Shown here piece by piece: positions 1-64,000 of a DNA stretch of 64,000 nt. The translations under genes were made by a program, and so were the position numbers. The notes beneath the pieces were generated by a model. The model made no database searches and was not told the DNA's origin. It was given only the letters and a program-made list of their open reading frames with translations. The first letter of the stretch is position 1, and each line of letters starts with the position of its first letter. Source of the DNA: Amoebophrya sp. A120 (Eukaryota; Protista; Dinoflagellata); the NCBI GenBank assembly GCA_905178155.1, contig CAJINV010000023.1:458914-522913 (forward strand), written 5' to 3'.

Positions 1-45
1 CAAGTTTGCACTCTTCCAGATATCCAGGGACGTTTGCAATTCATA

Positions 46-2270
46 CGCCGAGAGGGCGAGCGACCTGGTGCCGGCCTAAAAATCCGAGGTAGAGCTATGA
101 AATGCATCAAATTATATGTCTGGGTCTGGGAGATTCCAAGATTTGTCATGCCAGTCTGGCATGACTCTGAACTCTGTATTGCGTAGGGCCGTCGGAAGTA
201 GAGCTCCTCCTCTCGCCTGTCGTGCAAAAACGCTGTTTCTCATGCGGAGTACGCAACGCAGAACCACGGAAAAACTTGTCATGCTAAAAATGCTTGGCAG
301 CGCATTACAATGCAGTCACTATTCCCTTCCTTGCATCACAAGCTTCCAGGCCCAGTGACATATTTGCAATGCATAAGAGCGGCTGCTTGTCAACGGCTAC
401 GCGTGGCCGCCTTCCGCTGTAGCCTGGCGGCTATCAAATGCAAATATGTCTGGGTCTGGAAACTTGTGATGCTGGTTGGCGAATGATTAGGGTGCCGCAA
501 TTGCCGTTCCAGCATGACAAGTTTCTGACATAGTCGGTGTAGTCTAATATCCTGCATGACAAACTGCGATTCCGTATGACAGAAAAGCGGCGCTCTTGGG
601 TAACGTGCATGACAGACTTGAGAGTCATGCTAGCCGAGCATGACAAGTCTTGCATTCTTCCAGACCCAGACACTTTTGCATTTGATAGCGGCGGTCGGGG
701 TGCAACTGATTCTGATCTGGTATTTTCTTTACGGGTACAATGCGAATAAGTTTGAGTACAACAAGAGACATCCCTACATTTTGATTCTGGCACTGCTGGG
801 CTACTTGCTAGTGCGAAATTGCAGTCGCCCCTTCTGCGACCGCTTCTCCGCGTTTTTGGATTTTCTCGGCAGGAACACACTGGAGACCTACGTGCTGCAG
901 TTTCACGTGTTGATGTGCCAGAATGTGCAGCATGTGTACCACAGAAAATAAATGCCCCCACGACCCCGAAAGTTGCAATAATTTGAGATGCGAAGTTTTC
1001 AAATGAAATAAACCTTATGTCATGCATTGCAAAACTATAAATCTTTCTGATACAGAGCCTAGTCGTATACAGCATCGCTTGCATGACAAGTGCCGCTCTT
1101 GCTGGGATCTTTTGCAACACAAAGCTTTGCTCCTCACGATAGAAAACCTTTGATGCTGATACATGCAAGAGGGCGAGTGTTTCCCTTGGAAAGGTTTGCA
1201 ATACAAACGCTCCCAAGCTCTGGGATCGTGGGGGCATTTTCCCTCCCAATAATGTGCTCGTCGTGTTTCCCCAGGCTGATGTCACTTCCGAGAATTATGA
1301 TCCGCTCGCGCAGCTTATCAAATGTAAAAATGTCTGGGTCTGGAAACTTGTGATGCTAAAATGTGCACGATGAAAACACTTCCGAACGCAGTCCGGCATG
1401 ACAAATTCCCAAAACGCTTTCTCATAGGCAAGCCGCATGAGAAACTGCGTTTTTGCATGACAAAAGAGGCTGCGACTTTTGTTGGTAATGCAATACAGAT
1501 CTTCTAGGTATGGAACGCTAGCATTACAAGTTCCAACCTTCCAGACCCAGACATTTTTACAATCCATACAGCTTGGGAACACGGTTTTGGTCGCGACCGT
1601 GTTTGTTTTTCTTGCCTCGGATATCAAATGCAAAAATGCCTGGTTCTGGAAGAGCCAAACTTGTGATGCTGCATTCGAATGCTAAAAAAACCTGTATTGC
1701 ATGACCAGCAAGAGAATTCAAATTTGGCTACGCGGAGAGGGCATTTGATGTCATGCTGGATGCGCATAGAGAAGCGTTCAAAAAATCTGTGATGCTATGG
1801 CATACATCACAGACATCATGGATCATGGAAAACGCGCATGACAAAGTTGTGCTCTTCCAGACCCAGACATATTTGCAGTCGATATCGGAGGCCAGAAAGG
1901 CCACGGTGGTGACGCAGGAATCGTTTGGAAAGCTGATAGATCACCTACTCGGCGTATCCTGAGTAAAAACGTCCCCACCCCATAGCCAAGTTGGCAAATC
2001 TGCAACACAAATCTCCAAGGTTTCGGAGTTGTGCATGACAACTTTCCATTTGCAGTGTAGTGCTGGTTAGCAAGGGAAGCTGCATGAGAGAGCCGCTTTC
2101 TCATCCTGTTTACAGCATTACAGATCCCAAAACACGACCGGAAATGCCTCTCGTAACGCTGCGCATTACAAATGTTCCTGTAATCGCAAATCTGCATGAC
2201 AACTCTGGGGTGGGGACGTTTTTACGCAGGGTACGGCGATCAAGCTGGCGGAAGAAAGGCCGCGGGATAA
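46..2270 (+). CDS. CAS1/RWA-family (Cas1_AcylT, 10TM) O-acetyltransferase, 3' part; 5' end lies outside the window
   Basis: Removing the elements at 96-375, 432-687, 937-1251, 1316-1568, 1622-1884 and 1955-2233 plus one TSD each gives an open frame: ...FEYNKRHPYILILALLGYLLVRN...FLDFLGRNTLETYVLQFHVLMCQNVQHVLVVFP...LGNTVLVATVFVFLASE...GGRKAAG* (TAA 2268-2270). YNxxHPY, xRN and LETYxLQFH match the CASD1/RWA C-terminus. Confidence 0.85.
432..687. mobile_element. Introner/MITE family A (TIR ~TATCAAATGCAAAAATGTCTGGGTCTGGAA), representative copy; most abundant family (~45 copies, several internal subtypes)
   Basis: TSD GCGGC on both sides. Other copies include 96-375, 1316-1568, 1622-1884, 6551-6812, 8487-8738, 9442-9692, 12774-13033, 15069-15329, 16354-16613, 22879-23140, 24680-24942, 28550-28822, 41778-42033, 49137-49398, 51952-52213, 63529-63787. 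Mostly 250-280 bp. Confidence 0.95.
1955..2233. mobile_element. Introner family B (TIR ~TATCCTGAGTAAAAACGTCCCCACMCC), representative copy
   Basis: TSD CGGCG. Others: 7786-8064, 14684-14962, 15380-15658, 22277-22571, 29387-29680, 43289-43581, 43663-43946, 44388-44669, 46972-47250, 62524-62815, 63873-end. About 280-295 bp. Confidence 0.95.
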
Positions 2271-3169
2271 GGTATGCAAGAAAAAAACTGTGTAAGTGTA
2301 ACTCTGTAATGCAGAACATGCAAAAGATTTACACCTGTCATGCCAGACAGCCACGAAATCCTCTTTCCAGGTGTGTTTTCCCTTATAAGCCACGCATGAC
2401 AGGTTTTCTCTCTCATGTAGAGCAAATCTGTGATGCTGTCAGCCAAAGAAAGTTACACTAACACAGTTTTTTTCTTGGATACAAGGACGGCTTTTTCTGC
2501 TTATCCATCGTGATATTAAGTCTCTCTGTGGTCTTTTTAAAAATATTAGTTGCACCAAGAAAATAAACTACTCGACGCCGTTATTAATTTTGAAGTAGAT
2601 CGGTGTTTATATGATATTTCATTTTCGATTCCTGGCATCTAGATCTAGTCTACTGATAGCTCCTTCTGAAAATAGGTGGATAGAGTGAGAAGAAGAAAGG
2701 AGATTCGAAACGCGCCGGCAAGAATCAGGACTCCATGTTGTATACTGTACTTTCTTCTGCTATCGCGATGTTGCCATGTACTATACCCGGAAGAGGAGCT
2801 ATAGACCACTTCTGTGAGCAACTAGAAGTATGGATTCCAAAACCGAACGCGCAAGGACGAGATTGCAAAACCTACAAGGAATAGCTTACGACTGTTGGCT
2901 TTTGGGGAACTACGAAATGGATGAAACCTTCGGATGCTATGTGTGATCATCGGTCTTTCTTTATGGGGAAAGGTCTTTCGGATGCAAAACTTGCTGTGCG
3001 ATCAGATAAAAATACTATTTCCGGAGGTGTTGACGTGGTAAATTATGGGAAAATTCTCTTCAATACTTTTTGTTCAGCGGAGGTCTTAGTGCTGGTCGGT
3101 AAGATATATTGAAAGAAAAGTGGCCAAAAAGATGTAAATTTATGCTCGTTTAAAATAAACAAAACCAAG

Positions 3170-6100
3170 ATGGTCGCTCGTGCTTGCGTCACCGGAATTT
3201 ATCTTGCCGTGAACTTCTGGTCTGCGATTTTGATAATATGGTCCGTGAAATGGGTACTGCTTGGCGGGTTTCACTGGACGGTGGCTCTCACTCTTTTACA
3301 TGCGGGCACTACGGCCTTGGGCTTGCATCTGCTCTGGCGGGTGAGTTCTTCTCGAAAAAAGAACCTATCATCTCCTCTTGCGATTATTGAAGCCGGGCCT
3401 GGGCTGCACCAGAGTGCTGTACTAGTGAACAATATATCAAAATAAAAAATCCCCCCTCCCTATACTCAACAAACAAACGGAGATTTATTGTGTAGCGTGA
3501 TTTGTGATCACACATCACCTCCGACTGTCACATGCTAGAAGGGAAGTAGAGATGCGGATTGTAGTGCTGGCTGGCGTAGGAAAGCCTTGCGTCTTCAACA
3601 TGACAGGAAGCAACTAAAAGTAGATGAAACGGGAAACAGCATGACAAATTGCCCGCAAATGAGGTAGCGCCTGCGTCTCTTGGCCTTCTAGCAATACATG
3701 TCGCAAATTTGTGTAGCCAAATGCAGCAGCACAAATTTCGTTTTGAATATTGGGAGGGGGGATTTTTCCTCACAGTACAATAATTACAAAAACAAGAATT
3801 CGAGCACATCAACTTCAAGATCAACCTTAGCTCCGGTGGTCGTGCCCAGAACATCATCTATCAAAAGGAAAAATCCCCCCACCCCATATCAAATGGGAAA
3901 TCCGTGATGCAGGATTTGTGTACACAAATGCGCGCTGTCTTGCAATACGGCATCGCAGCCAGATCCGCAGCCTAGGGCGGCACGTTTTGGTCTAGTTGCT
4001 TAGCATTACAAACGGCTGGTCTCTGGGCCCAACAGTATGCCAAACCGCTCCCATAATGGCCGGGAAGCCTCTGCATTTGTCTTCTTGCAAGACAGACGTG
4101 ACTTGTGGTCTCAAATCAGCAAGACAAATTCTCGGAAGCATGCCTTCTCGACATGGGGAGGGGGGATTTTTCCTCTCAATATCATGTTCGAGCTCTTCGT
4201 CGCTGAGCACGCCACGGCGAGGAGCTGACGAGGAGCCACGATATGGCGTTCTCAAATGTTACATTCTCAACTGTTACATGATTTGTAATGCAAAATCACA
4301 ATCAGAATCGACACGATCGAGCTGCTTCGCATGGCAAATTCTCGAAGGGCCACACAGGCTGAGAATCTTTGTCAGATCTGTCATGCAAGACGCGCAAGGT
4401 GACCCCTTTCACTTTTGCCATTCTTGCATCACAAATCAATGTAACAGTTGAGAATGTAACACTTGAGGACGCCATACATGAGTTGTAGCGGATGTTGTCG
4501 TTGTTGAACTCGGTCTCGTATGCATTGCAAAAGCATCGTACTCGTATCAATGCATTACAAATTTCCTCAGCATGAGAAATAAAATTTGTAATGCAGATTT
4601 ACGTATGAAAAAAAGATTTGTAATGCATGGGATTACTACGAGTGCGATACTTTTGCGGTTCATATCTCGGTAAAAATGAGGCGGAGTTCATCAACACACA
4701 GCCCTCTTGGGCGGGGCTGGAAAAAGAGGAAAAGGACCACCTTCGTGAACATCAAATTGGAGATCCACTTCATCTATCGAGTGCAAAAATCTCTGGGTCT
4801 GGAAGAGTGAGAGGTTTGTCATGCCTTATTTGCATGACCCCTGATGCCCGTAACGCATGGTCCAGCATCACAGATTTTTAGAGGACTTCCTGATGCCTGT
4901 TACGCATGAGAAATGCCTTCCCCACGTGGTACAATAAAGTGGACTCCTCTTCTTGGTTGCTGGTCATGCAGTACAAATTTTTTTAGAATCGAAAGACAGC
5001 ATCACAAGTTTGCATCCTCCCCGACCCGGACACTTTTGCATTTGATATCATCATGACGGCCAGAAAGCTGCAGCAGTTCGAGTGGTAGAAGATGACGAGC
5101 AGGCCGCCGCCGGGGCAGAAGCAGATCCTCAGACGGCCGCGGTGGAGGAGCTGGACGAGGACCTCCGCTATGAACCGCAAATAAGCATCGTACTAGTATA
5201 AATTGCATTACAAATTTCCTCAGCATGAGAAATGAAATTTGCAATGCGGATTTAACTTGAAAAAAACATTTGTAATGTATGACTGCAATACGAGTGCGAT
5301 TATACTTTTGCACAGGACCTCCGCCGAAGTTGTGCAACTACATGCGAAGATGGTTACGATCAACATCTCGACCGCCTGCGACTGATCGATAAGGAGACCA
5401 CGACGAGGCGCGACCACGACAAGGAACAACAGGAATTCTTGCATAAGTTCCACGGAGGTATTAAAGGCGTAAAAAGCCTCTCCAAGAACGAGGACGCCGA
5501 CGGCGCGGGAGCAGCGTCCTCACGGGAGCTGCTGACTCCCCGGTGGGTCACCGACTTAACCTTTGCCGAGGCAAAGAAGCTATTCGCTTTGTCTCTCACC
5601 TACAGTTTTGGCATTCTGGTGAACAACAACTCTTTGCGGTACAATGCGGTTATGGATTGCAAATATCCCCGGATGTCTGGAAGGCTGCAACTTGTAATGC
5701 TGTCTCTGGATTCTAAAAAAATTTGTACTGCGTGACCAGCAAGAGGACTCCAGTTTGTGCTACGCGGAAAGGGCATTTCTCATGCGGTAGAGGCATCACA
5801 AAGTCGTCTAAAAATCTGTGATGCTAGGGGACACATGCATCACAGACAGCAAGGGTCATGGAATAAACTATGCGTGACAATAAATCTAGAAATATCTTCC
5901 CGACCCAGACATTTTTGCATTGGATAGTGGTCAGCATGTTCCAACTCTTAAAGGTGCTGATCACCCCGGTGATATGAAGAGGAAAAAGCTTGTCACAGTC
6001 ACGAAGTTGCAGGTTTGGCATTACAATTTTTTTCAGCATCACAACTTCTCCTTCTATTGCAGAAACACGAGGGATGAAATCCCTTATGAAGTGTGGCAGT

Positions 6101-8797
6101 GATGCATTTTTACGCATGACAGACAATTTTGTATTGCAAAAATGCCCATGAGTGATTATCGTGACGAACTTTTTTCTCTTGATAGGTCACGCTGCTGTTG
6201 CAATACGTGCTGTACGGAAAAACGGTCGGCAGACAGGAGGTGTGTTATGAACTGCAAATATCCCTGGACGTCTGGAAAGGTCGAACCTGTGTTGCGTGTT
6301 TCGCATATCTAAAAAACCTGTATTGCATAAGCAGCAAATAAAGCGCCGCAGACTTTCGTTATGCAAAAGCGCAGTTTGTAATGCGTTCTGCGCATGAGAA
6401 CCAAGCGTTTGAAAAATGTGCCATGCTGCACTGCACTTAAAGGCACAGTCAACCATGACCATTCAGCATTACAAGTTTCCAGACATCCAGGGTGGATATT
6501 TGCATTTCATGTGCGTGCGTTGGCGCTGATGTGTATCGGCACCACCATTGTATCAAATGCAAAAATGTCTGGGTCTGGAAGAATGCAAGATTTGTCATGC
6601 ATATTTCTCATGACCCATGATGCCTGTAATGCATGACCTAGCATCGCAGACCTTTAGAGGGCTTCCTGATGCACCTTCCGCATGAGAAATGCCCTGTCCG
6701 TGTCGCGCAAATTGTGCCCCTCTTGCTAGTCATGCAATGCAAATTTTTTTAGAGTCCAAAAACAGCATCACAAGTTGCAACCTTCCAGACCCAGACATTT
6801 TTGCAATGCATACATTGCCACCGTGTACCATTTGGAGGCCAACGCGTTTGGGTTCTTCTTCGGGATGCTCGGCGTGCTTTTGTCGAGCTTGCAGCAGATC
6901 TGGAACAGCGAATACCAGAAACAGCTGAAGCTGACGCCTCCGCAGCTGACGTACACCAGCAGTTGCTTCGCCTGTCTCACTATCAAATGCAAATCTGTCT
7001 GGGTCTGGAAGAACGTAGCTTTTTGTCATGCTGTTTTTGTAGGACACTGAAGGTCTGGCATGGACGCTCTAGCATCCCAGGTTTCGAGATGAATGTTCCG
7101 CAATGTTGCCTAATCCGCATGACAAACGCCCCATTTTGGTGACAGGGATTGGGCGTCTTTTGCTGCCTATGCATGAGAGATTTGCGTGCGTTATGAAATG
7201 CGCATCACAAGTTGCATTTTTCTTCCAGACCTCCCAGAGACATTTGCAATGCATACTCATCTTGGTGCCGCTGGTGTTTCTGCTGGAAAAGGATTTGTTC
7301 CCCCGTGGTCCTCCGGGGGCTGGAGAAGTTCTACTTGAAGAGGAAGCGTCATCTTCTTCTTCTGTTCCGCCAACAACTAAAGTACTTTTCTCCCCACCTT
7401 CCTGGGCAAGTCCAGGCTTGGTGTTTTGGCTCTGCGTATCCTGCGTGGTTGCGTGCGTTGTTAGCATATCAAATGTAAAAATGTCTGGGTCTGGAAGAAT
7501 GCATGTTTGTCATGCTTGTCTGGCATAACTCTGAAATCTGTCAGGCACGTTACCCAAGAGCTCCACTTTTCTGTGATGCAGAAACGTAGTTTGTTATGCA
7601 GAATAGGCAACACCTAGAAGCTCAGAAACTTGTCATGCTGAGCCAGCATTTGTGGCCTCATCATGAGACGCCACCCAGCATCACAAGTTTCCAGACCCAG
7701 ACATTTTTACATTTGATATAGCACCAGTGCCGCGGGCGTGTTGGGCCACACGAGCCCGCTGACGTACCAAGTAATGGCCAGGATGTATCCTGAGTAAAAA
7801 CGTCCCCACACCAGAGTTGTCATGCAGATTTGCCATGACAGGAACAGTTGTGATGCGCAACCCCATGACAGGCATTTTCAATCGTGTTTGGGAACTTGTG
7901 ATGCTGTAAACAGGATCAGAGGGTCGATTTGTGATGCGGCTTTCCTTGCTAACTTGCACTACCTTACGGACTGAAACTTGTCACGCGTGACTCCTAAAAC
8001 TCCGAGGTTTGTGTTGCAAAATCCCCAGCTTGACTCTGGTGTGGGGACGTTTTTAATCAGGATAGGACGAAGGCGGTGTTTATCGTCATGTCGGGCTATT
8101 TGGTTTTCAATGAAGAGCCGATATCAAAATGAAAAATCCCCCCTCCCCATATTGAAAAGCTATGTTTATTCCGAAAATTTGTGTTGCTGATTTGAGGTCA
8201 CAAATCACACGCGTCTTGCATAGAGGACAAGTGCAGATGCTTCCGCCGCATTATAGAAAAGCGGTTTGTCATGCTGTCGAGCTTAAAGGAGAGCCGTTTG
8301 CCATGCTGAACAACTAGACCCATACGCCCCTTCTGCCTAGCCTGGGGATCTGGCCGCAATGCCTTCCTGCAATACAAAGCTGATTCGTGTACACAAATCC
8401 AGCGTCAGAAATTTCGTTTTGATATGGGGAGGGGGGATTTTTCCTTGCAATAGCCGACCTTTCGTAGCTCCATCGGCATCTGCGTGTATCAAATGTAAAA
8501 ATGTCTGGGTCTGGAAGAGTCCAAACTTGTGATGCGCATTTCAGAACACAGAAAGTTCTCTCATGCATAGGCAGCAAAAGCTGCCGACTTTCTGCCACCA
8601 AAGTGGGTGATTTCTCATGCGGGTTCGGCATTGCGGAAGCTTCTCGAAACCTGTGATGCTAGAGCTTCCATGCCAGACCTTCCGTGTTATGCAAAAACAG
8701 CATGACTCTTCCAGACCCAGACATTTTTACAGTTGATAGCGTGACAGCGATTGCCATTGTGTGGTACACGAAGCTGAAGCTTGCCGCCTATAACTGA
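3170..8797 (+). CDS. SLC35E3/TPT-superfamily nucleotide-sugar transporter (UXT/URGT-like), 15 introner introns
   Basis: ATG 3170 MVARACVTGIYLAVNFWSAILIIWSVKWVLLGGFHWTVALTLLH. After splicing: ILVNNNSLRYNAVSMFQLLKVLITP, SSLQQIW, LGHTSPLTYQVMARMKAVFIVMSGYLVFNE, AIVWYTKLKLAAYN* (TGA 8795-8797). Frame stays open across elements 3435-3777, 3859-4181, 4242-4476, 4519-4664, 4775-5047, 5169-5319, 5651-5926, 5973-6184, 6246-6511, 6551-6812, 6981-7255, 7467-7718, 7786-8064, 8122-8452, 8487-8738. Confidence 0.85.
5973..6184. mobile_element. Introner family J (TIR ~TATSAAGAGRAAAAAG..TGTCAC)
   Basis: TSD GGTGA/GGTCA. A second copy at 34935-35144 is intergenic with non-matching flanks. Confidence 0.8.
8122..8452. 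mobile_element. Introner family D (TIR ~TATCAAAAKGAAAAATCCCCCCTCCCCATAT), representative copy
   Basis: TSD GCCGA. Others: 937-1251, 3435-3777, 3859-4181, 12347-12662, 13273-13650, 18161-18481, 20783-21104, 22626-22837, 31243-31553, 39415-39735, 39773-40094, 42076-42390, 45143-45455, 47930-48244, 48310-48632, 48771-49091, 49478-49791, 49922-50242, 51038-51368, 61226-61539. Mostly 310-345 bp. Confidence 0.95.
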
Positions 8798-9436
8798 GTT
8801 GATATAATAAACCATTGCTGATGTTGTTGGTACAGGACGAGGCAGCTGATGGCACTATTTTTACACAGAGCCCCGTGCAGCTGCTGCCCTCGCGAGACGA
8901 GTTGTATGATAAAACATCTACACTTCCAAAAAAAATGTAAATTTTGTTTTTCTATTATTTCCGTGGACACATGCGTTTTACAATTTGTTCTCGCGTATTG
9001 TTCTACAATCGCTATGGTGAAGGTTGTCTGATCGTTATAAAAAATTTGTTTTGCTACTATAATAAATGTTGAAGATGATGAACTTTGACAACTCTAGCGG
9101 TCGTTCTTGCTGATGTCGATATAAGTCTAAGATGTTGGATCAGGAGTCGAAAGAGGAACCCTATCGAGTTAGCTAAGATGGACGTTGTAAACAAGACAAG
9201 AAATGGATCGGTGGACGAGGAAATCGAAAGAGATCTTCGTATGCAAGAAGTGCGAAGCTGCACGAGGAACAGCACGACCCGGTTGTTTCCGCTCGTGGTC
9301 CACCTTTGATAGCTCTAGCTCTTGCACCAGTTGTTGGGAAGAACAACAGCTAGAGGAACAACCTTCGTCTAGTACCCTTTCTCGTCGTGGCGCTTCCAAA
9401 TAAAACGGCGGAGACGACTTGACGTTCCTGGGGACG

Positions 9437-12400
9437 ATGAGTATCCAGTGTAAAAATGTCTGGGTCTGGAAGAGTCATGCTGTTTCTGCATGCCACAGAA
9501 GGTCTGGCATGGAAGCTCTAGCATCACAGGTTTCGAGAAGCCTCCGCAATGCCGAATCCGCATGACAAATCCCTGACTTTGGTGACAGAAAGTGGGAACT
9601 TTTGCTGCCTATGCATGAGAGAACTTTCTGTGTTCTGAAATGCGCATCACAAGTTTGGACTCTTCCAGACCCAGACATTTTTACATTTGATAATGAGCAG
9701 TCAGGAACATCAATCCTCGCGAGGGGGCCTTCGTCGGGCGCTAGCGTGCGTGTTATCAAGTGTAAAAATGTCTGGGTCTGGAAGAATGCAACTTGTCATG
9801 CTAAATCTGCAGCATGCAAAAATCTGTGCTGCATGATTACCAAAAGTCGTCCAGTTTTGACCAAGTCGGGAGGGAGTTTCTCATGCAGGATAGGCATAAG
9901 AAAGGTCCCGCAGAATCTGTCATGCTAGGTCCTGCATTCCAGACCTCATGTGTCACGGAAAAGCAGCATGACAAATCGCGCATTCTTCCAGACCCAGACA
10001 TTTTTACATTTGATACGTGTGTGTTGTCTATCAAATGCACCAAATATGTCTGGGTCTGGAAGATTGCGACATTTCTCGTGCTGGTCCGGCATGTTGACTC
10101 TTAGCTCTGTATTTTTGCGTAGGGCCATCGAAACAGCCTCTCTGTCTTGTCTGTCATGCAAAAACGCAGTTCCTCGTACGGATTACGTAGCACAGAAGCA
10201 CAAAAAAACTTGTCATGCTTGGCGGCGCATTTTTACAGTGCATTTGCTATTGACTGACCTGCATCACAAGTTTCCAGACCCAGAACGATATTTGCAATGC
10301 ATATTACCTGGCTCTTGTTGAGTTCGATCTATCCTGTGCAAAAAATATCGTACTCGTATCTATTCTTGCAATCATGCATTACAAATCTTTTTGTTGAGGT
10401 AAATCAGCATTACGAATTTTATTTCTCATGCTGAGAAAATTTGTATTAATGCATTTATAAAATAGAACTATAGAATTTTTACTCGGATTTCCCGCCCTTA
10501 TAGATTATAGGGGCGCCCTTAGAAAATGAATTCTAGAAAAGAAGGCGTCTAGAGCATTCCCCTAGGGCTATTCCTTAGGGGATAGCCCTAGGAGATAGCC
10601 CCAGGGGATGGCCTTAGGACGGTTGACTAGACGGCACACATAGAAACGCCGCAAGCGCAGCCGGTCGGTAAGCAGTTTACTTGCAGCGTGAGCTGTTTCA
10701 CTCTGCAACGCAGGCCAAAAGGATTTGCGAGGGCAGGCGGCACCCTGCAGCGCAGGTCGCATCTTGCAACGGTAGCCGCCCAGGTGTTGCTGACAGCCCT
10801 TGCGGCCTGCGCTGCAAGTGGCTGCCCGCGCGGGCGGCGGTGCTTGCGAGTTCCGACAGCTTGGCTGCCTGGCAAAGACAGGCGAAGGAACGCGTGTCGC
10901 AAAATGAAGAAGACCCCGCAGAGCTTCCTACGGGCCCCGAGGCTCAAGGAAATCGAAAAAAAGCGGAAAAAACACCGGGCCGGTTTTTAGCAGGCCTATT
11001 CTGGCTAACCCCAAACCCCGGCCCCGTTTTGGGGGAGGTAGGGGGGGGCGATAGAACGTAGCAAAACGAAACGGGGGTGGGGGCGTCCCCCGGGCCTCAG
11101 GCAGATTAACACCATCCAAAAATATCTGGGCGGGGATATATCTGGGGATATATCTGGGGAGATATCTGGGGAGATATCTGGGGATATGTCGGGGGATATG
11201 TCGGGGGATATATCGGGGGGTATATCTGGGGGGCTATCTGGGAAGATATCGGGAGATACATCTGGGGATACATCTGGGGGTATATCTGGGGATAAAAGAA
11301 AAGGGCAGCGCCTGCATTCTGAAGAAAGCGAGCGGCGCTGGGGGGGCCAGAAATCCTGCATGTGGTTGGCCTTCTCGCGGGCGGAAAATAGCACCCCAGT
11401 ACAGCTTCCCTGCTCCGATTTCCCGACCTTATAGATTCGGAGGCTGGGTTTCCCATAGAAGTTATAGTAAGAGTGGAGGGAGTGGCGCTAAGAATTTCTT
11501 TGCCTTCTAGAGGCCTCGCTTAAAGGGCTTCGCTAGATCACGGCCTCGGTCGCTGGCTTAGAAAGCGCTGCGGGTGGTTCTTTGTAGAAGTCAAATAGCT
11601 CAAGAAAGGGGAAGCAGGCCAAGGCCAGCGGCCGGGCTGGGACGGGGCACGCAGAAGCCCAGGGAACGAAGGCGGGCGCGTCCGTTTCTAATGCGGGCCG
11701 CTACTAGTGAAGGGCGTCGCTAGCAAGCGCGGGCCCGTTTTGTCATGCTAAAACCGCCTAGAGGGCTCCTCCTAGTGGCCGCGTCTCCGCTAGCAGATTC
11801 ACAATCGGGCGACTCTGTCGCCGAATTTGCTCCGCTAGCGTTTCAAGATAGTTTTTTGATTTTAGATTTACTAGACGACCTATCGCCGGCGTCCTGGACG
11901 CCGGCGTAGTAGTCTAGTACGAGTACGATATTTTTGTAGTTCATACGAGCAAGGGACCTGCAACTTCTACGTCTTCGTCAGGGCCCAGCGGTGGCTTCCT
12001 ACGGTACGACCGTCATTGCGGTCTGCGACAAAGGAAATCGCCAGACAGAAGAGATGAAGAGGAGACGACCAGGAGGCATGATGCTGAAAATGAAAATAAT
12101 CATCTTCCTGCAGCAGCAGCGACTTCAAGAACATCAACTACAGGAGCTGTCACTACGACTAGGTCGACCTCCAAGAGTAGCTCCTCCTCGTCCTCGACGC
12201 GGGTCGTGGTGCTGGTCACCGGCGCTGCTGGGTACATCGCGAGTCACTTTGTGCTCCTCTGCCTCACCAAGGGGCTTCACGTCGTGGGCGTTGACAACTT
12301 GTCCCGGGGAAGTAGCGCAGCTATCGAGAAGCTGCACGCGGTCGCGTATCAAAGTGAAAAAAGCTCCCACCCCATATTCAAAAGACAATTTGTGTTGCTG

Positions 12401-15400
12401 GATTTGTGTACACAAATGAACTTTGTCTTGCAGCAAGAGCTTGTCGGCATATTCTAAGCCCATTTGGGTACGCGTCCGGCTAGCAGCTGAGCATGAGAGA
12501 CAAGGCTGACATAGGCGAAAACGCGTGACAGTCTCGCTGTACAATGCGCCACATGGGTGTCGTTTGCCTTGTATGCAAGACAAAGCTGATTTGTGGTCAC
12601 AAATCGGCATCACAAATCTTCGTTTCGATATGGGGAGGGGGGATACGATTTTCCTTACGATATCGTGGCTACCTTGAACCTGCCAAAGGACGCCTTCGTC
12701 TTCAAAGAAGTGGACCTGGGCCTTCCGTCCGCAGTGGCGGCACTCTTCCAAGAGCCGCAACAGGCTCCCTTTGTATGCATTGCAAATATGTCTGGGTCTG
12801 GAAACTTGTGATGCAAGGAAGGGAATAGTGAACCCACTGTAATGCGCTGCCATGCATGACAAACTTTTTTCATGGTTCTGAGTTCTTGCGTATTCCACAT
12901 GAGAAACTGCGTCTTTGCATGACAGGGAGGAGGAGCTCTTCGCGGCCACGCAATACAAAGTTCAGAGTAATGCCGGACTAGCATATTAACAAATCTCGCA
13001 ATTTCCCAGACCCAGACATTTTTGCATTTGATACTTTGCGGCGGTGTTCCACTTCGCGGCCATCGCGTTTGTGGGGGAGTCGATTGCTTTCCCCGACCTG
13101 TATCGCCGCAACGTGACTGCGAACACGGAAATCCTCGGTCGAGCCGCAAAAACAGCGGGCGTGCCACGGTTCGTGTATTCCAGCTCGTGCTCTGTGTACG
13201 GGCAGCCGGCAAACCCGGGGGAAGGTCTGGACGAGTCCGCGGCGATTCAGCCCCTGAGCCCCTACGCCTCAATATCAAAAGGTAAAATCGGGCCCCTCCC
13301 CAGATGATCAAAAGGAAATTTCTGATGCTGGATGTGCGTGCACATGCACAATAAATACAAAAAATATAAATCAGATTGTCTTGCAGAAAGTGCTTGGCGG
13401 CATTTTCTAGGCCTGTTTATTGGGTAATGATATGCAAAAGGCTAGCAATTAAGCATGTTGGCAAACAGGTTTGCACTTTGCAGTAGTCGAAATAAGCGCA
13501 TGAGAATGACAGACTGGCTGTGGAATCATGCGCCAAATAGCTCCCACTACAACCCTACAGGCAAGCCAGAGGTGATTTGTGGCCACACTTCAGCATAACA
13601 GATTTCCATTTTCATATGGTTTCGGGGGTGCTGGATTTTTCATTTCGATACCCGTCCAAGGTGGAGGCGGAAAAAGTGCTGCAAGCTCTCGCAGCGCCCT
13701 CCTTTCGCGTGAACATTTTGCGTTACTTCAACGTGATCGGCGCGGACCCCTTGCAGCGTCTGGGAGAAAACCCGCGGCCCGAGCTCCGGTCGTACGGCCG
13801 ACTCTGGACGGCCTGCGTGGACGCCGCGCGCGGCGCCCGCCCCGCCGTCAAGCTACGCGTGGACCCGAAGACGGGAGACTACGCCAAACGTGACTTCGTG
13901 CACGTTTCCGACCTGGCTTCGGCCCACCTTTTGGCTTTCGACAAGGGTCGCCAATCGCGCGGCGATGAATATCCTGTGCAAAAGTATCGTACTCGTAGTA
14001 ATTGCATTTATGCATTATAGCGTTAGTCGTGATGCATGCCCGCGCGTTAGCGCCTGGCACAGAATGAAAGTCGGTGCTGTTGTGAGAAAACCTTTTGTAG
14101 AAGAAGCTGCTATAGTCTATGGTGCCAGTTAGAAAGACCGTCGGTACGCAGCACGCGCGTAGAAGTAGACGGGTTTAGGGTATACCTACAAGCAGCGTTA
14201 CAAGTTCAAAAGCAGAAAAGATTTCGTACAAGAAGCTAGTACTTATTTAATATGAGGATGATACAATAGACAGGGTTTAGGAAAAAGTCTGTGTTCAGAC
14301 TTGGCGCGCTAGTTCGACTTTTGTTTCATTACAAGACCACTATGCGTGGCCCGCCCTGCGTATAGCATCGGGAAGCAATAGTCTTATTAGTGTAGTGCTA
14401 TGGTGGAGGGTTTAACTGCTTTGCGGTGCCCGAGTCTGTCGAGCACAAGTAGTCGTACTTGGCGCAAGTTTTAGGCGCTACGCTACTCGCCACACCGCAC
14501 CCGTACCCGTACCCGTACCCGTACAAATCTACACCCCAAGGTAAAACAGCATGACAAATTCCATTTGTCATGCTGAGGAAATTTGTAATGCCATTACTAC
14601 TAGTGCGATGCTTTTGCAATTCATGATGAATCAGCTGCAGCAACAAGAACTACCTCCGAACAAGAAGAAACTGTGTTGACCGTTATCCTGCGAAAAAACG
14701 TCCCCACCCCATAGTCAAGTTGGGAACTTAGCAACACAAATCCAGAAGTTTTGGGAGCCACGCATGACAAGTTGCAGTCCGTAGGGTAGTGCATGTTAGC
14801 AAGGACAATTGCATCACAAATCCGTCTGCTGATCCTGTTTACAGCATCACAAATTCCAAAACGCGATTGGTAAGCATAGGCATGGACATGCGCATTACAA
14901 ATCTTCCTGTCATCGGAAATCCGCATGACAACTCTGGGGGGAGCGCGTTTTTACACAGGATAACCGTCCACAACGTAGGTCTCGGGAAGCCAAATTCGAT
15001 CGCCGAGTTCGTGGAAAGTTTCCGCGCTGTGTCCGGTGTGGACGTGAAGATAGAAACGGAGCCCCTCGTATGAAATGTAAAAGTGTCTGGGTCTGGAAGA
15101 ATGCAACTTGTGATGCTGAATTTGGATTCCAAAAAAATCTGTATTGCATGAGCAGCAAAAGGAACGCAATTTTTGCTACGCGGAGAAGCATTTGTCATGC
15201 GGAATAGGCATCGCGAAGCCCTCAAAAAATATGTGATGCTAGGGCATGCATCACAGACATCATGGCCAATGCAAAACATGCATGACAAGTCTCAGAATCT
15301 TCCAGACCCAGACATTTTTACATTTGATACCTCGGGAAAGAGGAGCCGTTGCAGTTGTTCGCGAAGAGCGCGAAGATACTATCCTGAGTAAAAACGTACC

Positions 15401-18400
15401 CACACCAGAGTTGTAATGCAGATTTGCAAAGACATGGAGACTCGTAATGCGCATCCCCATGAGGGCCATTTCCAATCGTGTTTTGGAATTTGTGATGCTG
15501 TGAACAGGATGAGAGGCTTGCTTTCTCATGCGGCTGCCCTTGCTAAACAGCACGACGCTACAGATGAAAACTTGTCATGCAAACCTCCCAAAACTTGGAG
15601 ATTTGTGTTGCAGATTTACCAACTTGACTATGGGGTGGGGACGTTTTTACACAGGATAGATACAGCGGGACCTAGAGTGGAAGCCGAGGTTTACGGATTT
15701 CAAATATGTCTGGGTCTGGAAGGTTGGAACTTGTAATGCTGTCTGCGGATTCTAAAAATATCTGTGTTGCATGATGAGCAGCAAGAGGACCCACTTCTTG
15801 GCGCGCGGAGACGGCATTTCTCATGCGTGATTAGCATCAAGAAGCTCTCAAAAAATCTGTGATGCTAGCACCAGCATCACAGACCTCACGGGTCATGCAA
15901 AATGTGCATGACAAGCCCCGACTCTCTCAGACCCAGACATTTTTGTAGTTGATGAGGTTTACGGATTTGCGCGAGATGCTGCGCACCGGTTGGGCCTACG
16001 AGGTCAAAGCTCGAGGACAAGTTGTACAAGCTCTTGCAGAGAACAACAAGGGGAAAAGCGACGGCGCAACTGCTAGTACAAAAATCGCGCCAACGTCGGC
16101 AACTACACTTTCACCTTCATCTCCTGCTGATACCACCGATTCCCCGTTTCCGTTTATATGGCGTGCTCAACTGTTACGACATTCTCAACTGTTACATAAA
16201 TTTGTGATGCAAGAATGGCAAAACTGAAAGGAAGAAGATTTTTTTTGCGCCTTCTGCATTACATGGAAATAAAACAGGGTATGACAAACCATGGAAATAA
16301 GACAGTTGAGTTTGTAACGTTTGCGTCGAGTCTGATAGTTTAACCGCACGGAGTATCAAGTGCAAATATGTCTGGGTCTGGAAGGTTGCAACTTGTCATG
16401 CAGATTTTACATGACCCGTGACGTCTGTGATGTACTCCCTAGTATCACAGATTTTCTGACTATGTCTTGATGCCTATTCCGCATGACAAATGGCCTCCCC
16501 GCGTAGCACAGACTGAACTCCTCTTGCTGGTCATCCAATACAGTTTTTTTTAGAGTCCAAAGCTAGCATCACAAGTTGCAACTTTCCAGACGCAGACATA
16601 TTTGCATTTCATACGGAGTTTGACACCCTGTTGGCAGCCGGGCAGGCGCGGCAACAGAAATTTGGGTACGTTGTCGTGCTGTTCTTCAACCAGGGGTTCG
16701 TGAAGATGATGAAGAGTTGGATCTGTAACGTGAAGAAAGTCGTGGGCCCGAATTGGCTTGCGGACCACGCGCTCTTTATTGCCACGGAGCGGCAGGCTGG
16801 ACAGCAGCTGCAACTGTTTGACACCGGGTTGAGCATTGTGTACGTGACCTACATATCAAATGCAAAAATGTCTGGGTCTGGAAGAGTTCCAGACTTGTCA
16901 TGCAGGTTTTCCATGTCCCGTTAGGTCTGGCATGTAGGACATAGCACGACAGATTCTGTGCGAGTTCCATCATGCCTATCCTGCATGAGAAACTGCCTCG
17001 CGATTAGGTCAAAAGTGGACAGCTTTTGGTAAGCTTGCAACACAGATTTTTGCACGCTTCAGATTTAGCATGACAAGTTGCATTCTTCCAGACCCAGACA
17101 TTTTTCCAGTTGATACTACAAGATGCCGGCCGTAATTCGGTACGGGCAGGCTGTGTACGGGAGTTTCCTCCTGTGGTATGCATTGCAAAAGCTAAAGCAT
17201 CGTACTAGTATAAGTAAATTGAATCACAAATTTTGGCAAGAGGAAATAAAGTTGAATTTGTAATGTTGTTTTACCTTAGGATGAAGATTTGTCATGCATA
17301 TTTGCAATTAGTACGAGGAGAGCGATAGTACTTTTGCACAGGATATGTGGCGTGGCAAGTTGATTCGCGAGCTTCTGCAAGCCAAGCTGACGGTGTGGCA
17401 GGTGGAGGCAGACGCGTACTGGTCTCGAGACCCTTCCTATCCAAGAAAAAACGTTGTTATTGTAAATTTGTGAAGATGCGCAACATGCAAATTGATTGCG
17501 CCTGTCGTGCTGTGCCTGCATTGTAGGGTCCATTCAAAGGCGTTTTCGCGTACTATCTGCGCATGACAGGTTATTTTTCCTGTCATGCGAGAGCCGAAAG
17601 ATTTTTGATTTTGTCATGCTAATCCTCCAAGAAAGTTGTGTTACACCTACGTACGATCTTTTTTTCTTGGATACTTCCGAGGAGGTGCTCCAGCAAGAGG
17701 CAGACATTGTGACCATGTCGGACATGCCGCCGCCGGGAAAGTACCTGAACGGGGGCTTTCTCCTCGCGAAGCCTTCGGAGGCAAACTTGAAGGTGTGGAG
17801 CGAGGTGATCCGGAGGATGGAAAACGTGGTCCGAGGAAAAACGAAGGACGTGGGGGAGGCGGGGAACGACCAGCTTTACTTTCCGCCGGCCCTGAAACGA
17901 CACGTATCGTACGAAAAAAGTGTTTCACTGTAAGGATTTTGCATGTTTTGCATCGCAAGCTTGTTCTACATGACAGAGAAAATTTGCCATGCAAGCTTCC
18001 CAAGGGAAACAAAACACAGCTAAAACCCCACTTTCTTGCATGTGTAGCAAGACAAATACTTGTGTGTTCCATTTTATCATCATGCATCACAAGTTTACAG
18101 TAACACAGTTTTTCTTGTGGATAACACGGTGCGAAGGTGCACTGGCTGCCGCCGAACCGGTATTGTGGGGAAAAATCCCCCCTCCCCATATTGTAACGGT
18201 ATGTTTCCGAAAATTTGCGTTGCTGATTTGTGGGCACAAATCACATTTGTCTTGCAAGAAGGCAACTCCACGGGCTCCGCCGCATTATGCAGGCGGTTTG
18301 TCATGCTGTTGGGCCTACAGCGCGGACGTTTTTAATGCGAAGCGCCTAGGCCAACACCTCGCTACTCCCGCTTGGATTGGGCCTGCAGTCCTCTCCTGCA

Positions 18401-20400
18401 AGACAGCTTGAATCTGTGTACGCAAATCCAGCATCAGAAGTTTCGTTTTGATATGGGGAGGGGGATTTTTTCCTTTTGATAACCGGTTCGCCTGTGGCGT
18501 CTGGTACCGGAACCCGAAATATCCTGTGCAAAAGTATCAGATACTCGTATTGCAATCATGCATTACAAATCTTGTTCTTACGCTAAATCCGCATTACAAA
18601 CAAGGTCCGAGCACGGGGACAGAGTCCCCGTGCGGCGACCTTCCGGCAATTGTCTGGGACGAGTTCGGGGGTTGTGGTGGCTGGCACTGGGCAGGCAGGC
18701 CCCTGCAGCCCGGTGTCTCTGTGTGGCCTGCGCCCCCTGATCCGCGGCAGATCTGCGGACGGAGCCCCTCTGCTTGCCCACACTAGGCCCGTTGGCCTAC
18801 CGCGAACAAAGAGAACAGAAAGGAAGAAGCTGGCGCCGGATGTGTAGCTGGCCCCTAGGTCATGACGCGGGGACCGAGTCCCCGCGCTGACCTAGGGCTT
18901 TTGCCCCTGGGCCGTGCGGTTAGTTTCCGGGAAGCGCCCAAAGCTGGCCCCTAGGTCATGACGCGGGGACCGAGTCCCCGCGCTGACCTAGGGCTTTTGC
19001 CCCTGGGCCGTGCGGTTAGTTTCCGGGAAGCGCCCAAAGCTGGCCCCTAGGTCATGACGCGGGGACCGAGTCCCCGCGCTGACCTAGGGCTTTTGCCCCT
19101 GGGCCGTGCGGTTAGTTTCCGGGAAGCGCCCAAAGCTGGCCCCTAGGTCATGACGCGGGGACCGAGTCCCCGCGCTGACCTAGGGCTTTTGCCCCTGGGC
19201 CGTGCGGTTAGTTTCCGGGAAGCGCCCAAAGCTGGCCCCTAGGTCATGACGCGGGGACCGAGTCCCCGCGCTGACCTAGGGCTTTTGCCCCTGGGCCGTG
19301 CGGTTAGTTTCCGGGAAGCGCCCAAAGCTGGCCCCTAGGTCATGACGCGGGGACCGAGTCCCCGCGCTGACCTAGGGCTTTTGCCCCTGGGCCGTGCGGT
19401 TAGTTTCCGGGAAGCGCCCAAAGCTGGCCCCTAGGTCATGACGCGGGGACCGAGTCCCCGCGCTGACCTAGGGCTTTTGCTCCTCGGCCGTGCGGCTAGT
19501 TTCCGGGAAGCGCCCAAAGCCGGCCCCTAGGTCATGACGCGGGGACCGAGTCCCCGCGCTGGCCTAGGGCTTTTGCCACTGGGCCGCGCGGTTAGTTTCC
19601 GGGAAGCGCCCAAAGCTGGCCCCTAGGTCATGACGCGGGGACCGCGTCCCCGCGCTGACCTGGAGCTTTTGCCCCTGGGCCGTACGGTGTCCGGGAAGCG
19701 CCCAAAGGAAGCTGGCCCCCAGGTCATGACGCGGGGATTGGGTCCCCGCGCTGACCGAGGGCGCCTTTCGCCCCTGGGCCTTGCCCACGGGGCCCGGTAA
19801 GCTCGACAGGCTGGCGGCTCGCGTGACAAACTGGAGGCCGGCATTGCGCATCTCGCGTGGCGAGGTCCCAAAGTGTGTCCGGCGTGTGTCCGAAAGTCTG
19901 CCCGGGGTGTGTCGGAAAGTCTGCCCGGGGTGTGTCCGGGGTGTGTCTGGGGTATGTTCGGACTTTTTGCCTGGGGTGTGTTCGGGGGTCTGTCTGGGGT
20001 ATGTCTGGGGTGTGTCTGGGGTGTGTCTGGGGTATGTTTATACCCCACCTGTTGCTTTTTCGCCAAAAATTTGTATTCAGGTCGTGATTGACTGCCATTT
20101 GCATACCCCTGACACACCCCCGAACATACCCCCGAACATACCCCTCGCATGCATTTTTGACCAGCTGCTGCAGTTTAGATAGTAATTTCATTTCTCATGC
20201 TGAGGAAATAATTTGTGATGCATTTATACGAGTACGATACTTATTTTGCAATGCATACGAAAATTTTTCAAAAAAACTCCACCACCTTGCCCACCGTCAT
20301 TTTGAACAATTGGGTGGTGGGGAACGCCAAGAAAGTGGAACGCGCCATTAAGTGGAAGCACTGGTTTCTGAACGACGAAGAAACGGAGTGCTTGCCGTAG
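9437..20400 (+). CDS. Type II membrane UDP-arabinose 4-epimerase (MUR4/UXE-like extended SDR) fused to a C-terminal GT77 / nucleotide-diphospho-sugar transferase domain
   Basis: Spliced protein: MSSQ...ALACVCVVWLLLSS (signal anchor); VLVTGAAGYIASH (Rossmann fold); FHFAAIAFVGES; YSSSCSVYG; SPYAxxK (YxxxK); ILRYFNVIGADPLQRLGENPRPELRSYGRL; RDFVHVSDLASAH. It continues in frame into FVKMMKSWICNV, WQVEADAYWSRDP, YLNGGFLL, GNDQLYF, LNNWVVGNAKKVERAIKWKHWFL...* (TAG 20398-20400). 20 elements removed. Confidence 0.85.
10458..11917 (+). mobile_element. Non-autonomous Helitron-like element, family H1, nested in an E introner
   Basis: Inserted between A and T (GCATTTA|TACGAG) with no TSD. 3' hairpin CGCCGGCGTC-CTG-GACGCCGGCG (11884-11906) followed by CTAG. 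Subterminal 5' palindrome CCCTTATAGATTATAGGGG. Internal 12-mer satellite. Confidence 0.8.
11121..11292. repeat. 12-bp minisatellite (ATATCTGGGGRK)n inside H1
   Basis: Directly visible. The reverse-complement array (CCCCAGATATAT)n is at ~23603-23769. Confidence 0.95.
17905..18123. mobile_element. Introner family C (TIR ~TATSCAAGAAAAAAACTGTGTAAGTGTAAC), representative copy
   Basis: TSD ACACG. Others: 2273-2481, 17438-17673, 28880-29125, 41490-41713, 44014-44226, 46414-46636, 46700-46914, 51430-51638. About 210-245 bp. Confidence 0.9.
18601..20185 (-). mobile_element. Helitron-like family H2 nested in an E introner, containing the 96-bp tandem array
   Basis: On the minus strand it is inserted at GAAATGAAA|TTTGTAATGC with no TSD. 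5' end TTACTATCTA; 3' end hairpin GCACGGGGAC-TCT-GTCCCCGTGC then CTTG. Confidence 0.7.
18851..19780. repeat. 96-bp tandem repeat, ~9.5 copies, each with a long hairpin
   Basis: GCCCCTAGGT recurs at 18851, 18947 ... 19331 (5 x 96). Each unit contains CCTAGGTCA-tga-CGCGGGGAC-cga-GTCCCCGCG-c-TGACCTAGG. The first ~6 units are identical. Confidence 0.95.
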
Positions 20401-22201
20401 GTTTGATTTCTGTGGTCACCTGCTGTGCAGCTCCTTCGACTAGAATAATTCATTTTGCAATCGGCGACTCGCACCACTTCCAAAATTGTCGTTTTTGTCG
20501 CCCTGACTTGGTCCACCTCGTCTCCGGGTCATTATGCTAGTATTAATGGCAATGACTTCTGGTCGTGTGATTGGAAAGAGATTCGATTTTTCTTCTACGT
20601 CATTGCTTTATATTTTCACTTTCACACTTTCTTATTTTTATACATCACTTTTCTTTTCTTTTTACGTATATAAATGAGACCAACAAGGTCCTCATATCAA
20701 TCAAAAACCGTTTTAATATAGTAGGCGTCCCAATACTAATTGTTTTATGTTTGTTTGTTTACGGTCGGACTGCACGGCCACGTATCAAAATGAAAAATCC
20801 CCCCTCCCCATATTGAAAAGCTATGTTTCCGAAAATTTGTGTTGCTGATTTGAGGTCACAAATCACATGCGTCTTGCAAGAAGACAAGGGCAGAAGCTTC
20901 CGCCCCATTATGGTAGCGGTTTGCCATGCTGTTGGGCTTAAAGAGGAGCCGTTTGCCATGCTGAACAAGTAGACCCATACGCCCGCGCCTAGCCTGGGGA
21001 TCTGGCCGCGATGCCTCTCTGCAATACGCAGCTGATTTGTGTACACAAATCCAGCATCAGAAATTCCGTGGTGATATGGGGAGGGGGGATTTTTCCTCTC
21101 AATACCACGACTTTTTTACTTCCTCGTAACGGGCATGGCCCGCTATAGGAATCTCTTGCTGCATGATATGCCTTGCAAATATCCTTGGATCATGTCTGGA
21201 AGATTCTGAGACTTGTCATGCGCGTTTTGCGTGAGCCATCATGCGCTAGCATCACAGAATTTGGAGGGCCTTCTGATGCGTTATAATTTCGCACGACAAG
21301 CAAGGTCCACGCGAGAGAATAGGGTCCCCACGCTGGGGCCTTGCGCCCATCCCTAGTAGCGCTAGTGGGGCAAGGAGGTGCGGCATCGGGGCGGGCAGCG
21401 TCCTTCCCTCGCTTCACACCAGGGCGCGCGCACAGTGGCTCAATAGTGCGCGAAGCACTAGTGGGGCAAGGATGTTCGGCATCGGGGCGGGCGGCGTCCG
21501 CCCCTCGCCTCACACCAGGCGCGCGCAGAGCACTAGTGGGGGGGAGGGTGTCCACCCGTCATGGCCACCTGTCGCGGTCACCTGTCGCCCGGGGTACGCG
21601 TTACCAGGGCCCGGAAGCCAAGCAATGTAAGTCAATAATGATGCCCCCCTCGTCGCCGCGTAGCAAAAATTGCATTCGCTTTGCTGCTCATGCAATACAG
21701 ATTTTGACTTTTGGAATCCAAAGGCAGCGTCACAAGTTGCACTCTTCCAGACATCCAGGGATCATTATTATAAATATTTGCATTTTATACAACAAGAATC
21801 TCACATGTTATTCAAGCCGGAGATTTATTGTGAAGCAAAAAGACCGTACCGGATCTGGTTCTGGCCTGGTGCTCTCGTCACACAGGAGGATCGGTAAAAT
21901 CGAACCCATCAAGAGCAGCTCCACAAAACGATGGCAGAAGAATCTATTTCTCTGGCGGGTTGTACTAGATTGGTTTAGAGCCAGCGGAGCTGCAGGAGCC
22001 CTACTGTGTTGGAGTTCCGGATTATAGAAAAATTCGAGACCGAGTTCGAAAATTTTATGTCTATACTTTTCAAAGGTATAGAAGAAGAAGTCCAGTACTA
22101 GATCTATGTGAAAATGCGCCAAAGCGATCGCAAACCCAAAATAGATTGAAATTTTTATTGTGGCATCCTAGATGAAATAGAAATCCGTCGTGGCTGCATC
22201 A

Positions 22202-25200
22202 ATGGGTGTGCCCGGTTCCGGAGGTTCCGGCCCGGGAAGGTCTGGCTCGGATGAGGCGGGACGACCCGGCTTTGGGTACCCTGTGTAAAAACGTCACCAC
22301 CCCAGAGTTATCATGCAGATTTGCAATGACAAGAACTGAACATTTGTGATGCGCACCCCCATGTCAACATGACTACAGGCATTTTCAATCGTGTTTGGGA
22401 ATTTGTATATGCTCTAAACGGATAAGCAGATGGATTTGTAATGCGGCTGTCCTTGCTACCTTGCACTACCTTACGGACTGCAACCTGTCATGCGTGATTC
22501 CCATAACTCCTAGGTTTGTGTTGCAAAGTCCCCATCTTGACTCTGGGGTGGGGACGTTTTTACTCAGGATATTGGGGCGCGTGTCGCCAAGGCTGTGCTG
22601 CTTTGCGTGTACATCTTCCTTGGCGTATCAACTAGAAAAATTCCCCCACCCCATATCGAAAACGAAATTTGTGATGGTCTATTTGAGTACACAAATCGAC
22701 TTGTAATGCTAGAAGGCCAAGAGCCGCAGTTATGGCCTCGTTTGCAGGCAATTTGTCATGCTGTTTCCCACTTCCAGTTGCTTCCTGTCATGCTGAAGAT
22801 GCAAGGATATGGGGAGGGGGGATTTTTCTTCTTGATATGGCGCGTCTATGATGTTGTCCGTGGAGATCACGAAGAGCGTATGCGTTGCAAATATGCCTGG
22901 GTCTGGAAGAGGGTCACTTGTCATGCTACATCTGGATCGTGGAAAAATTTGTGTTGCATCATTGCCAAAAGAGGTCCACTTTTGAACAAGTTTACAGGCA
23001 GTTTCTCATGCAGAAAAGGCATGAAAAAGATCTCACAGAACCTATCATGCCAGGCCGTGCATGCCAGTCCGCGTGGGTCATGGAAAACCTGCATGACAAA
23101 CCTGGCAATCTTCCAGACCCAAACATTTTTGCATTTGATAGAGCGCGAAAACCAACAAAATTGAATACAGCACGCAACAGGCCGTCCTTATGAACTGCAA
23201 AAGTATCGTACTCGTACTAGACCACTACGCCGGCGTCCAGGACGCCGGCGATAGGTGGCCTAGTAAATCTAAACGCAACTACCAAGCAAACTAACAACAA
23301 AGAGGAGAAAACTTGGAGAGCGTTGGGCTGAAGACTAGTCGGAAGAAGCCTGCTCTTGGGAATCTGCTAGCGGAAACGCGGCCACTATTCGAAGCCCTTC
23401 GGGCCGCGGTTTTAGCATGACAAAACGGGCCCGCACTTGCTACTGAAGCCTTTCACTAGTAGAGGCCCACATTAGTAGACGCGCGCGCCTTCGCTTGCGG
23501 GGCTTCTTCCTAACAAGCTCGCCCCCGCCCGACCCGGCCGTCGGCCTTGGCCTTGGCCTAATCCCCCGCTTTTGGGCTGCCCGCCTGATCTCTAGAGGAG
23601 GCCTCTCCCCAGATCTCTCCCCAGATCTCTCCCCAGATATCTCCCCAGATATCTCCCCAGATATCTCCCCAGATATATCCCCAGATATATCCCCAGATAT
23701 ATCCCCAGATATATCCCCAGATATATCCCCAGATATATCCCCAGATATATCCCCAGATATATCCCCAGAGCGTTGTGAGTGCCCTTGCCCTTTTGGCGGG
23801 AAAGGCCGCCCTTTTCGTTTTGCATGCGTGCCGAGTTTCATCGCCCCCCCCTACCCCCCCAAATGGGGCCGGTGTTTGGGTGTAGCCGGAATAGGCCTGC
23901 CAAAAACCGGCCGGACCGCCCGCAGGGAGGACACACCTGCAGGATTTTTGTTCCCCGCGATGCCATTTTTTTCTTACGCGTGTTCACTTAGAAGCTTCCC
24001 TTAGGGGCTCCCTTAAGGAAAGTTTCTAGATGCCCTTTTTTCTAGAATTCTTTTTCTAAGGGCGCCCCTATAATCTATAAGGGCTAAAAATCCGAGTAAA
24101 AATTCTATAGTTCTATTTTATAAATGCATTACAAATTTCCTCAGCATGAGAAATAAAATTGGTAATGCTGATTTGCCTTCAGAAAAAAATTTGTGATGCA
24201 AGACTTGCATTTATACGAGTGCGATGCTTTTGCATTGGATAGTCCTGGCGATCGAGGCACTGAAACTCGCAATTTGCTACCTACTCATTCACTATCAAAT
24301 GCAAAGCTGTCTGGGTCTGGAAGGTTGAACCTGTATTGCATGTTTCGCAATTCTAAAAAACCTGTATTGCATAAGCAGCAAATAAAGCGCCACATTTTCG
24401 TGATGTTACAAAAGCGCAGTTTGTCATGCGTTCTGCGCATGAGAATAAAGCGTTTGAAACATTTGTCATGCTGCGCTGCACTTACGGGCGCAGTCAATCA
24501 TGACCATTCAGCATTACAAGTGTCCAGACATCCAGGGATATTTGCAATCCATATTCACTTCGGGCCCGCAATCCTCCACAGTTTCGACGCCGACGGAGGG
24601 TCGTCTACTTACGAGTTCGACAAGGATCAAACTTCGTGGCGAAACTGGTTTCGATACGGCGGCCCTGCCTTGTGTTACGTATCAAATGCAAAAATGTCTG
24701 GGTCTGGAAGATTCCGAGATTTGTCATGCAGTTTTTCCAAGCTCCCCCACGTCTGGAATGCAGGGCCTAGCATCACAGGTTCTGCAGCTCCTTGGTGATG
24801 CGTATTCTGCATGAGAAATGCCCTCTCAGCATGGCCAGAAGTAGGGACCTTTTGCACGTTATGCATCACAGATCTCTGTGGGATCCGAAACACGCATCAC
24901 AAGTTCGGATCCTTCCAGACCCAGACATTTTTACATTTGATATTACGCACTGCAGAACAACGTGAACATCTACGCCATTTCCCTGCTCGGCGCGCACGTT
25001 TTTTCTCTTTTGTGCTATGGATCGCAAAAATGTCCGCGTCTGGAAGATTGCAGCTTGTAATGCTGTCTTTGGATTCCAAAAAAATCTGTATTGCATGAGC
25101 AGCAACTGGACTCCAGTTTGTGTTACGCGGAGAGGGCATTTCCCATGCGGAATAGGCATTAGGGAGCCCTCTAAAAATCTGCGTTGCTAGATCATGCATT

Positions 25201-28200
25201 AGAGGCATCAATGATCATACAAAATATGCATGACAAGTCTGCATTCTTCCAGACCCAGACACTTTTGCATTTGATCTGTGCAACGGCAAGCTGATGTTTT
25301 CCGCCGTGTTTGCAAGGGTTATCAAATGTAAAAATGTCTGGGTCTGGAAGGATGCAAGGTTTGTCATGCAGGTTTTCCGTGACCCATGAGGTCTGGAATG
25401 CGAGACCCAGCATGACAGATTCTCTGAGGTCTCTCGCATGCCTTTCCTGCAGGAGAAACTCCCTCTCAACTTGGTCAAAAGCGGACAGCTTTTGGTATTG
25501 ACGCAACAAAGATTTTTGCATCATTCAGATCTAGCATGACAAGTTTTAATCTTCCAGACCCAGACATTTTTACAATCCATAAGGGTGTTGCTCAAGCAGA
25601 AGTTCTCCGAGGTCCAGTGGTTGGCCATTTTTCTGCTGCTCCTTTCCATCGTCATCTCGCAGATGATATCAAATGCAAATGCGTCTGGGTCTGGGACGAG
25701 ATTGCGAGATTTGTCATGCTAGTCTGGCATGACTCTGAACTCTGTATTGCGTGCCCGCGAAGGGGTCCTCTTGTCTGTAGTCATGCAAACACGCAATTTC
25801 TCATGCGGAGTGCGCAACTCTAAACCACGGAAAAACTTGTCGTGCTGAGGAGCGCATCACAGTGTTCTGACTATTCCCTCCCCTGCATCACAAGTTTCCA
25901 GACCCAGACATATTTGCAGTGCATAGATGAAATTTTTGCTCCAGATCGGCACCGAAACTTGCCCGCTGCAGCGGCTTCTGCGTGATATGGCGTTCTCAAA
26001 TGTTACATTCTCAACTGTTACATGAGTTTGTAATGCAAGGACGGCAAAAAGTGAATGGGGGAAGCTTGCGCCTTTTGCATTACAGATTTGGCACTGATTT
26101 ACATGCTGTTTAGCCCCTTCGGAGATTTGTCATGCGAAGCAGCTTAATGGTGGCGATCTTGGACTTGGTGGCAAATTTGCATGACAAATCATGTAAGAAT
26201 GTAGCATTTGAGAATCCCATACGTGAGGTGGATAATTTGGATCTTTTCTATAGTTCTGCTGCAGGAACTGGAACTGGAACTACACCATCATCAACGGACC
26301 ACGACCACGACCACATCGACAGTTCCTCTTATTTCCCGTTTTATTTTTCCCGCAATTTTTTCCATCCCCTTCACTCTTCCCTCGGGGAAGTTGTACATGA
26401 ACTAGCTCCATCATCAACGACAAGAAATCTCGACGTTCTTCAGAGTTCTTCTGTGGAGGTTGTCGTGCCCACAAGAACATCAATAAACCCCGCCGCTGCA
26501 CCAGCGCTCGCCTCTTCATCTTCTCTGATGTTGTCACCAGCAGTGGCACGACTAGCGGAAGGAGGTAGTTCTCTAATAACTGCAGCTACTACCGCCGGGA
26601 TCACAATGCTGGCAAACAGGAGTGCAGCACCCCGCCGTCTCCTGCCGACTACACGACAGCACGGCGAGCAGCCGGAAGGTACAAGTAAAACTACAAGTTT
26701 ATTTTCTGAGGAAATACAACCACTCAGCGGAGGTGGAACGACAGAAGAGGAGTTAGCTTGGTGGCCTTTCTTGGAGCTTGGTGGCCTTTCTTGGAGGGGT
26801 AGTCTGGTGGAGGCGTGCGCCCTGAACAAGAGGGCGGAGTGCCTCCGAAAAGTAGCGAGCTGGAATAAGCTTAAATGGCGAGCACGCCGCGAGACTCGCA
26901 CGTGCATGCGAAGTAGACAACTGGCACAGAAAGACTTTCGCTGCTTTGGCTGCAAGCACGTCCACGGCGCTACAAAGGTGCCGCACCTGTTGCCCGCGCG
27001 CGGGCGCTGTGTGAAGTTGCGGCCACCCTAGGTGGCCGCCTACGTTAAGGCGTGGCGCCGCGCCCCCCCCGGGGGACGCAGAGCGGCGCATTCACTTTGA
27101 ACAGCCGCCCTGGTCTGCAGAGAGTCAAAAGACTTGCAGACCATAAGCTTTAGGCCCCAGCTGGCTTCGCTCCTACTTTAAGACACAGGCACTGCGCGCA
27201 GGCGGGCGAACTGCATTGGGGGGGCGGTTCCGGTAGAGGTTCAGGGAGAGGGTCCGGGAGAGGGTCGGGGAGAGGGTCAGAGAGGTTCCGGGAGAGGGTC
27301 CGGGAAAGGTTCGGAGAGGGTCGCGAAGAGGGTCCGGGAGAGGGTCGGAGAGGTCCCGAGAGGGTCCGCCGAGAGGTAGAGTAGAGGTTCCCGGAGAGGG
27401 TCGCGGTAGAGGGTCGCATAGAGGGTCGCCCTATATTGTGGAACCTCTCCGACCCTCTATGCGACCCTCTACCGCGACCCTCTACTCTCATGATTGCCAA
27501 ACTCGTCATGATTGCTCTTTCCAAAAATGTCCGCCACTGTCGTTCCTCGCTGATGACCATGCCTTCCAATCCCCCTTTTTTTTATCCAACAAAAAGCTTT
27601 GTTTTGGGCTAGTCAGCTTGGACGCCAGGGCACAAGGAGACAGGTATAGTGACACAGCCGCCAAGACATAGCAGAGGCGAACGGAGTCGAAGACAGCGCC
27701 AGCCTCTTGGGTGCCCGCTTTCTTTGCGTAGCAAGATCGTGCGCACCCTGGCTGTGTCTTCCCAAGCGTGACGGGGTGGAGCGATTACGTACCTACGAGG
27801 ATGAGGAGCCTCGGCTTGCTAATACATCATTGCGGACGGCCCCGCATTGATGTCGGACAAGTCCCGAAGACGCATGTTGATCACGTTGAACCGCGGCGGA
27901 GGAGGAGATGAGCAGAGACCTAACTTAATCCTCCTTGAACACTAGGATCTGCACTACTTCTCTTTGCTTATGGTTTATAGTTGATCTCATACTAAAAAAA
28001 AGGTGGAACGACAGAAGAGGAGTTAGCTCGTGCCAAAGGTGGAGGACGTAGAAGAACTTCTTCTCCAGCCGGTGCAAAGAAACAAGGAGAAGAGGAGAAA
28101 TTTGATGAGCAGGTTTCTCCACGTTTTTATCAACTACCCTCGTCCTCCGCGACGAAGTGGAGCGAGACGAGCTCCAATAGTAAAAGTAAAACCAGGACGA

Positions 28201-31200
28201 GAGATGGTACGGCTAGCAGAACAACAGGAGAACAGCCGGGCAGCACAAAAAGCATCGGAGGTAGTAGAAGTACAGCGACGCTAATATCAAATAGCGTCGT
28301 CGACGAGGTGCAAGAACAGCCTGCAAATTATAACTCCTCGCCAGCTTTTGTCGGAGAAGATGTTGTATCAAGTGCAAAAGTATCGTACTCGTAGTAATTG
28401 CATTTATGCATTACAAATCTCTTTCTCAAGGTCAATCAGCATTGCAAATTCAATTTGTAATGCTGGGGGAATTTGTAATGCAATTTATACTAGTACGATG
28501 CTTTGCATTGCATATGTTGTTTCTGGGCGCCGCCGCGTAGCCGCGGAGGTATCAAATGCAAAAATGTCTGGGTCTGGAAGAATGCAACTTGTGATGCTGA
28601 ATTTGGATTCCAAAAAAATCTGTATTGCATGAGCAGCAAAGGGAATGTAATTTCTGCTACGCGGAGAGGGCATTTGTCATGCGGAATAGGCATTGCGAAG
28701 CCCTCAAAAAATCTGTGGTGCTAGGGCATGCATCACAGACATCATTGCCCATGCAAAACATGCATGACATTGTCATGACAAGTCTCAGAATCTTCCAGAC
28801 CCAGACACTTTTGCATTTGATAGGAGGACGCTGATGGCAAAGGTGAAAGTAAGGAGCATATTAAGCAGGATAAGAATCCCATGCAGGGAAAAAAGTGTTA
28901 ATACAGTTACACGTTTGCAATGCAGTTGAATGCAGCATCACAATAAGTTTGCCTCGCATGACGGAGAAAACTTGTAAAAATGCAGAGATCATAAGGCAAA
29001 GCTATACACACACGAAACGAGACTCGCAAGCATTTTGCGCATAACAGAGGTCGTCTGTCTATGTCTTGCGTGTTTTGCATACACTTCTACGTGTGTAGTA
29101 AGTGTAACATTTTTTTCTTTGCATAAATACTCAGCAGCAGGACCACGAGGTCGTCCACCACGGAGGTGCTGATGCACCGGACAACAGGCAAAAGCAAGAA
29201 CATATCATAACGCAGCTGCAGGAGCCATTAACAAAGAACTACGAGCAGGGACCCGGCGCCGGCCGCGACGGGAAAATAAAAAGTCCCGCCGGTTCCACCT
29301 CCCCGCGGGACGAAGATCGCGAGGAAGTTGCAAACTTGCTCTTGGGGCTTCCTCTCCTACTCGTTTCCACCGTTCTCTCCGGGTTCTATGCTGAGCAAAA
29401 ACGCGGCCCACGCCCCAGAGTCGAGTAGATCCGGGTTTTGCAACACAAATCCAGGAGTTTTGGGAGTGATGCATGACAAGTTTGTCTTTGTAGTGTAGTG
29501 CAGGCTAGCAAGCGCAAACGCATCACAAAGCCGTCTCCTTATCCTGTTTCGAGCATCAGAAATTCCAAAACACGATTGCAAGAAATGCTTCTCATGCAGA
29601 TGCGCCTTACAAATGTGCCGCTCATTGGAATTCTGCATTACAACTCTGGGCGGGCGGTGGTGGCGTTTTTACAAATGATAGGCTCGCGGGCATCCTCAAC
29701 GAGTGGCTATTGAAAGCGGTCGACGAGTATGACATGCTCATTTGTGTTGCATGACGAGCATGACAGACTCGGACAACATTCCACTTTCTGCAATACAAAT
29801 TTCGCCAGATACAACTTGTAGTGCGGTTTGGGACCACTCCGGAACTTGTCATGCGCAATCCTATCAGAGTTGGCTACATAATGCACCTCTTGCATCACAG
29901 ATTTCGATATTCTATGGTAACCGATTTGAGATTGTAACAGCACTTGAGCAGGTTATAACGAGGACGTGACTTTTTTGCGCAAAAATGTGTATACCTACCA
30001 GTGGGGCTGCCTCTTCAACTCCGGCGCGGCGGTCCTGCCCCTGCTTTACCAGGCTTGGGGTGCGTATGAACTGCAAAAGTATCGCACTCGTATTTTTGCA
30101 ATCATGCATGACAAATCGTTTTGTTACAGGTACATCCGCATTACAAATTTTGTTTCTCATGCGGAGAAAATTTGTAATGCATTTCTAGGAGTATCAGATA
30201 CTTTTGCAGTTCATAGTGCGGCCACATCAACAACTCCAGCATCTCCTGCAGCAATTCTATATCAAATGCAAAAATCCCTGGATGTCTGGAAGAGTGCTCG
30301 ACTTGTCATGCAGCTTTTCCATCACCCATGACGTCTGGAATGCAGGACCTAGCATGACAGATTCTGTGCGATCTCTCTCATGCCTATCCTGTCGATGAGA
30401 AACTCCCTCCCGACTTGGTCAACAAAACTGGACGACTTTTGGTAATCATGCAACACAGATTTTTGCATGCTTCAGATTTAGCATGACAAGTTGCATTCTT
30501 CCAGACATCCAGGGACTTTTACATTTGATATTCTAGTACCCGGTCGTAGTTCCCAGACTGGAGGACCTCCCGCGGCGGGTCGTGACCAAGAACCCGAGCA
30601 GGAGCTTCAGCCCTACTTAGTGAATTTACCCGGTACCGCGTGGCCCTACATTTTGACCAATGTCGCCCTGGGCCTCAGCGTGAGTGGCATCCTGATATGA
30701 ATTGCAAAAGTATCGTACTCGTATAAATGCATATACAAATTTCCTCAGCATGAGAAATAAAATTTGTAATGCAGATCTGCCTTGGGAACAAGATCTGTAA
30801 TGCAAGACTTGCATTTATACGAGTGCGATACTTTCGCACAGGATACCTGAAGTATTACGACAACATCGTGAAAAATTTCGCGAACGTCGGGGTGATGTTG
30901 CTGGTGAGCTTCGTCTATCAACTGCAAATAGGTCTGGGTTAACTGGAAGGATGCGAACTTGTCATGCACGTTTTGCATGAGCCATGATCGATCTGTGACG
31001 TAGTACGCCCTAGCATCAGAGAGTTTTTTAGGGCGTCCTCTTGATGCCTATCCCGCACTACAAATGCCCACCTCTTCGCGTATCAAGAGTTGGACTCCTT
31101 CTGCGGCTCATGCAATACAGATTTTTTTAGAATCCAAACCCAGCATCACAAGTTGCACTCTTCTAGACATCCAGGGATGCTTGCATTTGATATCGTCTCC

Positions 31201-31925
31201 TGGCTCGTGTTCGCGAAGAAAATTGACGCGGGCTTCGTGTTATATGAAAATGAAAAATCCCCCCTCCCCATACCGAAAGGGAGATTTGTGTAGCATGATT
31301 TGTGACCACAAATCATGTTGTCATGCTAGAAGGGAAGAGATGCGGATTGTAGTGCTGGCTGGCGTAGGAAAGCCTTGCGCCTTTAGCATGACACAAAGCA
31401 ACTGGAAACGGAAAACAGCATGACAAATTGCCTGCAAACGAGGGAGCAGCTGCGTCTCTTGGCCTTCTAGCAACACAATTCGATTTGTGTACTCAAATAC
31501 AGCAACACAAATTTCATTTTGGATATGGGGAGGGGGGATTTGTCCTCACAATATGTTAGGATTTTTAGTCTACACCGTGGCCAGCTACGAGTACGTCCGA
31601 TTCCCCGAGGATCCGGAAGCAGCGATGAAAAAAAATAGGAAAACCGACCACGAACCTGTCCCAACCGCCGAGGAGGCAGTCGACGAGGAGGAGGACGACA
31701 GCCAAGTAATAATATGAATTGCAAAACAAGTATCGTACTCGTCCTCGTCGTATAAATGCATTACAAATTATTTCCTCAGCACGAGAAATGGAATTCGTCA
31801 TGCTGATTTGCCTTGGCAACAAGATTTGTAATGCAAGTAGACTTGCATTTTTTATACGAGTGCGATACTTTTCTTGCACGGGATAAATAGAAGTGGACGT
31901 CGAGGACTCGGTATCCGACAAGTAG
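22202..31925 (+). CDS. SLC35A-family nucleotide-sugar transporter (CMP-sialic acid/UDP-Gal/UDP-GlcNAc-like) with a very large hydrophilic loop; one exon is interrupted by a 1.2-kb non-TIR insertion
   Basis: ATG 22202. Spliced: AVLAIEALKLAIC, GPALCYALQNNV, LCNGKLMFSAVFARVLLKQKFSEVQWLAIFLL, SGFAGILNEWLLK, LSVSGILKYYDNIVKNFA, GFVLGFLVYTVASYEY...DK* (TAG 31923-31925). Requires removal of 21 TIR elements plus 26759-28028, so it may be a disrupted allele. Confidence 0.8.
23217..24120 (-). mobile_element. Helitron-like H1 copy nested in an E introner
   Basis: Reverse complement of the same termini (CTAG..CGCCGGCGTCCAGGACGCCGGCG ... TTCTATTTTA) at the same CTCGTA|TAAATGC site. Confidence 0.8.
26759..28000 (+). 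mobile_element. 1.24-kb non-TIR insertion with an oligo-A tail and a 28-bp TSD (retroposition-like) inside a coding exon
   Basis: AGGTGGAACGACAGAAGAGGAGTTAGCT at 26731-26758 and 28001-28028; A7 at 27994-28000; 20-nt stutter at the 5' junction. Confidence 0.8.
28366..28514. mobile_element. Introner family E (TIR ~TATGMAYTGCAAAAGTATCGTACTCGTA), shortest family (~150 bp), representative copy
   Basis: TSD TGTTG. Others: 4519-4664, 5169-5319, 17177-17345, 30065-30215, 30696-30845, 31713-31885, 43110-43259, 50287-50441, 60826-60982, 61590-61738, 62328-62476. Copies expanded by nested inserts: 10330-11945, 13970-14625, 18520-20257, 23189-24241. Confidence 0.95.
29728..29957. mobile_element. Introner family I (TIR ~TATRACCTGCTCARG..GTTACAATCTCAAATCGGTTACCATA)
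   Basis: TSD ACGAG. Others: 40195-41417 (with nested insert, TSD TGGTC) and a truncated intergenic copy at ~35154-35395. Confidence 0.85.
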
Positions 31926-32517
31926 GAAAAGCTCGCTGTGTATCAAATGCAAAAATGTCTGGGTCTGCAAGGTTGGAATTTGTGATGCTAACTTTGGATG
32001 CTAAAAAAATCTGTATTGCATGACCAGCAAGAGGATCCCAGTTTATGCTACGCGGGGAGGGCATTTGTCATGCGGGGTAGGCATCAGGAAGGCCTCTAAA
32101 AATATGTGATGCTAGATCATGCATTACAGACATCTGAGTCATGCAAAATATGCATGACAAACCTGGAAAGCTTCCAGACCCAGACACTTTTGCAATGCAT
32201 ACTGTGGCTCCTGTGGCTTATATGACTAGCAGTTTTAACAACTGCAGCTGCACCCTTGAAAATGTATATAATATCTTCCTACTTCTACACAGAATAGTTG
32301 TGTATCAGGTAATATTCAATGTTGTAGCGGGAGGCTATACGGTAATCCGTATGCGGAATGGTTGATATTTAAAAAAATACAAAAAAAAGGCGCGCAAAAT
32401 AAATTATTTACAGCTTTCGGCAAATACAACTTTGTTGATGACCTGATATTCTTTCGCGACGTGTCAGGTTCCTGTTTTAAACGAGGAGGCAAAGTCCTCC
32501 CGGGTAGTTTTTCTCAG

Positions 32518-33465
32518 TCCTCCCGGGTAGTGTGCCCAACTCTGTGCCCGCCGTCCCACGTCACCGTCGCCCTGTGTTCAGGCGTTATTCGCGGTCCTTT
32601 GCGTACGTCTGCCCTGCTCCGGGCCGCGCACTTGTGGTTGACCCCGCGCCGAGGCCTATGCGGCACTACTAGTTCACTTCGGCCGCGTATTTGCGGTTGA
32701 CCCTGCGCAGAGGCCTAGACGGCGCCACTGGTTCACTTCAGCCGCACGGGCTCCATGAATGTGTTGCGGCTTGGGACGAAAGGACACCACGGCGAGCTCC
32801 CTGCCTGCGGCAGCGGGGCCGACTGCGCGGCGGGCCCCCGCTGCGTTTCCCCTGTTGCGGGCGCGGAGCGATGTACGCGACAAGAGCCCTTGCATGCGAG
32901 TGGGAAAGGAAGGCGGGGGACCCCGAACAACACGGGGGCCCCCCGCGACCAGGTGAAAAAGGCGGGGGGCCCCCTTGGGTACCAAAGGCGGAGGCCGGGG
33001 GCCCCCCGCGCGCGGGAGAGAAAGGCGTGGGGCCCCCTTGGGTGCCCCCGGCCTCCAAAGGTGGAGGCCGAGGGCCCCCTGCGGGCGGGAGAAATTTACC
33101 GCGGAGAAGGACGGGGCCCCCCCCGGCCTCCGGCGGGCGGCCCGGCTGGGAGAAGGGCGGGGGCCCCCTGCGGAGGCGGAAGCGCGGGGGCCCCCTGCGG
33201 ACGCGGGATGCCCAGCGGGCGGTAAGGCGGGACGGAGGCGGGGGCCCCCTGTTTCACCAGGCAGGCGGCCCGGGAGAAGGGCGGGGGCCCCCTGTGGAGG
33301 CGGAAGGGCGGGGCCCCCTGCGGACGCGGGATACGCAGCGGGTGAGAGGGCGGGAGGCGGGGGCCCCCTGCTTTCCCCGATGGTATGCGCGACACAAAAA
33401 TAGTAACACTCATCGTAGCATCGTGAATACAAATCTAGGCCTCAGCACGTACCGGCCTCTCTTTA
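32518..33465. mobile_element. GC-rich 0.95-kb insertion bracketed by a 41-bp direct duplication
   Basis: TTAAACGAGGAGGCAAAGTCCTCCCGGGTAGTTTTTCTCAG at 32477-32517 and 33466-33506; internal GGCGGGGGCCCCCTG repeats. Confidence 0.75.
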
Positions 33466-33857
33466 TTAAACGAGGAGGCAAAGTCCTCCCGGGTAGTTTT
33501 TCTCAGGTCTAAGCTGCAAACTGAATCTGTAGTGCCTCTGATTGATTTAGCCGCAGAGTAAGTATGTTTAATATTCTTGAAGTAGCGCTAGCGTCGTGGT
33601 GAGAAGAAAGCACAGCTTTCATTTTTCACCGGAAGAACGCCAACGACTTCCATTCAGAACAAACAAACAAAGGTCAGCAGTGATTGTTTCTTTACTGTTT
33701 AGTGAATTCATTTGAACATTTCATTTTCGGCAATTTTTTTGAGTGTAGTTGCGCAGTTGGATATTTATATTGTCATACATCTTGTTGTAGATGTTGAACT
33801 TCTTCTTCTACTCTCCGCGACTTTGGTGTAGTGAAATGCAAATGCTGGCAATAAAGG

Positions 33858-36800
33858 TAGAGAATTATATTGAAGAGATGTTGAAGGTCATCGTGCCCGA
33901 CATCACTGCGATGAAAGAGCGCCATCACTTCGCATCCGGTGTCTTTGCAAAGATCGGCCAGATTTGTGCATTCACAATCAGGAATTCAAGCACTTCGACT
34001 CATTTTCCCCTGCTGTATTCTGGGACTTTGTGAAACAGACCGCAGGTGGGTCGAAAACCCACTGTATACGAGTGGGGTGTGCGCATTATCTATACGGACT
34101 CGAGCCTGTCGATGCAGTTTTGCGCCATTGTAGATGGTCCGCGGAGGATTTACTCTGCTACTACAACCGTATGGCGCTGTAGCTCTTGGCCGAAATTATA
34201 TGCACTCTTCACTGCGGAGGTTTCCGCTATGAAGGCCTGTCAGGCTTTCTGTTCGCACTGTCTGTTCCACAAGCACAAATGGGTGTCTTTATGTGGTTTT
34301 TCTTCCTCTTCTTCTTGTGCTTCACCTATTCTTTTTGTTCGCACCAACGGGCCTTGCTTCCTCCGTCACCGGGGTTGTCAATTTTGGTCTGACGACCCAC
34401 GTTCGTTTGCTCGGCCCGTTGTTGCTTCAGACAGATTTTGTTTTATAAAAGTTATGGTTTGTGTGATGAAGAAAGCGCAACGAGCCTAGCGAAGCGGCTC
34501 CTGGTGGTTTTGCGCGAACACAAAGCGCGTTTTTATAAAATTAAAGCCTCCTACCCGTTGTCGTTGTTGGTCCCGGGAAGACCCAAAACTCGAGGCCGTC
34601 GGTCGATTCGATGTCATTGATGATTTTTTTTGTCCCGCCCGTCCCTTCCCTGTCTTACTTTCTTTCGTCCTTTCTGCCTGAAGCAAAACCTCCTCCCGCG
34701 GGAGGAGGGGGGTTGTCAATTTTGGTCTGACGACCCACGTTCGTTTGCTCGGCCCGTTGTTGCTTCAGACAGATTTTGTTTTATAAAATAGAGAATTATA
34801 TTGAAGAGATGTTGAAGGTCATCGTGCCCGACATGTTTATTTTCGCCCGTCTGGCTGGTGAAAATGGAGACTTTGATTCGAGATTTTGTTTTTGTCCAGA
34901 GTTCGCCGTGCGCGTCAACAGTTATGACCCATCTTATCAAAGAAAAAAAGTTGGTTCGTCACGATCACTCATGCGCATTCTTGCAATACAAAATTGTTTG
35001 TCATGCGTAAAAATGCATCACAGCCAAACTTTATTAGGAATTTCCCTAGTGTTTCTGCAATACGAGGAAAGTTTGTGATGCTGAGAAAATTTGTAATGCA
35101 AAGCCTGCAAGTTAGTGACTGTGACAAACTTTTTTCTCTCCATAGACAACGTATATGACCTGCTCAAACGTTACATTCTCAAATCGGTTACCATAGAATC
35201 TGGAATTTGTGTTGGATGATGAGCATGACAGACGCGCAGACCCTTCCACTTTCTGCAATACAAATTTTGCCAGATTCTAGTGCAGATTTGGACTCCAGAA
35301 CTTGTCATGCGCAATCCTGTGGGAGTAGGGTAGATCATGCACTTCTTGCAGCACAGATTTCCATATTCTATTGTAGCGTTTGATGAGATTGTAGAGGTAG
35401 AGAATTATATTGAAGAGATGTTGAAGGTCATCGTGCCCGACATGTTTATTTTCGCCCGTCTGGCTGGTGAAAATGGAGACTTTGATTCGAGATTTTGTTT
35501 TTGTCCAGAGTTCGCCGTGCGCGTCAACAGGATGGAGACCTGATGGCGGGGCTTTGCAAGCCTTGTAGCGGCGCTCGGAAGGGGCGTGGCGGGCATGGTG
35601 CCGAAGGTGCGGAGGCCACTATTATGAAAGAGGGCGCCATAGCATCGCGATTCGTGATTTTCCATTGTTCTTGAGCATACCGTCGCGCTTGGCCGATTTC
35701 GGCTCCTGAAGGGGGTCAATCCGGGACCTCCTTTTTGGCCTCCCCCGAGAGCCGGAACCACGACGGTATGCTGGATCTCGATAGAGGTCCTTTTTGAAGG
35801 GTTTCGGCGATTCAAAAGGACCTCATTTGAGTCGCCGAATTGCAAAGCCGTGGAATTTGTATTTTCCGCCTTACATTCTATTCAAAAAGTGCCGCGATCA
35901 GCTCTTTTTGTGCAGGTTTTTGGCGGATACGCGGCGGCACGCGGCTGATGCACGACGCCAAAGCTGAAGAAATACAGGCGGAGCCCCGTGCTGTTGCTCA
36001 ATAAACTTTGGCGGCCAGAAGAAAAGGGCCACGAACAAAAAGGCAGCCAGCCAGAGACGAGGGTCTTCCACTGGTGGGGGGACCGGCAAACGCTGCCCCA
36101 CCGATCACAGGCACCTACAGGAAAGGCGCAGAAGCTGCCGTCGGGTGGGCTCAAGTGGAGATATAGCACATTGTAAGCCCGGCCAAGGCGGCATGCTCAG
36201 CAGCGCACTTGGAAAGTTGCCAAAAGTCCGCACCGCTAGCACCGGGCCCCTGGGTAGCATAGCGGCGCAAGCGTCATGTGCTTTTATTCGGTGGCGCTGC
36301 GCCATGTTTGGCAATGCGGCCGCAGCGCGTCGTGTTTTTCCCTCTCCCGGTGGCAACGCCCGTAGCCCAAACTGAAATCGGCCACGCCGCCTTCCATCCT
36401 CCACAAGAGGTCTGGCGGACTTTTCGTGGCCCGCAACCAAACGATATGACGAGAGTAGCCCGCAACCAAACGAAAAAGCAAAACGGATGACGAGAGTGGC
36501 GCGGCATTGTTTCGGGGTTGGGGCCCCCACTACACAACGGCGGGCGCGTTTTTCGTCGCTAGGCTTTCGGCCCCTTATTCTTTGTATCTATGCGAGAAAA
36601 ACCGCGCAGGAGACAACGCCACCTAGGCGGCGGCAGAATAATGGGCCGCGCGTTGGCGCCACTCTGACTAGCTCCGGTTGGGGACGGCCCTGCTTTTTTA
36701 GGTGCATAGCCCGTCGCCTCTCTGCCGCCGCTCACGTGAAGCCGCTATTTCCGACAGCGGTTGCGCCTACGTTTTGGGGCCAAGTAGTGGAGGGTGTGGG

Positions 36801-37996
36801 CCTGAGAGGCATCTGTTGGATCGCCTACTCTGTTGGCCCTTGCTTCTTCAAATGCTTCGGGTTTATGAATGCAGGCGCTCGCCTTACACTTAGTTTTATT
36901 GCGTTCACATATTCCAAGTCAACTAGTTCAAGTTGAGATCGGCCTAGCGATTTCATTGGGTGCTCTTTTTTGGCGACGTTCCGGCGACCGTGAAAAATAT
37001 CAAAAATCATGACAAAAAGTGGCGGCTTTTATTTGGAAATCAAATGGTCAATGAAAGAAGATAAAAAATTTTTGAATCCGCTAACTTTGAATCGCTCAGT
37101 CCATCTCATATTCGAGATTTTGTTTTTGTCCAAAGTTCGCCGTGCGGGTCAACAGTTATGATCCATCTATGGGGTTACGAAGATGCTTTTGGTTAACTCA
37201 AAGTTAAGGGATTTATTTCTTACCTTTCCGGATTGATATGCGAAAACCGAATTTCTCGGGTGATTGTAGTGGAGCGAAAAATAAGAAGAAACGGCTCCAA
37301 AAATGCACGGGCTGCTCAGCAAGGTTGTATGGAGCCGCCCCATATCTTCAGCGCGGAAACATGGCTACGCGACGCGGGTTTGTTGGTTTACAACGCCAGC
37401 CCAAGGGCCCAAAGTGGTGACCCATGTTGCCGTGGCGCCGATCGGGGCCGCGGTAGAAGCGCGTGCCCGCATCGCACCCGGCCACGAATGCAAACGGGCG
37501 AGCCGCCAGTTTACATCCCCGGGCGGAACGCGTCCGCGTGCGGCGCATCTGTGCGCGCACATAAAAACAAGCGCCCCCATATGAGCCACCACGGCAGGCT
37601 GCGCAATTCGGTGGCAGCCCCGGCAAAGTAAGTGGCCCCGCGCTCGGTCGTCGGTGTGCACTCAGTTGCGCGCGCGCCGGGCATTAGACAAGCAAAAAGG
37701 CCCATACCTACCTGCGCGCCGGCGCAAAGGGCGGGGCGACCGATCCGGCGCTCCAGAGCAAACAAAAGAGCAGGGGGGCCAGCGCTCTGGCAGATCCCTC
37801 TGCCGCCCGCCTGGCAACGGGCGGCGCCCCCACGCCTCCGTCGCCTGCGGGGCACGGCCGATGGGGCTCAACAATATCAATACTGGGCCCAAGCCCGGGC
37901 GCCGGGCCCCTTCCAGAGCCCAAGCCCAAGCGCCGGGCGTCGAGATTTTGTTTTTGTCCAAAGTTCGCTGTGCGCGTCAACAGTTATGATCCATCT
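33858..37996. repeat. Intergenic hotspot 1: backbone with interleaved 46-133 bp direct duplications separated by unrelated inserts
   Basis: TAGAGAATTATATT...CCCGACAT at 33858, 34789, 35398; an 80-mer at 34371-34450 and 34709-34788; TCGAGATTTTGTTTTTGTCC...CCATCT at 34878, 35487 (partial), 37112, 37940. Confidence 0.85.
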
Positions 37997-38472
37997 TCAC
38001 TTGACGGAAGTTTAATATTTGTTCTCCTGGAGGCCAGAGACTAGATTGCGCAGTGCAAGAAAGATATAAAGCGATTCGGTTCAATACGTAGACGTGAGGT
38101 CACACACGAACGTTTTAATCTAGCGGCTTTTTTGCCATGCATCGTGAAAAACGACTGGCAGTAGTTTTCAAGCGGCCGGAAGTTGTGTTTTTACACATCA
38201 TAAAAAAATAATTTGCGCTTATCAAGTGGCCGGGGCTGCGCCGGGGCAGGCAAAAGAGGCGCCCTTCTGAGGCGCCCACCGCTGTGGTTTCTGGCGGTTT
38301 GGGGCGCCCAAAATAATGCCAAGACGATAGAAACCGCCCACATTTGGGCTCCGCAAAAGTCGCCAAAAAAATCGAGCATCTTACAGGCGGGCTGAAGGCA
38401 GAAGGTTATGCCTTTTTGACAAAAAAAAAAAAACCAAAAACCCGCGCCCCGCCATAAGGTAAAAAGAGCGAC

Positions 38473-38494
38473 TCCGTAGCCATTTTGGCTCAAG
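38473..38494 (+). other. Genomic copy of the dinoflagellate spliced leader (DinoSL), relict type
   Basis: TCCGTAGCCATTTTGGCTCAAG is an exact match to DCCGTAGCCATTTTGGCTCAAG. It is followed by CA rather than the GT of an SL-RNA gene and ends 106 nt before ATG 38601. Confidence 0.92.
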
Positions 38495-38600
38495 CACCAC
38501 TTCCGATAGCAGATTGGCCTTTCATGGCCATGGTCATGGGCATTGATTTAGAAACCGTTTCAAAAGCCACCCTGTTGCTAGGCCAATTTCACTCCGAAGG

Positions 38601-41600
38601 ATGGCCCTCGACGACGGCGCTGGTACAACCAGCAGACCACTGCGAGGACCACGCCCGCACCAGTCTACTTGGCTGGGCTTTTCGGTGCTAGGCATATTAA
38701 TGTATGTCTGTCGGCCGCCCTCGTGCGGGCTTGTGCGTCGGTCCGGCACCTTCGGTGCTGGGTCCATTGTATACCGCCGCCGCAGACTTGTTGCGCACCT
38801 CCAACAAGGGGCCCCAACATCTTCGACACTAAGAAGCGACTACCGGTCACTGATCTTTAACAAACAGGTCGCGCCGGCCGAGCAGGAGGTGCAGCAGAAG
38901 TTGATGCCGCGGACTTCCTCCGAGGCGGATCGTCAACAACCTCCCGAGCTGCCTTCCACTGACGGAACAACTAGCACGACCTGGGTAATGCTAATCGGGG
39001 ACAGCAACATTCGGGGAACCACGCTCCGGCTTTTGGAGCTGATCAGCCCTATCAAACGCAAAAATGTTTGGGTCTGGAAGGTGGTAACTTGTCATGCTAA
39101 ATCCGAATGATGCAAAAATCTGTGTTGCATGAGTGGCAAAGGCTGCCCACTTTCGACCAAGTTGGGAGGGAGTTTCTCACGCAGGACAGGCATGGCAGAG
39201 ACCACCTCGCAGACTCTGTCATGCTAGGCCCCGCATTCCAGACCTCATGGGTCGTGGAAAAACTGCACGACAAGTTTACACTCTTCCAGACCCAGACATA
39301 TTTTGCATTTGATCAGCCCCGACTATGTGACAAAGTGCCCTGTTTTCGATACTGACTGGTGCATCAAGGCTACCCCAGCCCAGCTCCGCGTTTGCGAGAA
39401 CCTTGGCTGGGCGATATCAAAATGCAAATAACTCCTCCGTCCTTCTATTGAAAAGGAAATCTCTGTTGCTGGACTTGTGTATACAAAGCAGCTCTGTCTT
39501 GCGGTGAGGTACTGCAGGCACAGGGTGTGCAGGAGTGGTTTGGTGTAGGCGCTTAGCATAGCAGAGGCCTGCCATGTAGCCGCAACAGCATTACAAACCG
39601 CCTGCATAGAGCGGCGCACTCTTTGGAATTGCCCTCTGCAAGAGAAACACGATTTGTGGTCACAAAGCAGCATCACAAATTTTTAGAACCATTATACCTT
39701 TTCAGTATGGGGAGGAGGGATTTTTCCTCACAATAGGCGAATTCCTGTACCGCGTGGCGAAGAACTTGCTTGTATCAAAATGAAAAATCCCCCCTCCCCA
39801 TCCTAAAAAGGGATACTCCTGAAAATTTGTGATGCTGATTTGTGACCACAAATCGTCTCTGCATTGCACGAAGGCAACTCCAGAGACTCCGCTGCGTTGT
39901 GCAGGCAATTTGTAATGCTGTATCGCCTACAGAGGACGCGCCTGCCTTGCTAGGTGCCTACACCAAAACGCCCCTCCTCAGGCTGTGCACCTGCCTGCCG
40001 TCCTCTACTGCAACACAAAGCCGATTTGTGTACACAAATCCCGCATCACAGATTTCCATTTTGATATGGGGTGGGAGGATTTTTCATTTCGATAGCTTGC
40101 GTAACACCACCGCAACTACTTCCACGGGCGAAGGAAATAACCAGGGCCAGCAGGTCGTGGAGTTGCAGAACATCTGCGGGCAGAAAGTTTGGTCTATAAC
40201 CTGCTCAGGTGTTACAATCTCAAATCGGTTACCATAGAATTACTATCTATTATATTCATGCGAAAAAAGAGGTCTACAGAGGGTCGAAGGGAGGTGGCCG
40301 AGAGGTAAAAAAGAGGTCAACAGAGGTCAAAAAGAGGTCGACAGAGGTGGAGAGGTGGCGCGGGAGGTCATTCGAGAGGGTGGCCGAGAGGGTGCGCGAG
40401 TATAGCCCGCCGAAGGACTCGCCCTAAAGCCGCGCCTATGGGGCCCGGAGGTGGCCGAGAGGGTCCCGAGAGGGTAAGCGAGAGGGGGACAGAGGTGCCG
40501 AGAGGTTGCGCGAATAAGGGCGAACCTCTCGCGCACCCTCTGGGCCACCTCTCGGCCACCTCTGAAGACCTCTACCGGCGAGTATAGCCGGATTATTAGC
40601 AACACCTCTCGGGAGAGGTGAAAAAGAGGGCCTGCGAGAGGGTTAAAAGAAGCCGAATCCGCCCGGCGCAGGGTCGATTCTTTTGGGGCTTTTTCATGCG
40701 TCGGCCCGCACCCTCTCGCGCCACCCTCTCGCGCCACCCTCTCGCGCACCCTCTCGCGCACCCTCTCGCGCACCCTCTCGCGTCACCCTCTCGCGCCACC
40801 CTCTCGCGCCACCCTCTCGCGCCACCCTCTCGCGCCATCGATCCTCTCGCACCACCCCCGCGCCCACAGATTCCGCCTGGGAATCAGATGGGCGGGCGCG
40901 GGAGAGTGATCAACAAAGGGCTGCGCGGTCCCCGTTTTGCTTCGGCACCTACGTCGCGGCGGCTTCCCTTCGCCCCCAAGCTTCCCTGCAGTTGCTCCCT
41001 GCGCATAGCGCCTAAAGGCGCGGGAAGCGCGCAGGGGCCCATGCGGGTTGACATGGCGCAAGCCGTCATGCGGCAGTACTTCCCTCGGCCTGTCACGCTG
41101 CCCCCAAAGCTCTTACGTCGCGGTCCGATCAGCAAATAGTCACACCCCAGCACAACAGCCGTGCGCTCCGGCGTTAGCCGGAGCATGGCTGGTATCTGTG
41201 ATGCAAGAAGTGCATTATCTAGCCAACTTGTCCCCTAAGATTGCGCATCACAAGTTCCGGGGTCGACGTCCCAAATAAACGCACTACAATTATCTGGCGA
41301 AATTTGTATTGCAGAAAGTGGAATGCTGGCCGAATCTGTCATGCTCATCATGCAATAAGTACAAAGTCCGGACTTTATGGTAACCGATTTGAGATTGTAA
41401 CGTCTGAGCGGGTCATATGGTCCGACGAAAATTTCTACTTCACCGGAAAACTGGCAGCAGACGCAGTTCAGCTTGGCACCCCGACGACATATCGCAAGAA
41501 AAAACTGTTTCGCTGTGAACCTGTGATGCAGAAAATGGAACACAGAACGCTTTGTCTTGCTCCATCTGCATAGAACGTTGGACTTTCACCCGTGTTTTCC

Positions 41601-44600
41601 GTTTCCCCTATGGGAAGTGCACGCATGACAAATTTTCGGTGTCATGTGTAACAAACTTGTGATGCAGATCTTGCAAAATCATCGCAGTGAAACAGTTTTG
41701 TTTTCGTGGGATACGACAAGCAGTACCAGCACGAGTAGTAGCCGGTCGACGTCGTCCATCTCCTCGGCCTCGCTCACTATCAAATGCAAAAATGTCTGGG
41801 TCTGGAAGGATGTAACTTGTGATGCGCATTTCAGAACACACAAAAATCTGTGATGCATAGGCAGCAAGGGCTGCTGTGCTCGCTTTCTGTCACCAAAATG
41901 GGGGACTTGTCATGCGGATCCGGCATTGCGGAAGCTTCGCGAAACCTGTGATGCTAGAGCTTCCATGCCAGACCTTCTGTGTCATGCAGAAACAGCATGA
42001 CTCTTCCAGACCCAGACATTTTTGCATTTGATACTCACTGTCAGTTTCCGATTCACCAAAAGTCCAGAGGCCTTATATCAGAATGAAAAATCCCCTCTAC
42101 CCGTACGCAAAGGGAGCAGATTTGTGTACGCATGATTTGTGATCACAAATCATGGTGTCATACTAGAAAGGAAGAGATGCGGTCTGCAGTGCAGGCTGGC
42201 GTGGGAAAGCGTTGCGGCTTCAGCATGAAAGGAAGCAACTGGAAACGGGAAACAGCATGACAAATTGCCTGCAAAGGAGAGAGCAACTGCGTTTCTTGGC
42301 CTTCTAGCAATACAGGTCGATTTGCGTACTCAAATACAGCAGCACAAAATTCGTTTTCGATATGGGGAGGGGGGATTTTTCCTCACAATACTTTACGCAA
42401 AAAGATGCAGCACTTTGACGAAATCGACTATCACCCGGCCTCTGCACCGACAGCATCTACGGATGCCAAGATGCCTCCGCGCCCCTACGCGATATGGCGT
42501 TCTCAACTGTTACATTCACAACTGTTACATGAATTTGTCATGCAAAAGCACCATCATCATCCTCACGATCAAGCTGCTCCGCATGACAAACTTGCGAAGG
42601 GCTAAACCGCACCTAAATCTGTGCCGAATTTGTAATGCTGCAGGTGCAACCTTCCCCCTTTCACTTCCCCCAATTTTGCATCACAAGTTCATGTAACAGT
42701 TGAGAATGTAACATTTGAGAACCCCATACGCGACACGAACGCCGTATGGAGGCGTCAGGATTGAAATCGTCAAAGTTGAAAAAGTTTGTGATGCATAAAA
42801 TGCAATCCGCAAAGTGCCTGTCTTGCAGAGTAGGCAAGGGAGGCAGATTGTAAGCCTGCAATAATTTGAGGGGTAGAACAAATAGCGCTGATAAAGTAGC
42901 ATGACAAAAGGCGTCTTCGTTACGCAAACAGCATTACAAACTGGATTTAGGAACCACCAATAAAATTTGTCATGCGCCACTTGAAACCTGGGCTCCAACT
43001 GGCATCCATTTTATGTCGATGACAAATCATTTCTTTCAACTTTGTCGATTTCAATCCTGACACTTCCATACGCCGGACCTGGTCTGGGTCACCCACGGGC
43101 TCTGGATGTTATGCATTGCAAAAGTATCGTACTAGTAGAAATCGCATTACAAATTCGGTCAGCATGACAAATGAAATTTGTCATGCTGTTTTACCTTGGT
43201 ATAGAGATTTGTAATGCATGACTGCGATTACTACGAGTACGATACTTTTGCACAGGATAGATGTCGGACAAGTACAACGAGACCACCGTATCCTGAGTAA
43301 AAACTACGTCCTCTCCTGACAGTTGTCATGCAAATGTGCAAGAGTGACAGGAATCGATTTGTAATGCGCAGCTCCTTGAGAGGCATTTCATCCAATCGCG
43401 TTTTGATGGCATTTGTAATGCTCAAAACGGGGTAAGAAAATGGCCTTCTGATGCGGGCTCCCTTGGTGCCAACAAGCACCGCACTGGAGAGAGAAACTTG
43501 TCATGCCCAGCTCCCAAAACTTGGATTGTTGCTAGATTCCCAACCTGGCTATGGGGTGGGACCTGATTCTTGCTCGCGATACACCGACTGCGCATCTTGG
43601 TTTCGCCCGATCGTGGAGGCGTTTCGGGAGCTGGAGGCGACTCCTGACTTCCGCCGTCGCGGTATCACGTGTAAAAATGTCCCCAACTACGCAGAGTTGT
43701 AATGCAAATGTGCATGCTGAAAATGTTCCTCATGCGGAGACCCATGAGAAGCAGTTTTTTTTGATGTTTTGCGATTTGTGATGCTCAAATCCGCATGGTA
43801 TGTTTGTCTGTGATGATGCTCCTGCATTAGGTAAAGACCCCTACATGGAGAGCCCAAATTTGTCATGCGCAACAGCCAAAGCCGGGCGATTTGTCTAGCA
43901 CATTTCCCTTCTTGACTCTGGGGTGGGGACGTTTTCGCTCACCATACACGGCGGGCGTGTGGTGTGGCAAACCAATCCCTTCGGCATTGAGCACAAGGGA
44001 ATCCAGGCAAGAATATCCAGGTAAAAAACTGTGTAAGTGTAACTTTGTTGTAGGAAGAGCAGCATCACAAATTGGCTTTGCATTACAGGGAAAGCCTGTC
44101 ATGCGGAGCTAGTACGTGAAAACACGTATGAAAGTGGCCCATGACGCACATCCAGCATGACAATCGTATATAGTTTTGCATTTTCTGCATCACAGATTTA
44201 CACTCACATAGTTTTTTTCTTGGATGAAGAAACGTCGATATGGAATACCAGTGTCAGCTCGAAACCATTGCAAAGCACAACTTATTACAACAAGAAGGAA
44301 GTGGTAAGCTGCCCGTCCAGACGATCTTCGGTTCAACCATGTCGCTGTGGACCTCCTGGCTCCTGGGTCGTCGTAGTTCGCAGCAGGTATCCTGAGTAAA
44401 AACGTACCCACAGCAGAGTCAGGATGGGGATTTTGCAACACAAACCTAGGAGTTTTGTGAGTCACGCATGACAAGTTGCACTCTGCAGTGTAGTGTAGGT
44501 TAGCAAGTGCATCCGCATCACAGATTCATCTGCTCATCCTGTTCACAGCATCACAAATTCCAAAACACGACTGGAAATGGCTCTCATGGGGATGCGCATT

Positions 44601-45599
44601 ACAAGTCTTCCTGTCTTGTTTGCAAATCTGCATTACAACTCTGGTGTGGGTACGTTTTTACTCAGGATAGCAGGCCGGCCCCGATCAGCAGTCTACCGCC
44701 GCAGCGGCCGGAGGTGGGCCACTAAAGTCGTTTGCGCTCTTCGACTCGTGGAGGATGATTAAAGACGGGTGTCTTTCCCTTTGGCGCCACAACTACCACT
44801 ATGACAAGACGACAGAACTCCTGATCGCGATCACCGTGCTTCGCCACCTCCTCGTCCCCCTATGAAAGTGCACAACTCCCCCTTCCCCTCATTTGTATCG
44901 CATGAACAGCAATACAAGCGTCAGCAAGAATACAGGTTTTGCATAACAAATGTGGACAGAAGTGTAGTGCTATTTGGGCTGCCAGAACTCTTCATGCAGA
45001 CACTGCCATGGGGCAAGGCGTCATAAATAAGGTATGTTGCATGACAAATGAGGGGGAGGGGGAGTTGTGCACTCTCATATCCCCAGTCGGCCAGGCAGGA
45101 CGAGCTGCTCCAGGGAAGGAATTCCGCGGCTCTACCCCGCCCTATCAAATAAAGGAAAAATCCCCCCTCCCCATATCGCAACGAAGTTTCTGATGCTGGA
45201 TTTCCGTACGCAAATCAGATTTGTCTTGCAGTAGAGGACTGCAGGCATAAGTCAAGCCTCGGTCGAGAGGTTTCGACGTAGGCACCTAGCATGACAAAAG
45301 TGGATGCTCTAAGCCCAACAGCATCACAAAACGCGGTTGGTTCTCTGGACTTGCCTTCTTGCAAGACAGACAAGATTTGAGGTCACAAATGTGCATCACA
45401 AATTTTCAGACGGATGCGTTTTCAATATGGGGAGGGGAGATTTTTCTTTACGATACGCCCGCGCCTCTGTCTTCCACCGAGGATCAGGCTTTTGCCGGAC
45501 GAACAAAAGTATGGCGTGGTCGATCGCTTTTTGCAGCAAGCCAGGTTTGCAGACATTTTGTTTCACCCCGATCCGCTGCAGTGGGTTCACAATAACTGA
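38601..45599 (+). CDS. SGNH-hydrolase-like / PC-esterase (TBL / CAS1 N-domain-like) protein, candidate glycan O-acetyltransferase or esterase
   Basis: ATG 38601; short N-terminal hydrophobic stretch WLGFSVLGILMYVC; WVMLIGDSNIR (GDS); PDLVWVTHGLW; RVVWQTNP; LFDSWRMI...NYHY; ends VHNN* (TGA 45597-45599). Frame open after removing 16 elements between 39050 and 45455. The family call rests on motifs only. Confidence 0.6.
40240..41192 (+). mobile_element. Helitron-like family H2 nested in an I introner
   Basis: A|T insertion; 5' TTACTATCTA (same as the 20185 end); 3' hairpin GCTCCGGC-GTTA-GCCGGAGC then CTGG (CTRR). Confidence 0.75.
42493..42728. mobile_element. Introner family F (TIR ~TATGGCGTTCTCAAMTGTTACATTCTCAAC)
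   Basis: TSD CGCGA. Others: 4242-4476, 16157-16337, 25986-26221. Confidence 0.9.
42745..43070. mobile_element. Introner family G (TIR TATGGARGYGTCAGGATTGAAATCG), single copy in the window
   Basis: Ends are inverted repeats (TATGGAGGCGTCAGGATTGAAATCG / CGATTTCAATCCTGACACTTCCATA). TSD CGCCG; removal restores the frame. Confidence 0.85.
44861..45079. mobile_element. Introner family H (TIR TATGARAGTGCACAACTCCCCCT), single copy
   Basis: ~35-bp TIR; TSD CCCCC/TCCCC; removal restores the frame. Confidence 0.85.
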
Positions 45600-46394
45600 T
45601 AGTTCCGATTCATTTGGAACCACGCGGGGGCACGACACAAAAGATTGAAAACGCGAAAAATCCTTTTGCGAGACAAAGATTATACTTGCTTCTTCAGATG
45701 ATCACTCTTAGTAAACCCGACGTGGAAAAAAAACCGTAGAAAGAACCTATTTCAACATCTTTCAAACAACAGAGGAGTTTTTCATGCCTCCGAGTTGATG
45801 ATAAATATCGGGTCGCTTTGTTGTGTTCATCCCCCTAAAGATTTAACACAAGATATGCCGTCGATCTTCTCAAAAAGCGGATCCTGCTCAGGAGACAATA
45901 AAGAATGCCGGAGATGTTTTGGAATCCTACCGGGCCGAGGAGATGAAATATTAGTTGCAATGACTTTATTTCTACCCTACCTCATCCGGCGAACAAGCAC
46001 AACAAGGTTGGCCTTCTTCTAAGTCGAGGAGGAGCTTCGTTGATTCTATTTTCATTTTATTTCACCTAGTTCCAACCAGTACATTTGACGAGTACAGTCT
46101 GTAGTTTTTTTAGAAAAATCAAAATATTATATAGCTCTAGCTAATATGAATAATGAAATATAGTAGTAGTACAATTAGACGCTCTTCGGCGTCTGGACGT
46201 GAAATAGTAATATCGCCGGCGTCCTAGACATCACGCCGGCGCAGTTATAGTGTGGTTGTGCTGTCAATATGTTGTAAAAAACCGGTAAGAATAAGAAAGT
46301 ACGATGTTTATCTAGAAATTCTTTCTCCGCGAGCAACGCGACGTCGTGGGTCGTGGAAATATCGAAATAAAGCAAAAGCGCAGGCCGCGGCGCC

Positions 46395-49300
46395 ATGCGG
46401 ACGATTCACGTGGTATCGTGAGAAAAAAGTGGTACAGTTACACACTTGTTGTCAATTCAGCAACACAAATTTTTTCTGCATGCGAGGGAAAACTTGCAAT
46501 GCACAGACCATATAGGCAAAACACATATGAAGAAATGAAGCTCGAAATTTATTTTTGGCATGACAGAGGTTGTCTGTCATGCTTGGCCTGCATTTTTAGA
46601 CTACGTGTGTAACTGGAACACTTTTATCTCAGGATACGTAGCACTCTGCGGCTACTACATCCTGGAGCACGCGGTGTCGCTTATTTTACTGCGGCTGAGT
46701 ATGCAAGAAAATAAAAACTGTGTAAGTCTGTGATGCAGAAAATGCAACACAGTTACACTTGTCATGCTCGACATGCATGATCGGCTCGCTTCCTATGTTG
46801 TTTCCCTTCCTATCTGCGCATCACAAGTTTTTGTTCCTGTCATGGCAGACAAACTTCTTGTGATGCTGTTTTCCCAAAAGACTAACACTAACACGACAGT
46901 TGTTTTCTTGCATACTGGGCGTGAAGGAGAAAAAAGTCGCGGTGCAGAGTGTGGTCTTGTACCAGGAGATCTATCCTGAGTAAAAACGTCCCCACACCAG
47001 AGTCAAGATCGGGATTTTGCAACACAAACCTTGAAGTTTTGGGAGCCACGCATGACAAATTGCAGGCTGTATTGTAGTGCAGTTTAGCAAGGGAAGTCGC
47101 ATTACAAATCCATCTGCTTATCCTGTTTACAGCATTACAAGTTCCAAAACACGATCGGGAATGCCTATCATGGGGATGCGCATTACAAATGCACTTGCGC
47201 TTGCGGATCTGCATGACAACTCTGGGGTGGGGACGTTTTTCAATACGATAAGATCTTCAAGGTAATCATCTGTGCCGCCGTCCTTGTCGGGCGCGCAGTT
47301 TTTTCCACCAGTCAGGACGCGCGACGCGCTCCAAGTATCATCTTCTCCCGTGCGGTGGACTTTTTGCCCCCGTTTTTGTATGCGGTGCAGAACAACATGG
47401 GCGTTTTCCTGCTCCTTTTCATTGACCCCGCCACCTTCCTAATCGGGATGCAGCAAAAAACCATCTGGGCGGCCATTTTCTCGTACTGCATTCTCAGTCG
47501 CGCGCAAACCAGGCGGCAGTGGGTCGCGCTCCTGCTCATGTACGTTGGCGTAATTGTCGTTCAGCTTCCCCAGATTCAGTCACTCAATGGAGGCAGCAGC
47601 AATAGCAATAACACCAACAAGGCACAACTACCACCAGCATCATCCTCTTCTTAACAAGTGCAAATATGTCTGGGTCTGGAAACTACTTGTGGTCCATGTC
47701 AGTGAACAGAACGCGCACTGCAATGCACCGCCAAGCATGACAGATTTTCTCGTGGCTCTGTGTTGCGTATTCCGCATGAGAAACATCGTTTTTGCATAAT
47801 AGAGAAGAGGAGGTCTTCGTGGCCACGCAACACAGAGCTCAGAGCCATGCCAAACTAGCATGAGAAATCTCGCAATTTTCCAGACATCCAGGAATATTTG
47901 CAATGCATACTTCTTCCTCGTCTGCAACGTATCGTGAGGAAAAATCGCCCCTCCCCATATCGAGACGAAGTTTCTGATGCTGGATTTCCGTACACAAATG
48001 CGCACTGTCTTGCAGTAAGGCATCGCAGCCAGATCCGCAGCGTAGGTACTGGGGGCGCTTGGGTGTAGGTGTTTAGCATTACAAATGGCTGCTCCCTAGG
48101 CCCAACAGCATGCCAAATCGCTTCCATAATGGTGCGGAAGCCTCTGCGCTTGTCTTCTTGCAAGACAGACGTGATTTGTGGCCTCAAATCAGCAACAGAA
48201 AGGCACCGCTTCGATATGGGGAGGGGGGATTTTTCCTCTCAATACAACGCCAACAACAACTACAAGTGCGGGAGAAATCACCGTCGCTGCAGAGGTGCTG
48301 TGCTTCGCGTATCAAAAGGAAAAATCCCCCCTCCCCATATCGAAACGAGGTTTCTGATGCTGGATTTCCGTACACAAATCAGATTTGTCTTGCAGTAGAG
48401 GACTGCAGGCATATGTCAAGCCCCAGTCGAGAGGTTTTGACGTAGGCGCGCCTAGCATGACAACCGTGTATGCTCTAAGCCCAACAGCATCACAAACCAC
48501 CTGCAAAACGCGGAGCGCTTTCTGGACTTGCCTTCTTGCAAGACAGACAGGATTTGAGGTCACAAATGCGCATCACAAATTTTCAGACGGATACGTTTTC
48601 GATATGGGGAGCGGGGATTCTTCCCCGGGATATCGCGGGCTTGTTCCTCACGTCCCTCGCGAACGGTCTCGCGGGCGTGTGCACTGAGAAGCTGCTCGTC
48701 GACCGCACGGTGTCCTACTGGGACAGGAACCTGAATTTTGCGGTAAGTAGCGTGATTCTGTGCGAAGTTGTATCAAAAGGAAAAATCCCCCCTCCCCATA
48801 TCAAAACGAGGTTTCTGATGCCGGATTTGCATACACAAATCAGATTTGTGTTGCTGGAGAGGTCTGCAGGCCCCTATCGAGCCTGAGGAGAGAGGTTTTT
48901 GCCTAGACGCTTAGCATGAAAAACGTCCGCTCTGTAGGCCCAACAGCATGACAAACCGCCCGGATGAAGCGGCGGCGCCTGTGGCGTTGCCTTCTTGCAA
49001 GACAGATGCGATTTGTGGTCACAAATCAGCAACACAAATTCCCGAAAACGCACCTCGTCAATATGGGGAGGAGCGGTTTTTCCTTACGATAAGTTGGCGT
49101 GGTGCTCAAGCTCGTGCTTGGGAGCTACGCAAAATCTACCAAGTGCAAAAATGTCTGGGTCTGGAAGAATGCAACTTGTGATGCTGCATTTGGATTCCAA
49201 GAAAATCTGTATTGCATGAGTACCAAAGGGAATGCAGTTTTTGCTACGCTGAGAAGGCATTTGTCATGCGGAATAGGCATCAAGAAGCCTTCAAAAAATC

Positions 49301-52300
49301 TGTATTGCTAGGGTATGCATCACAGACATCATGGCTCATGCAAAACGTGCATGACAAGTGTCAGAATCTTCCAGACCCAGACATTTTTACAGTTGATAAA
49401 ATCCGCGCCGGCGCCTTCGCTTTCGGAAATCGGCAAGCAAGTGCTCCTGCCTAGCACGGAAGGGTTCCCCTGGTACCTACTACGATGAAAAATGCCCCGT
49501 CCCCATATCAAAACGGAAATCTGTGATGCAGATTTGTGGTCACAAATCAGCTTTGTAATGCTAGAAGGCAAAAGATGCGGACTGCAGTGCTGCCACCTAG
49601 CGTGGGAAATCCTTGCTGCTCCAGCATGACAGGAGGCAACTGGAAGTGGGAAACAGCATGACAGATTGCCTGCAATTCAGGCCGCAGCTGCGTCGCTTGG
49701 CCTTCTAGCAATACAAGTCGATTTGTGTACTCAAGTACAGCATCACAAATTTCCTTTCCGATATGGGGTGGGGGCTTTTTTCACATTGATAGTGCCTCTG
49801 GCTTTCCATCCTGCTGCAGGCAAGCGGAGGGATTTGTTGCGGCCTCATCATTCGCGAGTTCAACATCGTGCAAAAGGACTTCATGAACGCCATCTCGCTC
49901 ATCCTCACGGTTCTCATCACCTATCAAAAGGAAAAATCCCCCCTCCCCATATCAAAACGAAATTTGTGATGCTGGATTTGAGTACACAAATCAGGTTTGT
50001 CTTGTAGTAGAGCACTGCAGGCACATACGAAGCCCGAGCAAGGAGGTTTTGACATAGGCGCCCAGCATGGCAAACGTCTACGCTGTAGGACCAACAGCAT
50101 CACAAACCGCCTGCATTATGCGGCGGAGCCTGTGGAGTTGCCTTCTTGCAAGACAGAGCCGATTTGTGGTCACAAATCAGCATTGCAAATTTTCTGAGGC
50201 GTGTCTTTTCGATATGGGGAGGGAACATTTTCCCTCACGATATCACCGGCATCGTGTTCCGCGACGAGATCCACTGGCTGGTGCCGTATGAACTGCAAAA
50301 GTATCGTACTTTTGTATACATTGCATTACAAATTGACTTAGCATTACAAATTAAATTTGTGATGCGGATTTGCCTATAACAAAAAGATTTGTAATGCACA
50401 AACGCGATTAGTACGTGACTGCGATACTTTTGCAGTTCATATGCCGGTGGGCGCGGTGATTGTCACCCTCGCCACGTTATGGATTGCACATATCCCTGGA
50501 TGTCGGGAAGATTGCAGCTTGTGATCTGCATTTGGAAGATTCTAAAAAAAAGTGTATTGCATGAGCAGCAAGAGGAATCAGATTTTTGCTAGTACGCGGA
50601 CAGGGCATTTGTCATGCGGGATAGGCAACATCAAGAAGCCCTCAGTAGAATATTTATATTTGTGATGCTAGCACAGACAATAAACTTGCATTCTTCCAGA
50701 CCCAGATCGATATTTGCAGTTGATGCACATGTCTGTACAAGAGCACAAGGCCTATTCATCTCGGATCCCTCTGCAGCTGCAGCCGGGGCGGCCTCGGGGA
50801 GAACAAAGAACGACAAGGTTTCTACTACTTGCTGCCGACCTTCCAGCTCGGCCTTTGCGTAGCTTTTCTGAGCGCCGTGGCGGCGATAAAATTTGCTGGC
50901 ATTTTTGAAACCAGCAGCGTCGCCGTGTTAGGATCTACTTCTTCATCTTCATCGCAACATCTGTCGTATAATAATGGGGGCAAAAGTAGTGTTGCTGATC
51001 CTCTGGCAGCAAGGCTGGTGGTATATCACCCCAGAATTATCAAAGTGCAAAAAGCCCCCACGACCCCATAGTACTCAAAAGACAATTTGTGTATGCTGGA
51101 TTTGTTTAAACACAAACGAACTCTGTATTGCAGCAAGAGCCTGTCTGCATATTCTAAGCCCATTTGGGTACTACTACGCCTCCGGCTAGCAGCTGAGCAT
51201 GAGAAACAAGTCTTTGACATAGGCGAAACGCATGACAGACTCGCTGCACAATGCGCCACATGGGTGCTGTTTGCCTGGTACGCAAGACAGAGCTGATTTG
51301 CGGCCACAAATCAGCATCGCAAATTTCCTTTTCGATATGGGCAGTAGGGGGGATTTTTCCTGACGATAAGAATCAAGAACTCGCAAGTGGTCAACAGAAG
51401 GACAGCTGCATTGATGACAGAGACAGCAGTATGCAAGGAAAAAACTGCGTAAGCGTAACTTTGTCTTGCAGATGTTGCAATACAGTCACGCTTGTCATGC
51501 TGAACATGCATCAGAGGCTATTTTCCTACGTGTTTTCGCGTACTAGCTACGCATGGCAGGTTTTCTCTGTCGTGCAAAACAAATCTGTGATGCTGTTCCT
51601 GCAAAAAAGTTACACTTACACATTTTTTTTCTTGGATAAGCAGGCAGCTCGGGCGGGGGCATCAACATCAACAACGAAGAGGCTATCAACTGCAAAAGCG
51701 TCTGGGTCTGGAAGGCTGCAACTTGTAATGCTAGCTCTCCATACCTAGGAAATCTGTATTGCATAACCAACAAAAGTCGCAGCCTCTTTTGCACAGGCAG
51801 AAACGCAGTTTCTCATGCGGATTTCCTACGAGAAAGCGTTCTCAAAAGTTGTCATGCTGTGATGCATTTGGAACTGGTTTCCAGACCCAGACATTTTTGC
51901 AATTCATAGAGGCAGCACGCGGACAACTAGTCGCACGACTAGTAGACTCTTTATCAAATGTAAAAATGTCTGGGTCTGGAAGGATGTAACTTGTGATGCT
52001 GCGTTTGGATTCCAAAAACATCTGTATTGCATGAGTACCAAAGGGAATGCAGTTTTTGCTACGCTGAGAAGGCATTTGTCATGCGGAATAGGCATCAAGA
52101 AGCCCTCAAAAAATCTGTATTGCTAGGGTATGCATCACAGACATCATGGCTCATGCAAAATGTGCATGACAAGTTTCAGAATCTTCCAGATTCAGACATT
52201 TTTACAGTTGATACTCTTCCCCACATCATGACCACCTTCATCAAGGGGGCCATAGTATCTTCGAAGTGAAAGACCAGTACGACACGGCAGGACGGTCCAG

Positions 52301-52367
52301 CGTTGTTGACCAGACAGCCCACACTACAGCGCTGATGACGCAGCTTCTGCTCCTAGCAAATAACTAA
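46395..52367 (+). CDS. Second SLC35A-family nucleotide-sugar transporter with a C-terminal extension
   Basis: ATG 46395. Spliced: SLILLRLS, VVLYQEIFKVIIC, LPPFLYAVQNNM, IDPATFLIGMQQKTIWAAIFS, QTRRQWVALLLMYVGVIVVQ, NGLAGVCTEKLL, QASGGICCGLIIREFNIVQKDF, ...LLANN* (TAA 52365-52367). 16 elements removed. Confidence 0.85.
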
Positions 52368-52731
52368 GAAGTTCTTGTCTAGGTGGTTTCTACGATTTAC
52401 TTTACACTGACAGGAAAATTCATTTTTTCTGTGTTCGACCTTCAACGATTTAGGATTTACAAACATATGCATATGCATCCCAGGGCCAGGAGATCGTGAT
52501 GATCGATGGAGATCTGCATATAATACTCAGTACAGGATATAATTACAGCTGATTCTGATCAGCACCTATAGATGGTTTATATCGTTCAAAAAAAACTCCA
52601 AAGCTTTAGTTTCTTTCTCGTAAAAATATCCGTGGTTGATTTGCTTGCTCAGCAACATCCTTGGTATAGTACTACTTTTTGCCAAAAGTAGTAGTAAAGA
52701 GCTGCCTGCTTCAAAACGCATCTGGTCGTGC

Positions 52732-55700
52732 CTCCAGAACGAGATATTTATTTCAGTGTGATGTCGTGAGGTGAGTATAAGACAAAGGCCATCGCCCTGA
52801 CTCCCTGTCAAGGGTAGACACCAATCAAAAGAAAATCACCGGCCGTGCCGCAGCGGACCCGCAGACATCCCGGCTAAATAGTAAGGGGCATTGCCTAGGC
52901 GTGCCGCGAGCCCCCGGCCCAGCACGGCGCGCCTGCTTCCGCGGCGCCGGCGCCATTTTTTTGCGCTGCCCCGGAAGCTAATCTCGGCACACTTTTGTCC
53001 GCTTTTTTTTCTTTTGAAAAGTGCGGCCCGCGCTGCCACTTTTGCTGCCACAATTAGCTGCCACAAATTTCAAAAACGCCCACTTTTGCTCCGGAAAAAA
53101 ATGCCCAGAAATTGCGCCACAATTTGCTGCCACAATTCGACCACGCAAAAACGCTCCTGATTTCCTGTACAAAAATTGTGGCAGGTTGGGCGCAGCGATT
53201 TGTGGCAATATTTGTGGGCATTTTTTTTGCGCCGGGGGACGATGAAAAAGATGGTCGCGTGGGCGGTTTCTGGAAGCCCGAAAATGCTCATTTGTGGAAC
53301 TACTGAAAAGCGTGCGAAACGGGTTGCGTGCCTCCCTTCCCACTCCCGTCTCCACAGCTACGGTCTGCGTGGAGGACTGGCCGATACTCACGGCGGGCGA
53401 GGCAGACAGGGCATTTTGATTTTTCTTCGAAGTACACATGCAGTCCAAAGCCTGCCAACCCGGTGCCAGGAGACAGCGCAGCGGCTGTCATGGCACAGGG
53501 AACACACGACAGGCCGCCAAAAGTCAACAAAACCAGGCGGGCAAGCTCGTCTTCATATCTGCCAGTAGCGCTAGCAGTGGGCTTCACCCTTTTGGGCCGG
53601 CCTTCTTCTTCTTTTTTCTACAGGTGCTCTCCCGTTTATGCACAACTTTTGTTATTCTTTCGCGCCGCCCCACCTCGCTTCCATCGCCATGGCTGCTAAT
53701 GCTCTCAGACACATCGATGGAGAAAGCAACAGCAGCGCATGGGCAGGGAGTACGTCTCTCCTACTTCTCGCTTCCTCGGACTCGGAATCGCGAAACGGTA
53801 TCTCAGGGAAAGCCAAAAATACGGGCTGCCAAAATGTGTGGCGCGTATTCTACACCCCTTGATCGAAGTTCTAAAATGTGGGCATTTTTTTGGACAAAAA
53901 TCTGTGAGCGATATGGCCCGGGACCATCCATATGACTCCAGAACGACATATTTATTTCAGTGTGATGTCGTGAAGTGAGTATAAGATTTTACGGTACTTC
54001 AAAGGCATACAAGCGGGCAAGCGCAAAAGAGATCTGCATAGGCGTAGAGATACAGCTTAGTACTTAGCTAGCTACCCGAAAGCCAGGAGAAAAGTGTCCT
54101 CAGGAGCAGCCGCGGTCATGGATTCAGTCCTTGGCACTGTGGCCTCATGGTACAGGACACGCAAGGCCTTGGCCGCGACTTTGGTGTATGGGCAGGGCCT
54201 TCGGGATAAGTCAGCGACATTCTGACGGGTTCGCCTAGAAGCGGCAGTCTGAAACGCGCGCCGCCTCGGGACATGTCCCGCCCTGGCTTTGGAAGTGCCC
54301 CAAGCGGCAAATACAGAGTACGCGGACACCTTCAGCGCCCTTGAATTTATTCCCCGCCCGGCTCTGCAAGTCTCCGTCTTGGCCGAGTTCACACTTCTGT
54401 TTCGTGTTATTATTGCCGGCACCTTGGGGCCATGTTTCTTTTTGAATTCCATCGCCCCCGCCAATTTCTTTTTGAATTCCGTTCCGGCCGCCAATTTCTT
54501 TTTGAAATTGCTTAGGCCAGCCAATTTCCTTTTGAAATTGGGCACTCTGCGAGATCGCTCTGGTATTGGTGTGGTCTGTGGCGTGGCGTATTTGATGTTA
54601 GGCACCAGGAAGGCCCGATCAATCGAGAGGCGAGGTTGCATCTGGGCCACCTTTCGGCCGCCTCGGGAATGGAATTGTGTTGGCCCCATGCGTGGTGGCT
54701 TTGGGCGGATGTGGTGTCTGTCAGCTGGATTTTCGAAGGGCCCTGGCGGTTCAATCTTGAGCCGCCATGCCATGGCCCAGAGCTTGTGGCCGTGCTAATT
54801 CCAAGCCAAACACCCTCCCAAACTAATGAGACGCATTTAAGTGGTGGCGTTGCGTTTTTCAAGCGAAATGCTCCGTGTAAGTACATGGCATAGGGCTTGC
54901 GAATGGTCCACAACCGGGGCGCGTCGATATTTATTTCAGTGTGATGTCGTGAGGTGAGTATAAGAAGAGTCATGTCAATATCTGGTGTTCCACCTGTGCG
55001 GCCCTCCAGTAATTTTGTAATTCGCGAAACAACCATCCACGCAACATGCGCCAAAATCCAGCCCCTAGGCGCCAGCGCCCTGGACTCTCCTAGTGTGGCT
55101 CAGGGCGATGGGGCGCAGGCGGGTGGTGTGGCTAGAAGCGTTGGAACACACGCAGGCGGCTGGCTTGGCCATGGGAGCTCGCAGAGCGAACAGCCCCACA
55201 GCTCGCGCCCAGATCCAGCCGCCTGCATTTCAGCGCCCACCTTTGGCCCTTCTGGCGAGGCTCAGAGCACTAGAACATAGGCGGAAGGTTTGGCCACGGG
55301 GGCTCGCAGAGTGAGCGAACATCTGCGCCCCTTGCGCTCAAATTAGTTCGGCCGCCTAAACTCCGGCGCCCGCTCTGGACTCTCCAGGCAAGACTTGGCT
55401 TGCCAGAGCGACCTCGCTCGCAAAGAGAGCATCTGCGCCACTTGCGCCCCGATCGATGTCGCCGACTACACTCCAACGCCGCTGATTCTTCTCGCGCCGC
55501 CCGGGGCGTTGGAATGTAGGCGGCTGGGCTGGCCACGAAAACGCCCGCGCTCTGCGAGCGTCTGCGCGCCTTGCGCCGAAATCCAGCCGACTGCGCCCCA
55601 GCGCTCTGTCGGCCCCTATGGTGGAAGCCGTCTCGAAGGCCAAGGAAGGCGCCGAGCCCGGGGGAAGGCAGAGGCGCGAAGAAGTAAGCGCGCCGCGTAG

Positions 55701-58700
55701 CGCGACGGAAAGAACCTGAGCAGCCCCGCCCGCCTTCAAACTAAAGCGGCTCCGCCCGCCTTCGGAAAAAATAAAAAGCGAAACAAAAGCGGCGCCGCCC
55801 GCACCAAAAACCGAAACAAACCATAACGGCTCGGCCCGCATCGGAACACGAAGGAGCGAAACCACAGCGGCGCCGCCCGCATTTGAAACCCACCGTAACG
55901 GCCCCGCCCACAAAAAGCAAAAGCCTTGGCTTGTTTGGCCGAGGGCGCAACCCACCGAAGGACGCAACGCCGTCGCTGTTTCGGGTTCTATCGTTGTTTC
56001 GCCTCCACGCAAGTGAGAGAGGCGCACTGCCATCATAAAGGAAGACCAGTACTGCCATCGTAAAGGAAGCTGCCTCAGCGCCGCACGCTCGACGGCGTCC
56101 GCTCGAGGCCCCCCAAAGGCCCCCCGAAGGCCCCCCGGAGGCCTCTGAACGCCCCCCGGCCGAAGGCCCCCCAAAGGCCTCGAAAGGCCCCCCGAAGGCC
56201 CCCCAAAGGCCCCCCGAATGGGTGTCCGAGAGAAAGCTGAAATTTAGTACAACTTTTCGGGGGCATCGGAACCCCGAAGGGGGTTCAATGACCACCCGAA
56301 GGGGGTCGCGCAAGGGGGGCCATCGGGGGGCCTTTGGGGGGCCTTCGGGGGGCCTCGGTTTTCGAAGGGGTAGTTCAGGGCAGCCAAGGGGGGTCAATGA
56401 ACCTCCTTCGGGGGGCCTTCGACCCCTCAACGCCCTAAATGATCATTAATAATACTTAATCTGGTGTTCCACCTGTGCGGCCCTCCAGTAATTTTGTTCT
56501 CATCTGGTGCCTTGTGGCTGGCGTAAGCCTGCTTTTCATTTTGATTCGCATGCTTTTTTCAATGTTGCTTCGCCGTCGCAGATGAAGATCCGGGGAATCT
56601 GATAAGATGTGATGTCGGGAGTGAGGAACTAGCTTAGGCTCCTATGTGAACTAGTAGTTAAGGCGATGCTTCAATGAGGCTCCTGAAGGCTCCGCGGAAG
56701 AGAGCCAGGCCTGCCCACTGCTGCCGCCGTTAAACTGCCCACATTTGGTGCCTTATGGCTGACGTAATGCTGCCGGGGCCCCGGGCGGGGCCCTGACATC
56801 TTGGTAGCGTGTTGAAGGGGCTCTGAAGTAAAATTGCCTTTTTTTGTCATGGAAAGTCCATCGTAGCATGCGGGCGCTTGGAGCTCTATTGAGAAACTCA
56901 GATCAACGATTCAAGAGGTGGCCGAAACCTCTCCAGGAAGACGCCAAAAAAGCCCCCCTCTTTTCTACAGCATAGCATCGGCGAAAGCAAATCAGGGGGC
57001 CCTCTCTGGAGACCCCACCTTCCTACCTCACTCCTTATTTAGCTGGTTCAAATTGGAGTCTAGTTTAGACCACCGAAACACATTCCAAAAAGAGGCAGCC
57101 TGTATCGCTGTGTCGCAGTGCTGGAATGGGCGTCGTTTCTGCGTCACCTTTTTGAGGGCAGCATTACGCCAGCCAGAAGGGGTCGCCAAATGCCGCTTCC
57201 AGCCATGGCTCTGCGATGGAAAAGCGCCACCATACTAGCGGTCTACCGCCGCCTTCCTACCTTCCTCCTTATCTAGCTAGTTCACATTGGAGCCTATTTT
57301 AGATCACCAAAACACATTCCAAAAAGAGGCAACCTGTGCCGCCGCGTCGCAATGCTGGAATGGGCGTCGTTTTTGCGTCACCTTTTTGAGGCTATACCGG
57401 CTTCTTTCAAAATACAAAAGCTGATTTTTGAATCGAAATTGAATTAATCAAGTAATTTGTCTCATAGTGTTCCACCTGTGCGGCCCTCCAGTAATTTTGT
57501 TCTTGCGTGTTTCGGTTCAATAGAGAATTTTTGGTCCATTTTTTCGCCCTTATAGATTATAGGGGCTTCCTTAAAAAATGATTAGTAGGGAGATCACTTT
57601 CTAGAAGCTTCCTCTAAGTGAGCACTTAGAGGAAGCGTCTAGGGGAAACTTCTAAGGGAGCACGTAAAACAAAAAGACTGGCACGGTGGGGACCAAACAT
57701 CCCGCGGGTGTGTCTTCCTCGCGGGCGGCCCGGCCGGTGTTTAGCAGCCCTATTCTGGCTACCCCCATACCCCGGCCCCGTTTGGGGGGGCTGGGGGGGC
57801 CGATGAAACAAACCCGGCAAACCGAAACGGGCGGCCGTTCCCACTATTGCCGAGCGAGAACCACCAAAAAGGCAAGGGCGCAACGCCCTATTCGTCTGGG
57901 GATATATCAATCTGGAAAGGTGCTCCGAAAATGCTCCGAAGATGCGCCGAAGAGAGCGACTGGCTCGCTCGCATTGTGGGGGCCAGAAATGCTGCAAGCG
58001 CGCCCGCCTCGTGGGCAGGAAATAGCACAGCAATAGCGGTCTTTTTGGCTCCGATTTGTTTCTTTCCCTAGATTCGAGGGCGGTCCATAGGTGTTGGGTA
58101 GTAAGGGGGGCCGGTCTAGAAGTTTTTTTTTGGTACGGAGCGGCCCCACCAGGCGAGTTTCTTTTTAGAATGAAGGGGCCGGCGAATCGGCAGGGGAGGC
58201 GCTGCGGGAGGTCCTACCTAGAAATGAGACAGCCCACAAGAGGGCAATCAGGCCAAGGCCCGCGGCCGGGTCGGTGGGGGCGAGCTAGAAGCTTAGCTCA
58301 GGGAAGGAAAGAAGGCGCGCCATCTAATGTGGGCCGCTACTAGGGAAGGGCGTTGCGGTTACTAGCAAGCGCGGTCCGGTTTTCCATGCTAAAACCGCCC
58401 GCGGGGTTTCTAATAGTGGCCGCGCTTGCGCTAGGTAGCAGATTCCCAATGGTAAGAGTCTTCCGCCTAGCCGGCACCCCCACGCTTGCCAAGTTTTGTC
58501 CTGGGTGTTTACGTCTAGATTTACTAGACGACCTATCGCCGGCGTCCTGGACGCCGGCGTAGTAGTCTAGTGTCAATATCTGGTGTTCCACTTATGCGGC
58601 CCTCCAGTAATTTTGTTGCGTGTTTCGGTTTAAAAATATTTTTGTCGTACAGTGTCTCTCCCTGTCTGGGAAGATGATGATCGGGTCGAAATTTACAGGA

Positions 58701-60096
58701 GGGCCGCTGTGGAAGTATGCCGTTTGTCCACGGCAAACGCGTCGGCCTCCTATGTGTGTGTCCGGGGGGTAATTGGTTTGGGGGTTGGCGCACTGCCATC
58801 GATGAGCTTCTCTGATGCGTCTAGCGGCCATGAATTCTTCAGGCCACACAGAGCGACGCCCCCTGTACCTGTTGCAGCGATAATTGGCGCCCATGTCTGT
58901 GACGCAACACGACGGGCAAAGGAGGGGCATGGCGCAGGCCTCGCTTCCTGTGCAGCAGCGCTCCTATTCCTCTGCAGCTCGGCGCCCTTGCCGGGATTGC
59001 TTATGGTTCCGCGCACTACGATTGGGAGCGTCGTTCTGCGCGCCCCCTCTCAGGAGGCAGTCGCAGTGATATCGACGGTGCCTGGCGCCATTGCTCGCCG
59101 GCGGGGCGGGTTTAGGACATTGCCCCTTGTGCATGTTGTGGGTGATCGAGAGCCGCTTCTCTTTGGTATTCGTCATGTACTTGAAACTCCGGGAGCAAGC
59201 TTCAAGTAAAGAGCTTTCTTTCTCGATTTCAAAAGAAGTTCAAAAATCGTTCAAAATCCTTTCAAAATGCGTTCACCGATGAGGCTATTGGTTTGAACGC
59301 ATTTTGAACGGATTGTGAACCGAGTTTTGAATTCCGTTTTGAAATTCAGAAAAGATTTGAATGGCGTTTTGAAATTGCCGGGAAAGTTGAAATACGTTTT
59401 GAAATTGGCGAGAAAGTTGAAATACGTTTTGAAATTGTGTTGGACTTTAAATCATGTTTTGAAATGCGCCTCTGTGCTGAGCTTTCTTGCGAATGTTGTC
59501 GCCAAGCTCGGCAGTTTTGGCGCTATAAGGCTCGCGCCATGACCCCAATCCCTATCTGGTAGCGGCATGGAGAGCGCTTGCGTGTTTGGGTCTCTAGAAA
59601 GGCAGGGCCGTGTGGGACCCACGTATGCCAGCCATGCTTGCGCTTCCAGCCGGCAAGAAGGTCGCCGGCAACGCGAGGCGAACCCGCGCTCTTACTTTGC
59701 GGCGGCTGTGTAGACGTAGCCGCGCACCACTTTGGTGCGGGTCGTTTTTCCCGGTGTTTCAACGTGAGCAGGGCCTCTGGCTGCACTCCCTGGGGCTTCA
59801 GGAATTGGGCTTCAAAGGCGTGCGCGCCGACGCACCTACAGACATCTCGCTGTTGCCCTCGCTCTGAGCCCCAAGAGCATTGGACGACCGCCCACAGGTG
59901 TTTGCTTCTGTGGCGTTGAATGGGCTGGAAATGTTTTTTGTCAGGGATGTGGTGTTGTGTATCTGGGTGTGTACACACTACGAAACCCTGACATTTTGAA
60001 TTCGTTTTGCATTTGTTTTGCAATGAAATCAGCGTCCGTATACTTTGGATTTAAGTCTCTCCCTGTCTGGGAAGATGATCGCGTCGAAATTTACAG
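52732..60096. repeat. Intergenic hotspot 2: six ~1-1.4 kb inserts separated by 40-60 bp direct duplications of a backbone
   Basis: ATATTTATTTCAGTGTGATGTCGTGAGGTGAGTATAAGA at 52732-52782, 53936-53986, 54926-54965; GTGTTCCACCTGTGCGGCCCTCCAGTAATTTTGT at 54973-55018, 56459-56497, 57467-57517, 58571-58630; GTCTCTCCCTGTCTGGGAAGATGAT..TCGAAATTTACAG at 58654-58698 and 60055-60096. Confidence 0.9.
57517..58570 (+). mobile_element. Helitron-like H1 copy (intergenic)
   Basis: 5' TCAATAGAGAATTTTT...CGCCCTTATAGATTATAGGGG; 3' end identical to the 11884-11917 hairpin+CTAG, followed by T. Confidence 0.75.
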
Positions 60097-60236
60097 ACCA
60101 AGCCTGCAGTTGTAGTTGAAAGAACGGCGCAGTGTATAGTTTGATTGTACTACGTCGGTGCTTGTTCCTCGTGGAAGTAGTTTATTCTACGTACTATCGT
60201 TGGAGACTTTGACTTCTTCAATATTCGCTTTTCAAC

Positions 60237-63200
60237 ATGCCATCAACTCCGAGCAGCGGCTCGCGTCGCTGGATCGAGTGGTGCCGCATGTCGTGTGCGG
60301 ACGTGGAGGACATTGTGCGGGAAGTGGCAGCGCAGCAGCCGCAGGAGGATGCTGGTCCTGCGCACGACGTCGCTAGCAGCTGCATCTCGGTCCTGCTGCC
60401 GGTGGAGGAGGGGCAGGCAAAGACTTCGTCGCCGAACTACTACGCTGCTGGCATGTCGACCGGGTATGTTGCCCTGCAACTGCGGCCGGAGCAGGTAAAA
60501 TGCGTGCCCGCGAGTCGCGTTGGTTTTCCCGGGCAAATAGTATCGATTTCAGACGCTGGTGCAACTGCCACCTCGGAGGCGTTGAAAATTATATCCGTTG
60601 GCTGCGTGGATGCGACCCGGGTGGTCCAGCTTCATATCAAACTCGAAGTAGAACAAGAAGTCGTCCTGGCGGGTCTGCGGCCAGGGAGCTTTCTCGTGAT
60701 CGACCCGCTTTTGACGCTTCTAGTTGCGGCGCAAGAGGAAGAGCAGCACCAGAGCAGCGCAAAAGAAAGAGCACAAGAACGCGAGGACCACCTCCAGGGC
60801 GGGAACATCAACAGTAGAACAGGAATATCCTGCGCAAAAGTGTATCGTACTTGTACTAATCGCAGTCATGCAAGACAAATTTCTTCTTCAAGCAAAATCA
60901 GCATGACAAATTCCGTTTGTCATGCTGGTTAAATTTGTATTGCAAAAATACTACGAGTACGATTATACTTTTGCATTTCATAAGGAACCATTTTCGAATT
61001 CCTCACGGAGATTTTTCCCTTTCTCCGCAGCATTACGGGTGCGGGGGTCCGGCGAACCCACGCGGTGATCCGTCGCCACATTCCTCGGCTACAGACCTTC
61101 GAAATCCCGTCGGGAACCAAGGTCGCGGACTGGCAAGTGCCGCTGGAGTGGGCTTGCGAAGCCGCCTACCTGATCGCGCCCAACGGCGACAAGCTGGCGG
61201 ATGTGTCCGAGAATAACCTGCACCTTATCAAAATGAAAAATCCCCCCTCACCATATCAAAATGGAAGTCTGTGATGCGGGATTTGTGATCACAAATCAAG
61301 TTGTCATGCTAGAAGGGAACAAGAGATGCGGACTATAGTGCTGGGTGGCGTGAGAAAGCCTTGCGGCTTCAGCATGACAGGAAGCAACTGGAAGTGGGAA
61401 ACAGCATGACAACTTGCCCACAAACGAGGCCACAACGGCGGCTCTTGGCCTTCTAGCATTACAAGTCGATTTGTGTACTCAAATACAGCATCACAAATGT
61501 CCTTTTCGACATGGGGAGGGGAAATTTTTCTTCATGATACACCTCATGAACTATTCCCGACCCTTCCGCGGGACGATGAGTCTCGAGGATATCCTGTGCA
61601 AAAGTATCGTACTCGTAGTAATTGCAGTCATGCATTACAAGTCTCTTTCTTATGGAAAATCAGCATTACAAATTTTATTTCTCATGCTGGGGAAATTTGT
61701 AATGCATTTATACGAGTACGATGCTTTTGCAGTTCATAGAGGAGCTGCAGGAGCAAAAGCACCTCCACTCGATCCCCGAGTGCCCCGACGCCATTCCCTA
61801 CATGGCCTCCTACTACAAGGACGCCTGGGCCTTCTGCGTGCGAGACAGCTTCCGGAAGCAGATGGCTCCGGGACCGTACGAGGTCGTTGTGGACACGAAA
61901 CTCTTTCCCGGAAGCCTCACGATTTCCGAAGTGGTCCTCCCGGGTCGAAGTTCTTCCTCGCGCGAGGTGTTGATTTCCTCCTACACTTGTCACCCCTCCA
62001 TGGCTATCAGTTGCAAATATCGACGATCTGGGTCTGGAAGTAGCGTGTAAACTTGTCATGCAGGTTTTCCATGACCCATGAGGTCTGGAATGCGGGACCT
62101 AGCATGACCGACTCTGGGAGGTCTCTGTCATGCTGATGCATGAGATGAAACTCGATCCCAACTTGGTCGAAAGTCGACAGCTTTTGGCACTCATGGCGCA
62201 ACACTAATCTTTGCATGATTCGGATTTAGCATGACAAGTTGCAATCTACTTCCAGACCCAAAAATATTTGCAATGCAAAATGGCCAACGACAGCATGTCC
62301 GGCGTCGCCGTGGCGGTTTTTCTCTACTATGCATTGCAAAAGTCTCGTACTCGGATCAATGCATGACAAATTTCCTCAGCATGAGAAATGAAATTTGTCA
62401 TGCGGATTTACCTTGAGAAAAAAACTTGTAATGCATGATTGCAATTACTACGAGCACGATACTTTTGCACAGGATATCCACCACGAGCTCGCGAAAATCC
62501 CGCAGGCGGACCGCGCGTTTACCTATCCTGAGTAAAAACGTCCCCACACCAGAGTCAAGATGGAAAATCTGCTAGACAAATCAACCAGCTTTGCTTGTTT
62601 CGCATGACAAGTTTGTCCTCGTAGTGTAATCCTGTTTAGTTTCTAGCTCAGCAGCATGACAGACCTAGCGCAGCATCATGTTGCTGATTCTAGCATTACA
62701 AATTCCAAAAAGACGACTAGCGATGAATGTTTCTCATTTGGTTCCGCATGAGAAACGTTTTTGGCATGCGTATTTGCATCACAACTATGGGGTGGAAACG
62801 CTTTTACACAGGATATTACGTACCGCTTCGTTTTCCTGCCGGAAACCATCGGCGGGGTCGCCTACCTGGCCTTATCAAATGCAAAAGTGTCTGGGTCTGG
62901 AAACTTGTAATGCTAAAAATGAATGATAGACGCACTGCAGTACGCAGCTATGCACGACAAATTTTTTGGCTGCCATGTCTTACGTATTCCGCATGGCACG
63001 CTGCGTTTTTTCATGACAGGTAAGAGGGCTTTTTCGTGCCTATGGAACACAGATTCTCGAATCATGCCAGACAAGCATGACAAACTTGCATTCTTCCAGA
63101 CCCAGACATTTTTACAGTTGATAGGCCTACCGCGGGATGCATTTGAAGAAAACCTTGGTCGCCGGCTACGTGCTCACCTGCATCGGGGACCGGGCTGTAT

Positions 63201-63872
63201 GCACTGCAAAAATGTCTGGGTCTGGAAGGTTGGAACTTGTCATGCTAAATCTGAGGCACGCAAAAATCTGTGTTGCATGATTACCAAATGCTGCCCACTT
63301 TTGATCAAGTTTAGAGGCAGTTTCTCATACAGGAGCGGCACGATAGAGGTCTCACAGAACCTGTCATGCTAGGCCGTGCATGAGAGACCGCGTGGGTCAT
63401 GGAGAACCTGCATGACAAACCTACCAATCTTCCAGACCCAGAATTTTTTGCAATGCATACGCTGCCTTAACCTACAAAATGTCCCGCAGGGGGAAAAACG
63501 CTCCGGAAAATCGGCTCGCCGCGCAGCTTATGAAATGCAAAAATGTCTGGGTCTGGAAAGTTGTAATGCTAAAAGTGGATGATAGCCGGATTGCAATACG
63601 CAGCCAAGCATGACAAATTTTTGAGCGGCGACGTGTTGCGTATCTATTCCGCATGAGAAACTGCGTTTTTGCATGACAGATAGGAGAGCCGGTTCGTTCC
63701 CACGCATTACAGATTCTCGAGTCATGTCAGACATGCATGACAAGTCGCAGAATCTTCCAGAGGACCCAGACATTTTTACATTTGATACAGCTCCTCCGCG
63801 AGGAGCTACTTGAGGAATTTTCATCCAAAGGGGCACTTCTACAACAAGAACCGGAGGCGGAGGTAGAGGCGC
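60237..63872 (+). CDS. DUF4910/DUF2172 aminopeptidase-like (peptidase M28-fold) protein, bacterial polysaccharide-locus type; 3' end lies outside the window
   Basis: After a ~200-aa N-terminal extension: IFPFLRSITGAGVRRT, FEIPSGTKVADWQVPLEW, ENNLHLMNYSRPF, HLHSIPECPDAIPYMASYYKDAWAFC, VLISSYTCHPSMANDSMSG, YRFVFLPETIG, AGYVLTCIGD. Introners at 60826, 61226, 61590, 62005, 62328, 62524, 62873, 63198, 63529, 63873. Confidence 0.85.
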
Positions 63873-64000
63873 TATCCTGAGTAAAAACGTACCCACACCA
63901 GAGTCAGGATGAGGATTTTGCAACACAAACCTAGGAGTTTTGTGAGTCATGCATGACAAGTTGCACTATGCAGTGTAGTGCAGGTTAGCAAGTGCAGCCG

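What the first reader, a model, noticed from the sequence alone, without database searches (positions are those of the whole stretch)
52732..60096. Hotspot 2: repeat / kilobase-spacer array with six unrelated inserts packed into ~200 bp of backbone
Seen: three successive backbone segments occur 3x, 4x and 2x. They are separated by inserts of ~1150, 940, 1440, 970, 1050 and 1360 bp that are mutually unrelated, GC-rich and lack credible ORFs. One insert is an H1 Helitron-like copy, which normally makes no TSD; another ends TCTCATA like an insert in hotspot 1. Collapsing the array leaves a short AT-rich stretch ending 140 nt before ATG 60237. Inference: an undescribed acquisition process that repeatedly adds ~1-kb mobile-DNA pieces at a promoter-proximal site with 40-60 bp duplications. 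It is formally like spacer acquisition or a TE-trap locus, although long-TSD retroposition in trans would also explain it.
Basis: partly seen in the sequence, partly recalled or inferred. Interest (0 to 1): 0.8.

Follow-up and report, generated by a model that had tools for sequence, protein, structure and literature searches.

The report
Stacked transposon ends with long duplications
In a marine parasite's genome, six different ~1-kb pieces of mostly mobile DNA are stacked into a ~190-base stretch between two genes, each flanked by a 37-63-base copy of its landing site, most likely because host repair finishes half-done transposon insertions at a repeatedly hit spot, not because a CRISPR-like system collects them.

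Summary
The array is real. Backbone segments occur 3x, 4x and 2x, separating six 0.94-1.44-kb inserts within 192 collapsed bases. It is not a spacer array: each insert has its own 37-63-nt target duplication. Several inserts are transposon pieces with one natural end at a junction. I4 is a TAT...ATA inverted-repeat element lacking its left ~50 nt, which another genomic copy keeps. I5 ends exactly at a Helitron-like CTAG. TAT[CG] ends meet a junction in 5-6 of 12 inserts against 1.4-2.0 expected (post hoc). Target-copied filler sits at three other junctions; none of the six has a poly(A) end. Best reading: one-ended insertion finished by host repair, as in aberrant retroviral integration; break-first capture is the close rival. 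The scan noted this insert class on another piece of this Amoebophrya genome (e1-10627074). New here is the targeting: later inserts avoided 6.9 kb of earlier ones (P about 4e-4), at the junction between one transcript's 3' end and the next one's 5' end. The site is not shown to be a promoter.

The parts
52729..52782 (+). Backbone copy A1, left copy of the I1 duplication (54 nt, or 51 exact-seeded)
52783..53932 (.). Insert I1, 1150 nt; mostly single-copy depth, right part multi-copy; right end ...CATA (tentative TAT-type terminus)
53933..53986 (+). Backbone copy A2, with 3 private substitutions confirmed by DNA contigs
53987..54925 (.). Insert I2, 939 nt, multi-copy, 30-nt modules at 54430-54540; right end reads TATCG inward only through 4-nt microhomology
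54926..54965 (+). Backbone copy A3 (40 nt, identical to A1)
54973..55018 (+). Backbone copy B1; begins at the A^T site used by the 3' end of I5
55019..56458 (.). Insert I3, 1440 nt, GC 0.64, hairpin and 11-nt repeats; no natural end recognised; 1193-nt unbroken single-copy contig
56459..56500 (+). Backbone copy B2
56501..57466 (.). Insert I4, 966 nt: inverted-arm element with intact right terminus (TCTCATA) and missing left terminus; 8 nt at the left junction match the target; covered by an RNA-type contig
57467..57517 (+). Backbone copy B3
57518..58570 (+). Insert I5, ~1050 nt, non-autonomous Helitron-like element: 3' hairpin 11 nt before terminal CTAG; 63-nt duplication
58571..58630 (+). Backbone copy B4 (2 substitutions and a 3-nt deletion against B1+B3)
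58654..58698 (+). Backbone copy C1
58699..60054 (.). Insert I6, 1356 nt, multi-copy in parts, long hairpin 59219-59352, 30-nt modules; no natural end recognised
60055..60096 (+). Backbone copy C2, 12 nt before the AG at which downstream RNA-type contigs begin
52221..52820 (+). Last exon (stop at 52268-52270) and 3' region of the upstream nucleotide-sugar transporter gene; an RNA-type contig runs through A1 into I1 and joins 52820 to 54572
60108..60820 (+). 5' region and first exon of the downstream DUF4910/DUF2172 gene (ATG 60237); RNA-type contigs begin at 60108 and 60118
32477..37997 (.). Hotspot 1: inserts J1-J5 with 41-149-nt duplications, same signature; used as comparison set
26731..28028 (+). 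K0: lone 1242-nt insert with a 28-nt duplication inside a reading frame

Best explanation
The array is six separate insertions into a 192-base stretch between two co-oriented genes, each of which likely began when one end of a loose transposon piece was joined to the site and was likely finished by host repair that re-copied 37-63 bases of the target and joined the other, often trimmed, end. Shown: the duplications, their boundaries, the forced order (I5 before I3 and I4), the natural 3' end of I5, the intact right and missing left terminus of I4, and the clustering. Inferred: who made the first joint (a TAT...ATA-family transposase for I1, I2, I4; an HUH/Helitron enzyme for I5) and that a repair polymerase made the copy. 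Also inferred: the site is hit again and again because it is an open, nick-prone RNA-processing boundary (3' end of one transcript, trans-splice acceptor of the next), where the duplication leaves one intact copy of the signals and insertion is therefore tolerated.
For: I4: contigs of both DNA runs join the left part of I4 to the reverse complement of its last 50 nt (joint 56501 or 56527 to 57417, opposite strands, side 50). Its inner inverted arms sit 125 nt from the left junction but 161 nt from the right. So another copy has both termini and this one lost the left. I5: the 3' junction coincides with the family end, where 4 contigs per run run off into other flanks at 58571; 3' hairpin z=-6.65; two relatives sit at A^T without duplication, and 8 empty sites exist. 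TAT[CG] meets a junction in 5 of 12 inserts (strict) or 6 of 12 (relaxed), null mean 1.4-2.0, P 0.0002-0.0013; all 126 termini of the 63 introners found begin TAT by the search rule. J3 starts at the exact terminus of a whole introner and runs on through 9 nt into a second, truncated one. Target-matching letters lie at the left junction in 3 of 24 junctions tested (J1 14 nt p<0.0005; J4 and I4 8 nt p=0.008 each); in I4 and J4 this is the end opposite the natural terminus. The same anatomy (one normal end, one often truncated end, large host duplication) is described for one-ended retroviral integration (PMC5041404, passages and Discussion). Targeting: P(no later insert inside an earlier one) 3-6e-4; P(11 inserts in at most 2 of 6 gene-free stretches) 3e-4. 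RNA-type contigs place transcript ends at the site.
Against: No natural end is recognised in I3 or I6 (2 of 6). The ends of I1 and I2 rest on a 3-nt motif with a mismatch or microhomology. The TAT test was devised after seeing the data. Whether the 5' end of I5 is trimmed or an intact subfamily end cannot be told. The model needs two unrelated enzymes to pick the same 190 bases. The length range (10 of 13 duplications in the window are 37-63 nt) is narrower than the hundreds to thousands of bases in the retroviral case, which suits a break-first model as well. Ordinary 5-bp-duplication introners avoid these stretches (1 of 63), so normal transposase preference does not explain the site. The clustering P values assume independent events and hand-drawn gene limits, and old nested insertions could be missed. 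No second strain or empty allele was seen.
Confidence: 0.5

Rival explanations
1. Break-first capture: two nearby nicks on opposite strands open a staggered break with 40-60-nt overhangs at a fragile intergenic site; fill-in makes the duplication and end-joining captures whatever linear DNA is loose, often excised transposons.
For: Explains the mix of insert classes, the narrow length range, the two inserts without recognisable ends, the fillers and the near-coincident duplication boundaries (3 within 1 nt against 0.8 expected, P=0.047; 5 within 3 nt against 1.9, P=0.039). I1 and I3 have no near-identical donor in the DNA runs (single-copy contigs), which fits moved rather than copied DNA. Paired nicks 43-49 nt apart give tandem duplications in mammalian cells (PMC8355091, passages).
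Against: Zero-loss natural ends and the A^T site of I5 suggest enzyme-made joints. The passages read show duplication without capture of kilobase inserts. The boundary test is weak.
Confidence: 0.25
2. Retroposition in trans: a LINE-type enzyme that makes long target duplications copies transcripts of repeats into the site.
For: Long, variable duplications are known for Dualen and R9 LINEs (PMC9977147, passages). Amoebophrya holds non-LTR elements (PMC7789003, passages). K0 has A7 at its right end. I4 is covered by an RNA-type contig. A complete spliced-leader-like 22-mer lies ~480 nt past hotspot 1.
Against: Longest A run in the last 15 nt of I1-I6 is 2; ends coincide with DNA-element termini; J3 keeps two unspliced introner copies; no RT-like Pfam hit in 10 insert ORFs; no hammerhead among Rfam matches to E=5.
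Confidence: 0.1
3. Single inserts arose in different alleles and were stacked into one array by unequal exchange between the duplicated segments.
For: The substitution pattern is not a simple clock: A1=A3 while A2 differs at 3 places; in hotspot 1 the copies group in pairs.
Against: Explains the stacking but not the duplications; still needs the same site to be hit in many lineages; 37-63 nt is short for homologous exchange (own knowledge).
Confidence: 0.07
4. A dedicated acquisition system (spacer-like integrase) adds transposon fragments to a programmed array, for silencing or memory.
For: Strong local targeting; two such arrays in 64 kb; part of the array is in RNA-type contigs.
Against: No fixed repeat, length, junction motif or polarity; repeats differ between hotspots; lone inserts of the same kind exist, one in a reading frame; the only CRISPR-repeat Rfam match is E=3, below threshold and inside an insert.
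Confidence: 0.05
5. Misassembly of a repeat-rich gap.
For: No contig spans the array; 4 of 12 junctions are not among listed pieces; local letter conflicts inside I5.
Against: 5 of 12 junctions are bridged with 0 differences, 3 of them by an RNA-type contig of a second study; the copies carry private substitutions; I1 and I3 sit at single-copy depth.
Confidence: 0.03

Closest known systems
One-ended (aberrant) retroviral integration finished by host enzymes (PMC5041404; passages and Discussion read)
   Same: One normal element end, one often truncated end, extra letters copied from nearby DNA, and a host duplication far longer than the normal 5 bp.
   Different: Here the inserts are non-coding DNA-transposon and Helitron-like pieces fixed in a protist genome, duplications are mostly 37-63 nt rather than hundreds to thousands, and events pile up at one site.
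Amoebophrya introner elements (PMC7789003, PMC12130899; passages read)
   Same: Same genome context; I4, J3 and probably I1, I2, J4, J5 end in the TAT...ATA termini of the window's 63 detected introners.
   Different: Introners have both inverted repeats, a 3-5-nt direct repeat and lie in genes (62 of 63 here); these inserts have one end, 37-63-nt repeats and lie between genes.
Non-autonomous Helitrons; Replitron-1 (PMC10288648, first part and section 9 read)
   Same: I5 has a 3' hairpin, CTAG end and A^T site. Replitron-1 shows that an HUH element can leave variable duplications with one precise and one fuzzy end.
   Different: Helitrons normally leave no duplication, and the two relatives in this window have none. 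The passage read gives no 60-nt duplications for Replitron-1, and no terminal direct repeat stood out in I1-I6.
Long-duplication LINEs: Dualen, R9 (PMC9977147, passages)
   Same: Variable duplications over 50 nt around an insert.
   Different: No tail, no RT, and the inserts are not one family.
CRISPR arrays (features recalled)
   Same: Formal repeat-insert-repeat layout made by duplicating the target.
   Different: No constant repeat, kilobase inserts, no polarity, three different segments duplicated.

Membership tests
One-ended integration completed by host repair | One junction at the element's natural end | tested here: met
   Direct for I4 and I5, tentative for I1 and I2, not seen for I3 and I6; 5-6 of 12 inserts window-wide
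One-ended integration completed by host repair | Other end truncated or rearranged | tested here: inconclusive
   Met for I4 and J3; undecidable for I5; family consensus unknown for the rest
One-ended integration completed by host repair | Host duplication much longer than the normal one | tested here: met
   37-63 nt in 6 of 6 against 5 nt for introners
One-ended integration completed by host repair | Enzyme-made first joint and polymerase-made copy | not testable with these tools
   Needs de novo events or biochemistry
Helitron (I5) | 3' CTRR end with subterminal hairpin | tested here: met
   10-bp stem ending 11 nt before terminal CTAG, z=-6.65
Helitron (I5) | Insertion at A^T with no duplication | tested here: not met
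   A^T is used, but with a 63-nt duplication; the relatives at 10460 and 24118 meet it
Helitron (I5) | 5' TC terminus | tested here: inconclusive
   Relatives start TA; I5 could start TC at 57517 or be trimmed by about 10 nt
Helitron (I5) | RepHel partner in the genome | not testable with these tools
   No genome held; the I5 ORF has no Pfam hit
Amoebophrya introner | Inverted repeats at both ends | tested here: not met
   0 of 6 inserts above the shuffle 95% level in the terminal 80 nt; I4 equals it
Amoebophrya introner | 3-5-nt direct repeat | tested here: not met
   37-63 nt
Non-LTR retroposition (TPRT) | Poly(A) or tandem 3' tail | tested here: not met
   A run at most 2 in the last 15 nt and T run at most 5 in the first 15 nt of I1-I6; K0 has A7
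Non-LTR retroposition (TPRT) | Variable-length target duplication | tested here: met
   28-149 nt across the window
Non-LTR retroposition (TPRT) | A LINE family with such duplications in the genome | not testable with these tools
   No genome held
CRISPR-type array | One repeat of constant sequence and length | tested here: not met
   Three segments, six different boundaries
CRISPR-type array | Polarised addition at a leader | tested here: not met
   I5 must precede I3 and I4; zero-difference copies are in the middle and diverged copies on both sides
CRISPR-type array | Cas1-like integrase in the genome | not testable with these tools
   No genome held

The most novel reading that the evidence does not exclude
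Amoebophrya has a recurrent nick-and-capture route at transcript-processing boundaries that traps ends of any active transposon class with a 40-60-nt duplication, building transcribed archives of mobile-element fragments, a eukaryotic trap locus that could feed silencing. Its splicing machinery removes the debris without GT-AG ends, as in the 1751-nt skip seen in the upstream transcript.
Probability: 0.12. Interest if true: 0.85.

Novelty: new variant of a known kind. Interest (0 to 1): 0.52.

Why it matters
It points to a standing route of genome growth in an introner-rich parasite: half-done insertions by unrelated transposon classes, including a Helitron-like one that normally leaves no duplication, are closed with 40-60-nt duplications and pile up at particular gene boundaries. 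The junctions give testable handles on the unknown introner transposase and on break repair in dinoflagellates. The duplication keeps processing signals intact, which would explain why a 0.65-kb spacer could grow to 7.8 kb between two expressed genes. It also shows that CRISPR-like repeat-insert layouts can arise without an acquisition system.

Tried and rejected
No whole genome is held, so copy numbers come only from contig depth and no genome-wide scan was possible. Two exact-pattern scans of metagenome contigs (backbone B; Helitron-like hairpin) gave 0 loci. Run X8 (raw RNA reads, same species label) laid 0 reads: no test. No joint skipping a whole insert is among the 15 of 17 joints shown in the DNA runs, but repeats over 31 nt hide such joints in contigs, so this is not used; programmed excision (IES-like) was set aside because I1 and I3 are at single-copy depth like their flanks. 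Rfam to E=5 gave only sub-threshold hairpin matches, 9 and 14 rows. Terminal inverted-repeat test: 0 of 6 above the shuffle level. Only 1 of 12 insert ends folded like a Helitron hairpin. I4 as a whole does not fold better than shuffles (z=-1.44). The bacterial promoter scan does not apply to this organism. Sequence look-ups of I5 and I4 and a 'near' look-up in earlier findings returned nothing. No junction consensus was seen by eye across 12 inserts. Penelope/Chlamys origin was considered (PMC8557442, passages): no hammerhead match, and that clade lacks canonical ones, so it is neither supported nor excluded. J2's inner 80-nt duplication was left out of the 12-insert tests.
Full report
Context. 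The window is eukaryotic, with all recognised genes on the + strand and exons interrupted by TAT...ATA inverted-repeat elements with 5-nt duplications (63 found by a script rule that misses nested or decayed ones). A complete 22-nt spliced-leader-like motif (name recalled) lies at 38473-38494. These features match the introners described for Amoebophrya (PMC7789003, passages), and earlier scan notes name the genome as Amoebophrya; I did not test the taxon by a protein search. The array lies between a nucleotide-sugar transporter gene (PF04142, E=1e-18; stop at 52270) and a DUF4910/DUF2172 gene.

Observation. Backbone segments A, B and C occur 3, 4 and 2 times. Six inserts total 6.9 kb; the collapsed core is 192 nt and the original spacer about 650 nt. 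Shuffles give no such repeats (78 against a maximum of 0 in 200). Each insert has its own duplication: I1 54 nt (3 differences), I2 40 (2), I3 39 (0), I4 37 (0), I5 63 (2 plus a 3-nt gap), I6 45 (1 plus a 3-nt gap). These are overlapping target duplications, not one repeat. Geometry forces I5 before I3 and I4; the other orders are open. The same signature occurs in hotspot 1 (J1-J5, 41-149 nt, plus an inner 80-nt case) and once in a reading frame (K0, 28 nt); a sensitive scan found no other local-only long repeats of this kind in the window, apart from a 143-nt repeat inside I4.

Reality of the assembly. Contigs of two DNA-type runs (one sample, possibly the source) and two RNA-type runs (a second study) were laid. 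With 0 differences and at least 31 letters on each side they bridge A1|I1, I1|A2, A2|I2, I3|B2 and B2|I4 (5 of 12 junctions); B1|I3, I2|A3 and I6|C2 are covered with 29-30 letters; four are not among the listed pieces (most pieces are not shown). No piece spans the array. At 58269-58503 the contigs disagree with the window, so part of I5 may be locally mis-polished.

What the inserts are. Depth in X1 is 17-26 over most of I1 and 29-53 over I3, but 105-243 over I2, 70-156 over I4, 46-510 over I5 and 54-188 over I6 (depth sums are not true copy numbers). I5 is 72-82% like two other copies in the window, has a 10-bp hairpin 11 nt before a terminal CTAG, and its 3' junction is where other copies run off into other flanks. 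The two relatives sit at an A^T step inside an introner with no duplication, and 8 empty versions of that site exist. I4 has inner inverted arms 125 nt from the left and 161 nt from the right junction. In both DNA runs a contig joins its left part to the reverse complement of its last 50 nt, so another copy has both termini and this one lacks the left. I1 and I2 can be read as ending in a TAT-type terminus, with a mismatch or 4-nt microhomology. I3 and I6 show no recognisable end. I2 and I6 share a weak 30-nt module. In hotspot 1, J3 is a whole introner from its exact terminus, 9 nt, and a truncated second introner. Over 12 inserts, TAT[CG] meets a junction in 5 (strict) or 6 (relaxed) against 1.4-2.0 expected, P 0.0002-0.0013; the rule was chosen after seeing the data. 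Letters matching the target lie at 3 of 24 junctions at p<=0.008 (J1, J4, I4). I1-I6 have no poly(A) end and 10 insert ORFs have no Pfam hit.

Targeting. If the whole spacer were an even target, the chance that no later insert fell into an earlier one is 3-6e-4; six sites within 150 of 654 nt, 0.003; 11 inserts in at most 2 of 6 gene-free stretches, 3e-4, though one stretch with 6 or more alone is only P=0.05 (limits drawn by eye, events assumed independent). Duplication boundaries nearly coincide more often than expected, weakly (P 0.04-0.05). Only 1 of 63 intact introners lies in gene-free DNA.

RNA. X3 and X4 lack the introners at 60820-60983 and 61220-61540 and have no cover over most of I1 and I3, so they behave as RNA. 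Downstream contigs begin at 60108 and 60118; the AG at 60108-60109 is a likely trans-splice acceptor (inferred; the leader letters were not shown). An upstream contig runs through A1 into I1 and joins 52820 directly to 54572, ending at 54926; the skipped 1751 nt are bounded by an 8-bp inverted repeat, not GT-AG. This is either non-canonical splicing or template switching. Another contig covers 56351-57433 (I3 end, B2, I4). The hotspot is therefore a transcript 3'-end / acceptor boundary; a promoter role is not shown.

Mechanism. One natural end, one trimmed end with locally copied letters and a long host duplication is the anatomy of one-ended retroviral integration completed by host polymerase and recombination (PMC5041404, passages and Discussion). 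I commit to this at 0.5. Break-first capture at paired nicks (PMC8355091, passages) explains the mixed cargo and narrow lengths about as well and differs mainly in what starts the event (0.25); together, repair-made duplications account for about three quarters of my belief. LINE-type retroposition (PMC9977147, passages) is 0.1, allele stacking 0.07, a dedicated acquisition system 0.05, misassembly 0.03. Replitron-1 shows that an HUH element can leave variable duplications (PMC10288648, first part and section 9).

Novelty. Nine paper searches ran. One search (Helitron, target site duplication, long duplication, insertion hotspot, dinoflagellate; at least 4 terms) gave 0 papers. One search gave 3, of which I read passages of PMC12130899 and saw only the listing of the other two. 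The passages read from PMC7789003 and PMC12130899 describe 3-5-nt repeats or family-typical duplications, not 40-60-nt ones. I did not read their supplements, which may list such repeats, nor the 2023 Current Biology introner paper (seen only as a reference), and subscription journals are largely outside the library. The scan's note e1-10627074 reported the insert class on another piece and proposed repair of a half-done insertion; I read it before framing my model and tested the idea here. The verdict is a new variant of a known kind: the mechanism has precedent, while the cross-class, fixed, site-stacked form was not found in these searches. Interest 0.52.

Noticed in passing
window 52821-54571: An RNA-type contig skips 1751 nt (most of I1, A2, half of I2) between an 8-bp inverted repeat, without GT-AG; neither RNA-type run covers 52857-54128. 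Possible ad hoc non-canonical intron in a 3' untranslated region.
   Followed up: partly
window 38473-38494: Complete 22-nt spliced-leader-like motif about 480 nt past hotspot 1 and upstream of an ORF, not followed by GT. PMC7789003 reports a single complete copy per genome; relic of a retroposed gene or that copy, not tested.
   Followed up: no
window 10460-11919 and 23215-24118: Two diverged Helitron-like copies sit at the same A^T step of an introner's terminal motif, and the run-off consensus of other copies shows the same flank: a rolling-circle-like element that appears to target introners.
   Followed up: partly
window 26731-28028: K0 interrupts a reading frame that resumes after the second 28-nt copy; it starts with a 20-nt tandem unit overlapping the duplication and ends TCTCATA, 2 nt, A7. 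Splicing not tested.
   Followed up: partly
window 27985-28000, 56450-56458, 60038-60054: In K0, I3 and I6 the last ATA lies 9, 4 and 12 nt before the junction and is followed by CT in all three; post hoc, unexplained.
   Followed up: no
window 34371-34450 and 34709-34788: An 80-nt exact duplication nested in J2 whose second copy ends exactly at J2's junction with the backbone.
   Followed up: partly
window 52771-52776 and 58646-58652: The backbone holds a canonical donor-like GTGAGT in segment A and acceptor-like TACAG ends before and in segment C; the RNA-type contig reads through the A1 donor unspliced.
   Followed up: no
window 18846-19760: Tandem array of 96-nt GC-rich units at 95-98% identity inside an intervening sequence.
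   Followed up: no
window 27150-27490 and 40241-40860: Related GAGAGGGT-type hairpin repeats inside K0 and in a separate ~950-nt element without long duplication.
   Followed up: no
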